Assembly (NCBI GenBank): GCA_973895155.1
Contig: OZ316895.1
Span: forward strand, 18,051,880 to 18,115,879
Reading direction: 5' to 3'
Length of the DNA stretch: 64,000 nucleotides
Origin: Marsupella aquatica
Taxonomy: Eukaryota > Plantae > Marchantiophyta
Shown here: positions 1-64,000 of the stretch, in pieces
Layout: the number at the start of each line of letters is the position of its first letter
Position numbering within the stretch: position 1 is the first letter of the stretch
Program-made: the position numbers and the translations under genes
Notes under the pieces: model-generated
The model's input: only the letters and a program-made list of their open reading frames with translations
What the model was told of the DNA's origin: nothing
The model's database searches: none

Positions 1-416
1 CATACAAACAGTACTTCTCATATACAAGATCTGCGAACTAAGCCGTGAGGCCAACTCTATTCATCTCTTATGTATGAGGAAACATGAATATACACAAGGG
101 TCATAGTATAACTAACCGAGAGCTTCTTTAACTACTTGATCCTAGCCCTGCTGGTGCACTAGAAACTTGCTAAGGAAGAAGGCCCTGAACTCCCCGCTGC
201 CCAGGTACTTATCCTGGTAGTGAATCCGTCTAATTCCTTGCAGCGTAAGCCTAATCTACCTAACCATAATCTACCTATGTACAGCGAGGTAGGAGCACAA
301 GTGTTGCTCTTACCAGTGGATCCGCAATCCCACTAAGCTAAGTGTCAGGGCCGCCCCTTGGTCATGATCCTAATTCTAAACTTGGAGATCTGAGCCTGCC
401 CTGCCCACTCACGCCT

Positions 417-600
417 CCTCCCTCCACGTCCGCCCTCCTTAAAAGGAGCGGCCCTCCACCACCGTCATGGCAGCGGTGTCTGGTCCTCAATGGATGCCCC
501 CAACACTTCCTCCCTCCACGTCCGCCCTCCTTAAAAGGAGCGGCCCTCCACCACCGTCATGGCAGCGGTGTCTGGTCCTCAATGGACGCCCCCAACACTT
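417..600. repeat. 92-bp tandem duplication covering the stop codon of the LTR ORF
   Basis: 417-508 and 509-600 are near-identical and bounded by TCCTCC microhomology; the other family-A LTRs have one copy. Confidence 0.85.
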
Positions 601-3160
601 CCTCCGCAGCCACTACCGTAGGTCTGTCCTCTGACAGATTACCTGCTCCGGACCGAGTCAACTCTTCATCGGCCTGACTGGGTCCACCCTCGGCTTCGGC
701 CTCAGCATCGGCCACGGCCTCCCCGGCATGTTCTAGTGGTGGATCCGGTACCCCGACTTCATCACCAAGTATCCTAGCCTCGGCTTTGCCATCCCCGCCT
801 TCTAGGGCAGTTGGATCCTCTGCCATGACCCTACCTGAGGTTGGTGCTAGGTTTACCTCCTTGGTCACGACGGCTTGAGGAGCCGTATTACTCCCTGACC
901 CAGAAGGTTTCCGCTTCTTCTTCTTCTTTGGTTCGGCAGCTGGCCCCTTCCCCTTGCCACTTACCTCCGGCACTGGTGCGAGTATCTCGGCTTGTACTTC
1001 GGCCAGTACTACTCCTGGTAAATCCTTCTCCCTAGCCAGGGCTGTCTCTTCTTCCTCCCTGAGTCATTCCTGAAACTCCTGTGCCGTCTGTTTTATGCCA
1101 TCAAAGCTCGGGGGAGCGACATCTGGTGGGGGAGACTCGGCTCTACTGGGTCCGGTCCCCTCGAACTACTCTTGGAAGAGTGGGGATGAACCTGCCACAG
1201 GTCCTTATTCCTGGAACATGATGATCCGACCCGTAGCCGGAGTCATCATTGTCGTAGCCTTCTACCGTCTCCTCCTCGGCTCCCCCCGTTGCTGTCCTGG
1301 TCCTGTCGTGAACACGGCCTCATAGATCACGGGTCCTGGTTCCTCCGGCTTCCACGTTGATCTCATCTTCTCCTTGTCGTGACCAGGGGCTTCGGGCTGC
1401 TTTTCCTCGGCTTTGGGACTTGAAGCTCCTACATACATTCGGACTCCCGGCTTGTGTTCCGGCCTCCTTCTCTCCTTGACCCCGGTAAAGGGGTTTTCCC
1501 TTGTAAGTTGGCTAAGGCCGACTTTGGGAGCAGTATTCTGTACCGGTCCCGTTGCCATTCTCCTTTCCTTCTCCAACAATTTTAGCAGATTCTGCATGCC
1601 TAGTTGCTGCATTGGCAAGTCCTCCTTCCTCGGCCTAAACACCTGCTCGATTGTAGGACTGTCGGGCTGGGTTGGTTTCTCTGTTGCCGGCCTTGGTTCC
1701 GGAACCTCTTCTGGTGCTCTTGCCTACAGGGGCAGTACCGGGGCAAATATCTGACTTTGGGCATACCGGCACAACAGCGGCATGTGATAACCAAGCCGGG
1801 ACACGCTTCCCATGCCGATCACCAGCTGTTCCTCCTTCAAGATCTTCTTTAGTTGGGTGAGGAGGTACCCATTGTAGTCTTGGCTTGGGTCTGGCCTCTC
1901 TGCCAGATAGACCTGTGCCTTGCCAATCTCTGCCCTTGGCAAGTTACAATGCATGGTCACCCGCAAGAAATCGATCATTTCTCCTATGTGCGGGTTTGTG
2001 CAGGTGTTTTGGAAGAAGCCATTCTTTGTTGATGGCCCTGGAAACGACCGGAACTCCTTGTCTGGCAAGGTCTTCCTGGTATCTACTTTGGTCTTATTGC
2101 CCATCGGCAAGCCAAACACTTCAGCAATCACCCGGGGAGTGAGTTAGAAATCCTTCCCATACACCCTTGTGGAATTGGTCTCGAGCTCCCATGATCCCAC
2201 GAATTCTAGTAAGTCTGAATCTGGCACCTCCGGCTTCAGCCATGGTAACTTTACGAATGCTCCCAAGCCGGATCCGGCCATGAAGCCCTGGTATTTCTGA
2301 GTCTGTATAGCCGTAAAGCATGCATCTTCTTCCCGCGCAAAGTGTAATTGCACCTCCTTGGGGAGGGTCGCCGCCAGCCTTTCCAGGTGTCATCTCTTGT
2401 TGGAACGACATTGACGGGGTCGACCTCCTCCTCTTCGGCTTCCGCCTGCCTCCTACTTCCTTGCTCTGCTAGTTTCCTGGGTGCCGCCGACCTCGTTCTT
2501 TTTGCAAGGGTGGCTTCTTCGTTGTTGTTCCCTTTCCTCTTCATAGCGGCTGCCGTGGATGTTTCTCCTAGCACGGTTGCCTTCGTCCAGCCCTCCGTGC
2601 TACCCTTCAACTCCCAGTGTATGTCGTTGCAGCGGTTGATGGCCTCCCGGATGCCGACTATTCTGTTCTCACAAAACAGAAGATCGTCGAGTTCGTCAGC
2701 AGTAGGCGTCCATAAGAATTCAGCCGTAATGAGTTTTCCTCCCAAGAAAGCAGACTTCTGCAGCTCCCATAGCCGAGCGAGCTCCTGCCGTTCTTGAGCC
2801 GCTCTCTCTGATTCTTTGTCTTCGTAGGTCCCAATGTACTCAGTTGCCCGTTCTAACAGGCATCCCCAAAAATGAGTAGCTTGATTGACGTTGCTCATAC
2901 CCTTCTTGAGTTGATTGTTGGTATCTGCTTCCACCCCGAGTGCTTACCTGAGCAGCGGACAGTAGTTGGCCTCCCGTAGTCGTCCGCTTGGCTTGTGCTT
3001 GCAAATGAGCCGCCATTCCTTGCGCTCGGTCCTTACCCCCTCCCCTTGGCTGGTCTTCCTTCCCATTGGTTACCCATAGCCGCCGGTACTTAGTGCGCCC
3101 TAAGCCTAATCGTGTTCCCTCCCCCGGCGTCCTTACTTTCAGCCTCGGCTTGGGTTCCAT
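557..3160 (-). pseudogene. Frameshifted copy of the family-A LTR-encoded protein, coiled coil deleted
   Basis: ORF fragments 2251-2934, 2144-2353, 1724-2131, 1262-1642 and 557-973 match successive parts of the 1211-aa ORF. Confidence 0.9.
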
Positions 3161-3272
3161 AGTCACCCTTAATTGTTTATATTTCCCTGTTTTTGTTACT
3201 ATACTAAGGTGTTTCCTAGGGTACACTCCTGATTTTTCTATTTAAACTAATGATTCCTGGCTAGGCATCACA

Positions 3273-5099
3273 TTCCACTTCTTCACAACCAATATTGTTT
3301 TAATCGTATCACAAAGACATGGAGGGATGCTATTTATATTTCATCACGCTAGGAATGAGTAGATTCATTTCCGCTCCCAAAATTGCATTTTTTGATCAAG
3401 TCTGCCGACTGTCTCACCCTTTACTGCTTTTGATCAAGTCTCGTGGACTGCACTCTCTACTCTCCTCTTGGTCTCTAGTGGACTGCTGTCATCAATCCTC
3501 AGGCTCACGAGGCCAACCGACCTTACAAACTTCTTTCAAGAATCCATTGGGCGGGTCCTTTCATAAAAAATACACCAAAATGGCTATGGGAAGAACACAA
3601 CTATGAAAGAAATGAGATCATAACATGTAACAAACTTTGGAGAGTCAAGCTGAATCCATATCTTTTGGTGAAATAGTAATACATTGCATGAGTAACCCGG
3701 TTTCCTGCCGTCTACTCAACTCTTGCCTTACTAGGACAATGACTACTTCTGACCTCACTACTCCAGATGACTTTCCCTCTCAGTCTATGCTACGAGCTAA
3801 CACTCAAAACTAGGCTAAGTTCCCCCCTAATTCACTAAAGGAGCTCCCCCTAAATACTCTCAACCATACCAAAGCACCCTTCAAGGGGTCACAACAATGG
3901 CGGCTACCCTAGCGGCGGCATTAAAACCCTAATCACAAAATTTGCTAACCTAAAACATGTGGCACACACATGCCACCTAAAACCCTAACCTAACTATGGA
4001 ACCGACGGTGCCTTCGATGGTGCCAACAACAATCCGTAGTCCGTGAAAAGTGAGGGAGCCCTACCATGGTCGAAACCTAAGATCATTCAAACCACTCCCT
4101 TGAGGAGAGCCCTGGACAGCCCTACTCCTCCTGATCACGGATCCATAAATGGTTCCCAAAATGGATCCCGAACGGCCAAGTTACAGGGGTTTCAATCCGT
4201 AAAACTACCAAAACTCTCGAGCTCATAACTTATTTGTCTTGACTCCGTTTAGGGAGTGCTGCACCTTGCCAAAATCAGCTTCCCAAACTCCTTCAAACCA
4301 GCCTGTGAGTCAACCCTTCCAACTTGTGTCAAAAATAAAAATCTGTACGGCTAACATCCATTATGGCCTACTAGTCCTCCTCGGAATCACTAACGGTGCT
4401 GGGACTCCATCCCCGGGAATCATTGCTTGCCTCACTATCTCCTTGGGTGGCTACAGCATCCCCTCCCCTTTTCTTCACCGGGGTGGTCCGTCCTAACGTT
4501 TGGCCCGAGGTTCCCTGTTTCCGCATCGTCACCAAGGCTTGCCAAGCCTTGATGTACCCATGACCGATGGTGTCCTCCCACAACGTTGCCTCCTTACCAC
4601 CATGTAATTCCAATGGCAAGACTTGGCCAGTGGCCATAGAAGTTCCCGGATTTGGGTGGCATCCCCAACATTCCTATGGCGTCATGACTTGGTTGCATCT
4701 CCCGTAATGACTTACGGGCCTCCCTCAACTTCTTCTCCAAACTCTTACACTTCTCTGTGGAGTCCTTGCTGCCTCCAACATAGGTTTGTACTTCTCCATC
4801 ACCTCCTTCACTACCATCTCAGAAGCCTTGGAAACCAAATCGGGGGAGAGAGTGGGACTAGGTGGGCAGGGGCTCTTCCTCTTCCCCAACCTCAAGGTAT
4901 CGCTTCTCTTTGCCCTAGCCTCAAAAATTCTCACTTGGCTTGGTAACTCCATAACATGTTTCCTCAATTTCTCCACCTCACCAGAGTTTTTCTTCTACTT
5001 AGCCAACTCCTTTCTCAAGGCTCCCACCTCCTGTGCTTCTTTGGCCTTGGTGGACAAAGCTCCATGCAATTGAGAAATCTGTACTTGGGCTTTCTTCAG
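3273..5099 (-). mobile_element. Unclassified degenerate element (target of element B), left part, with the C-terminal part of a coiled-coil ORF
   Basis: Removing element B and one TSD joins QERSRLL (20655 side) to KKAQVQISQLHGALSTKAKEAQEVGALRKEL (5094 side) in frame. The identity of the element is unknown. Confidence 0.45.
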
Positions 5100-8000
5100 T
5101 GTCACGCCGTAAGCCTTGTCCTTACACGGATTTTAGCTTAGACGGGCATAATCTTCATTAGTTTTAAGGGTTCGGGCAAGGAGGGATGTGCAAACTAAAC
5201 CTTACTCCCGTAATCTAGCACTAAGTGCGCCTATTCCTACTTACAAAAATATCATGGGTATAGTTTGTGTTCCACCGCCGGAACATACCTTAAGTCAATA
5301 GTTGGATTGACCCCGGCTTAAGGGCTTCTAAGCCTTTGTACTGTCCGCCTCCGATCCAGATCCAATGATACGGGTATCCAACCCAGGCTCGCAACCACTA
5401 TCCGCAGTCCACACCCCTGCATTGCTCGGATAATGCATTCGGCCCAGCATTCTCTACCCATATACAAGATTCATACATGCAATTGAACTCACACACATGC
5501 AATCTTGGTTTACACAAAGGAAATGGTGGGAAAAGACTTTACTTCAGAATCCGTCATACACATATACACGGTTGACTCAACAGCTCTTGAGTAAACAAGC
5601 CCAACGGTAGAGAGGCATACACTACAACGGAGCTTGGCTCCGCACTTGCCCAACGAGCTTAGTCATACCCTCCCTCCTTGGTGTTCTTTTACTCACAAAG
5701 GCCGGGACTCCCCGCACATCTTGCGCATACCCGGTTCTGAAACTAAAAATCCCCCTCCCTCTACCAGGGGATGCACTAAATACTAAGAGCCGAGGTTGGA
5801 ACAACCACATGCTCAAATCTATGCTATCTAAGATTCTAAACTCTGCTAACTGTCAGGCCGTAAAATGACGTGTCTTATTCTAAGATTCTAGCTATGAAGG
5901 TTGGTCGGATAGGACAGTGCTGCTAACTAGTTTCAGCCCTTGTCCTTATCGTTTGACTATCCTAAGTACTCCTAATGCTATTCTAACCCTGTTCCGCCGC
6001 TAATGTCTGGTTTGCTTGCCAGACCCGCCTGAGTTGGATTTGGAGCGGCCATCCCGCTGCCTTCTGAGCCGGTCGGCGTCCTGCTTGAGCTGCTGGACCT
6101 GGTCCAGCAGAGATTTGTTCTCTTGCTTTGCCGCATCCATCTCCTCCGCGGCTTCCTAGCATGCCTCTTCCAGTTGCCGGGCGTTGCTTGTCAGCGTTGT
6201 GATAACCGCATCGTCCGGTACAGACGGAGGGGCGGCAGCTGCTGGTTGTGGGGCCGGGGTAGTTGTGGGCCTCACAACCACCGGACTTTTGGCCTTGGGT
6301 TGGGGTTGCCTTTCTTGGGCCGGGAATACCCACCATGATGGGGTTAGCTTGGGCTCGTTGATCCAAGGGAGGCTTCGGCGGTCCAAACGGGCGTACCACT
6401 TGATGATGATTTTGATGTGGCTAGCAAGGTACGCCTTTCTGCCGAGGTACAAAGTCTTCCTTTGCCGCTCCATCTCCTCATGGAACTTCTTGACAAAGAA
6501 AGATGACTTGGGCGGCGGATACTTCGCCACTCGGTTCCATCATGTGGAGGGCGTACCTCTGGAATTCCAGACGCTTTGCTACCTCCGGGATGAGGCATGT
6601 CCTCATCAAGAATCCGTTGTCCACTGCTCCTTTGGCCGGGAAGCTAAAGGACTGATACTTGGCTCCTTTGCCCCCGGGAGCCCGTGACTCCACCCAATTT
6701 TTTCCTTTGGGTAGGCCAAAGATCATCTTAAGCCGTGCCTCATTCAGGGACATCACTCTCCCGTATGCACGGGTTTGTTGGCGGGCTTCGTCAAAGTTTT
6801 GGATGAACTCCGTCATGTCCTGCCCGTAGTACCTGCTTCCATTCCAAGGGAGAGAGGCAAGGTGCTCAAACCCTTGGGTCTTCAGGTAGCATGCATGCTT
6901 GGGGTGGAGAATGTTCTTGTGGACATTCTCCCCCATGCGATGCATGGTCAGCTTGGCCACCGCAACCGTGGCCAAAGGCAGCCCTGATACGGCTGCGGGT
7001 TCCTTTCTCTTCCTACCCCAAGACTGGTTCATGGGGTGACTTGAAGAGGGGGACATCTCCCCATCCTCTCTATTGGGTGGCGGCAGCGCTACCGCCATAA
7101 GCACCGGTGCTGGGGTTGCCACTGTCGCCGTGTTATCCACCCGGGCTTGTGTGGGTGGTGCTGGGTTGCCAGTTTAGGGGAGGGTGAGCTTCCTCATCTT
7201 TGGAACTGATGTTCACCGCGTTTACCATGGATCACACCCGGAGGGGTGGTGCGACCGGTGGTGGAGAATGGCTTGGCTAAGGCCAAGGTAGTATTGGTGC
7301 GGGCACCGATGAGTTGGCGACGGTTGTAGCTGGAGGAAGCGCCATAAGATTCAGGAAGTCTGAGGGGAAGCCAAGTGAGGTCAAGATAGATGCCTTGCCC
7401 GTAGCTGCGGTATCAAAGTGATGGTCTATGGAAGCCTAGACTTTGGCGGGGACATGATTGAAGTGGTGTTGCTGTAAGTCGATCGTGCCCGGGAGTGTGA
7501 AGACCTTGTCCGGAAGCCAAAAGAGTGCTTCCGGGAAACCAACGTACTTTGGGCCGTCAAAGAAGTATTTGGAGATCTTGTCGGCTTGACAGAGCTTGCT
7601 CTGGAACGGGAGGTTGAAATTGCCGTTATAGTGAGAGCACCCGGCCAGGCGAATGAGTCATTCATTCTGCCTTTTGGTTTCGTACCGGCGTGGGTTGACC
7701 TTGGCCAACGACTTAGCTAAATGATTTCCGATGGATAGAAATTGAAGCCAAAACCAAAGGGCAGAATTGGACATAATAGTGACAGACATACATGGAACGG
7801 CGGTGGATGACTAAGGAGCACATGAGCAAGCTAGGATTAAAGCTGGCACAACGGGTGAAGTGTTGGTGGTTTGCAAGATAATGGCCCGCCTTTTATACCT
7901 TGAGGGCTCGTCGGCCGAAATGGCCCCTTCCTCCTTTTGATAGGCCGATCCTTTCACGCTTGCAGTGTATCGGCCACTCCGATCCATAGGTCCAGGTCAG

Positions 8001-8270
8001 AACGTGTAAGCGAGCCACTCCCTTGAGTCTTTATACGCGTCGGACCCGAGGGGACATCCCCACACGCTTGTAACTCGGGGGTACAAATGGCGCTCCACCG
8101 CTAGTCCAAGCATAAATGCTCCTTATTGACTAATGATGTCCTAGTCGTGATTACTACCTACTTTAGTGTCGTTATATATGCTAATTACTACAGACTACTA
8201 TGTCCTTAGCACGCATGCTAAGCACGATTAGACCGGATTACTCATTAACCACCGTGTTGGCGGCGTCACA
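5100..8270 (-). repeat. 3' LTR of element B (internally deleted)
   Basis: Starts TGTGACGCCGCC at 8270 after the PPT and ends GGCGTGACA at 5100. Homologous to 17232-20654. Confidence 0.9.
6000..7789 (-). pseudogene. Family-B LTR-encoded ORF, 3' LTR copy, with deletions and frameshifts
   Basis: ORFs 6478-7140 and 6156-6530 match the 490-aa ORF at 18036-19508. Confidence 0.85.
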
Positions 8271-8285
8271 TAGCTCCCTACTTAA

Positions 8286-11200
8286 CTATGAAGCGTCCTT
8301 GCAAACGTTGCCATCGATGGTATCATCTTGATGATGGTACTTCTTCACACGACCGTAACTAATTTGCATGGAAAGTAAATTGTCGGCATACGTTGCAAGC
8401 TCAATGGAGCCGTTCGGGTAAATTTGACTGACAAGGAAAGGTCCCAACCAGCGAGTATGTAGCTTCCCGGGAAATTGCATGTACCTGCTATCGTACAGAA
8501 GGACAAGGTTGCCTGTTACAACGTTGATCTTCCGTAGTCCTTTGTTGTGCTGCTTCTTGGATACTGTCTGTTTCTTCACTGCGTGTTGGGCAGCTAGTAC
8601 CCTGGCTTCCTCTAATGCTTTGATCTGGTAAGCTCTTTCCAAAGAACTTTTGGCTTCGAATGAGCAATCCCAAATACTTACACGTGGTGTGTGAATTTCA
8701 AACTCCACCAGCACCAATGAGTGTTGCTCGAGCACGAGAAAGTGTGAATTGTGACTGGTAGTAGTCTTGTAAGCCAAATTGTACAAGTACACAGCGGCGT
8801 ATAATTTGTCATCCCAATCTGTTTTGTGTGCGGCTACTATTTTTTTGAGGATCTTCCCAATGATGCCATTCGTCCTTTCCGTCAGTCCGTTGGCCTTTGG
8901 TGGTATAGGGTGGTCTTGCAGTGCTTGACCAGGTACCGTTCCGTAAGGCGCTCTACGGTTTCATTGATGAAATGCGTTCCCCAATTGTTGACTAACTCCA
9001 AAGGGGGTCCAAAGCAAGTGAAGATCTGCTCATACAAGAACTTGGCGCTGGTAGCTAGCGGCATCATCCTTCACCGTTGCCCAAGCTTCCACCCATTTGG
9101 TGGAGTAGTCTATGGCTAGTAGGATGTACCAGCACCTGCATCTTCGGGTAACCGGAGTGAAATGCCCAATGTAATCAATGCCCCACTTCTCGAATGGTGC
9201 TAGTGGAAGTACGAAGGTGGTTGTGGGCTTTCCTCGGGGCGCCAGCCCGTTGACATAAATTGCATCCTTTAATAAAGCGTCGCACATCCCGATGTAACAT
9301 AGGCCATCAATACCCCAAATCCAAGATCTTACAAGCAGTAGTGATGGCCGCAAAATGGCCCCCAACTTCCTCTTCGTGTAGGGCCCGCATAACAATGAGC
9401 GTTTCCTTGTATTCAAGGCAGCGCCGTAGCTTTCCATTAACTCCCTCTTGTGTAAGTGACCCCTTATCATCACATACGGTCTGGCCTTTTGTAAGAATAC
9501 GGCGGCGGCCTCCTGATTGATTCCATTGGGGATGCGGCCTGTTAGGAGGAAGGTAATGAGCGGTCCGTACCACGTGGCCTACCTGCCCCTACGTGGAATA
9601 ATTCCTCATCTGGAAAAGTATTGCTAATAGGCTGATCTATAGGTACACCATCCAGTCTTGAAAAGAAATCGACGTTGAGGTGTGCCTTCCCCGGCCAAAC
9701 TCGTACCTTGTAGTTAAACTCCTGTAAGAGCAGTACCCACCTGGCTATCCGCCCTGTGACATCTGCTTTGTTCACCATATATTTTAAACTATCATGATCC
9801 GTATGAAGGATGACTTTATATCCAAGCAGGTAGTGTCGGAACTCCTTACACGAGTAGATAATACCTAGAGCTTCTTGATCGGTGGGGGAATAATTTTTCT
9901 CAGCCGTAAATAGCTAACAACTAGCAAAATAGATGGGGTAGTCGCGACCGTCCTTGTCCAGCTGGCTTAGTACGGACCCAATGCAAAACCCCAAAACATC
10001 AATGTACACATGGAATTCCTTATTCCAATCCGGGGTTACCATGATGGGTTACGTGATGAGTCAGCGCTGGAGTTCTTCAAAAGCTATATGTCTCCAGGGT
10101 GTCTCTTCAATCACTGCATCCTTCTTCATCATCTCCGTTAGGGGTAACGCAATTTTAGCAAAATCTTTGATGAATCGGCAATAGTACCCTACCCAACCCA
10201 GGAACAACCGTACGGCTTTTTCATCCACTAGGAACACTACCGCCATATATCCAGGCTGGAACCTTCTCCTGGTCTACCTCGATACCTCGTTTAGACACAC
10301 AATGCCCGAGTAACACCCCTTCCTCTACTCCGAAAAAACATTTTGCCGGATGCAACTTTAAATTTACTTCTCTGCATCATTGGAGCGTACGGCGTAAATG
10401 TTTGGGGTGCATGGCAATGGTTCCAAAGATGGCAAAGTCATCAATAAATATTTCCAGGAATTCCCGTAGGAAGTCATGGAAGATATTCATCATGAGTCTG
10501 GAACATGGCCAGGGCGTTACACAGTCCAAATGGCATTCTACAAAATGCGAACGTCAATAACTCCGTGGTAAATATTGTTTTAAGCTAATCCACGAGTCGG
10601 ATCCAGATTTGATTGTAGCCCGAATACCTGTCAAGGAATGTATATATTTCATTACGGGCTACCATATATCCAAAACCATATTTGGAATGGTAAGAGGTAG
10701 TGATCCTTCCGGGTGGCATCATTTAGTTTACGGTAGTCCTGGCAGATGCAAATTTTGGGCTTCCCGTCCATACCTCCCTTCTTTGGCACGATGATGATGG
10801 GAGACACCCAGTAACTGGCCATTACCGGGTAGATGATATCCGTGGCTAGGAGACAATAAATCTCCTCTTTCACCAAGATGCAGTACCTTGGGTTCATGCG
10901 ATGTTGCCGCTGCCGTACGGTGTGAGCTCCCAGGTTCAAATCGATCATGTGTTCTCCCAACTCGGGGGAGACTCTAGTCAAATCGTGATGGCTCCATGCA
11001 AACACATCTTCATACTCCTTGAGCAATGCTTGGATGGATTTTTCCGCCTCCCCCTTCAGCTCATGGCCTAAGTTGAAAGACTTATCCATCCCAATAGTGT
11101 ACTTCCGGTAGTGTTCCTTCCTTATGACCTCCACTTGGTTCTGCAAGCTAGGGTCCATACTTGCATTCAGCTTGGCTAGCCGAACTCCTCCGTACATAGG

Positions 11201-12009
11201 TGGAACCGGGATTGGTTTTGGAATTGGGGTTGTTTCCTCTTGTTGCGGATGGATGGATCCCAGGAGACTCGTTTCTTATGCTTTGGCGTTGGGATCTTGG
11301 CTTCGGGTGATGCCCTGGCCGGTTTTGGGTTAGTAGGGTCAGCATCGGCTCCCTACTTAGCTCGAGCCATATGCTCCATGCCCTTCAAGTTGATGGCTTG
11401 CTGTTCATCTTCCCAGGTGCTAGAGAGGCTTGGGGTAGTCCCGTCTATAGCGACTTTTGGGTAATTCAAGAGATGCGTCTCCCGGGTTGCCTCTATCCCC
11501 AAAACATCTTCCTTGGATAGGGACAAAATAAGCTCAATCATATTGAGCTCTTCTTCCTCCGAGGTCTCCAAATCGTACTCCTCTGGTCCCTGTGGAGTCT
11601 TGCCCTGATAATCGTCCACCGCCCATGATACTTGTACCGTGGGTGTCCCAAATCATAGCTCCTTCTTGCCCCAGTCCGTGACTACACGGCCACTGTACAG
11701 CCACGGCCTTCCCAAGAGAATTGGGTAAGAAGATGGTCGGACCGGCCTCATGACCAAAAAGTTTAGATAAAACTCCACACCTCCTACGAGGGTGAGAACT
11801 TTGGTGAGCGTGCCCAGGGGAAGTACTCTTGCACTATTTGCTAATCGAATAGCTCGGGCTATGGGTTGATACGTGAGATACCCCAATTTTACAGATGTTT
11901 TCTCAGTCATAATGTTGAATCCTGCTCCGTCGTCCACAAGAACCATTTTGATAGTACAGCCCTTGATCTCGATCGAGATGTCCGGCGCTCCCAGGTCCTC
12001 ATAGATCAT
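8286..12009 (-). pseudogene. pol: Element B pol: protease, RT, RNase H and integrase, fragmented
   Basis: Motifs VLVDDGAGFNIM (PR), SPIIIVPKK and QDYRKLN (RT), GRIARWVLLLQEF (RH), PFEKWGIDYIG and GKLHTRWLGPF (INT). Confidence 0.92.
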
Positions 12010-13073
12010 ATTACAATCCGCGACTCCTACTCATGGTAGCCGTCTTCTACGTCGGCCCGTGAGCAACTCCCTTAGTTGTTGCCGGTATTGGGGATTATTC
12101 TAGAGTAGTTGTCCTACTGTTGCTGTGACTAGGCAACTCTTCACGTCTTGTCAAATGTCGTACTCTTCCTTCTTTTCTTCCTTTGGCTGCTGCTTTGCTT
12201 CTGTGCACTTCTCGCTTCTCCTGCTCTTCCCATTGAGCGGCCTCAACAGCTTTTAGGTCTTTATCAATTGCTTTCTGGTATTCCCGTGCTTCGTATGCTT
12301 CCAACTGTTGCTTTACCAACTCTTTGATGCGGGGGTAGAATAGCTTCGGGTTATCCCGATGGCAGTCGTCATCCTCCTCTGGGGGTATTTCTACCGTTGG
12401 CTGCACTGGCGTGGTGTCTTGCTTCCGTCGGTGTTTCTTGTCCTATTTCTCTTGCTTTCATTTGGATCTGGTTGACACTCGATAACATTCAGCCTCATCT
12501 GACGGATTGGGATGTTCTGTTACATCGACCAAGTTGACCCACTCAGTGTTATCATCTTGCCATTCTACAGTGATCATTGAACGACTGCATCGCTCAAAGC
12601 TGGTCCACCTGGGGCTGGCCTAGCTGCCCTTGCTCGTGCGGCAATCACCAATGGGCAATTAGCCATGGAATGAGCCTCCGTTTTGCAAACTTGACATAGT
12701 GGCATGCCTTGGCCATCTCCTTGCCATCTTTGTTCAGTGCATTCCCTTGCGAAGTGACCGGGCTTCTCACAGTTGTAACAACCCAGGGATTGCCAAATCC
12801 CTGGTTTAGGAGGAATGCTCAAGTTACTTATCACTTGGAAGCCTCTGCCACCATTTGGGTATGGATATGCAGTTCTGCCAGCCAAATTCCGAGGACCCAC
12901 CGTGGAAATTTGATACACGGAGTCAGGGGGTTCTTCGAAGAAGTACTCCGTGGTCTCCGGTTCTGGCCCTGGGTTGTCGACATCATCCAATTCCACCTGA
13001 TGGACTCGATTCTTCCATCTCGGGCATTCTTGCACCACATGCCCCGATTGGAAGCACTTGGAGCACCACGCAT

Positions 13074-15770
13074 TGTGACGCCAATGACATGGTCCTTATT
13101 CTATAATCTGATTAACTAGGCTGTTGTATGCAAGGAGTAGCTATTGATATTGCATAACAATTAGCAAGCTGGCAAGAATAAGGGCAATCATGGCGTTAAG
13201 AGTAGGGATAAATGTATTTAAGCTTGAAGACTGCACAACCAAGGCAGACACAATTGAGGTAGTCATTGTCAAGGCCACAAAGGAGAAACTGGGGAAGAGA
13301 GGATTCAGCTCTTCAAGCATACCATCTTCTTGACAAGCAAGATGGAGCATGGAGGCTCTTCAAGATGCCGGTACGGAGGTAGGCGTGGTAATTCAAGGAA
13401 GCGAGTCTCCATAGCTGAATATGAAGTTGTGGGGTATGGTGATTGTGCTCAAGATGAAATCTAAATGTCTTGGGTGTGTAGCTTCATTTTGTTAGTTAGG
13501 TTAGTGGTTCATAGGCTAGTCTTAGAATGTTAGGGAAATAAAAGGCTATGTCGCGGGTGGTCGGCGACCATATCTCATTCAATACGTCACCAAATCCGGA
13601 TCTGCAAAGAGCATTGGAAAGATCTGGTCAAGGCGAGTAAATTCGATATAAAACACTCAAGAAACGGAGGTGTATTAAGGAAGATATGGCCTGATTAGTG
13701 TGACAGGTTAACTTGTGGCCGGAATTAGCGGATTCGGCTTCGGTTTCGGGTTAACCTAAGCTCGGCCACGGCTTAGCTTATGTGAGCATGGCTTCAGCTT
13801 AGCTCATGTAAGCACGGCTTCAGCTTAGCTCAGGTCAGCCTAGCTTCAGCTTAGGCTTAACCCGGGTTCGGATTAGATTGATCCCGGGTTAGACTGAACT
13901 CGGGTTTGCCTAAACTCGGGCTTGGGTTAGCATAGGTAAGTTCGGGTTCGGGCTCAGCTTAGCCTAGGTTAGTGGGTAGCGGCCTAACCCGAGACCACGG
14001 GTTAGCTCTACTCGGGTTAGCTATGTAACTCGGGTTAGCATAGCAGTGAGTACCCCCTCTCGGTTGCGGGGGCATAACTTTCTCTATATTTGCCCAAATC
14101 GGCTATAATTGACCTTGTTGGAAAGAGGAGCTCAAGCTGCTTCCAACGCTGCTATCCACGCAGCAAATGGTTGAATAGAGAAATCGGGAGAGGAGGCACA
14201 AGCTCACAAAAACCATGGAGGAGGGCCAAATCCAAAGTACATAGTCAATTCGAGATAGAAATAAAGTTGCGAGTTAGGGTTCAGTAGTTAGAGATAGTGG
14301 CGGCTCTATTAGGGCTGGGATGGGGCTCCAGCAGCATAGTATCCACCCATTTGGGCTCAGTATGAGAGTATATAGAGCAGCCCCCCCGGTAGAGGCAGGG
14401 GGACTTCAGTTGTGTGATCTCATGTAGACTGAGCAACAGGGAGGAGCTCTGTGCAAGGAAGGCTGGGCTTGGAAGCTGTGTACGGGGGAGAGCTTGGTTG
14501 TGCTATTACTCAAGGAGTAATCAGCCACGCTTCACAGCAACAGTTGGCCAGTTTTGCAAGCTAGATTGTGGCTCTTTCTAGTAGGCAACACAACTGGGTT
14601 TTTTTCCCCCGATACAGAGCCTTGGTGATAGGTGATGTGTTGGTGATTGTAAACTGTGGGGAGGATTTCAATTCAATTTGCGGTGAGCACATTAGGAAGG
14701 CTGAGACACTGATTGAGGGGTAGCAGGAGGAACATTTACAGTTCAGTCTGGCAAGGCTACGTGATCCATGGGGAGTCCCGACCGTTGTCTGGTAGAGAGC
14801 ACTAAGGGATTTATGGCCAGGGCTGAGCTTGCAAGGCAAGCATGAGGCCGGGCCTCATTATAGTCTGGGGTAGATAGCCGTTAGGCCTGGTACCAGCTTT
14901 GAAGTCGAGTCAACTGTGCATGCGTAACTTGACATTATGAAATGGAGGTGTGAGATCTGTACGTGTCCCCAAGAATGAAGTTGCAGTGAAGGAGGTTGAG
15001 TTCAGGATTGAGTTTGCAAGGCAAGTACGGGATTGGTTCGAGTCCAATCTGCCGTCGCAATCTGGAGTGAGCCAGGCTCAGGTTCAGGTTTGAGCTTGCA
15101 TGGCAAGCACGAGGCTTGCAGGGCAAGCACGTCGCAATCTGGAGGAGACAGCCTTCGGGCCTATTGTTCGGATCAAGTGTTCTCAGTGAACTATTGTGTG
15201 CACACCTTTGAATCTAATTGAGTTTTCCTCTCAGGCCTCATTTCTCTCATGGATGTGTGTGTGTGTGAGGCAATCTGAGTGTATGATGGGACTAGCAGTG
15301 CCATTGAGAGGTGTACCAGGTGCATCAAAGTGGGTTGGGTGAGGGCTATCACAGCTCTAATTGCTGATAGTGGAATGGCAGAGTGGTGGGGCAATGGCTT
15401 AGAAGTCCCTAAGCCAAGAATCAGTCAGGAGTCACTGGTTTATGGGTATATTCCGACGGCAGAATAGAAATATACCTACGACAGTAAGCATATGTATAGA
15501 CATATGCGCACCGTAGCGCTAGGGCCCTATGTGTACGAGCCCAATATGAAGACCCCTTCTCACTAGAACTACCATGAGCACAGGATCTGATTCCCAACCT
15601 TGGTTCCTAGGGATTGAGCTTGGGTGATGTGTGACAGAGTCTTGCTATGATAGTCTGGTGTTAAGGGCATAAACTGGTGTTTACCGGCCTTCACAACATC
15701 CCTTCGTGATCCTCAGGTACAAGGAGATAGTGACATTTTTGGTGTTAAGACCCATGTCAATCGCGTGACA
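13074..15770 (+). mobile_element. 2697-bp solo LTR (third family) inserted in element B gag
   Basis: Termini TGTGACGCC...GCGTGACA with a CGCAT TSD at 13069-13073 and 15771-15775. Removing it restores FKTRVHAWCSKC in gag. Confidence 0.85.
13735..14045. repeat. Degenerate short-repeat and palindrome cluster inside the solo LTR
   Basis: Repeated GGCTTCAGCTTAGC and CTCGGGTTAG units. Confidence 0.65.
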
Positions 15771-16611
15771 CGCATGCACTCGGGTTTTGAATGGCTTCTT
15801 CTTCTCCACGGGCTTCTCTGCAAGATGTACCGACAATGCTTTAAGGCAATCAGTGATTTTGTTGAGCTTGTCTGTTTCAGCAGCTTTAGAATCTGGTATC
15901 GTTCTTTGAACACGAGGTTTGATTTTCTCTTCCTTCTTAGCGCGCCGCTTCTTCTTCTTGCTTTGGGTCTCGCTCTGCAAATTACTACCCGATGCGCTTG
16001 AGGTGGAGGAGCCACTGGTCAAAGTTGAATCCAAACTAGACCCTGTCTCCAAAATGGACAAGGTCGAACGATGTTTCTTCTTCTTCTTACGCCTCTTCTT
16101 CTTCTCGTCGTCTGATTCAGAGTTAGTGTCACTAAAGGTCTTGTACTTGCTCTTTTTATGTCATGCCCATTGGCTTCATCAGGAGTTATAGGTGGACTCC
16201 CTGTATGTCTCTATGGCTGGCTGCATTGAAATTGGGTTATTCTGGCATACCCAAAATTGCATATTTGTGGGCAATCCGTGTAGAAACCACGTAAGTTGGA
16301 GCGCATCGCCTGGCTTGGGCCGGATCTTGGCCGCAAGTTTCTGGAACTTTTGAATATTTTTTTGCAAGGACTCCTTCTTTCCATGCGAAGCTGACCAATC
16401 GTCAACAAGGAACGCTGCTCTGCTCCAATGGCACGAAACTCTTGTAACAACGTGGCCTGGAACTGTGGCCATGTAATCCCGGGTTGTACCATGGATGAGC
16501 TTCTCCCTGCATTACTCCGGTAAGAATGGTCAACTTAATGGCATCCTCTCCGTTGGCCTTAGCAGTGGCTTCAAACTCATCCAACCATTCATCCAGATCG
16601 TCCCCATGGTC

Positions 16612-16841
16612 AACGTCCTTTGAAAGGTCAATAATGAAACCGTGATCGTTGTGATACCCCTGGGCCCTTAGTCTTAACTAATACATGGAGGACGTGAGAA
16701 CGCTCAAAGGGTAGTTTTGATTCATTTTGAACTAATAATTATAATTATTATCGGTAATAAGGGAACTTTTAATGGTAAAATGGAAATAACAAGGGGTAAA
16801 TACGAAAAGGGCCCGATCGCAAGGGGTCCGCTTATTTTACA
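16612..16841 (-). mobile_element. Truncated AT-rich insertion (probable LTR fragment) in element B gag
   Basis: An AT-rich block breaks gag. On the minus strand it starts TGTAAAATAAG at 16841; the other end and a TSD were not found. Confidence 0.4.
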
Positions 16842-17573
16842 CAGTGAGGGCCCGAGGTGTGATACTTGTGGGGGAGCTTGGGCCACACGAGCCACAGCCG
16901 GAGGGGCTGCCGCCATGGGTACCGGTGGCGGAGGTGGCACTGGCGGTGGTGCAGTAGGGGCCGGACCAGGACCTGCTAGACCGAATCCCGAAGGTCCTGG
17001 TGGTATTTCATCTGTCGAGGCGATTGTGCGTCCTCCGATTGTGAAGATTTGGAACTTGTTGTGGTTGCACTTTCTCGCTCACTTGTCAATCTCCTCAAGT
17101 AAGTCGCTTGAGAACAAGTGACAGGCATCTACTCTTATAAATGTAATGGTTAGCAACTATCTGGGGCCCAAGGTCCTGTGATCAGGTACAAACGCACATG
17201 TGTCCATTCTACTATACTTAGAAAGCCCTAGCGAGCTTAGTCATACCCTCCCTCCTTGGTGTTCTTTTACTCACAAAGGCCGGGGCTCCCCGCACATCCT
17301 ACGGATACCCGGTTTTGAAACTAAAATCCCCCTTGCCTCTACCGGGGGATGCACTAAATACTAAGAGCCGGGGTTAGAATGACCACATGCTTGAATCTAT
17401 GCTATCTAAGATTCTAAACTCTGCTAACTGTTAGGCTGTAAAATGGCATGTCTTATTCTAAGATTCTAGCTACTAAGGTTGGTCGGATAGGACAGTGCTG
17501 CTAACTAGTTTTGGCGCTTGTCCTTATCGTTTGACTATCCTACTCCTAATGCTATTCTAACCCTATCCCGCCG

Positions 17574-20189
17574 CTAATGTCTGGTTTGCTTGCCAGACCC
17601 GCCCGAGTTGGATTTGGAGCGGCCATCCCGCTGCCTTCTGAGCCGGTCGGCATCCTGCTTGAGCAGCTGGACCTGGTCCAACAGAGATTTGTTCTCTCGC
17701 TTTGCCGCGTCGGTCTCCTCCGTGGCTTCCTGGCACGCCTCTTCCAGTTGCAAGGCGTCACTCGTCATCTTGTCCACCAACTGGGCCTGCTTTGTGGCTT
17801 CTCCTTGAAGCCGTGCCACTTCCGCCTTCAGGGCGTCTATCTCGGTTGTGTCCCACTGGGCCCGAGCGTTGGCCTCCTCCACATCCTTTTGCCAGATGAT
17901 GGCTTGTCCCTTCAAGCCGTCAATTTGGGTTTGGAGCCGTGCAATCTTGGCATCCTTTCCTGCTCCATCCTGCTCTGCCACGGCTGCCTGGGCCCTAGCT
18001 TCTACCACCTAATCTTCAGTGGCCGCTACCTGAGGTCAAAGCAGTTGGAGTTTGATCTCTCGGGCTGACACTTTGCCTTTCGGGTGGGTAGACTCAAGCC
18101 AATACCGCTCTATCCTCTGCGTAGCCTCAGCCTGCACATGCCTTGCTTGCACGGCTGCAACCAATTCTTGGTTGAAGAAGTAGGCCACCTTCCGTGCCAT
18201 GTACTCCCCGGTATCCCGTGCAATTTTTTGGGAGAAGTCTCCCAGCAACCCATTCAAATACGTGCCTGGTGCAAAGAGTTCTGGGTACTCTAGACTATGC
18301 CCATCCGGGTTTGGGCAAGGGCAAACCTCAGCTTGCACGGGAGTCAGAGTGGTGACATCCAGTCCTTGAAATATGTCAGTAGAGGGGGCTGGGTTTGCAC
18401 GGGATGGGTGGTTCTCCTGGACAGCCGTGGAGGGTAACGGAGTGTCCTCCGTATCTGTAGTCTCGGGTCCGGGACCAGCCTCTGCCAACCCGGCCTCGAT
18501 TGCGCTGGCCTGGTTCATAGAATCTAGGGTCATGATAACCGCATTGTCCGGTAAAGACGGAGGGGCAGCAGCTGCTGGTTGTTGGGCCAGGGTAGTCGTG
18601 GGCCTCACGACCGCCGGACTTCTGGCCTCGGGCTGGAGTCGCCTTTCCTGGGCCGGGAATACCCACCTTGATGGGGTTAGCTCGGGCTCGTTGATCCGAG
18701 GGAGGCTTCGGCGGTCCAAACGAGCGTACCACTTGATGATGATTTTGATGTGGCTAGCCAGGTACGCCTTCCCGCCAAGGTACAAAGTCTTCCTTTGCCG
18801 CTCCATCTCCTTGTGGAACTTCTTGACGAAGAAAGAGGCCCACTTCCTAGGCCGGTAGTTCTTGACCTGGATGACTTGGGCGGCGGATATTTTGCCCCTT
18901 GGTTCCATCATGTGGAGGGCGTACCTCTGGAATTCCAGACACTTTGCTACCTCTGGGATGAGGCATGTCCTCATCAAGAATCCGTTGTCCATTGCTCCTT
19001 CAGCCGGGAAGCTAGAGGACTGATACTTGGCTCCTTTGCCCCCGGGAGCTTGTGACTCCACCCAATTTATTCCTTTGGGTAGGCCAAAGATCATCTTAAG
19101 CCGTTCCTCATTGAGGGACATCACTCTCCTGTGCGCATGGGTTTGTTGGCGGGCTTTGTCAAAGTTTTGGATGAACTCCGTCATGTCCTGCCCGTAGTAC
19201 CTGCTTCCATTCCAAGGGAGAGAGGCAAGGTGTTCAAACCCTTGGGTCTTTAGGTAGCATGCATGCTTAGGGTGTAGAATGTTCTTGTGGACATTCTCCC
19301 CAATGCGATGCATGGTCAACTTGGCCACCGCAACCGTGGCCAAAGACAGCCCTGATACGGCTGCGGGTTCCTTTCTCTTCCTACCCCGAGACTGGTTCAC
19401 GGGGTGACTTGAAGAGGGGGACATCTCCCCATCCTCTCTATCGGGCGGCGGCAGCGCTACCGCTGTAAGCACTGGTGCTGGGGCTGCCACTGTCACTGTG
19501 TTATCCACCCGGGCTTGTGTGGGTGGTGTCAGGTTGCCCGGTGCATGCTGATTTGCACCTCAAGGTCGCCGGTTTAGGGGAGGGTGAGCTTCCTCATCTT
19601 TGGAACTGATGTTCACCACGTTTACCACGGATTGCACCCAGAGGGGTGGTGCGACCGGTGGTGGAGAACAGCTTGGCTGAGGCCAAGGTGGTGTTGGTGC
19701 GGGCACCAATGAGTTGGCGATGGTTGTAGTTGGAGGATGCGCCATAAGATTCAGGAAGTCTGAGGGGAAGCCGAGTGAGGTCAGGATAGATGCCTCACCC
19801 GTAGCTGCGGTACCAAACTGATGGTCTATGGAAGCCTGGACTTTGGCGGGGATATGATTGAAGTGGTGTCACTATAAGTTGATCGTGCCCGAGAGTGTGA
19901 AGACCTTGTCCGGAAGCCAAAGGAGTGCTTCCTAGAAACCAACATACTTTGGGCCGTCAAAGAAGTATTTGGAGATCTTGTTGGCTCAATAGAGCTCGCT
20001 TTGGAATGAGAGGTTGAAATCGCCATTATAGTGAGAGCGTCCGGCCAGGCGGATGAGTCGTTCGTACTGCCTTTCGGTTTTGTACCAGCGCGGGTTGACC
20101 TCGGCCAACGACTTTGCTAAATGATTTCCGATGGATAGAAATTGAAGCCAAAACCAAAGGGCAGAACTAGACATAATAGTGACAGACAT
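17574..20189 (-). pseudogene. Family-B LTR-encoded ~870-codon ORF, broken only by in-frame stops
   Basis: ORFs 19986-20189, 19560-19745, 18036-19508 and 17574-18008 are all in one frame and separated by TGA/TAG stops; several of these are sense codons in the other LTR. Confidence 0.85.
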
Positions 20190-20290
20190 ACAGGGAATGG
20201 CGGTGGATGACTAAAGAGCAAATGAGCAAGTTGGGATCAAAGCTGGCATGACGGGTGAAATGCTCGTGCTTTGCAAGAGAATGGCCCGCC

Positions 20291-20297
20291 TTTTATA
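20291..20297 (-). promoter_or_regulatory. TATA box candidate upstream of the family-B LTR ORF
   Basis: TATAAAAG about 100 nt upstream of ATG 20189, conserved at 7891-7897 in the other LTR. Confidence 0.5.
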
Positions 20298-20654
20298 CCC
20301 TGAGGGGTCGTCGGCCGAATGGTCCCTTCCTCCTTTTGATAGGCCAATCCTTGCACGCTTGCAGTGTACCGGCCACTCTGCAGGTCCGGGTTAGCGTGTC
20401 AGCGAGCCGCCCCCTTGAGTCTTTATAAGGACCCAAGGGGACATCCCCACACGCATGTAACCCCGGGGTACGAATGGCGCTCCGCCGCCAGCCCGAGCGT
20501 AAATGCTCCTTATTGACTAATGATGTCCTAGTCATGATTACTACCTACTTTAGTGTCTTTATGCTAATTACTACGGACTACTATGTCCTTAGCGTGCGTG
20601 CTAAGCACGAAGTAGACCGGATTACTCATTAACCACCATGCTGGCCGCCTCACA

Positions 20655-21047
20655 TTCAGTAATCTACTCCTCTCTTGGATCATCTCCTCTTTAGCCTTTA
20701 TGACATCCTTCAATGCTTGGTTACTCACTTGCAGACTCCCTACCTTGGAGTTTGCTTGGTTGAGGGCCTCTCTCAAGCTCTGGCATAGCTTCAGCCCCTC
20801 CTGCACTCTCTCACAAAAATCTCATAATTTTGCCAAGTATGCTTCTGGCAAATCATAATCAAGTGGCTCCTCTGGATTCCCCACAAGTGACTCCAACCAT
20901 TCCATTGTGCTATCCTCCTTAAATAGGGTCCTCCTCCGTAATCTGCTTTGTTGTGGCCTCAAACAGTGGCTCCTTAGTCAAATCTCCCAAGATGGTCGTG
21001 GTTATCTTATGGATCTCCATGGTGAATGGTGACACGGTTTCTCCTTC
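20655..21047 (-). pseudogene. Right part of the coiled-coil ORF interrupted by element B
   Basis: LREALNQANSKVGSLQVSNQALKDVIKAKEEMIQERSRLL continues in frame at 5094. Confidence 0.5.
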
Positions 21048-22529
21048 TGGTGAGTCATGGTACTCGACTACCTTAACACTTAGCTCCGGCGTCGCTGACT
21101 CCGACGCCGAGCTCCCTTATGGTCCAGGCCCGGATAGGCCATCCGGAGAGGACTTAGCACGGGGAGACTTGTGGGCAATGAGACATGGCACTAGCGAGGC
21201 AAGGGGCCAAGCTGGGGACACACACTAAGGACTTGGACTAGCCTATGGCTGGTCGGGTCAAGGGGAAATGGGCCGGGCTCAAGCATGGCCGTCCAGACCG
21301 TCGGATGGACTTTGAGTTCTGAGGGCTTGGGAATGAGCTCCTCTTGGGCCCAAGGCCAATGGAGTTGACGCCATTGGCAACGGACGCTTGTGGCGCAAGT
21401 TGTGGCCGATCCGGGTTGGGCCGGTCGAGGTCCCCGAGCGGCGATCAGACCTGAGGGCCTAGGCATGAGCACTGGGTCGGCCCGGTCACAATGGGCTAAG
21501 GCACTCCGCTTGCGGATGCATATTAAGAAAGTTATGGGCGTTGCCAGTTGGTGGCACGCCCATTATGCGCGATGGGATCCGGGTTGGGGGCCAAATGATT
21601 AGGGACCAAATCTGGTCCGGGGGTGGCAGGTCCCCATAAGCATATATGAGGGAAGTGGTGTCTCCCTGGGGGCTAAGGGTGAGCCGAAGTCGTGAGCCGC
21701 GGCGGTCGCGACACTAAGGGAAACCGCCAAACGGAAATGGCGATATCTTCCCAAAGGGAAGCCCGTTGGAGGACTTCTTGGGTTCGTTGGAAAGCTCCTC
21801 CTGAGATCAGATGGGTCCGGGGGTGCCATGGGTTCTCGTGGTTTTTGGGTGTTAGCTCGCCCACTTGCCAAATCCTGCCGAACAGCAGCCAAGCCGCGTT
21901 CAGCCTCCCAAGGGAGCTTGCGTTGGGAAGGCAAGGCCAAGTAGGTATGGAGGCTGATTCCCAAGGGTGATCAGTCCCTAGACCACCAATGGGGAGAACC
22001 GGGAGCGGTTGCTAGAGTTGGGCCGTTCTGGTCCCGGCGTGTTGGGATAAGCTTGGGACAAGCTTTAGGACAAGCTACGCTATTTGGGCCATGAGCATGT
22101 CCTGAGGTCAGGGTGATCAGTTGGTGATGGATGGGTACGAGGGGGAACTTGAGCCACGCCCAAGGAAGGAGTTGTCCTGGACGGACAGTGGGCGTGGGTT
22201 CTGGTTCCGGCTTATGGCATCGGGAGGATCTATCGCTGACCTATTTACCAACATCTGGTGAGCTTGAGTTAGGATGCTAGACTTGGCGAGTTCTAGATCC
22301 GGAGGGGTTACTTATCGAGGTGCTTGGTTGCTTGTGCAGACAGTGAGGACCATTGAGTAGCGGTCGTGTAGGCAAGCAAGTGTGGCTTCGTATGGGAGGG
22401 GCCACAGGTGGTGCTAGAGGCACTCGGATGCTTGCTCGAGGTATTCTGTGGAGGCGTTTGGGCACCAAGGGCACTTAGGCGCAAGTGTTGGGATTGGTGA
22501 GGGCGCTAGGTGGTGAGGTGCACCACTTG

Positions 22530-22541
22530 TGGTATCAGAGC
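22530..22541 (+). other. Primer binding site, tRNA-iMet
   Basis: TGGTATCAGAGC. Confidence 0.9.
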
Positions 22542-22672
22542 AATTGCCGGCATAGACACCAGGCCGGGATCGTGCTAAGTCGGAATCCAAAACTCTTAAC
22601 GGTTTTTTGCGGGGACTTGGTGCTTTAGCGTGCCTGGCAGGTTGACTGCGGGCAGATTCAATCGCTAGGAAG

Positions 22673-24335
22673 ATGGCAAAAAACACTCGTGCAAAGAGTG
22701 GCAAGCAGGCTCCCCCCACCAAGGGGAGAGCCCAAGTTCATGATGAACAGAAGGAGGACGGGTCGACTTCCCTAGACGAACATTATAAGCAGGACAAAGA
22801 AGACGCAACGGCCAAACCATCGACCACTACGGCAAACACGTCAAGTGCAGAGCGCCGTCGACTTAAAGGGAAGGAGGTGACTGATCCTTCAGAGGACGGG
22901 TCGGATGATGACGACTCAGACGTAGAAGGAAGCGACGACGAAGCTGAAGCCAAAATAGAGGAAGAGGGTCAGGACCCAGAGGAGGAACTGATCCCAGCCT
23001 TGAGAGGGTTGAATGCGGAACCAGAGGATGAAGTCAAGCCGAACATCATCGTGGATAATTTGACCAAGCAGAACCAGGATGACGCGGGTGATACCTCAGT
23101 CCCGGGAGGTCATGGTGCTCGCAAGACGCGGGGGGTATCACCAAAATCCACAAGAGAACCTAAGGACAGGCAGCCCGCAAAGGAAAGACGGTTGGAGGAC
23201 CGTCCTCATACAACCCGGAAGGGCTCGGCCGCTGACGACGGTCTGGGTCCGTTGACTCAAGACCAACGACTCATCTATGAGCAGTTGGAACACAACAAGG
23301 GGGCCCAGATTAAGTACTTACTTAGTCTGGGTAGTCAGAGTGCGTTGGGTCCCGAGGGAGGAATGGTAGTTGGACGGAGTATGTTCCAAGTGAACCAGCT
23401 ACCGACTCCTCCAACTTACGACGGGGCCTATGAGCAAAGTGGACAAAAGTTCCTGAGTTGGCTCTCCACGATGGAGATTCATCTCCAAGCGTGCGTTGAG
23501 CGTTCCACTTGGGCTACCGCAGCCGCTCCTTACCTGAAGGACTATGCCTTGACTTGGTACAAGTCATTGGAAGAAGTCGCGAGAGGACTCCTCCTTGCCG
23601 TTAACTTGGGAAAACCTGGTTGAGGGTCTCCGTGCTCATGTCACCACTAAGTACCCGGAGCGGCACGCTCAGAAATGTGTAACGGAGATGAGCTTCAGGG
23701 GTGATATCCAAAAGTTCATCACTTATTACCAGAATCAGTTGGCGTGTATCCCGGTGGGACAAGAGACCCTACATACACAACTTCATAACTTTATCGTGAA
23801 GCTCCCGCCGTTGCTCAGGGAAAAGTTGCAGGAAAAGCATCATGAGTTCAAAACGCTTTCTGACGCCTTCGACAAGGCCACTACGTTAGTGAATAACCGT
23901 CCGGACTTGGCGAAGGTGGGTGGCAAGGGATCTGAGGGGGAAGCTGGGAAAGCAAAAGGTCCCGGGAATAAGCGTAAGCAACCTGAGGGGGCGGGGGCAG
24001 GGGCCGGTGGTTTGGATCCCCAGCCCCAGAATGGAGAAGCTAAGCAAAACCGGAAGGCCGACAACTTTAAGAAAGGAGCCTCATCGGCATAGAAAGCAAA
24101 GAAGCAGGCAACCATGGAGCAGAGGCGGACTGAAGGTTTGTGCTTCACATGTGGTGCCATGGGCCATCAAAGTAAGGATTGTTCCACGAAAGGTGGCAAA
24201 CCAAACGGAGATGGTGGAGGGCAGAAGAGCATTAAGGTAAGTATCGCTCTAACCAAACCCTTAGTAGCTGACAAGGTCCCTGTAGGGGATGTCCTTGATG
24301 GAGAGAGGGTGTTGTTGCGAGAGAAGATACCTAAA
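22673..24335 (+). pseudogene. gag: Gag with a frameshift, an in-frame stop and a CCHC knuckle
   Basis: PPTYDG...WLSTME...YLKDYALTWY...LTWENL, followed by RRTEGLCFTCGAMGHQSKDC. Confidence 0.85.
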
Positions 24336-25441
24336 GTTTTTTTTGTTTTAATTTTAAATTTCATTTATTCCGCGTGAACCCACCGATGGGGGAAGCAAGC
24401 AGGCCAAAAGGCAGTAGCTCCTCAAAGAGGGCAAGAAGAGCATGAAAGAAAGACCAATTATGAGTTCGTGTACCAAGGACACAAGGACCTGATAAGGCAA
24501 CCGAGCAGTCTAAATCTATCCAAAAGCCCTTAGTAAGGGTCACTATCAAACTATTCAGCAGTCCTGCCACCTGTAAACCGGCCAGATAAGCCAAACGAGG
24601 TGCTAGAGAAAGGCTTTGCTCTTCGCTTTCCCCCAAAATGATGCTATTCGCTTTCCCCCAAAAAAACAAAAAGAAAAAAGATTCTATTTGTCTGGCACCA
24701 GACCTCAAAATCCTATCGCGTTCTCCTTCCAAGAGAGAAGTAGCACCAAGTAATCGGGTGTGTTTCCGACTGGAGCCAGCTGAAGCAGCGACACCAAACA
24801 AATGATCCAAAGTCTCACAGATAGCTGAGATAGGATTGAAGACACGCTTCCAAGCAAGATCAAAGGTTTGGCCGTTCCTTGCTAGCCAGATAGACCGAAG
24901 AATCTCATATATCAGAAATGCACGTAGCAAACACAAAGGTGATCTCCTTCGGAAGGACAGAATCAAGCCGACAATAGTCACAGTCTGGACTATAAGCTGT
25001 CCATTCAGCCATCCTCTTACCTCCTCCCAACACCTGGTCGCATGCCTGCATTGAAAGAAGAGATGTGGAATTAATGGTCTCCACCACCCCACATCTCAGT
25101 ACACAAAGTCCATCAGACTTTGCAATCCGCAGGGCTCTAGAACCAGAGAAAAGGCCCTGTGCAATTATTCTCCAAATGAAAGTCTTCACCCTAGAAGATA
25201 AATCCAAAGTCCACAATGCTTGCCAGACCTCACTCCATTCAAGAACAGATAGGGATATGCTCCAGATCCTGTTTAGTCTAAGGTAATCGGATCCCTTAGT
25301 GCGCAATAATTCATAGATTCTGTGATTAGGTAATGCAAATGATTTAAGCTGAGAATCTACATCATTCCAATGCCATTTCCTTGCAGGTGAATCTAAAAAG
25401 TTTGCGTGGTAGGTAGTTCTGTGAATTGCATCAAAAAAAAG
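24336..25441 (-). mobile_element. L1-type LINE 3' part: zf-RVT region and A-rich tail
   Basis: VWQALW...RVKTFIWRI...CVLRC...HLFFQC..WEEV; the T-run at ~24336 is the poly(A) of the minus strand. Confidence 0.85.
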
Positions 25442-25446
25442 CTAGG

Positions 25447-25605
25447 TGTTATAAGGGACAAAACCCTAACCCTACTTACCCTAGAACATAGGAGGTTACA
25501 TAACCGCCATACCATGTACTACATAGGGAGAGATTTCCACTCCCACAATGCAATGAAGGAAGTGAGCTTGCTGGTGTATTGAATGTCCATGATTAATCCA
25601 TATTA
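25447..25605 (+). repeat. Copia 5' LTR
   Basis: TGTTATAAGG...CCATATTA. Confidence 0.93.
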
Positions 25606-25619
25606 CGTTATCAGCACGA
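25606..25619 (+). other. Half-tRNA primer binding site (tRNA-Ile anticodon arm)
   Basis: CGTTATCAGCACGA directly after the LTR, as in Bianca elements. Confidence 0.75.
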
Positions 25620-25954
25620 CTCTATCCTTGGAGCACAATTCTTGATTTTTCCTTAAGCAATCGATTCAGTGAACCGATATGCACATTTTGAATTATTGAT
25701 TGAACCAAGGATCAATTTTTTTTTCTCAAACGACACCTTGAAGGATCAGGAGCGCTGACATCTGAACACCGAATACCCACATTGAAATTTGCTCTTTGAT
25801 CAATACGAGGAAGTTTCTTCTTCACCGTTTTCTTTCCATTTGAATTTCTTAGACCTCAATGCCACAACTGATTTAAAGAATTCAGGCAGAGCATAACTCA
25901 CAAATCGCTTGATATAACTTGATTTGAGATCCTATCATCATAACTTCCATCACC

Positions 25955-27312
25955 ATGAATTCGATAGAGAAGCTTCAATTTAAGGCTCTAACTATTGATG
26001 GTGCCAATTATTTATCCTGGTCACTTGATGTCGAAGCATATCTTTACTCAAAAGACCTACAGGACACTATTTTAACCGATGCAGGCCTAACATTACAGCA
26101 AAAGGCGAGAGCATTAATCTTCATACGCCACCACCTTGTAGAGCCACTCAAGATTCAATATCTCAATCAATACAACCCCCGAATTCTTTGGGAAGATCTC
26201 AAATCACGGTTCGATCACATGAGCCTAGTCTCTCTGCCGGCCGCACGCCACGACTGGATAAATTTGCGTGTACAGGACCACACTTCTATATCAAACTACA
26301 ACGGAGAACTTTTTCGCATCACCTCTCAACTCGCAATCTGTGGCCACCTAGTTAATGACGCCGAGCAGATTGAAAGAACCCTATCAACGTTCAGTGCCGA
26401 AAATCTCATCCTTGCATCCCAATACCGAAACATGGGTTTTACAAAATATTCCGAGCTAATTGCTCATATGCTTCTTGCTGAGAAGCACCAAATACTCCTA
26501 CTGGAAAATGCAAAATCTCGCCCACCAGGTACAGCCGCTCCACCACCCAAACCTGAAATCAATTTCAACAGACAAAATGATAAGATCCGAGGCAGAGGAC
26601 GTGGCACATTCAGGGGGAGAGGACAACGACCATTTATCAGAGGCAGAAACCAACAAAGGGGCAGAGGCTATGGACAATTCCATAATTTGGAATATCAATC
26701 TTCTGGACATTTTTATCGAGGAAGAGGACAACGTGGACGAGGTAATGGATACAGAGGCAGAGGCCGTAGCGGAGGCCGTGGCCGAGGACCTAATAGTTGG
26801 ACCAGAGAGAACGAAAATCTGACTGAATGTTTCAGGTGCGGCACAAAGGGTCACCTACAGAAAAATTGCCGATCTCCTGCCCACCTGGTCCAACTTTATA
26901 AACAAAGCATGGAATTACCTAGTAATGAAGCCCATGGAAACTATATGGAAACTACAGATGATATTGAGGGATATGCACCAGAAGTACATACTGCCCAATT
27001 AGGAGCTAATCCCTCTATGCTCGACGATCATCACAACTGTATTGTCGATAGCGGCACATCTCATTCCATCCTACGCCATAAAGATTATTTCCTACGTATC
27101 ACTCCATCCCACAGATCCATGACAACCATAACTGGACCTAATCATATAGAGGAAGGTTATGGTCCAGCACAAGTCAGATTCCCCAAGGGTACAATTCTCC
27201 ACATAGACTCCGCCATTTATGCTCCGCGGGCTACTCGAAACCTGATAAGTTTCAGTGATATACGCGCCAATAAATTCCACATTCATACAGAGACATGTGG
27301 CAACCGGAGGTC
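25955..27312 (+). pseudogene. gag: Copia gag-protease, interrupted by element A
   Basis: RG-rich tract, knuckle CFRCGTKGHLQKNC and protease motif CIVDSGTSHSI. Confidence 0.92.
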
Positions 27313-30300
27313 TGTGATGCCTAGACAGGAATCACTCGGCCAGTTAAGTGGGTAAAGCAGGAAGGCACCCTAGGAACACCTTAGTATAGGGACAAAACAA
27401 GGAAAATATAAACCATTAGGGGCAACCATGGAACCCGGGCCGAGGCCGGAGGTAAGGACGCTGAGGGTGAAAACTCGATTAGGGTCAGGGCGCGTTAAGC
27501 GTCGGCGGCTAGGAAGGATCAACGAGAAGAAGAACCGGCAGAGGAGAGGGGTAAGGAGCGCTTGCAGGAGATGGTGGCTCATTTGCGAGCACGAACTAGG
27601 CAGACGACTACGGGAGGCCAACTACTGTCAGCTGCTTAGGCAAGCACTCGGGGAGAGAGTAGATACCGACGATCGACCTAAGGAGGGTATGAGCAACGTC
27701 AATCAAGCGGCACATTTCTGGGGATGCCTGTTCGAACGGGCAACTGAGTACATCAAGACTTACGAGGACGAGGAATCAGAAAGGGCAGCTCGAGAACGGC
27801 AGGAGCTCGCTCGATTGTGGGAGCTGCAGAAGACGGCTTTCTTAGGAGGCGAACTCATCAAGGACGAGTTCCTGTGGACGCCTACTTCCAATCAACTCGA
27901 CGATCTTCTGTTTTGCAAAGACAGCGTCGTCGGCATCCGAGAGGCCATCAAGAACTGCAACGACATACACTGGGAATTAAAGGGTAGCACGGAAAGGTGG
28001 ACCCAGGCAACGGTGCTAGGAGAAACCTCCACAGCAGCAGAGATGAAGAGGAAGGGAGCCGTCAACGATGAAGCCACCCCGGCAAAAAGAACGAGGTCGG
28101 CGGCACCAAAGAAGCCAGCCGAGCAGCAGAGCAGGAGGCAGGGAGAAGCCGAAGAGGAGGAGGTCGATCCCATCAAGGCCATTCCAACCAGGGATGACAC
28201 CTGGAAGGGCTGGGCGGCAACCCTACCGGTGGAGGTGCAACTACATTTTGCATGGGAGGAGGATGCATGCTTCACGGCCATGCAGACCAAGAAGTACCAA
28301 GGCTTCATGGCCGGATCCGGCTTAGAGGCCTTTGTAAGATTACCATGGCTGAAGCCGGAGGTACCGGAGTCAGACCTATTAGAATTCGTGGGGTCATGGG
28401 AACCCGAGACCAATTGCACGAGGATATATGGGAAGGATTTCTATCTTACTCCCAAGGTAATTGCCGAAGTGTTTGGCTTGCCGATAGGCAATAAGACCAA
28501 ATTTGATACCAGGAAGACCTTACCTGACAAGGAGTTCCGGTCGTTCCCCGGGCCATCAATGAAGAATGGCTTCTTCCGGAACACCTGCACCAACCCGCAC
28601 ATAGGAGAGATGATCGACTTCTTGCGGGTGACCATGCATTGTAACTTGCCGAGGGCAGAGATCGGCAAGGCACAGGTCTATCTGGCAGAAAGGCCAAACC
28701 CAAGCCGGGACTACAACGGGTACCTCCTCAACCAATTGAAGAAGATCTTAAAGGAGGAGCAACAGGTAATCGGCATGGGGAGCGTGTCGCGGCTTGGCTA
28801 TCACATGCCGCTGTTGTGCCGGTATGCCAGAGGTCAGACTTTTGCCCCGGTACTTCCCCTGCAGGTAAGGGCACCCGAGGAAGCTCCAACGCCGAGGCCG
28901 TTGGCTGAGAAGCCTCAACCACCTGTTAGCCCTACGATCGAGCAGGTGTTTAGGCCCAGGAAGGAGGACTTGCCAATGCAGCAACCAGGCATGCAGAGTC
29001 TGCTGAAACTACTGGAGAACGAAAAGAAATCGGCATCGGCAACAACAACGGCAACGGCAACAATGCAGGACACTACTACAAAGGTAGGCCTACACCGGCT
29101 CACAAGAGAAAACCCCTTTGCTGGAGACAAGGAGAGAATCAGGTCGGAATCCAAGCCCGGTGTTCAAATGTATGTGGGAATCTCAAGCTCCGAATCTGAG
29201 GCAGAATTTCCTGAAGCTCCTACCGACGAAGAGGAGAGGGAGAAGCCGGACGGCCAAGAAGTAGAGGAGGCAGTGGAGGACTGCAACCATGATAATTCCG
29301 GCTATGGGTCGGACCATCACGTCCCAGGAGTAAGGACCTGTGGCCGGTTTGTCCCCACACTTCCAAGGGTAGTGCGAGGGGACCCCAACCAGCAGAGTAG
29401 CCCTGAGTCTCCCCCACCAGATGTTGCTCCCCCGAGCTTCGACGGCATAAAACAGACGGTGCAGGAATTTCAGGAGCGAATCAAGCAGGAAGAGGAGGCA
29501 GCCCTGGCTAGGGAAAAGGATTTACCAGGAGGAGATTGGCCGGAGGACATCAGGCGGCTAGCCAAAAAAGGAAGCAAACCTCTAGCCACGATTGAAGAGA
29601 TCCGCAAGACGGCTTGGGAGCAGAGGCCGCGATGGGCGATGCCGATTACTTCTACTTACTCCACCTATGCTAAGAATAGAGCCATGGAGTATGGTGAGAT
29701 GTGTGGGGAACTTGCGCTCGGCATCTTTGGAGAGGAGTTGGAGGTAGGACCCTTTTTCCATAGGGAGCAGTTGGAGAAGCACCAATTAGAAGAAGCGGTG
29801 GCTTTAGAGAGAAGCAAGAAGGACGAGGTCATTCGGCGGCTTAGGAGGATGGAAGCCGAGATTGAAGATCTAAGGGCGGCCAAGAAAGCCCAAGATGAAC
29901 TGCGGATTAAACGACATGAGCTGAACATCATGCAGGGGCAGTTGGACACTGCGCAGGCTGATAATCAGAATATCAAGGATAAATTGACTCAGACGCAGGG
30001 AGAGTTGGCCGACACGATCAAAGAGAGGGAGAAGTGGAAGCAAGAGCTGAAGAATACAGAGGAGGCCCACATAACAGCCTACAGCCGGGCCATGGCGGAG
30101 ACCCAAAGAAAGGAATGGGCGTTGAAGGGGGAGCTCGAGAAAATCCGCGGAGCCCTTGAGCAGAAGGAGGCCGAGTTAGGGAAATCCTATCAAGGGATTA
30201 TGGCGCTGCAGCAGGAGCTTGCGTCCCTGACGGCCAGCTTCAAGGCCGACCTAAGGGAGAAGGACGAGATGCTCGAACAGACTTACGCCAAGATGAACCA

Positions 30301-31975
30301 GATGGAGTCTGTCATCATTGCAGAGCTCGACAAGGAGCTAAGAGCAACCCAGGAGGAGAGGACTACCTTGAAACAAGAACGGGAGGAAGCCCAGAAGGAA
30401 CTAGAGGAGGCACGCAAGGACCTGGATAAGACCCAGGAGGAGTTGGAGGAAATCACGAGGAAGATGGAGAACCTCCAGCGGCGGGCCGACAACCAAACGG
30501 AGCGGCTGAAGAAACAAGCCGCAGTATTTAAGTGCTTGTCTTCATCAGGCCCAACTCCAATTGGGGCAACCAAGTTACCAGGAGTGGTACTGGCCGAAGA
30601 AAAAGCCGCGCCACCTGCACCAGTGCCGGAAGTAAGTGGGAAGGGGAAGGGACCAGCTGCCGAACCAGAAAAGAAGAAGAAGCGGAAACCTTCAGGGTCA
30701 AGGAGTAATCCGACTCCACAAGCCGTGGTGACCAAGGAGGTAGAACCAGCACCATCCTCCGACATGAATACGGCAATAGATCCCGCTATCATCACAGGTG
30801 GGGGTGGTGCGGCCCAAGCCGAACTACTCAGTAATGAGGCCGGTATCCCAGATCCGCCTCTTGAGCAGGCCGGGGAGACCCAAGCCGTGGCTGAGGCCGT
30901 AACCGGTTCCCGAGCCGATGCCGACGCCGATGGTGGACCCAGTCAGGCCGATGGAGAGTTGACTCAGTCAAGGGCAGGTAATCTGTCAGAGAATGAACCT
31001 ACGGCAGTGGCTGAGGAGGAAGCATTGGGGGCGTCCATTAAGGATCCACCACCGGTGTCATGACGGTGCAAGGGCGCCATTCCTTTTAGGGAGGGCGGAC
31101 GTGGAGGGAGGAGGCGTGAGTGGGCAGGGCGGGCGCTGATCTCCAAGTTTAGGATTAGGATCAGGACCAGGAGCGGCCCTGACACTTAGCTTAGTGGGAT
31201 TGCGGTTCCACTGGTAGGAGCAACACTTGTGCTCCTGCCTTGCTGTACATAGGTAGATTCGGGCAAGTAGATTACTGTTAAGTAGATTAGGCTTACGATG
31301 CAAAGAATGGCGGATCCACTACCAGGATAAGTACCTGGGCAGCGGGGAGCTCAGGGCCTCTTCTTTAGCAAGTTTTTAGTTTGCACCAGCCGGGTTGGGA
31401 TCAAGTAGTACGAGAAGCTCTCGGTTAGTCATACAGTGACCCTTGTGTATATTCATGTTTCCTCATGCCTAAGAGCTGAATAGAGTTGGCCTCACGGCTT
31501 AGTTCGCAGAACTTGTGTATGAGATGTACTGTTTGTATGGCAAGTGCATGGTATGACTCAGTCAGAATGAGTCATTTTGCTATTTGTGTGTCGCATTAAC
31601 TTGTGTGAAGAGTGCCCACATCAACCAAAAGGAAGGAAAGTAAGCAGGGGAGTGAGAGTTGGATGTGTCGAGCTGAGAGAGGTCTTAGCGGCTTAACCAA
31701 GCCTATTGGGGATCATTCCGGCGGCGGAATCCAAACATACCTAACAAGACGGAGGGGAAGACAGGGGAAGGCCTAGATTAGGCCGGCTACGTATCTCATG
31801 ACCCGATGAAGGATCTGTCCAGTATATGTGTGTAAAATGTTAATAGTAGTAGTAGAAGGTTAGCAGCGTCCCATGCTGCTAAGCCGCGGAAACGGCCTCG
31901 CCAAGCGCAAAACCTGCGGGAATCGGCTTGAGCTGGGGGGTTTCTTGGGTTTAGGGAGCCATGGCACGCACCACA
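27313..31975 (+). repeat. 5' LTR of element A (4663 bp)
   Basis: Same length as 38198-42860 with roughly 35 substitutions counted by eye; followed by the PBS. Confidence 0.97.
27428..31063 (+). CDS. LTR-encoded 1211-aa protein: globular domain, long coiled coil, NLS-like motifs
   Basis: Uninterrupted ORF starting 115 nt into the LTR; the true start could be the later in-frame ATG at 27689. Confidence 0.85.
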   Translation: MEPGPRPEVRTLRVKTRLGSGRVKRRRLGRINEKKNRQRRGVRSACRRWWLICEHELGRRLREANYCQLLRQALGERVDTDDRPKEGMSNVNQAAHFWGCLFERATEYIKTYEDEESERAARERQELARLWELQKTAFLGGELIKDEFLWTPTSNQLDDLLFCKDSVVGIREAIKNCNDIHWELKGSTERWTQATVLGETSTAAEMKRKGAVNDEATPAKRTRSAAPKKPAEQQSRRQGEAEEEEVDPIKAIPTRDDTWKGWAATLPVEVQLHFAWEEDACFTAMQTKKYQGFMAGSGLEAFVRLPWLKPEVPESDLLEFVGSWEPETNCTRIYGKDFYLTPKVIAEVFGLPIGNKTKFDTRKTLPDKEFRSFPGPSMKNGFFRNTCTNPHIGEMIDFLRVTMHCNLPRAEIGKAQVYLAERPNPSRDYNGYLLNQLKKILKEEQQVIGMGSVSRLGYHMPLLCRYARGQTFAPVLPLQVRAPEEAPTPRPLAEKPQPPVSPTIEQVFRPRKEDLPMQQPGMQSLLKLLENEKKSASATTTATATMQDTTTKVGLHRLTRENPFAGDKERIRSESKPGVQMYVGISSSESEAEFPEAPTDEEEREKPDGQEVEEAVEDCNHDNSGYGSDHHVPGVRTCGRFVPTLPRVVRGDPNQQSSPESPPPDVAPPSFDGIKQTVQEFQERIKQEEEAALAREKDLPGGDWPEDIRRLAKKGSKPLATIEEIRKTAWEQRPRWAMPITSTYSTYAKNRAMEYGEMCGELALGIFGEELEVGPFFHREQLEKHQLEEAVALERSKKDEVIRRLRRMEAEIEDLRAAKKAQDELRIKRHELNIMQGQLDTAQADNQNIKDKLTQTQGELADTIKEREKWKQELKNTEEAHITAYSRAMAETQRKEWALKGELEKIRGALEQKEAELGKSYQGIMALQQELASLTASFKADLREKDEMLEQTYAKMNQMESVIIAELDKELRATQEERTTLKQEREEAQKELEEARKDLDKTQEELEEITRKMENLQRRADNQTERLKKQAAVFKCLSSSGPTPIGATKLPGVVLAEEKAAPPAPVPEVSGKGKGPAAEPEKKKKRKPSGSRSNPTPQAVVTKEVEPAPSSDMNTAIDPAIITGGGGAAQAELLSNEAGIPDPPLEQAGETQAVAEAVTGSRADADADGGPSQADGELTQSRAGNLSENEPTAVAEEEALGASIKDPPPVS

Positions 31976-31979
31976 TTTT

Positions 31980-31997
31980 TGGCGCTAGATGGAGGGG
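31980..31997 (+). other. Primer binding site, probably tRNA-Asn
   Basis: TGGCGCTAGATGGAGGGG, one mismatch to the complement of the plant tRNA-Asn 3' end as I recall it (CCCTCCTTCTAGCG-CCA). Confidence 0.75.
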
Positions 31998-32044
31998 GCA
32001 TTTCTTAAGCCGTGAGATATGAAGTTAGAACGGAAGCGTAGGTA

Positions 32045-35000
32045 ATGACTGACCTTACGCCGAGGGAAGAAAGAGTGATTCAACGGGAGAGAGCTCGACT
32101 GCAGCAGCTCGCCGGGTGGCATGATACACAGCGACTGAGAGGGGCAGAAAGAGCTGGTAGCTCCGAAACTGGAAGTGGCGTCGAAGAAGACATACCAGAA
32201 GAAGAGTCGGTAAGGAGAAGTGAGTCTCCAACCGACATGGGGGAACCAGAGGCACGGCCAGACGAGAGGCCAGGGACCAGATTGAGCCAGCGGTCGCGCA
32301 TACATTACAAGGCATTTCATGGGAGAGGAGATGAGGATCCGGACGAATGGTTGGATGATTTCGAGGGAACCGCTGCAGCAAATGGAGAATCGGCCATCAA
32401 GATGCAGATTCTTCCCGGCCTGTTCAAGGGTGAGGCTAGGCCTTGGTACAGAGCATTAGATGTGGAAGATCAAGCCATCTGGGATATCTTCAAAACACTC
32501 TTTGTTAAGGAGTTTCGACCCATTGGAACTTCAGAACTAGCAGTGCTGAAGTTGGGACAACTTCGGTTCAAGGAGAACAAATCCTTCAGGAAGTTCTTGC
32601 AACGCTTTCAAAAACTAGTAAGACGTACAAAGACCAATGCATCTGAAGGTATGCAACTTCAATGGTTGGTGAATGCTTTGCCACAGAAGATGAGTTTTGC
32701 AATTAGGAAGGAGAACCCAGAGACCTTAGCCAAAGCAATTAAGGATATTCAATTATACATTACTGCGGATATCACAAGCCGGAAGAAACAGCTTAAGTCT
32801 GAGAGTTCCTCATCAGAAGAGGGATCACCCCATAAGAAAAAAGATAAGAAGAAGAAACATTCTAAGAAGTCTAGAAGTGATAAGTCAAGCTCGGATAGTG
32901 GGAGTAACAAGAGTGAGTCATCTTCTAGTTCTGAAGAAGAAAAAACTAGGAAAAGGAAGGGCAGAAGGAGAGGGAAGACGAAAGTCAAGCTGGAGGCTAA
33001 GCCACCAGATAACATCGTAGCCCTTACCGAGCAACTTAAGGCTATCATTGCAGAGGTAAAACCGAAGAAGAAGGTAGTACAGGAGGATAGCTCTGTATGG
33101 TGTGCCTTATGTTATAAAACCGGACACCATAAAGATGCGTGTCCTAAGCTTAATACTAATCATGTTCGGCATGTGGCCGAGATCAGACCATGTCAGGGAG
33201 AAGTAGAGTACTTTTTAGGAGATGCCGCTGATAGTGTTTTCGGCATCAGTGAGACTGGAGCACGAGACCTATCCAACAGACCTGCATCTCTATGGTCAGG
33301 GTTAAGGAACAATCCAGGAGAGATGTATCCTCGGATTATTCAGAACCCGTCAGTACCTCCTAGGCCGAATGTGCAAAGATTTGCGGCGTGCTATAATTGT
33401 GGTCAACCTGGCCATTTTGCTAGAGAATGCCCGAATGCACGCAAACAGGGTGATGGACAACCAGCTCAGCTATGTATGGGATGCCGACAGGAAGGTCATA
33501 TGCTAGGGCAATGTCCTACTTGGTTGGCAGGCCTGGCCGCAAATCATAAACTTTTGCCGGTCAAGATCCTACCGCCAGGCACTACCCCCGGAGGAGTTCA
33601 AATCAACCACATCGAACTAGGATGGCAAGAGGATGCCGAGGCAGAGTTCGTACCATCTGATGATGAGGCCGAAGCCCTATCAACCTTCTCAGAGGAGGAT
33701 TTAGATCATGATTGCTACCGGGTCTCTACTCGATCTACCAGAAGGAAGGAAAGGTGGGATAGGCTGGCCAAAAATAAAGGGAAGGTTACGGAGGAAAAGA
33801 TCGACTCTTCGTCAACATCAACAGAAGGAGAAGGGAGGGCTCTGGCAATACAGGTAAGCCATGAGCCCACCAGTGAAACCAATCCTTCACAAGATAGCGA
33901 CTTCAATCGAGATCATCCTAAGTTGTTCTACCCCTCTGTTACGGCTAGTGTTAAGGAACAACTAAGAGAATTAGAAACCCTGGAGAATACCGAAGCCATT
34001 GCCAAGGATGTAAAATGAGCAAAAGCATTGTTTGCTTCGGAAGACCCAACAGCTGTGGAGACTAGCGTGGCAAAACTGGCCGAATCCAAGAGGGAGACAC
34101 CACCAGAGGAGAAGCCGATTGTTCCCTATGACCTGGCTAAAGATGTACTAGAATCTAGAGTCTCGGCAACAGTAGGTCAACTATTGAAAAATAGCCCGTA
34201 CTTCCGGAAGCAATTAAGGAAGGCTATTCTCGGCAAGCCGAGATTACCCAAGGTAGCAACCAGATCCGACGTACTAATGATAGAAGAAGATCAAGGAGCC
34301 CCAGCATTACCATTAATGATTCAAGGAGAATTATTACTACGGGTACCCATCGATGGAGGATCAGGGGTATGTATTATGATTGATTCAACAGCAAAAGGGT
34401 GGGGTCTAACACCGGAGATGACTGGAAGAGTGTTGAACATGGCCAATGGATATCAGGTCATTCCTACGGGAGTGTTAACCGGCATCAAGACAGAGATAGG
34501 AGGTATCTTCTTTAGCATTAACTATGTAGTAATGAAGCCGGTAAATCCTACGTCATTCCGGCTATTGATTGGTAGGCCATGGCTGTACCTAGCCGAGGTA
34601 ATAGAAGATTGGGGTAAAAAGCAATTCACTTTCGGGACCCCCTCTATCACGGTATCCTGGGACACTAAGGATGACCGTAGGAAAAGCATAAGGGAAGTAG
34701 ATGGGTACGATAGTGGACTGGAGTCAGCCAATGAAGTACGTTGGTTAGAATGCCTCACTGACCTAACCGAAGAAAGTGTCTTTGGACCAGAGGTACCCCC
34801 CAGCGGATTATGGCAAGAACCAATGGAAGGTGACTTGGAAGAAGAAGACGAAGAGGTCGAGGACTGCTTTACAATAGAATCCACCTTTTTAGCTGCAATT
34901 CCGGAGGAAGTAAAGGATGTAGACCAATTGGATGAAACGGCTAAGTGGGGAGCAGTAGCAGGGACAGTGGATTTTCTGCAGGCGTTGTGGCAGAGCCGGC

Positions 35001-38000
35001 AGGGTTCACAACGCCATCGATCATCGGCAAGGAATTAAATACCAAGGGATCGGCATACAAGCCGATTACGAGGGCAGAACAAATTGAGGCCCTATTAGAA
35101 GCCGAGAGAGCATAGCGGCCTGACTCTCAGGAGCAAGAGGTGGATGAGATGGACAGACACAATCCAGAGCCAAGGCAGGAAGGGGAGCCGACCACCAATT
35201 CAAAACCGAATAGACCGGCAAGGGGACAATCTATGGACACCAAGGACGGGACCGACTCGGCTAGTCCAGCCGAGATTCCAGTTTATGGAGGTATGAGATT
35301 AGAGAGACTGGAAGCCGAACTGGACCCGAATTTGAAGAAGCAGATTAATATGATCCAAGCATGGCAATATCGGAAGCTCAACTTAGGAGAGGGAAGAGAA
35401 CTGAACTTAGGGAGAAACCTAGCACCTGAGCTCGAGAAAGAGATCAGTGACTTATTGATTGAATTTCAGGATGTGTTTGCACGGAGTCACCAAGATCTAA
35501 AGGGAGTAGATCCAACACTAGGGGAACATCGAATTGATCTCATGTTAGGAGCCAAATCATTTTGACAACCAATTCGAAGGATGAACCCAAAATATTCCCT
35601 GCTGGTCAAAACAGAAATCGACAAACTAGTGGAAGCTGGATTCATCACTCCAGTCCTGCATTCAGACTGGGTGTCTCCAATTGTGATAGTTCCCAAGAAA
35701 GCTGGACCCGATGGTAAACCCAAGATCCGGGTTTGTCAGGATTACAGGAAGCTAAATGAAGCAACATTAAAAGACCATTTTCCTTTACCGTTTACTGATA
35801 TGGTACTAGACATGGTAGCCAGTCATGAACTATATTCATTCATGGATGGATACTCTGGTTATAACCAAATCAGGATTCGGCAGGAAGACCAAATCAAGAC
35901 GACCTTCATCACGGAATGGGGATCTATGTCTTCAATCGTATGTCGTTTGGACTTTGCAACGCACCAGCTATGTTCCAACGATTAATGGTGAACATTTTTC
36001 ATGATTACTTGAGAAAGTTCATGGAAATCTTCATTGATGACTTTGCAGTATTCGGGAAGGCATCGAAACATGCTAAATACCTCAGGAAAACCTTCATGAG
36101 ATGTAGAGAGGTGGGTCTCAAGTTACACCCAGATAAATGTTTTTTTGCAGTAACCGAGGGGGTGCTACTAGGTCACAAGGTATCAAGGAAGGGCATTGAG
36201 ATTGACAAAGGTAAGCTAGCAGTATGGCTAGATATCATGCAACCTAAGAACATAAAGGATGTAAGATCCTTCTTGGGATGCATTGGTTACTATCGCCAGT
36301 TCATCAAGGATTTTGCCAAGCTAGCTTTACCATTAACCAACATGCTCAAGGCAGGAGCAGACTTCGAACCCACACCCGAACGAGTCACAGCGGTGGTAGA
36401 ATTGAAGCAGATGTTAGTAGAGGCCCCAGTCATGATAGCACCGGACTGGAACAAAGATTTTCATGTTTTTGTAGATGTCTCGGGCTTCTGTATTGGCTCA
36501 GTACTAAGTCAGTTGGATGAGAAAGGAAGGGACCATCCCATATACTTCGCAAGCCGTCAGCTTGCCGATGCCGAACGGAACTACTCTACCACGGAAAGAG
36601 AAGCATTAGGAGTCATTTATTCTTGTAAAAAGTTTAGGCATTATTTACTAGGGTACAAGGTAATCTTTCATACTGATCATGAAAGTTTGAAGTACCTAGT
36701 CAATAAGCCGGACCTTACAGGCAGAGTAGCAAGATGGATTTTGCTATTACAGGAGTTTGACTATGAGCTGAGGATCAAGCCGGGAAAGTTACATGCCAAT
36801 GCCGACTTCTTTTCAAGGATCACAGGTAAACCTGCCACGGATTGCATCGATGATCGATTCCCCGACGAGGAGCTATTCGTTGTGGAAATAGCTGGTACAT
36901 GGTACCCTGAGATTTTACAATTTCTCAGCACTTCCAGATTACAGCCAGGATTAAGCCGAGAGCAAGCCGCAGTCTTTGTGCGGAAGGTCAGACAGTATCA
37001 GTGCATTAAAGGCATACTGCACAAGCATGGAATCAACGGCACGATTCAAAGGTGTTTAGAAAAGAGAGAGGTAAAACGAGTCCTACGGGCCATGCATGGA
37101 GAGGAGGCCGGAGGACATTTTGCCCAGTAACCACGTCTAAGAAGATATTAAATGCCGGTTACTGGTGGCCCACCTTGCACAAAGATGTCTATCAGTTTAT
37201 CAAACAATGCGATCCTTGTCAACGAGCGGGAGGACCAAGGGCGTCCACCAGACATCCACTGCACCCTATTCTACCTCTGGCACCATTCGAGAAGTGGGGT
37301 ATTGATTACATTGGACCTCTGAAACCACTGACCCACCCTCGACGGAACAAGTACATAATCCTGGCTACGGATTATGCAACTAAATGGGTAGAGGCCAGAC
37401 CAACAACGAAGGATGATGCAATTACTACGGCTAGATTCATGTATGAGCAGATCTTCACCAGGTATGGAGCACCCCTAGAATTAGTTAGTGATAGAGGAAC
37501 CCATTTTTTGAATGATATAATTAGTCATTTAAATGAGCAGTATTTAGTTAAACATAGGCCTACTACTCCCTACCATCCAAAGGCAAACGGGTTGACAGAA
37601 CGAGCAAACGGAATTATAGGAAAGATATTGAACAAGACAGTAGCTCAGAACAAACTCGATTGGGATGATAAATTGTTTGCTGCTGTTTTTGCTTACAATC
37701 TTGCCTATAAATCCACTACCGGTCATACACCCTTCTTCTTAACCTTTGGACAAGAAGCCCTGGTACCCATGCAACTTGAGATACCGACATTTCAAGTTAC
37801 AATTGAGGAAAGAGCCTCAGCGGAGGAGAGCCTAAAGGAACGAGAATATAGGTTAGAAGCTTTAGAGGAGGCGAGAATGATTTCAGCCGAGAGAGTAGAA
37901 TATAGACAGAATATCATGAAGCAGCAGTATGATAAAAAGTTAAAAGTAGTTAGTATTCATACCGGTAATCTTGTGCTACTTTATGACAGTAGGTATAGTA

Positions 38001-38209
38001 GGTTTCCTGGAAAGCTTTACACTCGCTGGTTAGGACCCTTTAGAGTAACCATGATGTTCCCCAATGGCTCCGTACAATTGGCCAACATTACGGGAGAGGT
38101 ATATCCAGTTCGCATCCATTATGACCGCCTCAAGAAATACTATATGGACGAAGATGAAGTTGTTCGCGAGGATGCTTCACAATTAAGTGGGGAGCTATGT
38201 GATGCCTAG
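32045..38209 (+). pseudogene. gag-pol: Element A gag-pol (three CCHC knuckles, PR, RT, RH, INT) with stops and frameshifts
   Basis: PR IDGGSG, RT FIDDF, RH FVDVS..NYSTTERE, INT WGIDYIG/SDRG/NGLTE/WLGPF. Lesions near 34016, ~34975, ~35113, 35563, ~35920 and ~37128. Confidence 0.95.
38185..38194 (+). other. Polypurine tract of element A
   Basis: AAGTGGGGAG three bases before the 3' LTR; the equivalent sequence precedes the family-B 3' LTR. Confidence 0.85.
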
Positions 38210-41200
38210 ACAGGAATCACTCGGCCAGTTAAGTGGGTAAAGCAGGAAGGCACCCTAGGAACACCTTAGTATAGGGACAAAACAAGGAAAATATAAACCA
38301 TTAGGGGCAACCATGGAACCCGGGCCGAGGCCGGAGGTAAGGACGCTGAGGGTGAAAACTCGATTAGGGTCAGGGCGCGTTAAGCGTCGGCGGCTAGGAA
38401 GGATCAACGGGAAGAAGAACCGGCAGAGGAGAGGGGTAAGGAGCGCTTGCAGGAGATGGTGGCTCATTTGCGAGCACGAACTAGGCAGACGACTACGGGA
38501 GGCCAACTACTGTCAGCTGCTTAGGCAAGCACTCGGGGAGAGAGTAGATACCGACGATCGACCTAAGGAGGGTATGAGCAACGTCAATCAAGCGGCACAT
38601 TTCTGGGGATGCCTGTTCGAACGGGCAACTGAGTACATCAAGACTTACGAGGACGAGGAATCAGAAAGGGCAGCTCGAGAACGGCAGGAGCTCGCTCGAT
38701 TGTGGGAGCTGCAGAAGATGGCTTTCTTAGGAGGCAAACTCATCAAGGACGAGTTCCTGTGGACGCCTACTTCCAATCAACTCGACGATCTTCTGTTTTG
38801 CAAAGACAGCGTCGTCGGCATCCGAGAGGCCATCAAGAACTGCAACGACATACACTGGGAATTAAAGGGTAGCACGGAAAGGTGGACCCAGGCAACGGTG
38901 CTAGGAGAAACCTCCACAACAGCAGAGATGAAGAGGAAGGGAGCCGTCAACGATGAAGCCACCCCGGCAAAAAGAACAAGGTCGGCGGCACCAAAGAAGC
39001 CAGCCGAGCAGCAGAGCAGGAGGCAGGGAGAAGCCGAAGAGGAGGAGGTCGATCCCATCAAGGCCATTCCAACTAGGGATGACACCTGGAAGGGCTGGGC
39101 GGCAACCCTACCAGTGGAGGTGCAACTACATTTTGCATGGGAGGAGGATGCATGCTTCACGGCCATGCAGACCAAGAAGTACCAAGGCTTCATGGCCGGA
39201 TCCGGCTTAGAGGCCTTTGTAAGATTACCATGGCTGAAGCCGGAGGTACCGGAGTCAGACCTATTAGAATTCGTGGGGTCATGGGAACCCGAGACCAATT
39301 GCACGAGGATATATGGGAAGGATTTCTATCTTACTCCCAAGGTAATTGCCGAAGTGTTTGGCTTGCCGATAGGCAATAAGACCAAATTTGATACCAGGAA
39401 GACCTTACCTGACAAGGAGTTCCGGTCGTTCCCCGGGCCATCAACGAAGAATGGCTTCTTCCGGGACACCTGCACCAACCCGCACATAGGAGAGATGATC
39501 GACTTCTTGCGGGTGACCATGCATTGTAACTTGCCGAGGGCAGAGATCGGCAAGGCACAGGTCTATCTGGCAGAAAGGCCAGACCCAAGCCGGGACTACA
39601 ACGGGTACCTCCTCAACCAATTGAAGAAGATCTTAAAGGAGGAGCAACAGGTAATCGGCATGGGGAGCGTGTCGCGGCTTGGCTATCACATGCCGCTGTT
39701 GTGCCGGTATGCTAGAGGTCAGACTTTTGCCCCGGTACTTCCCCTGCAGGTAAGGGCACCCGAGGAAGCTCCAACGCCGAGGCCGTTGGCTGAGAAGCCT
39801 CAACCACCTGTTAGCCCTACGATCGAGCAGGTGTTTAGGCCCAGGAAGGAGGACTTGCCGATGCAGCAACCAGGCATGCAGAGTCTGCTGAAACTACTGG
39901 AGAACGAAAAGAAATCGGCATCGGCAACAACAACGGCAACGGCAACAATGCAGGACACTACTACAGAGGTAGGCCTACACCGGCTCACAAGAGAAAACCC
40001 CTTTGCTGGAGACAAGGAGAGAATCAGGCCGGAATCCAAGCCCGGTGTTCGAATGTACGTGGGAATCTCAAGCTCCGAATCTGAGGCAGAATTGCCTGAA
40101 GCTCCTACCGACGAAGAGGAGAGGGAGAAGCCGGACGGCCAAGAAGTAGAGGAGGCAGTGGAGGACTGCAACCATGATAATTCCGGCTATGGGTCGGACC
40201 ATCACGTCCCAGGAGTAAGGACCTGTGGCCGGTTTGTCCCCACACTTCCAAGGGTAGTGCGAGGGGACCCCAACCAGCAGAGTAGCCCTGAGTCTCCCCC
40301 ACCAGATGTTGCTCCCCCGAGCTTCGACGGCATAAAACAGACGGTGCAGGAATTTCAGGAGCGAATCAAGCAGGAAGAGGAGGCAGCCCTGGCTAGGGAA
40401 AAGGATTTACCAGGAGGAGATTGGCCGGAGGACATCAGGCGGCTAGCCAAAAAAGGAAGCAAACCTCTAGCCACGATTGAAGAGATCCGCAAGATGGCTT
40501 GGGAGCAGAGGCCGCGATGGGCGATGCCGATTACTTCTACTTACTCCACCTACGCTAAGAATAGAGCCATGGAGTATGGTGAGATGTGTGGGGAACTTGC
40601 GCTCGGCATCTTTGGAGAGGAGTTGGAGGTAGGACCCTTTTTCCATAGGGAGCAGTTGGAGAAGCACCAATTAGAAGAAGCGGTGGCTTTAGAGAGAAGC
40701 AAGAAGGACGAGGTCATTCGGCGGCTTAGGAGGATGGAAGCCGAGATTGAAGATCTAAGGGCGGCCAAGAAAGCCCAAGATGAACTGCGGATTAAACGAC
40801 ATGAGCTGAACATCATGCAGGGGCAGTTGGACACCGCGCAGGCTGATAATCAGAATATCAAGGATAAACTGACTCAGACGCAGGGAGAGTTGGCCGACAC
40901 GATCAAAGAGAGGGAGAAGTGGAAGCAAGAGCTGAAGAATACAGAGGAGGCCCACATAACAGCCTACAGCCGGGCCATGGCGGAGACCCAAAGAAAGGAA
41001 TGGGCGTTGAAGGGGGAGCTCGAGAAAATCCGCGGAGCCCTTGAGCAGAAGGAGGCCGAGTTAGCGAAATCCTATCAAGGGATTATGGCGCTACAGCAGG
41101 AGCTTGCGTCCCTGACGGCCAGCTTCAAGGCCGACCTAAGGGAGAAGGACGAGATGCTCGAACAGACTTACGCCAAGATGAACCAGATGGAGTCTGTCAT

Positions 41201-42860
41201 CATTGTAGAGCTCGACAAGGAGCTAAGAGCAACCCAGGAGGAGAGGACTACCTTGAAACAAGAACGGGAGGAAGCCCAGAAGGAACTAGAGGAGGCACGC
41301 AAGGACCTGGATGAGACCCAGGAGGAGTTGGAGGAAATCACGAGGAAGATGGAGAACCTCCAGCGGCGGGCCGACAACCAAACGGAGCGGCTGAAGAAAC
41401 AAGCCGCAGTATTTAAGTGCTTGTCTTCATCAGGCCCAACTCCAATTGGGGCAACCAAGTTACCAGGAGTGGTACTGGCCGAAGAAAAAGCCGCGCCACC
41501 TGCACCAGTGCCGGAAGTAAGTGGGAAGGGGAAGGGACCAGCTGCCGAACCAGAAAAGAAGAAGAAGCGGAAACCTTCAGGGTCAAGGAGTAATCCGACT
41601 CCACAAGCCGTGGTGACCAAGGAGGTAGAACCAGCACCATCCTCCGACATGAATACGGCAATAGATCCCGCTATCATCACAGGTGGGGGTGGTGCGGCCC
41701 AAGCCGAACTACTCAGTAATGAGGCCGGTATCCCAGATCCGCCTCTTGAGCAGGCCGGGGAGACCCAAGCCGTGGCTGAGGCCGTAACCGGTTCCCGAGC
41801 CGATGCCGACGCCGATGGTGGACCCAGTCAGGCCGATGGAGAGTTGACTCAGTCAAGGGCAGGTAATCTGTCAGAGAATGAACCTACGGCAGTGGCTGAG
41901 GAGGAAGCGTTGGGGGCGTCCATTAAGGATCCACCACCGGTGTCGTGACGGTGCAAGGGCGCCGTTCCTTTTAGGGAGGGCGGACGTGGAGGGAGGAGGC
42001 GTGAGTGGGCAGGGCGGGCGCTGATCTCCAAGTTTAGGATTAGGATCAGGACCAGGAGCGGCCCTGACACTTAGCTTAGTGGGATTGCGGTTCCACTAGT
42101 AGGAGCAACACTTGTGCTCCTGCCTTGCTGTACATAGGTAGATTCGGGCAAGTAGATTACTGTTAAGTAGATTAGGCTTACGATGCAAAGAATGGCGGAT
42201 CCACTACCAGGATAAGTACCTGGGCAGCGGGGAGCTCAGGGCCTCTTCTTTAGCAAGTTTTTAGTTTGCACCAGCCGGGCTGGGATCAAGTAGTACGAGA
42301 AGCTCTCGGTTAGTCATACAGTGACCCTTGTGTATATTCATGTTTCCTCATGCCTAAGAGCTGAATAGAGTTGGCCTCACGGCTTAGTTCGCAGAACTTG
42401 TGTATGAGATGTACTGTTTGTATGGCAAGTGCATGGTATGACTCAGTCAGAATGAGTCATTTTGCTATTTGTGTGTCGCATTAACTTGTGTGACGAGTGC
42501 CCACATCAACCAAAAGGAAGGAAAGTAAGCAGGGGAGTGAGAGTTGGATGTGTCGAGCTGAGAGAGGTCTTAGCGGCTTAACCAAGCCTATTGGGGATCA
42601 TTCCGGCGGCGGAATCCAAACATACCTAACAAGACGGAGGGGAAGACAGGGGAAGGCCTAGATTAGGCCGGCTACGTATCTCATGACCCGATGAAGGATC
42701 TGTCCAGTATATGTGTGTAAAATGTTAATAGTAGTAGTAGAAGGTTAGCAGCGTCCCATGCCGCTAAGCCGCGGAAACGGCCTCGCCAAGCGCGAAACCT
42801 GTGGGAATCGGCTTGAGCTGGGGGGTTTCTTGGGTTTAGGGAGCCATGGCACGCACCACA
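38198..42860 (+). repeat. 3' LTR of element A (4663 bp)
   Basis: Direct repeat of 27313-31975, followed by the TSD. Confidence 0.97.
38313..41948 (+). CDS. Second intact copy of the LTR-encoded 1211-aa protein
   Basis: Same 115-nt offset in the LTR, same length and near-identical protein. Confidence 0.85.
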   Translation: MEPGPRPEVRTLRVKTRLGSGRVKRRRLGRINGKKNRQRRGVRSACRRWWLICEHELGRRLREANYCQLLRQALGERVDTDDRPKEGMSNVNQAAHFWGCLFERATEYIKTYEDEESERAARERQELARLWELQKMAFLGGKLIKDEFLWTPTSNQLDDLLFCKDSVVGIREAIKNCNDIHWELKGSTERWTQATVLGETSTTAEMKRKGAVNDEATPAKRTRSAAPKKPAEQQSRRQGEAEEEEVDPIKAIPTRDDTWKGWAATLPVEVQLHFAWEEDACFTAMQTKKYQGFMAGSGLEAFVRLPWLKPEVPESDLLEFVGSWEPETNCTRIYGKDFYLTPKVIAEVFGLPIGNKTKFDTRKTLPDKEFRSFPGPSTKNGFFRDTCTNPHIGEMIDFLRVTMHCNLPRAEIGKAQVYLAERPDPSRDYNGYLLNQLKKILKEEQQVIGMGSVSRLGYHMPLLCRYARGQTFAPVLPLQVRAPEEAPTPRPLAEKPQPPVSPTIEQVFRPRKEDLPMQQPGMQSLLKLLENEKKSASATTTATATMQDTTTEVGLHRLTRENPFAGDKERIRPESKPGVRMYVGISSSESEAELPEAPTDEEEREKPDGQEVEEAVEDCNHDNSGYGSDHHVPGVRTCGRFVPTLPRVVRGDPNQQSSPESPPPDVAPPSFDGIKQTVQEFQERIKQEEEAALAREKDLPGGDWPEDIRRLAKKGSKPLATIEEIRKMAWEQRPRWAMPITSTYSTYAKNRAMEYGEMCGELALGIFGEELEVGPFFHREQLEKHQLEEAVALERSKKDEVIRRLRRMEAEIEDLRAAKKAQDELRIKRHELNIMQGQLDTAQADNQNIKDKLTQTQGELADTIKEREKWKQELKNTEEAHITAYSRAMAETQRKEWALKGELEKIRGALEQKEAELAKSYQGIMALQQELASLTASFKADLREKDEMLEQTYAKMNQMESVIIVELDKELRATQEERTTLKQEREEAQKELEEARKDLDETQEELEEITRKMENLQRRADNQTERLKKQAAVFKCLSSSGPTPIGATKLPGVVLAEEKAAPPAPVPEVSGKGKGPAAEPEKKKKRKPSGSRSNPTPQAVVTKEVEPAPSSDMNTAIDPAIITGGGGAAQAELLSNEAGIPDPPLEQAGETQAVAEAVTGSRADADADGGPSQADGELTQSRAGNLSENEPTAVAEEEALGASIKDPPPVS

Positions 42861-45800
42861 AGGTCCTACATATCCTGGAAAATACCACATCAGGGAGATT
42901 AGTGCGAGAGATACTCCCCATATATCCCCCAGGACTCTACATCACCCGAATCTATTCATATCATGCTACAAGTACTTCACTGACTTTAACACAAATATGG
43001 CATAATCGCCTTGGACATCCTGGTACAAGTATGTACCACAATATACTTAGGGCTACCGTGGGCATACCTAAAGGCGTTCACCCATCTACTACCAGCAAAC
43101 CCTGCCTCGCATGCTCACAAGGAAAAATGGTTACCTGTCCCTCACCATCCAAGACAATACATCAGATACCACAATTTTTGGAGAGAATACACGCTGATGT
43201 CTGTGGCCCCATTGACCCTCCTTCTGGCCCATTCCGATATTTCCTAGTTATCATTGATGCCTCTACTAAGTGGTCACAGGTCTCCCTGCTCTCTACCCGT
43301 AACCTGGTCTTCCCACGAATATTATCGCACATATTGAAATTAAAATACCAATTCCCAGAGAATCCCATCAAAACCATTAGAGTTGATAACGCGGGGGAAT
43401 TTACCTCCAAAACTTTCGATACCTTTTGTGAAATTGCAGGTATCAATACAGAATATCCGGTTCCACATGTTCACTTTTAGAATGGTCTTGCAAAATCCAT
43501 AATCAAATGAATACAGATGGTGGCCAGACCTCTCCTGATGCAGTCAAATTTACCAGCATCAGCTTGGGGCCATGCGGTCCTGCATGCAGCTGCCCTTATT
43601 CGACTGAGACCGTCCTCATTTAATACACAGACCCCACATTTTCTAGCATATGGATTACCACCAGACATCACACATCTACAAATTTTTGGCTGCCTGGTAC
43701 TTGTCCCAATTTTAGGTCCCAAGAGAACTAAAATGGGACCTCAGAGACAGCGCGGTATCTATGTGGGCTTTGACTCACGCTCTATTATAAGATGTTTGGA
43801 ACCTTCCACAGCAGATGTTTTTAAAGCACGGTTCCAAGACTGCCATTTCTTTGAAGACGATTTTCCAACCCTTACAGAAGATCCCATGAGAAATGGCAAT
43901 GTACCAGTGAAAGACTTACAATGGTTGTCTCCTCGCCTGCTTACAGAGGACCACCGAACTAAAGAAACAGATCTGGAAGTACAACGTGTTCTCCACTTAC
44001 AATAGATGCTTATGAAACTTCCTGATGCATTCAACGATGCAGCCACTGTCACTCGCTCACACATCGAAGCAGCCAACATACCAGCTCGAATTTCTCGGCA
44101 GCCTACACCAGCCACTCACGCTGCACCCAAGGCCAAAAGAGGACGCCCACTGGGATCCAAGGACTCTCATCCAAGACAGTCCCGCACGAGTGTAGCTCGT
44201 CCATCTCCCACCATTACACCAACCATAGAACCATCTTCACAAGGACCAGCCGATAATGAGGAGATCACAATTAATTACGTACATACCGGGAAGATAATGC
44301 AGCGTGATACAATCCGAATTGATGATATCTTTGCATTCCAGATTTCCGAGGACATTATCAATACAACTCCTGATCCCCTAACCATTGCTGAGGCCCGAAC
44401 TCGCCCGGATTGGCCACAATGGGAGCTAGCTATCAATTCAGAACTGGACTCCCTAATCAGACAAAAAGTTTTTGGGCCCATCATTCCTGCACCTGCCGGA
44501 CTTCATCTTACAGGATACAGATTTATTTTTGTTAGAAAATGAAATGCGAAAGGAGAAGTTATCAGACATAAAGCACGCCTAGTCGCGAAGGGCTATACCC
44601 AGATCCCCGGCCGGGACTTTGATCAAACATATTCTCCTGTCATGGATTCCATCACATATAGATATCTTATTGCATATGCTCTTATCCACAAACTAGTAAT
44701 GCATATTTTAGATGTGATTATTGCCTATCTATATGGTACCCTTGATACCAAAATTTATATGAAGGCACCCCCCAAACTCATCAAGCGATTGACGTTTCAC
44801 ATTGAGGGGGAGAAAACCGGTAAACTAAGCCCAGGTCTACAACCTGGAGTACAGCAAACTTGTCCTACAGGCAATTTGACTTCAGTGACGACTGAGACTG
44901 GACCTTTAGTCCCAACCACACAAGATGTGCTACACACATCCGCTCAGAGGAAACGAATGTCTTCCTCACAGGTTACCCCTGTTACACAAACAAAGAAAGT
45001 TAAAAGAGAACTTGCAGTTCAAGTACTTCGCTCTCTATATGGTTTAAAACAGAGTGGGTGGACCTGGTATAAACGCTTCAAAGCTGAAATGATTGCACTG
45101 AATTTTATTACTGACGATATTGCCCCTTGCCTATTTCTCAAACAGGACGGAAATGAATTCGTCATTATAGCAATTTATGTTGACGACATCAATATTTTTG
45201 GCACAGCAAAAATTACAGCTGATACAATAGACATCCTAAAGAAGATATTCGAGATGCGGGACATAGGTAAACCCACCTATTGCTTGGGCTTACAGTTTAA
45301 TCACTTGCATCATGGCATACTCATTACTCAATCTACCTATACTGAGAAAGTATTAAAACAGTTTAACATGGAGACTGCTTACCCTGTTAGCACTCCTATG
45401 GATTTGAGATCCTCAGATCCTGCAAAGGATACATTCAGGAAATGGACTGCACGAGAAGCCATTCTTGGCCCAGAAAAGCCTTACCTCTCAGCAATCGGGG
45501 CTCTCATGTACCTGGCTACACAGTCCCGTCCTGATATCTCTTTTGCAGTCAATCTTCTTGCACGCCATAGTGCCAAACCCACTATTCGTCATTGGAATGG
45601 CGTAAAGCGAGTATTCCGTTACCTGCAAGGAACCATAGACCTGGGACTATTCTTTCCCAAGCAGTCAGAAAATCTATTGGTGGGATATGCAGACGCAGGA
45701 TACCTTTCAGACCCTGACGATGCAAAATCCCAAACGGGATATGTTTTTCTTCAAGGAGGTACTGCTATCTCCTGGAGAAGCTGCAAACAAACATTGACAG

Positions 45801-46182
45801 CTACTTCGTCCAACCACGCGGAAATCATTGCCCTCTACGAAGCCACTAGGGAATGCATTTGGTTAAGAAACTTGATGGATCATATTCATACACACACAGG
45901 GAACTCTCGTTTGGATAAACCTACGATTATCTATGAAGATAATCGACCCTGTGTCGATCAGATAGTGCAGGGTTTTATCAAAGGCGATCGTATTAAACAT
46001 ATAGCACCTAAATTCTTTTATACACATGAGCAGCACGGCGGACAGGTCAATGTACAGTGGATTCCTAGCAAGGAAAATCGAGCAGATTTATTTACGAACC
46101 ACTACCATCATCTCTCCACAGAGAACATACATATGGTATAGGCATGAGAAGCATGACCTCACTGCTGCAAGGCATCAATAGA
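42861..46182 (+). pseudogene. pol: Copia integrase, RT and RNase H with in-frame stops
   Basis: WHNRLGHP, HADVCGP, IRVDNAGEF, SLYGLKQSG, IYVDD, GYADAGY and KHIAPKFF. Stops at ~43478, 43508, 44003 and 44540, and a frameshift near the end. Confidence 0.93.
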
Positions 46183-47023
46183 TAAATCGGAACTGACATT
46201 ATTGATGCAACGCATTCATGAATATCTCAACATTTCTTACACACAGGCTACAGTTTTGAATATCTATAGATAACCAGCGATATACTCTACTACCATTCTG
46301 TCACTCGACATTCGACTTATGCTCATCCGCAAGCTGAATAACAGAGCCGAGCTCAGGATATATCTACAAATCAAGAATCGAGAGAGATAGACGTCAACTA
46401 GCAACCAACTCATTTTCGCACTTAATCACACATAAGCGCAACATCTTCTTACCGTCCGAGCTTTATTGATTATGACCGAGTTATTGCACCGAACAAACCA
46501 AGCGCAGGATGACGCCAAACTCCAGGACCCTGGGCGCACAACCGCGAACAACAGAAGTAGCAGCAGTCAACCCCAACAACGACTCAATCGCCACTTCTTG
46601 ACTCAACTTCTTGACTCAATAGCCATCCACATTCTACCTCAGCACTGCCGCGCAGCAACATCTGATCACAGAGCAATCTCCGATTTCCCGTTCCCATCGA
46701 TTACCTCGAAGTTCAAGCTTCAGCTCACGAAGGAGACTATCGAATGCATACCTAGTCTGTAAACTTCTTTTTACACTTAGCCTTACACTCAATAGTCAAT
46801 AGAACTTAGATTTACTTTTACAGATACAAACTACTTATCGTTATAATTCTTTGATATATTTCATTTGGCCTTAGACCATGTAATAGTAGTGGCACTCTTC
46901 CCATGATTGAAGCATGGTTTTAATGAGACCATACTACACTTTGGCCAAATAATAGACATATCATTACAAGGGTTAGTTTTTCCCCATACTTTTATGGTTG
47001 TTTGAAATATTTTTCATTCAACC

Positions 47024-47191
47024 AAGGGGGAGTGTTATAAGGGACAAAACCCTAACCCTACTTACCCTAGAACATAGGAGGTTACATAACCGCCATACCA
47101 TGTACTACATAGGGAGAGATTTCCACTCCCACAATGCAATGAAGGAAGTGAGCTTGCTGGTGTATTGAATGTCCATGATTAATCCATATTA
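47024..47191 (+). repeat. Copia PPT (47024-47032) and 3' LTR (47033-47191)
   Basis: AAGGGGGAG followed by a 159-bp copy of the 5' LTR. Confidence 0.93.
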
Positions 47192-47196
47192 CTAGG

Positions 47197-50100
47197 CACT
47201 AAGTCCTATTGGTCTCATCTAATCCACACAGACGTTGCAGCTTCTCAGTGAGGCTCTTCCAAGCTTGAAGGTGAGAACTCCAGAAGTCTCGGACCTTCCA
47301 AATGCCTAACTTGCCACATACCATAACAACTGCAGACAGTGTATCTTCTGAGAGGTCATAGAACCCTTGTAAGCAACGGAGCAAGTCCTCCACTCCCCAA
47401 TGTTCCGGGATGGAACCAGTACCCGGGCAGAAGATCAGATGGCTCCTCACCTGCTCCCAGGCACACCAAATCTGTCGAGTGTAGGCGAGTTTACCAAAGG
47501 AACGAGGGGTGCTCAAAAGTAGTTTATCCTGCAATGAGTAATTGTTCCTGCGTACAGTCTTGAAGTTGCGCCATTTTGTCAGTAGTAAATTTGCAGCATA
47601 CATCTTAGACCATTCCGCCTCTGGGTGATTCAAGGCTCCACTGAACCACTTACTCAATAAGGCATCAGAATGGCTCCTGAATTCCTTCAGGCCAAGGCCC
47701 CCATCCATCTTGGGTCTGCAAATTGTTTGCCATGCCACCAGTGGTATTCGCTTCCCTCCCTGCTTGTTCGTGCCCCACAAGAAGACCCGACTCAGAGCAA
47801 TCAATTTCTTAGCTAAAGAGGTAGGGGATTTGAGAAACATCATATGATATATAGGGATCGCCTATAAGACATGTTTAACCAACAATACGTAAAAGTCTAG
47901 CACTAATACGGTCCAAGCAAAAACAATGTAGTTGTGCTTCCGAGAGGCCAGAGCCAAAAGGTGCCCCCAAATATTTGTGTACCTTCCCTTCCCTACTGAT
48001 CACACAGCCCGTGTTCCGCAGCCAAATTCGGATCTCTTCCAGGGCAAGGGGCACCACAACTGACTTACTCAGGTTGAGCTTAGCACCCGTTGCACATTCA
48101 TAGCAACTGATAGCACACCGAGCCTGTTCAAAGGCCAATGGAGTGGCAGGGATGAAGAGGCCTAGGTCATCAGCAAATAACCTATAGCAGATGTTCAGTG
48201 ACGCAGAGACTTGAATTCCTTGTAATCGACACGCTGCAATCTCAACTTTGAGAAAATCCATAAGAGGCTGTGTTGAGATTGCAAAGAGTAGAGGGGAGAG
48301 AGGGCAACCTTGACGTACCCCTCTGCGCATCTGAATGTCATCAGTCCATAAGCCATTCACCAGTGCCTTAGAGCAAGCATTGCTAATAAGAGATCGAACT
48401 AGGAAGATAAAATGGGAGCCAATTCCTAATAAATACATTGTTTCCCAGATATAGGAATGATCTACTCTATCAAAAGCCTTTTCAAAATCCAGTTTCAGAA
48501 AAAGCGAAGGAGTCCGGGTGCAGTGGATCCAATCATTGGTAAGCCAGGTGAGTGAGATGTTTTCGAGAATGTGTCTGCCAGGTATGAATCCAGTCTGCTA
48601 GGGACTGATCAGCTTGGGCAGGAGCAGTTTCAAACGTAGGGCCACCAATTTGGCCAAAAGCTTGTAAGTGATAGTTAGCATGGTTAATGCTCTCCAATCA
48701 CCCAATCAACGCTTATCAGTTTTCTTTGGTATAAAGCGAATGACCCCCTCCTTGATGCAGAAGGCCAGATTTCCAGTTCTCCAGAAATCGCAAATCATTG
48801 CATGAAAATCAGTTTGTAAGAAATGCCAACATGCCCTGAAAACCTCAGCCATCATCCCGTCCACGCCAGGAGCTTTGTCATTGGGGAGCAACATCAAAGT
48901 CTCCTGTACGTAGTTCACGAGCAGATGCAAGTTCTTCCAACATCCTTATTTCAGCAGCCGAGGGGGCAAAGTGAGTGGCTCCGGTCAGCACTCTTTGTGC
49001 AGCAAGTCACTTCCTGAGGGCCACAGCATCCAGATCAGGGGGCGAGTACAGCTTCTCATAGAATGTCTGTACTTCCTGAACAATCAGTTTCTCATCGCGT
49101 ATTTCGCTTCCTCCTTCAGCAACAAGGTATTCCATTTTTCCCTCTGTCTTTTTGCTTTCATAGTAGCGAAGTAGAACTTGGAAGGTTCATCCCCTTGCCC
49201 TAGCCATTTAATTCTAGAGACTCTACAGCAATGATGAGCTTCTTCCAACTCAAAAGCCCTAACACTGCTCTCCATGCTGGTAAAATCCTTTATGTTGTCA
49301 GGAGAATAATCCTCCCTGATAGTGATCTTCAGAACTCGAAGTCTATCACGCAATATACGCAATTCTTCATCACGTGAGATGGGAGAAGCTTGCAGCCGTA
49401 TGTAGCATTGTTGTAAATGCTGATATGCCTGAGTAAAACGTAGGTGGGGATCAGTCGGAGCCGATTCAATCCCCAGCCAGGCATCCGCCAGTAATTTCAA
49501 ATTCTTGTCCTTCCGTAGCACTCCAGGATTTGCCTTAAAATAAGAAGCTCTTCACTGATCCGATTCAGTCAAAAGAATGGGGGCTAGGCAAAATGAAACA
49601 ATGACCGGGTCATGATCGGAGAGTGCCAAAGACCCATCGTGGGTGAGTTCAACCAGCTCCTCAGTCCATCGGCCTTGCTCAGAGAAGTAGAAGCGATCTA
49701 GATGGGATTGAACCAGTACACCATTCCGTACTCTTCACCAGGTAAATCGAGAGCCAGTTACTTGGCCAAGGATCGAGTAAGCATCTTGTAAATCCAATCA
49801 AAGCTTCAGAAAATGCCAGAATTCATGCTCACGTCCATGGATCAGGGGGGAGGGGCCACTTGAGTCAGCACGTGACTCGGTCATGTTAAAATCACCACAA
49901 AAGACCCATCAATCGTGCGGGAGATCATTTCTCAGATCATTCCACAACAACGCTCTCTCGCCATCAAAATTAGGAGCATACACACTGATTAACCCAAAAT
50001 TTCCCTCCAGATGCTCCATTTGGATCCACATAGTGCGTCCACGATCCAACTGACCAGATGCCAGCACTTTATATGCAGGATTCAAAAGAATAGCCGTTCC

Positions 50101-50675
50101 ACCTCTGCCATCGTCAGGAGCAGAGTAAAAGTGTTGATAGTTGGGCAAGATCGTGCGTAGGGCCAGATCCAACCAAAAGCTATCCGCCTTTACTTCCTGT
50201 AGAGCGAGAGCATCTAGGGGCAATTTCAAAGAGGATATCCACTTCATTACAACATTTTTCCGGTCAGGGTCACACTGACCGCAGACGTTCCAAGACACAA
50301 AATTAAAGGGCGCCATCCATATATATGACACCACAAAGGGTATACCACCCATGGCTTAGCCTCCCGTCCCAAGCTGAGCAACACAATTTAAGCAGAGGGG
50401 GTAGAACCAGTGAGAATTCCCGGTAAAATATCAGAGGAACCGTGTACCATGCCAGGGGAGGTGCTGCGAGCTACATCCACCGTCGTATCCACCTCCAGGG
50501 AAGAGCCCTCAGATTGCTTCTTGTGATCACGTTGTCCTGAGGATAAGCAAAGAGGTGGGAAAAGAGGCTCAAGGGACACGCAGGGTGTATGGCTGCTTGA
50601 GATAGGAAACGATTGCAAACAAGATAAAGTAGACCCTAAGCACTTCCTTTCATCCACATCATCACAAGCAAGCAA
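47197..50675 (-). mobile_element. L1-type LINE ORF2 (APE endonuclease and RT), degenerate and 5'-truncated
   Basis: SWNVCG, LQEVK and SDH (EN); KAPGVDG, GVRQGCPLSPLLF, LFADD, KYLG and GGLG (RT). The 5' boundary is approximate and no TSD was found. Confidence 0.9.
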
Positions 50676-51789
50676 GCATGCATGCTTTCGAAACTCAAGC
50701 CATTTACATACTCATATCCAATCACAATCAAAATAACTAGTTCAAGCTTCCCAATGTAATCCTCACAAGTCTAAGCCCAACATTCAATTGGTCACCATTC
50801 CTTTTCCAACACTTGATTGCACACAATCCCTTGCAACCTTCTAAGGTACACAAGTTCAAGTGTACATTCAATGTGGTCAAGTTAAGGGTCACTCTTGGTT
50901 GTGGCTAAGACAAGTGGGACATCCAAAGGTATGCAAGGCATCTCTATGCACCATTCAAACATCCAACTTTCGAAACATGGGAAACTACTTTCGAAAAGTG
51001 ACCTAGGGTTGGTCAACAAACTCCTTAACAAACATGGAATTGACCTTAGTCCCTTCCTCTAGTAGAACCACCAAGTATAATCCACAAACAACCCAATCCA
51101 TCAATCAAAAATGCCTTCACTCTTTACTCTTGCAACTTCCCTCATGCATAATAACTACTTTTGAAAGTACCTTCATTCAACCCATCTACTTTCAAAAACA
51201 CCTTCAAGCTCACAACAACATTCGAAAATGGCATGAAGACATTCATTCTAACCATTCCATCACTCATAGCCAAAGCAAGGCATCAACCCACATCTCAAAA
51301 ACGAGGATACCTCTCCTCTAAATGCATAGCAAGAAGGCACATGTAGCATCATGGCCTCCAAGTAAAAACATGGGTCACAAGCAAGACCCTCCTAGCAAAA
51401 ATGAATCATCACCAAGTCTAATCATCAACCAAGCATTCAAAATCCCTCCATAGCCTATCCAAGCTTCAAAACCCTAGTCTCCTTCTCTCATACTTCCTTC
51501 TATCAACCAAATCTACTTTCGAAGCTTCAAGTCAAGGAGTTTACAAGAGAGTAGTCCTTCTTAGTGAGCCATCTCTAATGCAAGACTCCCAAGCTTCAAC
51601 AAGATTAGGTCTCATCTCCTCTAAGCTTTCGAAAATCTCCTACAAGTCCATTCTCCTCAAAACTTGAAGCAACAAACCTACATTCGAGTATGCCTTCTTG
51701 TGGGCAATCTCTCATGCAAGCTCCTTATACTTCCTACTCACATCCTACCTCCTTCCTAAGGCTTCGAGTCACACTACAACATATTTTGC

Positions 51790-52266
51790 CCTTTTGCGAA
51801 GCTCATTTGCGTCCGGACACACGTTTGCGATTCCAGATGCTTCAAACCGTTGATGACTCAATACGCATCGCAATTTGCGATACTTGTGGTATCGCAACTT
51901 TGGTCTTCCATGCGATTTGCATCGCAAACATTTTGTGAACTTTATTGTATCACAATATTTTGCGAAACTACAGAGATTACAAAACACATTACGAAGGCTC
52001 CGTGACCGCTCCGAAAGTCCGAAACCACGGTAACATTAATGTTGCGAAACAATTAGTATTGGAGGATGTTTGCGAAAAGGTTAGCTTCAAACAATTTGCG
52101 ATGGGTTTGTATGGCAAATGTGCGAAACGATGTGGATGGTAAAGGTGGGATGGTCTGGATATCGCAAAATAGTGAAGCGTATAGTATGGAATAATTGAGA
52201 AACGGTTTAAATGGCAGAATTGCGATTTGGTTGGGATTTGTTTAGTTTCGCAAACAGTTCGCAAAC
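51790..52266. repeat. CACTA subterminal repeats (TTTGCGA / TCGCAAA, both orientations)
   Basis: More than a dozen copies directly inside the CACTA end. Confidence 0.85.
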
Positions 52267-52671
52267 GTTTATGTTAGACTTGTGTGTGCATCTAGGTTAG
52301 AGTTTGAATGGGGGAGGAGGAGGGAGGGAGGTGAAAGGTGAAAGAGGGAGGAAGGGAGTTGGAAGGTGGATGAGGGACGGAGGAAGAAGGGAGTCCAAAG
52401 AGGGTTTACTAAAAATAGGAGAGACTTTAGCGAAGAGGGAGGGAGGAGAAAAAGCTATGGAGTTTTTGGAAGAGGAAGGAGAGTTTGGGTTCAAAGAGGG
52501 AGGAGGGATAAGGGAGGGAGTACCCATGTCACTTATATGCATGACCTCTTTTGAAAGTAGGAGTCCAAAATGAAAATACCTACCACACTAATGGTGTATG
52601 AAATATTAATTAAGAAACAACATGAACAATCCATGATATAGATTTTTGGTTTAAATATCCATAAGTGTCTC

Positions 52672-55600
52672 TCACACTTGGTCACCTTCAATGTCCTCTA
52701 CATCTGACACAAAAATAGTGTCTGGCTTGTCTGAAACAATGGAACGAGACCGTGGCACATATGTGATGACAAGTGACCACTCTGGGTCTAAGGGGTATGG
52801 AACGTAGAAACATTGCTCCAAGTGAGATGGGAAAGTAAATGGCTCTGACGTTTGCCAATGAGATGCTTGAAAACTAGTGGCACTTGTCCTCAACCGTGTA
52901 AACCCACTCTCATCTTGGAGTACAGTGCGATTATTACCAACAAGGTTCACTTTGAACCACTTGCACTTGAAGACATACTCCTCAAACTTAGATTGGTTGT
53001 CATATGAGACCACCAAAATCTCCTCTATCTTCCCATAGTGTGGCACAACATCACGAACAATGTTCCTGTCATGTCGGCTACTCCGGGAGTCCTGACAAAA
53101 CTGCCCTTGAACTCCACAATCAAAAGTACGAGCCCTCTTCTCATCAAGGGAAGAAATCCTGAAATTAACAAGACCCATATATTGTTACTACTACACAAAA
53201 AACACTAATCATGTTATGAGGAACCTTTCATACCAAAAGAGAAAAACACACTTATCTTAAGTAAAATGATTACTATATCTTAAGTAGTAGTACATGAATA
53301 TGGAAAACAAGGTTAGGAACTAGTGAAACCTGAAGTGTCTCCCTTGGGTCCACATGGCCGTCTTGGATGTTACCACTCTCAAAGGGCCATGAACAATGGT
53401 CCAAATGTCATTTGTCATAGTAGGAAACTGTGAGACATCTCCTCCTTGTGCCAAAATGCCATCCAACTCAACCAACTTTTCCTTCATAAACTCATGCAAC
53501 TTAGGAAAAATCCTTGCCCTTTGACTCATTCTTTTGGCATTGTCATAAAACTCCCTCCATTCATCCATGACATTGCTATTACTCAACATGAATGTATTCA
53601 ACTGTGTCCACTCTGTTGATGTAAGCATGCGTGTTTTTGTTGCTCCTATTAAACGGTCCTCCTCCTCTTGCCTCTCCTCCATCCAAGTACGTGGTAAAGT
53701 CCGATCAATGGTGGCCAAGATGTTACTACAATAAAACATGCTCTCTGCAGCCAAGTATCCTGTAGCTATGCTTCCCTCCACTCGTGCACGGTTATGTACA
53801 TAAGCCTTCAAGACTGACATGTAACGCTCAAGCCAGTACATCCATCGACAATGAACTGGACCAGCAATGGCAACCTCCCTCACAAGATGCACAAGTAAAT
53901 GAACCTGACAATCAAAGAAGGAAGGAGGGAGGGCCTTCTCCAACTTGCAAACCACCTCAGCAGCCAATACCTCCATTCCAGGAATCTCTTCCACATATAT
54001 CTCCTTTGAGCATATCCATCTCAACAAATGACCCAATGACCAAATGGCATCTTGCACTTCTTTGGTCCCCAACCCTATAATTGCCACTGGCAATATATGC
54101 TGCAATAAGCGGTGATAGTCATGTGTCTTGAGATACCGTGGCCATTTGTGATTGTCCTCCATCCAAAAGCTTTCCTCAAATTGGCACCATAGCCTATAGG
54201 AAACCGCATCTCCCCTATACGATTCCGGAATTCACGTCTTTGGCCAACACTAAGCACCCAAGGAGCAGAAGGACGATGTTCCAAACCTGTGGCAGGATCA
54301 ACTTGTACCCATACATCTGGATGCATTTCCAACTCTTCACATGCCTCCCTGAAGTTAGTGTCCTTCTCCCCATAAAAATGAGCTATCAACGCCTTCCCCA
54401 CATTTCCCTCTATGTGCATGGGGTCTAAAAGATGGCGGATCTTCAACTCTGACCAATAGGGCAAACTGGCTAGTATACTCCACCTCGTCAACCCAGTACC
54501 ATCAAAGGTGAGGGGATCATCAGGGTCTGCCACCCTATCAGCTAGTGACTTCCAATGCCCAAAAGTTGTTGGTTCCGGAATTTCCCGCATATCACCAAGG
54601 GGCATGTCAAAGGAGGAAAATAAAAGTGGGTCAGACCTCATCTCATGCCCCATCGGAAGAAACTTTGTATGCCCAATGTAAACAATCTTCCTAAGCCATG
54701 GGGACCAAATTGCCATATCTTGCAATTGTGGACCACAGGTGGAGCAAGCTTTGTACCCCTGAGTTTGCAATCCAGAGACAAAGCCAAACCCTGGTTACAC
54801 CAAAAATAAAACCAAACTAAATGTTAGGGTTGTCACATGACAAACAAGTATATTAAAGAGCATATCAAAGAAGGGTGGCATATGGTCAAAAAGTCATCTT
54901 ACCAGGATAGTCATGCATTGTCCAACAAACTACCCCTCTCAATTTAAATACACGTGGAATGCCTCCTGTATTTTTCCTGCCATCATATGCCCACACTCCA
55001 CCCCACAGTTTTTGGAGTTCTCCAATCAATAGTGCCAAATAAGTGTCAAAGTTCTTCACCTTTTTTGGACCTGGAATAATCAAAGACAGCAAGAGGAACC
55101 CCTTCTTCATGGATAGCCATGGTGGAAGGTTGTAATTCATCACAACCACAGGCCAAACTGATGTAGGTCTTCCCTTGCCTCCAAGGGCATGAGGACTAAC
55201 CCCATCAGATGCCAATCCCAACCTCACATGACGAGGATCATGTGCAAAGTCTGGCCATGTTTCCTCAATATGTTTGACTGCAGGAGAGTCAATTGGCAAC
55301 CGCATAACACCAGGCTCTGATCGATGAGTCTTATGCCATACCATCAACTCTGCCAAATCAGAACACCTGTACATGTGCAACAACCAAGGAATGATGGGAA
55401 ACCAACGAACAGCTTTTCTTGGCACCTTCTTTGTAATCATGTTGGGGTCATACCGTGGCTCATGACATTCAGCACACTGTGTCTTCTTCTCATCGGCCCC
55501 ATGAAATGACATGCAATCATTCACACATGCATGAATGATATGATATTCCATGCCAATTGATGAGAGAACACGCTTGGCCTCCTTCCAAGTTCCTGGCAAC

Positions 55601-57382
55601 ACATTGCCAGAAGGTAACATAAGGTCATGGAAAAGTGCAAACATATCAGATAACAAGGCATTGCTTGCCTTGTGTTTGGCCTGTAGATTCATCAACCCCA
55701 AGATAGCAGAAAGATGACTCAAATGAGCACCCTCATAGATAGGAGTTCGGGCATGTTCCTCTGCTTCCTCCCATTGGCGCTGTCCCTCGGGGGTATGTCT
55801 TGGTCGTGGATCATTGGGGGGCACATGACCTCCTTGATCAGCAGACACCTCAGCATCATCACCAGGGACGTCAACACCAAACCAATCAACCATAAAATCA
55901 TCCATGGCTCTATCTTGGTCATCAATAACCTGTTCATATGTTCTGGGTACATTGCGATCAGGGTTGTTGCTTCCACTGTCACTTGATGAGGAATGTGACC
56001 CAGAGCCTTGTCCTTCTTCCGGCATACCCATTTCCCGATATGCTGCTCTCAATCTCTGCGGTAACATATTTTGAGAGGGTCGCACATTCTAAAAACAATG
56101 CAAACAATTGAAAGTTACAAAGCAAATAGTTACAACATGTAGAAGAATATATGGGGGTGTGCAAACATGAAATAATATCGGTACTGGTGTAAATACAAAA
56201 TGTGGCCAAACGCCATGTGTATGGTCATTTTCTAATCCCACACATAGTGAGTAAACAACTCATCACCTGAGTGAATGGTCCTAGTAGCTACAACCAGACA
56301 ATGGTCATGATGATATGTCTGGCCATAAGGGGCTGGTGGAGGACCCTCAATGAAAACCCACTCACAATTTTGCCTACGCTTGGGGCGAGTCCCCACAGTA
56401 CTGTTTATGAAACCAGCTATATTCCCAGTTTGTATGGGGTCCCCATCTATCACCCGCTGCTCACTATACCTCCTAGTGTTTCCATCAAAAGTATCTAACT
56501 CCAAGGCATAAGTTTTCCACTCAGGATGTTGTGCAAGGATCATGTTCCAATGTCTTCTCTTGTAGATGGGTCCACCATAAGGAAACAACGTAGGTCCTTC
56601 TCGACCGCGTCCACCACTACCACTCTCGGTATCCACAATGATGTCTTCACAAGCAAAAACTCCATAGCCATGTCTATCCCCAAGTGTGGAAGGTTTGATA
56701 ACCCAACGTCTTCCCCAAACCTCTACCTCCTCACCATAGGAAAGCTCTTGTGGCAAACCAAGAGTCTGGGGATCCCAGTCCTTGATGATAGGAACACATC
56801 TGCCAGTAAACTCACAATCACCCCACCTACCGGTAACCACTGCCTTGTACAAATCAGTATCCCCTCGGGGCCGTCTCTTGGAACGCTTTCTCTCTCTTGG
56901 GACAACAGGCTCACCCCCAACTGCCCTAGGACTGGAGGGGGCTGTTGCTAGACCCAAGGCTTGTGAGAATGCATTGCCTATAGCATCTAGAACACCTTGT
57001 GATGGGACATAAGGTGCTGATGCCGCAGGTCTAGGCCTACTAGATACCTATTCCACCCAAACCAAAACAAACAACAAGAGGTGTGAAATTAAAAACCTTC
57101 ACCATTGCGATGTGGAAATAGGGTAGAAACTAAGGCGTAAACACTTACCACATGGGATGAGGAAGCCCTTGTTGTATGACGTCCGTAACGTCCATATCTC
57201 TCAATATGCTGGGTGCATATATAGGACTTTTGGGAAACCTGACCCACGCATTTGGCACATTGGCAAAGCTGACGGGGTGGACCACGAGGAGGAGGTGCAG
57301 TCGTGTGAGGTTGAGGAGGAGGTGGTATATCTTCATCGGAGGAGGAAGAATCTGTGGTGGAGATCTTAGAAGATGAAGACAT
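52672..57382 (-). pseudogene. tnpD: CACTA TnpD/Tnp2 transposase; predicted exons 57382-57149, 56088-54903, 54790-53330 and 53158-52672; one frameshift near 54165
   Basis: HACVNDC, RHVRLGLASDG, SVWPV..YNLPPW, DYPG|FGFVSG, LDPMHIEGN, LKTHDYH, HLLVHL..GPVHCRWMY..ERYM and FKCKWF. The GT-AG introns keep the frame. Confidence 0.9.
56232..57047 (-). CDS. SET-domain (lysine methyltransferase-like) exon, predicted to splice to exon 57382-57149
   Basis: SET motifs in the correct order: GYGVFACEDI, PYGG, AGFINS..NC and VATRTIHSGDELFTHY. The frame is open from the AG acceptor ending at 57048 to the stop at 56232. Confidence 0.85.
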   Translation of the reverse strand, partial: VSSRPRPAASAPYVPSQGVLDAIGNAFSQALGLATAPSSPRAVGGEPVVPRERKRSKRRPRGDTDLYKAVVTGRWGDCEFTGRCVPIIKDWDPQTLGLPQELSYGEEVEVWGRRWVIKPSTLGDRHGYGVFACEDIIVDTESGSGGRGREGPTLFPYGGPIYKRRHWNMILAQHPEWKTYALELDTFDGNTRRYSEQRVIDGDPIQTGNIAGFINSTVGTRPKRRQNCEWVFIEGPPPAPYGQTYHHDHCLVVATRTIHSGDELFTHYVWD

Positions 57383-58747
57383 TGCCCCTACAAAGATGTA
57401 TAATTTGCAAGTTAGGGGTTATTACCAAATAACATCACAATATCAAGCTGGACAAATGTAACTTCTCAAGTAATGATGACATGAAACCAAACACAAAAGG
57501 AACACTAAAAAATACCTTTCTGAGACCCAGGCTCAGCGGTGCCAATAGGTCTTGTGGCTCTAAAATAATGAACCGAATCTGGAAGTATGAGAAAAGCTGC
57601 AAGTACACAAAGCGAACACCTTACATACATGTCCTCTTTATAGATAGTGGGAACCAAAAATTTTAATTACATGAATAAGCCTAACTAGACCCATCTATTT
57701 TAGTCCGTACCTCCAGATGCCCGGGCTCTCACGATGCATACGCATTAGCTAGTATCAATTCATGCAAAAGTGCCGCACCCTGCAAGTTGTCATAGCTCCT
57801 CCTCCTTTGTTAGCATAAAACCCATGGAAAAACCATTAAAACCCAAAAGATCCATAAAACCCATTAAAACCCATAAAACCCATGGTAAAACAACTAAAAC
57901 ATTAATCTCATCTAACCTTGCTTTGCCTTTTCCAAACCCTCACCCCCAAACCTCTGACCTATTACAAAAACCTAGACCCTCACTCCCAATCCCCTTCCTC
58001 TCTTTTGTTTTAAACCCTAAACCCTTGCTTGAACCCTAAAAGCCTACAACCATAAATGCAAACCCTGCTTAAACCCAAAATTAAAGACTTAAACCCTAAA
58101 CCCAAACCCAACTTTAATCCTAAACCCTTTCCTCACTTATTAATTTAAAACCAAAACCCAACTCTTATCAAAATTAGCCTACACCCACACCATGTATAGC
58201 TTAAAAAACGGAAGGTTTGACTGGTAATCTCGCTTTTAACCCCTAAAAAAACCAGCTTCATCCAAGACCCAACCCTAACAAACGCCGGGATTTGAAACGG
58301 CGGAATTTCTTAATTACACAAAAGGGCATAGTATAACTTACATGGCCTAAACAAAAGGAGGAGGGAAAGAATGTGAAAAAAAATTCGCCAGGAATTGCCA
58401 CGATATTGAGAACCGACCTGCTTCGCAACCTGCTTCAGAATTTGGTCACATTATTTGCGAAGCAAAATGTTTCGCACCAGCTTCGGAAAAACAGAGCCCG
58501 AGAGCGTTTTTTTGCGTCTCTGCAGCTTTGCGAAGGCTTTGCAAAGCGTGTGGTTTCGCATTGGTTTTGGAAAGTTGAGATACTAGTTGCGAAGCGGGCT
58601 GATTTGCAAATTGCGATGCGGACTGCGTCACAAATGTGTTTTTTCTGGGCATTCGGACCTTCCTGCCGGGTTACGAGGCCCATTTGACGTTTTTTGAAGT
58701 GAGGGAGGGCAGGAGGAGAGCTTGCGCGCGCTTGGTGTTGGATAGCT

Positions 58748-59767
58748 ATGGATTCTAGTGGAGGGCGTGGAGGGGATGGGGCAGGGGCAAGTGGGAGTGG
58801 GAGTGGCAATGGCAATGGAGGGAACAGGAATGAGGAGAGTAATCAATGGATGAATTTGATGGCCGAGCATCTCAATGCCACACAGCTGAGCCATTTGGAT
58901 TTGAGTACACCAGCTGGGATTGCTTCTTTGAGTGCAATTCTAGGGCAAGCTTTGCAAACCGGGGTTGTAGCAGGGCAGGCTCAGAGGGAGAAAGAGGCAA
59001 AGGCTGTAGCTGAGGAGAAGGCCAGAGAGAAGAAACGAAAGAAGGAGGAGAGGGCTAAGGCAGGAGTACTCTCTCCTACAGCCCTCAAAAAGAAGAGGAG
59101 AAGGGAGGAACGAGATGAGATTCGAGCACAACGTGAGGCGCAGCGGAAAAAGGAGGAAGAGAGGAAGAAGCTGCCATTGATTGCCTTGGTTGAGGCATTC
59201 CTACTGAGTTGGCCTACACTGGGGCAAAGAGCACTATCAGGCTTGCTGTGAGGACTAGCTTTGCACGAGGTGTTGAGTGGGGGAAACTAAGCAGAGCAGA
59301 GCAGAGGAAAGTAATGACTTAGGTCAAAGATTCATTCAGAAATGGAGCAGAGATTGATGACCAGTGGCTTGCAGATAGAATTTCGAATTCAATGTCTCAA
59401 GCACGATACCATGATAGGAGGAAGGTGAGGGCCTACCTGGCAAGCTTGCAGGAGTACAGGAACGTGAGGAGGCCAGTGCAATTCACAGAGGATGTGTGGA
59501 ACGCGTTCTATAAGGTCGAGGTGCAGCTGAAAGCAGCCAAGGACCTCCAATTCTGGAAGGAGAAGGAGGCCAAGGCACTTCAGACCGGGAAGTCAGACCA
59601 AGACCTCAAGGCATTGGCTGAGAAGGTCTCTCAGTTGCAGCACATCGTGGATGAAGTGGGGACACCACCCCAGAAGTTCATCCTTGCAGCAGACCGAGTC
59701 AGCAAACGCCCCAAGACCACACACTAGATGGGGCAAGGTGGACTTCCCGGCCTGAAAGCAACCTTCG
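58748..59767 (+). pseudogene. TnpA/Transposase_24-like accessory gene, first exon, with a frameshift and stops
   Basis: Basic coiled region, RRPVQFTEDVWNAF, then RVSKRPKTTH*MGQGGLPGLKATF followed by a GTGAGT donor. Confidence 0.55.
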
Positions 59768-59945
59768 TGAGTCCTCTCCCCTCCTCCCCTGCTTCTTTTC
59801 CTTTGCCTTCAATTGTTGTTTGCTTGCCTGCAATGCCCCTCGCAGACCTTTGCTTTACCCCTTATGGCCTCCCCTTTCGTTTTAGGTCACCCTGACACAT
59901 TGCGTGCCTTAGCCATTTCTCGGATTTTTTTAAAAGCACAGTTTG

Positions 59946-62900
59946 TGTGGTGCGTCCCATGGCTCCCTAAACCCAAGAAACCCCCCTGCTCAAGCCGATT
60001 CCCGCAGGTTTCGTGCTTGGCGAGGCCGTTTCCGCGGCTTAGCGGCATGGGACGCTGCTAACCTTCTACTACTACTATTAACATTTTACACACATATACT
60101 GGACAGATCCTTCATCGGGTCATGAGATACGTAGCTGGCCTAATATAGGCCTTCCCCTGTCTTCCCCTGTCTTCCCCTCCGTCTTGTTAGGTATGTTTGG
60201 ATTCCGCCGCCGGAATGATCCCCAATAGGCTTGGTTAAGCCGCTAAGACCTCTCTTAGCTCGACACATCCAACTCTCACTCCCCTGCTTACTTTCCTTCC
60301 TTCTGTTGATGTGGGCACTCTTCACACAAGTTAATGCGACACACAAATAGCAAAATGACTCATTCTGACTGAGTCATACCATGCACTTGCCATACAAACA
60401 GTACATCTCATACACAAGTTCTGCGAACTAAGCCGTGAGGCCAACTCTATTCAGCTCTTAGGCATGAGGAAACATGAATATACACAAGGGTCACTGTATG
60501 ACTAACCGAGAGCTTCTCGTACTACTTGATCCCAGCCCGGCTGGTGCAAACTAAAAACTTGCTAAAGAAGAGGCCCTGAGCTCCCCGCTGCCCAGGTACT
60601 TATCCTGGTAGTGGATCCGCCATTCTTTGCATCGTAAGCCTAATCTACTTAACAGTAATCTACTTGCCCGAATCTACCTATGTACAGCAAGGCAGGAGCA
60701 CAAGTGTTGCTCCTACCAGTGGGACCGCAATCCCACTAAGCTAAGTGTCAGGGCCGCTCCTGGTTCTGATCCTAATCCTAAACGTGGAGATCCGCGCCCG
60801 CCCTGCCCACTCACGCCTCCTCCCTCCACGTCCGCCCTCCCTAAAAGGAACGGCGCCCTTGCACCGTCACGACACCGGTGGTGGATCCTTAATGGACGCC
60901 CCCAACGCTTCCTCCTCAGCCACTGCCGTAGGCTCATTCCCTGACAGATTACCTGCCCTTGATTGACTCAACTCTCCATCGGCCTGACTGGGTCCACCAT
61001 CGGCGTCGGCATCGGCTCGAGAATCGGTTACGGCCTCAGCCTCGGCTACGGTCTCCCCGGCCTGCTCAAGAGGCGGATCTGGAATACTGGCCTCCTTACT
61101 GAGTAGTTCGGCTTGGGCCGCACCATCCCTACCTGTGATCATAGCGGGATCTATTGTCGTATTCATGTCGGAGGATGGTGCTGGTTCTACCTCTTTGGTC
61201 ACCACGGCTTGTGGAGTCGGATTACTCCTTGACCCTGAAGGTTTCCGCTTTTTCTTCTTTTCTGGTTCGGCAGCTGGTCCCTTCCCCTTCCCACTTACCT
61301 CCGGCACTGGTGCAGTTGGCGCGGCTTTTTCTTCGGCCAGTACCACTCCTGGTAACTTGGTTGCCCCAATTGGAGTTGGGCCTGATGAAGACAAGCACCT
61401 AAATACTGCGGCTTGTTTCTTCAGCCGCTCCGTTTGGTTGTCGGCCCGCCGCTGGAGGTTCTCCATCTTTCTCGTGATTTCCTCCAACTCCTCCTGGGTC
61501 TCATCCAGGTCCTTGCGTGCCTCCTCTAGTTCCTTCTGGGCTTCCTCCCGTTCTTGTTTCAAGGTAGTCCTCTCCTCCTGGGTTGCTTTTAGCTCCTTGT
61601 CGAGCTCTGCAATGATGACAGACTCCATCTGGTTTATCTTGGCGTAAGTCTGTTCGAGCATCTCGTCCTTCTCCCTTAGGTCGGCTTGAAGCTGGCCGTC
61701 AGGGACGCAAGCTCCTGCTGCAGCGCCATAATCCCTTGATAGGATTTCCCTAACTCGGCCTCCTTCTACTCAAGGGCTCCGCGGATTTTCTCGAGCTCCC
61801 CTTTCAACGCCCATTCCTTTCTTTGGGTCTCCGCCATGGCCCGGCTGTTGGCTGTTATGTGGGCCTCCTCTGTATTCTTCAGCTCTTGCTTCCACTTCTC
61901 CCTCTCTTTGATCGTGTCGGCCAACTCTTCCTGCGTCTGAGTCAGTTTATCCTTGATATTCTGATTATCAGCCTGCGCGGTGTCCAACTGCCCCTGCATG
62001 ATGTTCAGCTCATGTCGTTTAATCCGTAGTTCATCTTGGGCTTTCTTGGCCGTCCTTAGATCTTCAATCTTGGCTTCCATCCTCCTAAGCCGCCGAATGA
62101 CCTCGTCCTTCTTGCTTCTCTCTAAAGCCACCGCTTCTTCTAATTGGTGCTTCTCCAACTGCTCCCTATGGAAAAAGGGTCCTACCTCCAACTCCTCTCC
62201 GTCGGTAGGAGCTTGAGGCAATTCTGCCTCAGATTCGGAGCTTGAGGTTCCCACGTACATTCGAACACCTGGCTTGGATTCCGGCCTGATTCTCTCCTTG
62301 TCTCCAGCAAAGGGGTTTTCTCTTGTGAGCCGGTGTAGGCCTACCTCTGTAGTAGTGTCCTGCATTGTTGCCGTTGCCGTTGTTGTTGCCGATGCCGATT
62401 TCTTTTCTTTCTCCAGTAGTTTCAGCAGACTCTGCATGCCTGGTTGCTGCATCGGCAAGTCCTCCTTCCTGGGCCTAAACACCTGCTCGATCGTAGGACT
62501 AACAGGTGGTTGAGGCTTCTCAGCCAACGGCCTCGGCGTTGGAGCTTCCTCGGGTGCCCTTACCTGCAGGGGAAGTACCGGGGCAAAAGTCTGACCTCTG
62601 GCATACCGGCACAACAGCGGCATGTGATAGCCCAGCCGCGATACGCTCCCCATGCCGATTACCTGCTGCTCCTCCTTTAAGATCTTCTTCAATTGGTTGA
62701 GGAGGTACCCGTTGTAGTCCCGGCTTGGGTCTGGCCTTTCTGCCAGATAGACCTGTGCCTTGCCGATCTCTGCCCTCGGCAAGTTACAATGCATGGTCAC
62801 CCGCAAGAAGTCGATCATCTCTCCTATGTGCGGGTTGGTGCAGGTGTTCCGGAAGAAGCCATTCTTTGTTGATGGCCCGGGGAACGACCGGAACTCCTTG

Positions 62901-64000
62901 TCAGGCAAGGTCTTCCTGGTATCAACTTTGGTCTTATTGCCTATCGGCAGGCCAAACACTTCGGCAATTACCTTGGGAGTAAGATAGAAATCCTTCCCAT
63001 ATATCCTCGTGCAATTGGTCTCGGGTTCCCATGACCCCACGAATTCTAATAGGTCTGACTCCGGTACCTCCGGCTTCAGCCATGGTAATCTTACAAAGGC
63101 CTCCAAGCCGGATCCGGCCATGAAGCCTTGGTACTTCTTGGTCTGCATGGCCGTAAAGCATGCATCCTCCTCCCGTGCAAAATGTAGTTGCACCTCCACC
63201 GGTAGGGTTGCCGCCCAGCCCTTCCAGGTGTCATCCCTGGTTGGAATGGCCTTGATGGGATCGACCTCCTCCTCTTCGGCTTCTCCCTGCCTCCTGTTCT
63301 GCTGCTCGGCTGGCTTCTTTGGTGCCGCTGACCTCGTTCTTTTTGCCGGGGTGGCTTCATCGTTGACGGCTCCCTTCCTCTTCATCTCTGCTGCCGTGGA
63401 GGTTTCTCCTAGCACCGTTGCCTGGGTCCACCTTTCCGTGCTACCCTTTAATTCCCAATGTATGTCGTTGCAGTTCTTGATGGCCTCTCGGATGCCGACG
63501 ACGTTGTCTTTGCAAAACAGAAGATCGTCGAGTTGATTGGAAGTAGGCGTCCACAGGAACTCGTCCTTGATGAGTTCGCCTCCTAAGAAAGCCGTCTTCT
63601 GCAGCTCCCACAATCGAGCGAGCTCCTGCCGTTCTCGAGCTGCCCTTTCTGGCTCCTCGTCCTCGTAAGTCTTGATGTACTCAGTTGCCCGTTCGAACAG
63701 GCATCCCCAGAAATGTGCCGCTTGATTGACGTTGCTCATACCCTCCTTAGGTCGATCGTCGGTATCTACTCTCTCCCCGAGTGCTTGCCTAAGCAGCTGA
63801 CAGTAGTTGGCCTCCCGTAGTCGTCTGCCTAGTTCGTGCTCGCAAATGAGCCACCATCTCCTGCAAGCGCTCCTTACCCCTCTCCTCCGCCGGTCCTTCT
63901 TCCCGTTGATCCTTCCTAGCCGCCGACGCTTAACGCGCCCTAACCCTAATCGGGTTTTCACCCTCAGCCTTACCTCCGGCCTCGGCCCGGGTTCCATGGT
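59946..64000 (-). mobile_element. Family-A giant LTR (3' or solo LTR) inserted in the CACTA accessory-gene intron, running off the right edge
   Basis: Reverse complement of the element A LTR, ending ..GCACCACA at 59946 with no PBS after it. Confidence 0.95.
60867..63997 (-). pseudogene. Family-A LTR ORF with a 501-bp in-frame deletion, a stop at 61766 and a 1-bp frameshift near 61685
   Basis: The 743-aa and 264-aa ORFs match the 1211-aa protein. Confidence 0.92.

What the first reader, a model, noticed from the sequence alone, without database searches (positions are those of the whole stretch)
5100..20654. A second, dissimilar Gypsy family also encodes a homologous protein inside its LTRs
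Seen: four ORF fragments in the 5' LTR form one frame of ~870 codons (20189-17574), also present in the 3' LTR. By eye the A and B LTRs share no DNA similarity beyond the termini, but the proteins align. Family A reads GLEAFVRLPW..DLLEFV..GKDFYLT..VFGLPIG..NGFFRNTC..P..KAQV..LGYH. Family B reads GFEHLASLPW..DMTEFI..GRVMSLN..IFGLPKG..NGFLMRTC..P..AAQV..LASH. Both end in a coiled coil. Inference: the coding LTR is an old, selected lineage trait rather than an accident.
Basis: partly seen in the sequence, partly recalled or inferred. Interest (0 to 1): 0.85.

Follow-up and report, generated by a model that had tools for sequence, protein, structure and literature searches.

The report
VANC-like gene inside liverwort retrotransposon LTRs
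Two related Gypsy jumping genes, likely from a liverwort, each carry a long protein gene inside their end repeats (intact in one, broken in the other); its conserved core is predicted to fold like VANC21, a plant transposon protein that binds its own DNA and lifts silencing, so each end repeat would likely act as a small self-protecting gene.

Summary
Observation confirmed, with corrections. Element B (5100-20654, minus strand, 5-bp target duplication) has an 871-codon frame inside its 5' LTR, broken by 7 stops, and a deleted, frameshifted copy in its 3' LTR. Element A (27313-42860) has an intact 1124-codon gene in both LTRs. The LTR DNAs do not align, but the proteins share a ~190-aa core (E 6e-16; 0 of 2000 shuffles) and an N-terminal domain, and both end in a coiled coil. 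The A gene is under purifying selection (dN/dS 0.10 in the core). 71 database hits form an unnamed family; all 13 with a named organism are liverworts. A confident model of the core matches one solved structure among 48,161: VANC21 (Z 8.3, 210 residues aligned). Language-model leads are DUF1985, PMD, Transposase_32 and ATHILA. TATA-like boxes precede the ORF and 3'-end-like signals follow it, so each LTR is likely a complete gene. A DNA-binding anti-silencing role is inferred, not shown; VANC-type motif arrays were not found. A and B are close RT relatives (66%), and one relative shows no such ORF in 1.57 kb before its primer site, so 'lineage trait' is only partly supported.

The parts
5100..20654 (-). 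Element B: decayed non-chromovirus Ty3/Gypsy retrotransposon
   Evidence: TG...CA ends, 5-bp target duplication, gag-PR-RT-RH-IN remnants
17232..20654 (-). B 5' LTR (3' ~550 bp and primer site missing)
   Evidence: Matches the 3' LTR at 91.9% over 2596 aligned bases, K2P 0.087
17574..20189 (-). B accessory ORF, 871 codons, 7 internal stops (19988, 19934, 19874, 19871, 19562, 18038, 18011)
   Evidence: both flanking stops shared with the 3' LTR, 0 of 4 testable internal stops shared
19833..20174 (-). B N-terminal domain (~115 aa, no known family)
   Evidence: Profile of 5 database homologues hits B 6-119 (E 1e-15) and A 110-211 (E 2.4e-7)
18726..19334 (-). B core domain, VANC/PMD-like
   Evidence: BLASTP to A E 6e-16; Atlas leads DUF1985 0.90, PMD 0.89
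17625..18017 (-). B C-terminal coiled coil (approximate limits)
   Evidence: 15 weak Pfam coiled-coil hits, all below cut-off
20291..20297 (-). TATA-like box ~100 bp upstream of the B ORF; a second one at ~20427
   Evidence: Both kept in both B LTRs; no TATAAA in the ORF or tail; function inferred
5100..8270 (-). B 3' LTR with ORF remnant (7789 to ~6003) and ~900-bp TGTA-rich tail
8271..8285 (-). B polypurine tract, directly after the integrase stop; near-identical to A's
   Evidence: sequence
8286..16731 (-). B gag-pol remnant, with a ~2.7-kb insert in gag (~13090-15770)
   Evidence: tblastn with A and database relatives; Pfam
27313..42860 (+). Element A: young Gypsy element inserted in a Copia element; 5-bp target duplication
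   Evidence: LTRs 4663 bp, K2P 0.007
27689..31063 (+). A accessory gene in the 5' LTR, 1124 codons from Met106 of the open frame
   Evidence: dN/dS 1.03 for codons 1-106, 0.13 for 107-225, 0.10 for 276-490 against A'; neutral test 0 of 500
38574..41948 (+). A accessory gene in the 3' LTR, intact
   Evidence: 98.8% aa identity to the 5' copy
27407..27412 (+). TATA-like box in the A LTR head
   Evidence: Only TATAAA in 4663 bp; also in A'; function inferred
31980..31997 (+). A primer-binding site, 4 bases after the LTR
   Evidence: sequence; tRNA-Asn assignment is recalled, not confirmed
1..3272 (-). A' subfamily LTR (81% to A), decayed ORF, no polypurine tract before it; cut by the window end
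59946..64000 (-). A-family LTR (97%), no primer site after it, so a 3' or solo LTR; cut by the window end

Best explanation
Families A and B are related non-chromovirus Gypsy elements, likely of a liverwort, whose LTRs each contain a long sense-strand accessory gene; its core is predicted to have the VANC/PMD fold, and the protein likely works as a nuclear, oligomeric DNA-binding factor that keeps its own family's LTRs active against host silencing. Shown: the gene lies wholly inside the LTR, after the polypurine tract and ~900 bp before the LTR end, in both families; it is under purifying selection in A; A and B share an N-terminal domain and a core domain, and both end in a coiled coil. Predicted: the core fold. 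Inferred: a promoter in the LTR head and 3'-end signals in the tail make every LTR, solo LTRs included, a complete transcription unit; the gene is the Athila-type 3' extra ORF that became part of U3 when the polypurine tract came to lie upstream of it; binding is sequence-specific and the effect is anti-silencing or transactivation.
For: Homology. Selection: A vs A' dN/dS 0.26 overall, 0.10 in the core (95% 0.06-0.16), 1.03 upstream of the start; amino-acid changes 23 against 50.3 expected under a mutation-spectrum-matched neutral model, 0 of 500. Family: 71 hits at E<=0.001 in 1.84 billion proteins, one of them (P0058, ankyrin) a likely false hit; 13 of 30 looked up carry an organism name, 11 Calypogeia fissa and 2 Riccia sorocarpa. 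Fold: AlphaFold2 on 42 sequences, pLDDT 89.6, pTM 0.87; VANC21-DNA is the only chain with Z>=2 of 48,161 (Z 8.3, rmsd 4.1, 210 aligned; Z 8.6; Foldseek rank 2, TM 0.48, E 0.99). Atlas leads: Transposase_32 0.88 and ATHILA 0.87 for A, DUF1985 0.90 and PMD 0.89 for B. PMD-C and VANC DUF1985 are reported to be structurally similar (10.1101/2024.09.27.615353; PMC13547354; passages). The core is net basic in 23 of 27 near-full rows, with conserved K/R positions in and after a flexible loop. No membrane-spanning segment in 6 of 6 proteins, basic NLS-like motifs in 6 of 6. TATAAA occurs only in the LTR heads; TGTA per kb is 0 / 0.9 / 6.6 (A head / ORF / tail) and 0 / 0.4 / 10.0 (B).
Against: No sequence-level link to VANC or PMD: Pfam gives no hit for A or B cores at E<=10 other than one unrelated weak match; 3 of 42 family members hit Transposase_32, best E 0.0058, far below cut-off; the family profile finds no PDB match below E 0.37; hhalign to one Transposase_32 sequence scored 17.4, within shuffles (max 23.1). 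Z 8.3 with rmsd 4 is a middling structural score and Foldseek's E-value is not significant. VANC targets form tandem arrays (PMC5735166, passages); no array or over-represented 7-9-mer was found in the non-coding LTR parts. No transcript evidence was available. A shared fold shows no function; MAIN/MAIL1 carry the fold and were first described in silencing (PMC5418596, passages). B's own LTR pair shows no significant selection overall (82 of 500), only a hint in the core (8 of 500). The host is inferred from homologues only; no genome is held.
Confidence: 0.55

Rival explanations
1. Same gene, other transcription map: the head TATA box is the element's only promoter, so the ORF lies in a ~4-kb R or U5 and is the first ORF of the genomic RNA, with gag-pol made from a spliced or read-through RNA.
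For: No TATAAA in either ~900-bp tail. A' has a consensus-like splice donor ~50 bp upstream of the start codon.
Against: That donor is GC, not GT, in 3 of 4 A-family copies. No clear acceptor between primer site and gag start. A 4-kb strong-stop cDNA would be far longer than in known retroelements (recalled).
Confidence: 0.3
2. The protein is a chromatin tether or structural helper (steering the integration complex, nuclear import, or an oligomeric scaffold) rather than an anti-silencer.
For: Long coiled coil; no chromodomain at the integrase end; no VANC-type motif arrays. Athila-domain and VANC proteins are predicted to form coiled-coil pentamers (PMC13547354, passages).
Against: The only structural match is a sequence-specific anti-silencing factor bound to DNA; a gene with its own likely promoter in every LTR suits a trans-acting regulator.
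Confidence: 0.2
3. The protein is a self-limiting repressor that binds the LTR and dampens copy-number growth.
For: MAIN/MAIL1, which carry PMD, were first shown to be needed for TE silencing (PMC5418596, passages).
Against: Later work explains part of that through protection of MORC1 from Polycomb repression (10.1101/2024.09.27.615353, passages); family A is young here (LTR K2P 0.007).
Confidence: 0.1
4. The gene is old but its place in the LTR is not: an internal 3' extra ORF was taken into the LTR separately in A and B, or the trait is patchy within the clade.
For: L001 (86% to P0090, same RT clade) has no such ORF in 1.57 kb before its primer site. A and B cores are not sisters in the domain tree. 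LTR position in Calypogeia and Riccia could not be seen; one near-identical pair in Calypogeia is numbered mirror-wise, which does not show direct repeats.
Against: A and B share orientation, head and ~900-bp tail layout, a near-identical polypurine tract and an integrase stop at the LTR edge, which one origin explains more simply. L001's LTR may be longer than the part seen.
Confidence: 0.2
5. It is an env-like membrane protein.
For: Sense orientation after pol, the position of env-like ORFs (PMC7264820, main text).
Against: 0 of 6 proteins have a 19-residue window with hydropathy >=1.8; globular DNA-binding-like fold.
Confidence: 0.03

Closest known systems
VANC21 of Arabidopsis VANDAL21 (Mutator-like DNA transposon; PDB 9LNK/9LNJ; DUF1985)
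   Same: Predicted core fold (Z 8.3-8.6, 209-210 of 230 residues aligned); transposon accessory gene; coiled coil.
   Different: 8-9% identity; retrotransposon, not DNA transposon; likely liverwort, whereas VANC is called dicot-specific (PMC13547354, passage); gene inside the terminal repeat; extra N-terminal domain; no motif arrays found.
Extra ORFs of plant OTA Gypsy elements: Athila ORF-1 (PF03078), Transposase_32 (PF20167), Ogre PMD (PF10536), Retand Transposase_28 (PF04195)
   Same: Non-chromovirus Gypsy host; globular domain plus coiled coil; Athila's is also sense and 3' of pol (PMC6317226 supplement 4); Atlas leads.
   Different: Those are described in the internal region (PMC7264820); here the whole gene is in the LTR and present twice per element. 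Below all Pfam cut-offs.
Host PMD proteins MAIN / MAIL1 / MAIL2
   Same: Reported to share the VANC fold and to counter Polycomb silencing at promoter motifs.
   Different: Host genes of angiosperms; no sequence match here.
MMTV sag (superantigen ORF in the LTR)
   Same: A complete accessory gene inside the LTR (PMC11998498, passages).
   Different: Sag is a membrane protein of a mammalian retrovirus; unrelated; the ORFs here are several times longer (Sag length recalled, ~320 aa).
Athila clade of non-chromovirus Ty3/Gypsy
   Same: 5-bp target duplication, no chromodomain, no extra RNase H, large LTRs.
   Different: A and B group with liverwort and unnamed elements, apart from the angiosperm hits (midpoint root, no curated references).

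Membership tests
Ty3/Gypsy LTR retrotransposon | LTRs with TG...CA ends, target duplication, order gag-PR-RT-RH-IN | tested here: met
Chromovirus | Chromodomain after integrase | tested here: not met
   No Pfam chromodomain; integrase ends at the LTR edge in A and B
Tat (TatI-III, Ogre, Retand) | Additional archaeal-type RNase H in pol | tested here: not met
   One RNase H only in A's pol frames and in relatives P0090, P0093, P0098; definition from PMC6317226 section 9
Phygy / Selgy | 4-bp target duplication, short elements without extra ORFs | tested here: not met
   5-bp duplications, 15.5-kb elements against supplement 5 of PMC6317226
Athila | 5-bp target duplication, no extra RNase H, no chromodomain | tested here: met
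Athila | Primer tRNA Asp, Asn or Ala | tested here: inconclusive
   A's primer site reads as tRNA-Asn from recall only; no tRNA gene in the window, paper search unhelpful; B's site is lost
Athila | RT-RH inside the Athila clade | tested here: inconclusive
   119 of 120 hits plus A and B: A and B sit in a clade of 5 (support 0.99) among liverwort and unnamed elements, apart from angiosperm hits; no curated lineage references, midpoint root
VANC / DUF1985 | Pfam DUF1985 match above cut-off | tested here: not met
   No DUF1985 hit in A, B or 71 homologues
VANC / DUF1985 | Core fold | tested here: met
   Only chain with Z>=2 of 48,161; Z 8.3, rmsd 4.1, 210 aligned; predicted model, middling score
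VANC / DUF1985 | Target motif in tandem arrays in the element's non-coding DNA | tested here: not met
   No array or over-represented 7-9-mer in non-coding LTR parts against 200 shuffles; dispersed motifs are not excluded
VANC / DUF1985 | Sequence-specific DNA binding and loss of methylation on targets | not testable with these tools
   Needs DAP-seq/EMSA and methylome
PMD (PF10536) / Transposase_32 (PF20167) / ATHILA (PF03078) | Pfam match above cut-off | tested here: not met
   Best is Transposase_32 at 17 bits against cut-off 45, 3 of 42 members; Atlas leads 0.87-0.89 only
env-like ORF | Membrane-spanning segment | tested here: not met
   0 of 6 proteins
LTR-internal gene of MMTV sag type | Complete ORF inside both LTRs | tested here: met
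   A intact in both; B broken in both
LTR-internal gene of MMTV sag type | ORF lies in U3 and is transcribed | not testable with these tools
   Only assembled contigs were served; start sites cannot be seen

The most novel reading that the evidence does not exclude
A liverwort Gypsy lineage has turned its LTR into a self-contained anti-silencing gene: every LTR, including each solo LTR left by recombination, expresses a VANC-fold DNA-binding protein that recognises its own family's LTR and keeps it open. This would be a sequence-specific anti-silencing system in a retrotransposon, and would place the VANC/PMD fold in Gypsy elements before the liverwort-angiosperm split, favouring a retrotransposon origin for PMD, MAIN/MAIL and VANC.
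Probability: 0.35. Interest if true: 0.9.

Novelty: new variant of a known kind. Interest (0 to 1): 0.76.

Why it matters
Extra ORFs of plant Gypsy elements are common but their function is unknown, and the reviews I read place them in the internal region (PMC7264820, PMC6317226). Here a 870-1120-codon gene sits inside the LTR, so the usual way hosts shed elements, recombination to a solo LTR, would leave the gene whole. Its core gives a structural link from a retrotransposon extra ORF to VANC21, the best understood transposon anti-silencer. Ikeda et al. 2017 call the ancestry of Gypsy versus genic PMD 'fully open' (PMC5418596, passage), and a 2026 atlas derives VANC from host MAIN-like genes (PMC13547354, passage); a deep liverwort Gypsy family with this fold makes both testable. 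Element A supplies an intact natural gene for binding and methylation assays. Caveat: the VANC21 structure paper (Tanaka et al. 2026) was not held and may already note retrotransposon relatives.

Tried and rejected
No whole genome is held, so copy number and solo-LTR counts in the source genome are unknown. Word-indexed homologue searches failed: one time-out, none of 483 candidates, 1 of 7993 with the profile; only the full HMMER scan found the family. Pairwise alignment of the N-terminal regions, the helical region before the coiled coil and the coiled coils was not significant (399, 525 and 149 of 2000 shuffles); the N-terminal link came only from a profile, and the pre-coil region stayed unsupported. 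The N-terminal domain has no Pfam or PDB match and was not folded with an alignment; the single-sequence model of P0074 was poor (pLDDT 41.5) and was not searched. Foldseek against viral structures: nothing at E<=0.001. No RNA holder listed among public runs. Contigs of 4 runs cover the A LTR with higher summed depth than the internal region, but this is no copy number. No GT-AG joint among the 15 shown of 130. The viral-contig scan could not run on the divergent alignment. Earlier-findings look-ups by place, by sequence and by one word set gave nothing. Literature: six phrases for an ORF inside an LTR gave 24 papers, 22 listed, none on a plant LTR protein gene by title or abstract start; liverwort-Gypsy searches gave 2, 0 and 3 papers, none relevant by listing. 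bioRxiv supplements and two large supplements of PMC6317226 (element table, sequences) could not be read and may bear on whether LTR-internal ORFs were recorded. Rejected: chance ORF from GC-rich DNA (selection starts at the start codon); a nested insertion mimicking LTRs (ends, target duplication, primer site and polypurine tract all bracket the coding repeat in A); env-like; Tat, Phygy, Selgy, chromovirus.
Full report
Elements. A self-comparison of the window shows two repeat pairs. Element A is 27313-42860 (+), with 4663-bp LTRs that differ by 0.7%, a 5-bp target duplication, a primer site 4 bases after the 5' LTR and a polypurine tract before the 3' LTR. Element B is 5100-20654 (-), with a 5-bp target duplication and LTRs 8.7% apart; its 5' LTR lacks the last ~550 bp and the primer site. 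Both have gag-PR-RT-RH-IN without chromodomain or second RNase H. In both, the integrase frame ends at the LTR edge and the polypurine tracts are near-identical. So the coding repeats are true LTRs, and there is no internal 3' region that could hold an extra ORF.

The ORFs. A has a stop-free 1229-codon frame in each LTR. Against the 81%-identical A' copy, dN/dS is 1.03 for codons 1-106, 0.13 for 107-225 and 0.10 for 276-490. A neutral test that keeps the mutation spectrum agrees: 370, 0 and 0 of 500. The gene therefore starts at Met106 (27689) and has 1124 codons. A's coiled coil is deleted in A', so selection there was not tested with this pair. B has an 871-codon frame with 7 internal stops. 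Of these, 4 align to the 3' LTR and none is a stop there; 3 fall in deletions; the 3' LTR has 5 stops of its own; both flanking stops are shared. One of the 3 untested stops (18011) is read otherwise in most of the laid depth in 3 of 3 runs that cover it; 18038 is not among the 40 rows shown of 76. An intact 906-aa database protein, P0074, aligns to B 6-497 (32%, E 6e-74) and 641-870 (E 4e-12). B is thus a decayed copy of an open gene. Between B's two LTRs the changes are near neutral overall (82 of 500), as expected after insertion, with a hint of constraint in the core (8 of 500).

Homology of A and B. LTR DNA gives no match better than E 0.09. The core aligns at 24% over 184 residues, E 6e-16, and beats all 2000 whole and 2000 local shuffles. 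N-terminal regions do not align significantly pairwise, but a profile of 5 database N-termini, chosen by eye for likeness to B, finds A 110-211 at 24.2 bits against a best of 7.6 in 2000 shuffles. The shared layout is N-domain, low-complexity linker, core, linker, coiled coil.

The family. A profile of 5 window pieces found 71 proteins among 1.84 billion; one is an ankyrin protein and likely false. Of 30 looked up, 13 carry an organism name: 11 Calypogeia fissa, 2 Riccia sorocarpa. One Calypogeia cluster has 6 members at about 90% or more, as for a mobile gene. No Pfam family covers the domain. The host of this window is therefore likely a liverwort; this is inference. Near-identical A DNA is held by runs of 4 coded organisms at half of the sampled words or more.

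The fold. AlphaFold2 on 42 sequences (2 window, 39 of the 71 hits, P0074) gave pLDDT 89.6. Among 48,161 solved chains only VANC21 bound to DNA reached Z>=2: Z 8.3, rmsd 4.1, 210 residues aligned, 9% identity. The second look gave Z 8.6; Foldseek ranked it second with TM 0.48 but E 0.99. The score is middling, but it stands alone and spans the domain. The Atlas, queried separately, gave Transposase_32 and ATHILA for A (0.87-0.88, leads only) and DUF1985 and PMD for B (0.90, 0.89). Passages of two papers report that PMD-C/MAIN and VANC's DUF1985 share a structure. Sequence-level tests did not confirm the link. I read the core as a divergent member of a VANC/PMD structural superfamily, not as a member of any one Pfam family.

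How it likely works. TATAAA occurs only in the LTR heads: once in A, also in A', and twice in each B LTR. TGTA-rich, T-rich sequence typical of plant 3' ends (recalled) is confined to the ~900-bp tails. Each LTR would thus hold promoter, gene and terminator. The protein has no membrane segment and carries basic NLS-like motifs (6 of 6); the core is net basic in 23 of 27 rows. VANC21 binds a 9-base motif in its own transposon and causes loss of methylation (PMC5735166, passages). By analogy the protein likely binds its own LTR and counters silencing. Against a strict VANC model, no tandem array or enriched short word was found in the non-coding LTR parts. Whether the ORF is in U3 (second, TATA-less promoter in the tail) or in a very long R/U5 (single promoter) cannot be told from sequence; I favour U3.

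How old is the coding LTR? RT-RNase H of A and B is 66% identical, and in a tree of 119 of 120 hits they fall in one clade of 5 (support 0.99), apart from the angiosperm hits (midpoint root, no curated references). The cores are 24% identical and sit on different branches of the domain tree. One origin before the A-B split is the simplest reading. But L001, 86% like clade member P0090 in gag, shows no accessory ORF or homology in 1.57 kb before its primer site, and the position of the Calypogeia and Riccia genes is unknown. The trait is old in these two families and may be patchy in the clade.

What is known. I read section 9, passages and supplements 4 and 5 of PMC6317226, the main text of PMC7264820, and passages of PMC11963269, PMC5418596, PMC5735166, PMC13547354, PMC12859917, PMC11998498 and 10.1101/2024.09.27.615353. 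They describe extra ORFs in the internal region of angiosperm Gypsy elements, PMD in angiosperms, VANC in dicot Mutator-like elements, and Sag in the MMTV LTR. None of what I saw describes a whole gene inside a plant LTR or this liverwort family (searches). The VANC21 structure paper was not available. Two unchecked notes of this scan report unrelated genes inside fungal Gypsy LTRs, so the layout may recur.

Verdict. Real, selected and homologous; a new variant that joins a known domain superfamily to a rare LTR-internal layout. Function is inferred. Interest 0.76.

Noticed in passing
L001:1992-2237 (+): A related Gypsy element carries an intact Elf1 transcription-elongation-factor zinc ribbon ORF (PF05129, E 3e-28) between its primer site (1570) and gag (2299): a likely captured host gene.
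   Followed up: partly
window 56232-57047 (-): SET-like ORF (PF00856, E 4e-6) directly upstream of CACTA transposase pieces (Transposase_21, DUF4218, DUF4216; 52672-56088). Possibly a chromatin-modifier gene carried by a CACTA element.
   Followed up: no
window ~13090-15770: A ~2.7-kb insert splits B's gag; it holds a 26-bp tandem repeat (3.2 copies, ~13770-13855) and 16-bp repeats. Identity unknown.
   Followed up: no
window 25446-47192 (+): Copia element with identical 161-bp LTRs, split by element A; it in turn sits in a LINE (RT and endonuclease 47199-50355, zf-RVT 24361-25441, minus strand).
   Followed up: no
window 31716-31741 (+) and ~5257-5283 (-): The best DNA match between A and B LTRs (23 of 27 bases, E 0.09) lies in both tails, 180-260 bases from the LTR end, and could form a small hairpin; not significant on its own.
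   Followed up: no
window 18850-19650: B's two LTRs differ by about 5-7% over the core-domain region against about 10% elsewhere; gene conversion from other copies or a recombinant origin is possible.
   Followed up: partly
window 22646-24240 (+): A further, unrelated gag fragment (weak Ty3_capsid hit, zinc knuckle) with no trace of the accessory domain.
   Followed up: no
P0066, P0072 (Riccia sorocarpa gene models): The most divergent members of the family are fused in their gene models to a DDE_Tnp_4 (Harbinger-type) piece; either a model artefact or the domain also rides on a DNA transposon.
   Followed up: no

Follow-up and report, generated by a model that had tools for sequence, protein, structure and literature searches.

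The window analysed here, a stretch of 64,000 nucleotides from the liverwort Marsupella aquatica, contains a SET-domain exon placed inside a CACTA transposon, with an exon encoding a Cys/His motif (exon 1) on one side and the exons of the transposase gene TnpD on the other (Table 1). The TnpD exons match the Pfam families Transposase_21, DUF4218 and DUF4216. The coordinates given in an earlier, sequence-only reading of this locus proved too short, as the element extends beyond them and holds a third gene, ORF3.

Table 1. The CACTA element and adjoining features, in positions of the window
Feature	Position	Strand	Basis or remark
3' terminus of CACTA element (CACTACAA...)	51772..51801	+	contig breakpoints; same end sequence closes L031
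TTGCGA subterminal array, 14 copies	51794..52264	.	
TnpD last exon (DUF4216)	52672..53158	-	Pfam
TnpD exon 3 (end of Transposase_21, DUF4218)	53330..54790	-	frame change near 54162-54190 in the window copy
TnpD exon 2 (acidic linker, Transposase_21), behind phase-0 AG acceptor	54903..56088	-	
T-rich spacer, 143 nt (41% T), SET stop to TnpD acceptor	56089..56231	-	
SET exon, 271 codons and stop	56232..57047	-	Pfam, structure model, Foldseek
GT-AG intron, 101 nt, phase 0	57048..57148	-	
Exon 1: Ser/Pro-rich start and CxCxxC...H motif	57149..57382	-	
Internal TTGCGA cluster, 5 copies, between both divergent genes	58423..58616	.	
ORF3 (third gene), divergent from exon 1	58748..59766	+	
Unrelated repeat, truncating the element's 5' part	59946..62200	.	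97% identical to 29729-31975 and 40614-42860

Boundaries and gene content of the element

At the 3' terminus, a contig of sequencing run X4 starts to match the window at 51772 and has another flank, and contigs from four runs diverge from the window sequence after 51771. A second CACTA end was looked for within the window and not found. A candidate right terminus at 58701 was dismissed, given that a contig crosses this position and ORF3 extends past it. A complete relative of 9.9 kb is provided by a metagenome locus (L031, 4243-14135), which carries a CACTA-type end at 4243, a degenerate end at 14135 and a 3-bp target-site duplication, ACA, on both sides; its gene order (ORF3, exon 1, SET, TnpD) is that of the window. 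With CACTA termini, target duplication (in L031), TnpD and subterminal repeats, the window element and L031 are members of the CACTA/EnSpm group.

The hexamer TTGCGA was picked by eye in the window, and L031 therefore offers the fair test of its enrichment: this locus holds 29 copies, compared with 4.3 +/- 2.1 expected, in clusters at 4283-4758, 5475-5592, 6853-6899 and 13656-14081. Counterparts of the internal cluster of the window are found at 6853-6899 of L031 and at 40-89 of a second metagenome locus, L001. Clusters at the ends and in the divergent promoter are common to both families, which are ~70% alike, and in L031 a cluster also lies downstream of ORF3.

In the ~360 residues encoded by ORF3, a stretch rich in Lys, Arg and Glu is followed by a conserved region. 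Two stops and a frameshift near 59191 disrupt the window copy; matches were obtained in 12 loci (51-79% identical), and the frame is open in L035 (383-1615) and L044 (655-1884). Searches of Pfam, PDB and the Atlas assigned ORF3 to no family, and none of the scanned ORFs matched PF03004 (TnpA-type). ORF3 as a TnpA was likewise unsupported, with a probability of 0.04% against three TnpA-bearing proteins when very shallow profiles were compared. We consider ORF3 a candidate binder of the TTGCGA repeats.

TnpD had been described as frameshifted, and its frame indeed changes near 54162-54190; related copies in sequencing-run contigs have one extra base near 54162. The further argument that an intact SET frame beside a frameshifted TnpD speaks for the SET exon carries no weight, because these related copies possess the extra base and because stops are about equally frequent in metagenome copies of both parts (34 in 8183 codons for SET versus 33 in 5766 for the TnpD exons). 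In the metagenome family, TnpD exon 3 also holds ~162 extra bases (window 54192 versus L031 10792-10955), which may be an intron that the window's family lacks.

Other mobile sequences populate the window. Two direct repeats of 4670 nt (27306-31975 and 38191-42860) are 99.2% identical to each other, and a 97% copy occupies 59946-64000 on the opposite strand; the two repeats are likely the long terminal repeats of a young retroelement. Judged by eye, a Copia-like reverse transcriptase frame is found at 44543-46141 (+), and a broken LINE-like element with endonuclease and reverse transcriptase pieces at 47199-50355 (-).

A SET domain without a post-SET segment

The product of the SET exon consists of a linker, predicted to contain a helix, followed by an N-terminal extension specific to the family and then by the SET domain. 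It matches Pfam PF00856 with 27.6 bits (cut-off 22.4; E 4.2e-6), and 67 of 92 aligned family members match the same profile at E<=0.01. PF00856 is the only Pfam family in the exon and in the 92 aligned relatives, with no adenine methylase fused to it. A PDB search using the SET exon as a single sequence gave no match, and an earlier model of the exon was poor (pLDDT 53). The model of residues 64-271, based on the 92-sequence alignment, reached a pLDDT of 91.9 and a pTM of 0.87, and the 38 Foldseek matches listed were SET histone lysine methyltransferases throughout (TM 0.43-0.50, 16-22% identity). The Pfam score, the model and the Foldseek matches thus bear out the SET profile and fold that had been proposed from the sequence.

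The best match among PDB profiles and by fold, and the closest enzyme of known structure, is LegAS4/RomA of Legionella (PDB 5czy, 8swi; E 6.6e-8, ~21% identity), which reads YINFS and also has no NH histidine. LegAS4 has been reported to methylate H3K14 and to hold the H3 peptide with its post-SET segment (PMC10653858). Six cofactor and active-site residues have been given for this enzyme (10.64898/2026.05.29.728679), which we mapped by counting along the profile alignment (offset 49). Four of the six are identical: Tyr135, Tyr159, Asn181 and Tyr220 correspond to Y157 (kept in 58/84 rows, with Phe in 26 more), Y180 (82/90), N215 (85/92) and the catalytic Y268 (74/78). Ser158 maps to a position that is variable in the family, and Tyr231 is without a counterpart, since it falls in the post-SET part that the window protein lacks. 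Further conserved residues are G127 (74/79) and G129 (80/81) of the GxG motif and E263 (77/79) of ELxxDY. Unlike the window protein, LegAS4 has a post-SET segment as well as H3-binding ankyrin repeats, and the likeness between the two shows neither descent nor a shared substrate.

Two departures from canonical SET domains had been noticed before, and both hold. Where classical SET domains show the motif RFINHxCxPN (PMC3980110), the family reads G[YF]INS (GFINS in the window, hence NS at the NH position), with Asn in 85/92 rows and His nowhere. Because the active LegAS4 also does without this histidine, its loss makes a classical SET domain less likely and leaves enzyme-like working unaffected. 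Secondly, post-SET cysteines had been reported as absent, and in fact the whole post-SET segment is missing: the window protein stops three residues past the catalytic Tyr, the tail beyond this residue has a median of 6 residues in the family (<=5 in 37/74), and none of the 74 tails has two Cys within its first 40 residues. The missing post-SET segment is the main doubt on the enzyme reading. The N-terminal extension is confidently folded in the model and has conserved Gly, Pro and Trp residues; that it replaces the post-SET wall would be a guess from this model.

These departures could mean that a weak or dead enzyme serves as a reader or decoy, which, bound to a histone tail or to a methyltransferase complex of the host, keeps silencing marks off the element, all the more so as classical SET enzymes need flanking regions for activity (PMC3980110). 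However, relatives down to ~25% identity retain the cofactor Asn, the motif I Gly residues and three Tyr, which would be needless in a dead protein, and LegAS4 is active without the histidine; we regard a decoy as quite unlikely. Judging from the residues kept, the balance tips towards a SET protein that binds SAM and is active.

The substrate of this putative enzyme is not readable from the scores, in which activating and repressive SET classes rank together, and the likeness to any single class is modest. EZH2, ATXR5/6, G9a and SET8 rank among the matches with MLL beside them, and H3K27me3 has been reported on many Marchantia transposons (10.1101/2022.10.24.513474), so that a repressive mark might be written, either limiting the element itself or its competitors, or reshaping the target site after insertion. 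Yet such scores do not separate the classes, and the described transposon-borne modifiers have been proposed or shown to act against silencing (PMC12730594, 10.1101/2025.02.11.637652), leaving a repressive mark very unlikely. Alternatively, an active lysine methyltransferase could modify a non-histone target (the transposase, ORF3 or a host silencing factor), and thereby tune transposition or disable a silencing protein. The active-site residues are kept while the segment with which LegAS4 grips H3 is absent, ORF3 contains a long Lys/Arg-rich stretch, and SET enzymes are known to methylate non-histone proteins as well (PMC10653858). Given that every one of the 38 Foldseek matches listed is a histone lysine methyltransferase, and that other such accessory genes of transposons modify chromatin or DNA (PMC12730594, 10.1101/2025.02.11.637652), we consider a non-histone target unlikely.

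Exon 1 and two candidate splice acceptors

Exon 1 comprises 234 nt with an ATG start, encodes CQCAKC...CTQHIERYG and is followed by a GTAAGT donor. Both AG acceptors (ending at 57048 and 56089) are in phase 0, and joining exon 1 to the SET exon yields 349 aa with a single terminal stop. The exon 1 sequence and its phase-0 donor (57382-57149), both acceptors and a product of ~350 aa with its own stop had all been claimed, and all are present as described. The comparison of exon 1 with the transposase-associated domain of CACTA elements fared less clearly: exon 1 does not match Pfam PF13963, and its relative P0115 does so only below the cut-off (E 0.031). Against our own profile of angiosperm TnpD N-termini, exon 1 scores 8.2 bits, which none of 2000 shuffled sequences reached (best shuffle, 7.9). 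The likeness is weak, and exon 1 may be a diverged transposase-associated domain; this weak score speaks against exon 1 serving TnpD as well.

The sole Met of the window's SET exon is residue 169, and the SET domain of the window can therefore be made only via splicing from upstream. The junction predicted here between exon 1 and SET is also the one used in two gene models, P0001 (351 aa) and P0004 (343 aa), although these are predictions themselves. A GT donor follows exon 1 in 19/19 rows, a phase-0 AG precedes SET in 15/16 rows and an AG precedes TnpD in 23/25 rows, the window counted; this order, with the phase-0 donor and both acceptors, recurs in metagenome loci ~70% identical. Contigs of five runs cross the predicted introns as DNA would, and among the joints listed for them none links 57149 to 57047 or to 56088, which has no bearing on expression. 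On the strength of these conserved signals, exon 1 is very probably spliced to the SET exon.

The junction of exon 1 with TnpD, which would skip a stretch of 1060 nt containing the SET exon, draws on other evidence. When families are compared, the seven codons that separate the TnpD acceptor from the first Met show 3, 0 and 4 differences at first, second and third positions, respectively, and keep N-[IV]-R-P-S, whereas the intron sequence before the acceptor varies. A CxCxxC...H motif stands at the start of 21/36 long TnpD relatives; TnpD exon 2 does not contain it, and in the window only exon 1 can therefore supply a Cys/His start to TnpD. All five strong donor-like sites within the SET exon (strong sites only were listed) are in phase 1 and thus cannot feed TnpD in frame. 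From these patterns, exon 1 is probably also spliced to TnpD. Of the proposal that SET and TnpD share exon 1, the SET junction is accordingly well supported, and the TnpD junction moderately so, by the conserved acceptor and the coding-like codons behind it.

TnpD could also start at its own Met (MLPQ...), which is present at codon 8 of the TnpD exon in all 25 rows, if a non-coding upstream exon were joined to it and exon 1 belonged to the SET gene only. Separate genes are found in EnSpm families of Arabidopsis (PMC13547354), and a donor that could define a 5' UTR exon is present at 57515. Against such a start, the seven pre-Met codons are conserved in a coding pattern, though this signal is small, and a Cys/His motif is the usual start of long TnpD relatives; we find this arrangement rather unlikely. 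The possible 5' UTR intron would span 57515-57388 (-) of the window, with GT at 57515 and AG ending at 57388; its donor context recurs in four loci, its acceptor not clearly.

Relatives and selection

A look for the SET exon in other copies and species had been proposed as a check; the exon recurs in metagenome loci as well as in relatives from Calypogeia, Sphagnum and Riccia. A word search retrieved 42 relatives among 2058 candidates, the named ones being from Calypogeia fissa, Sphagnum and Riccia sorocarpa, and a profile search over 1.84 billion representatives placed relatives in 129 clusters at 50% identity. Thirty of these clusters were looked up, and those carrying organism names came from Riccia, Calypogeia and Psilotum. 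The divergent members P0081, P0088, P0100 and P0115 also begin with the Cys/His motif, and the predicted Riccia gene models P0043, P0142 and P0151 join the SET sequence to Transposase_21, so that the layout recurs at 35-40% identity. In P0088 (a Logan contig; 423 aa), the Cys/His motif and a SET sequence ~39% identical to that of the window lie in one called protein, which could derive from a copy that is spliced or has no introns.

Of 44 metagenome loci, 29 leave at least 250 nt for TnpD behind SET, and 25 of these have it; on the other side, 24 leave at least 300 nt for exon 1, which is present in 19. Truncation of SET accounts for eight of the nine misses: it is cut at residue 182-248 in the four loci without TnpD and starts at residue 122-124 in four of the five without exon 1. 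Since 43 of the 44 loci belong to one family (90-98% alike in the SET-bearing segments) and L001 represents a second, about three independent DNA-level families, the window's included, underlie these linkage and splice counts.

A tree of the SET domain covers family members only, namely the 76 aligned rows (out of 92) whose core has <30% gaps; the nearest named SET to that of the window belongs to Calypogeia, a liverwort (89% over 159 columns). The synonymous distance between window 52672-57382 and L031, whose family matches Sphagnum-named proteins, is only ~0.8-1.4. This low distance, together with the Calypogeia neighbour, may point to horizontal transfer among bryophytes. Longer relatives of the SET protein were sought at 805-2295 residues only, in a weak search, and none were obtained. 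Scans that detect close relatives only gave 0/11 candidate stretches in viral contigs and 0/15 in prokaryotic genomes, and viral SET models match the window's SET no better than cellular ones. Distant members (P0170, P0139, P0146, P0143 and P0158) include a sequence of the fern Psilotum with a transcript-style name, and among them Calypogeia proteins have other N-termini; these members may ride other elements.

Selection was assessed by comparing the window with metagenome loci (Nei-Gojobori, medians). The SET core gave a dN of 0.185 and a dS of 0.76 (28 loci), exon 1 gave 0.147 and 1.19 (19 loci), and the TnpD parts gave 0.15-0.21 and 1.0-1.4 (4-11 loci). The resulting dN/dS of ~0.24 for SET between families exceeds that of TnpD (0.14-0.17) and indicates purifying rather than neutral evolution, which answers the proposal to compare substitution rates in other copies. 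Across these families, the SET exon is maintained in active lineages, slightly less tightly than TnpD. The large family on its own gives a pN/pS of 0.89 (15 loci), which would fit a functionless host fragment captured passively, though decay of copies after insertion gives the same value. Such passive capture is largely refuted by purifying selection between families and by the spread over 129 clusters, to which the Riccia layout adds, and it is scarcely credible as an explanation of the exon.

A model for the element and its known counterparts

The reading we favour, with a probability of roughly 45%, is that the SET protein methylates lysines, most likely of histones over its own element, and thereby counters host silencing, with exon 1 being spliced either way. 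We infer splicing, activity, targeting and direction of effect in the following scheme. One promoter would drive exon 1, and the choice of acceptor would lead to either the SET protein or TnpD, thus setting the ratio of regulator to transposase. The wall missing from the predicted enzyme would come from its folded N-terminal extension, from a partner or from the substrate. The SET protein could be brought to the TTGCGA arrays by ORF3, or via the Cys/His domain it would have in common with TnpD, and there it would methylate a histone lysine and keep the element expressed. That a SET protein guided in this way writes a mark favouring expression, or blocks a silencing mark, falls just short of an even chance in our estimate. 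It would thus fill the regulatory role of TnpA in the Spm elements of flowering plants. The most complete version of this scheme appears doubtful in all its parts together: a widespread lineage of plant CACTA elements in which one first exon serves both a self-encoded histone methyltransferase and the transposase, the former being a new SET subfamily without NH histidine or post-SET, guided by ORF3 to TTGCGA arrays and depositing an activating mark.

VANC proteins are encoded by MuDR elements and induce DNA hypomethylation; they are not known to be SET enzymes. Like the SET protein proposed here, VANC of VANDAL elements is an element-encoded factor for which sequence-specific undoing of silencing in its own family has been suggested (PMC12730594, 10.1101/2025.02.11.637652). 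The action of VANC has been shown experimentally, whereas that of the SET protein is proposed. Maize En/Spm produces transposase and regulator by alternative splicing (PMC13547354), as we propose for the window element, and both have subterminal repeats. However, the regulator TnpA is a helix-turn-helix DNA-binding protein, while the second product here would have a SET domain encoded upstream of TnpD. TnpA-like proteins are reported from flowering plants only (10.64898/2026.08.24.746577).

SET domains have been described in other transposons. The closest case is PAG2 of red-algal Plavaka elements, an accessory PF00856 SET protein in a transposon of the EnSpm superfamily that has been proposed to modulate transcription (10.1101/2025.02.11.637652). 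PAG2 is a separate gene that fuses SET to an N6-adenine methylase within a three-gene cassette of Plavaka elements of 17-19 kb; here, in contrast, a free SET exon precedes a Transposase_21 TnpD in a 10-kb element, likely with a shared exon 1. Captured SET genes are also carried by HarbingerS and MuDR of Phytophthora (PMC12730594) and by SET-bearing Helitrons (10.1101/2025.02.11.637652; PMC4067079). These belong to other superfamilies and hosts, and the excerpts of these reports at hand mention no shared first exon. Our literature search, whose scope lay outside Repbase and preprint supplements, found no SET exon in a Transposase_21-type CACTA element of land plants. Capture of SET by transposons is already known, the layout in a plant CACTA element was absent from the literature searched, and ORF3 and the TTGCGA repeats at ends and promoter are additions of the present analysis.

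SET genes carried by transposons are on record from oomycetes and red algae, where, as far as the available parts of these reports go, their function is only proposed. A compact and conserved example from bryophytes makes the concept of a transposon writing its own histone marks testable, given that genetics and chromatin profiling are routine in this group. For genome annotation, it is relevant that Sphagnum and Riccia copies are filed as host "SET domain-containing proteins", which can inflate counts of chromatin genes. A SET module of 208 residues without post-SET would show how small such an enzyme can be, and a shared first exon, if true, would tie the amount of a chromatin regulator to that of the transposase through one splice choice. 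If the most complete version of our model proves true, no transposon before this one will have been shown to rewrite directly the histone code it is under, and the SET protein would be the bryophyte counterpart to the role of TnpA.
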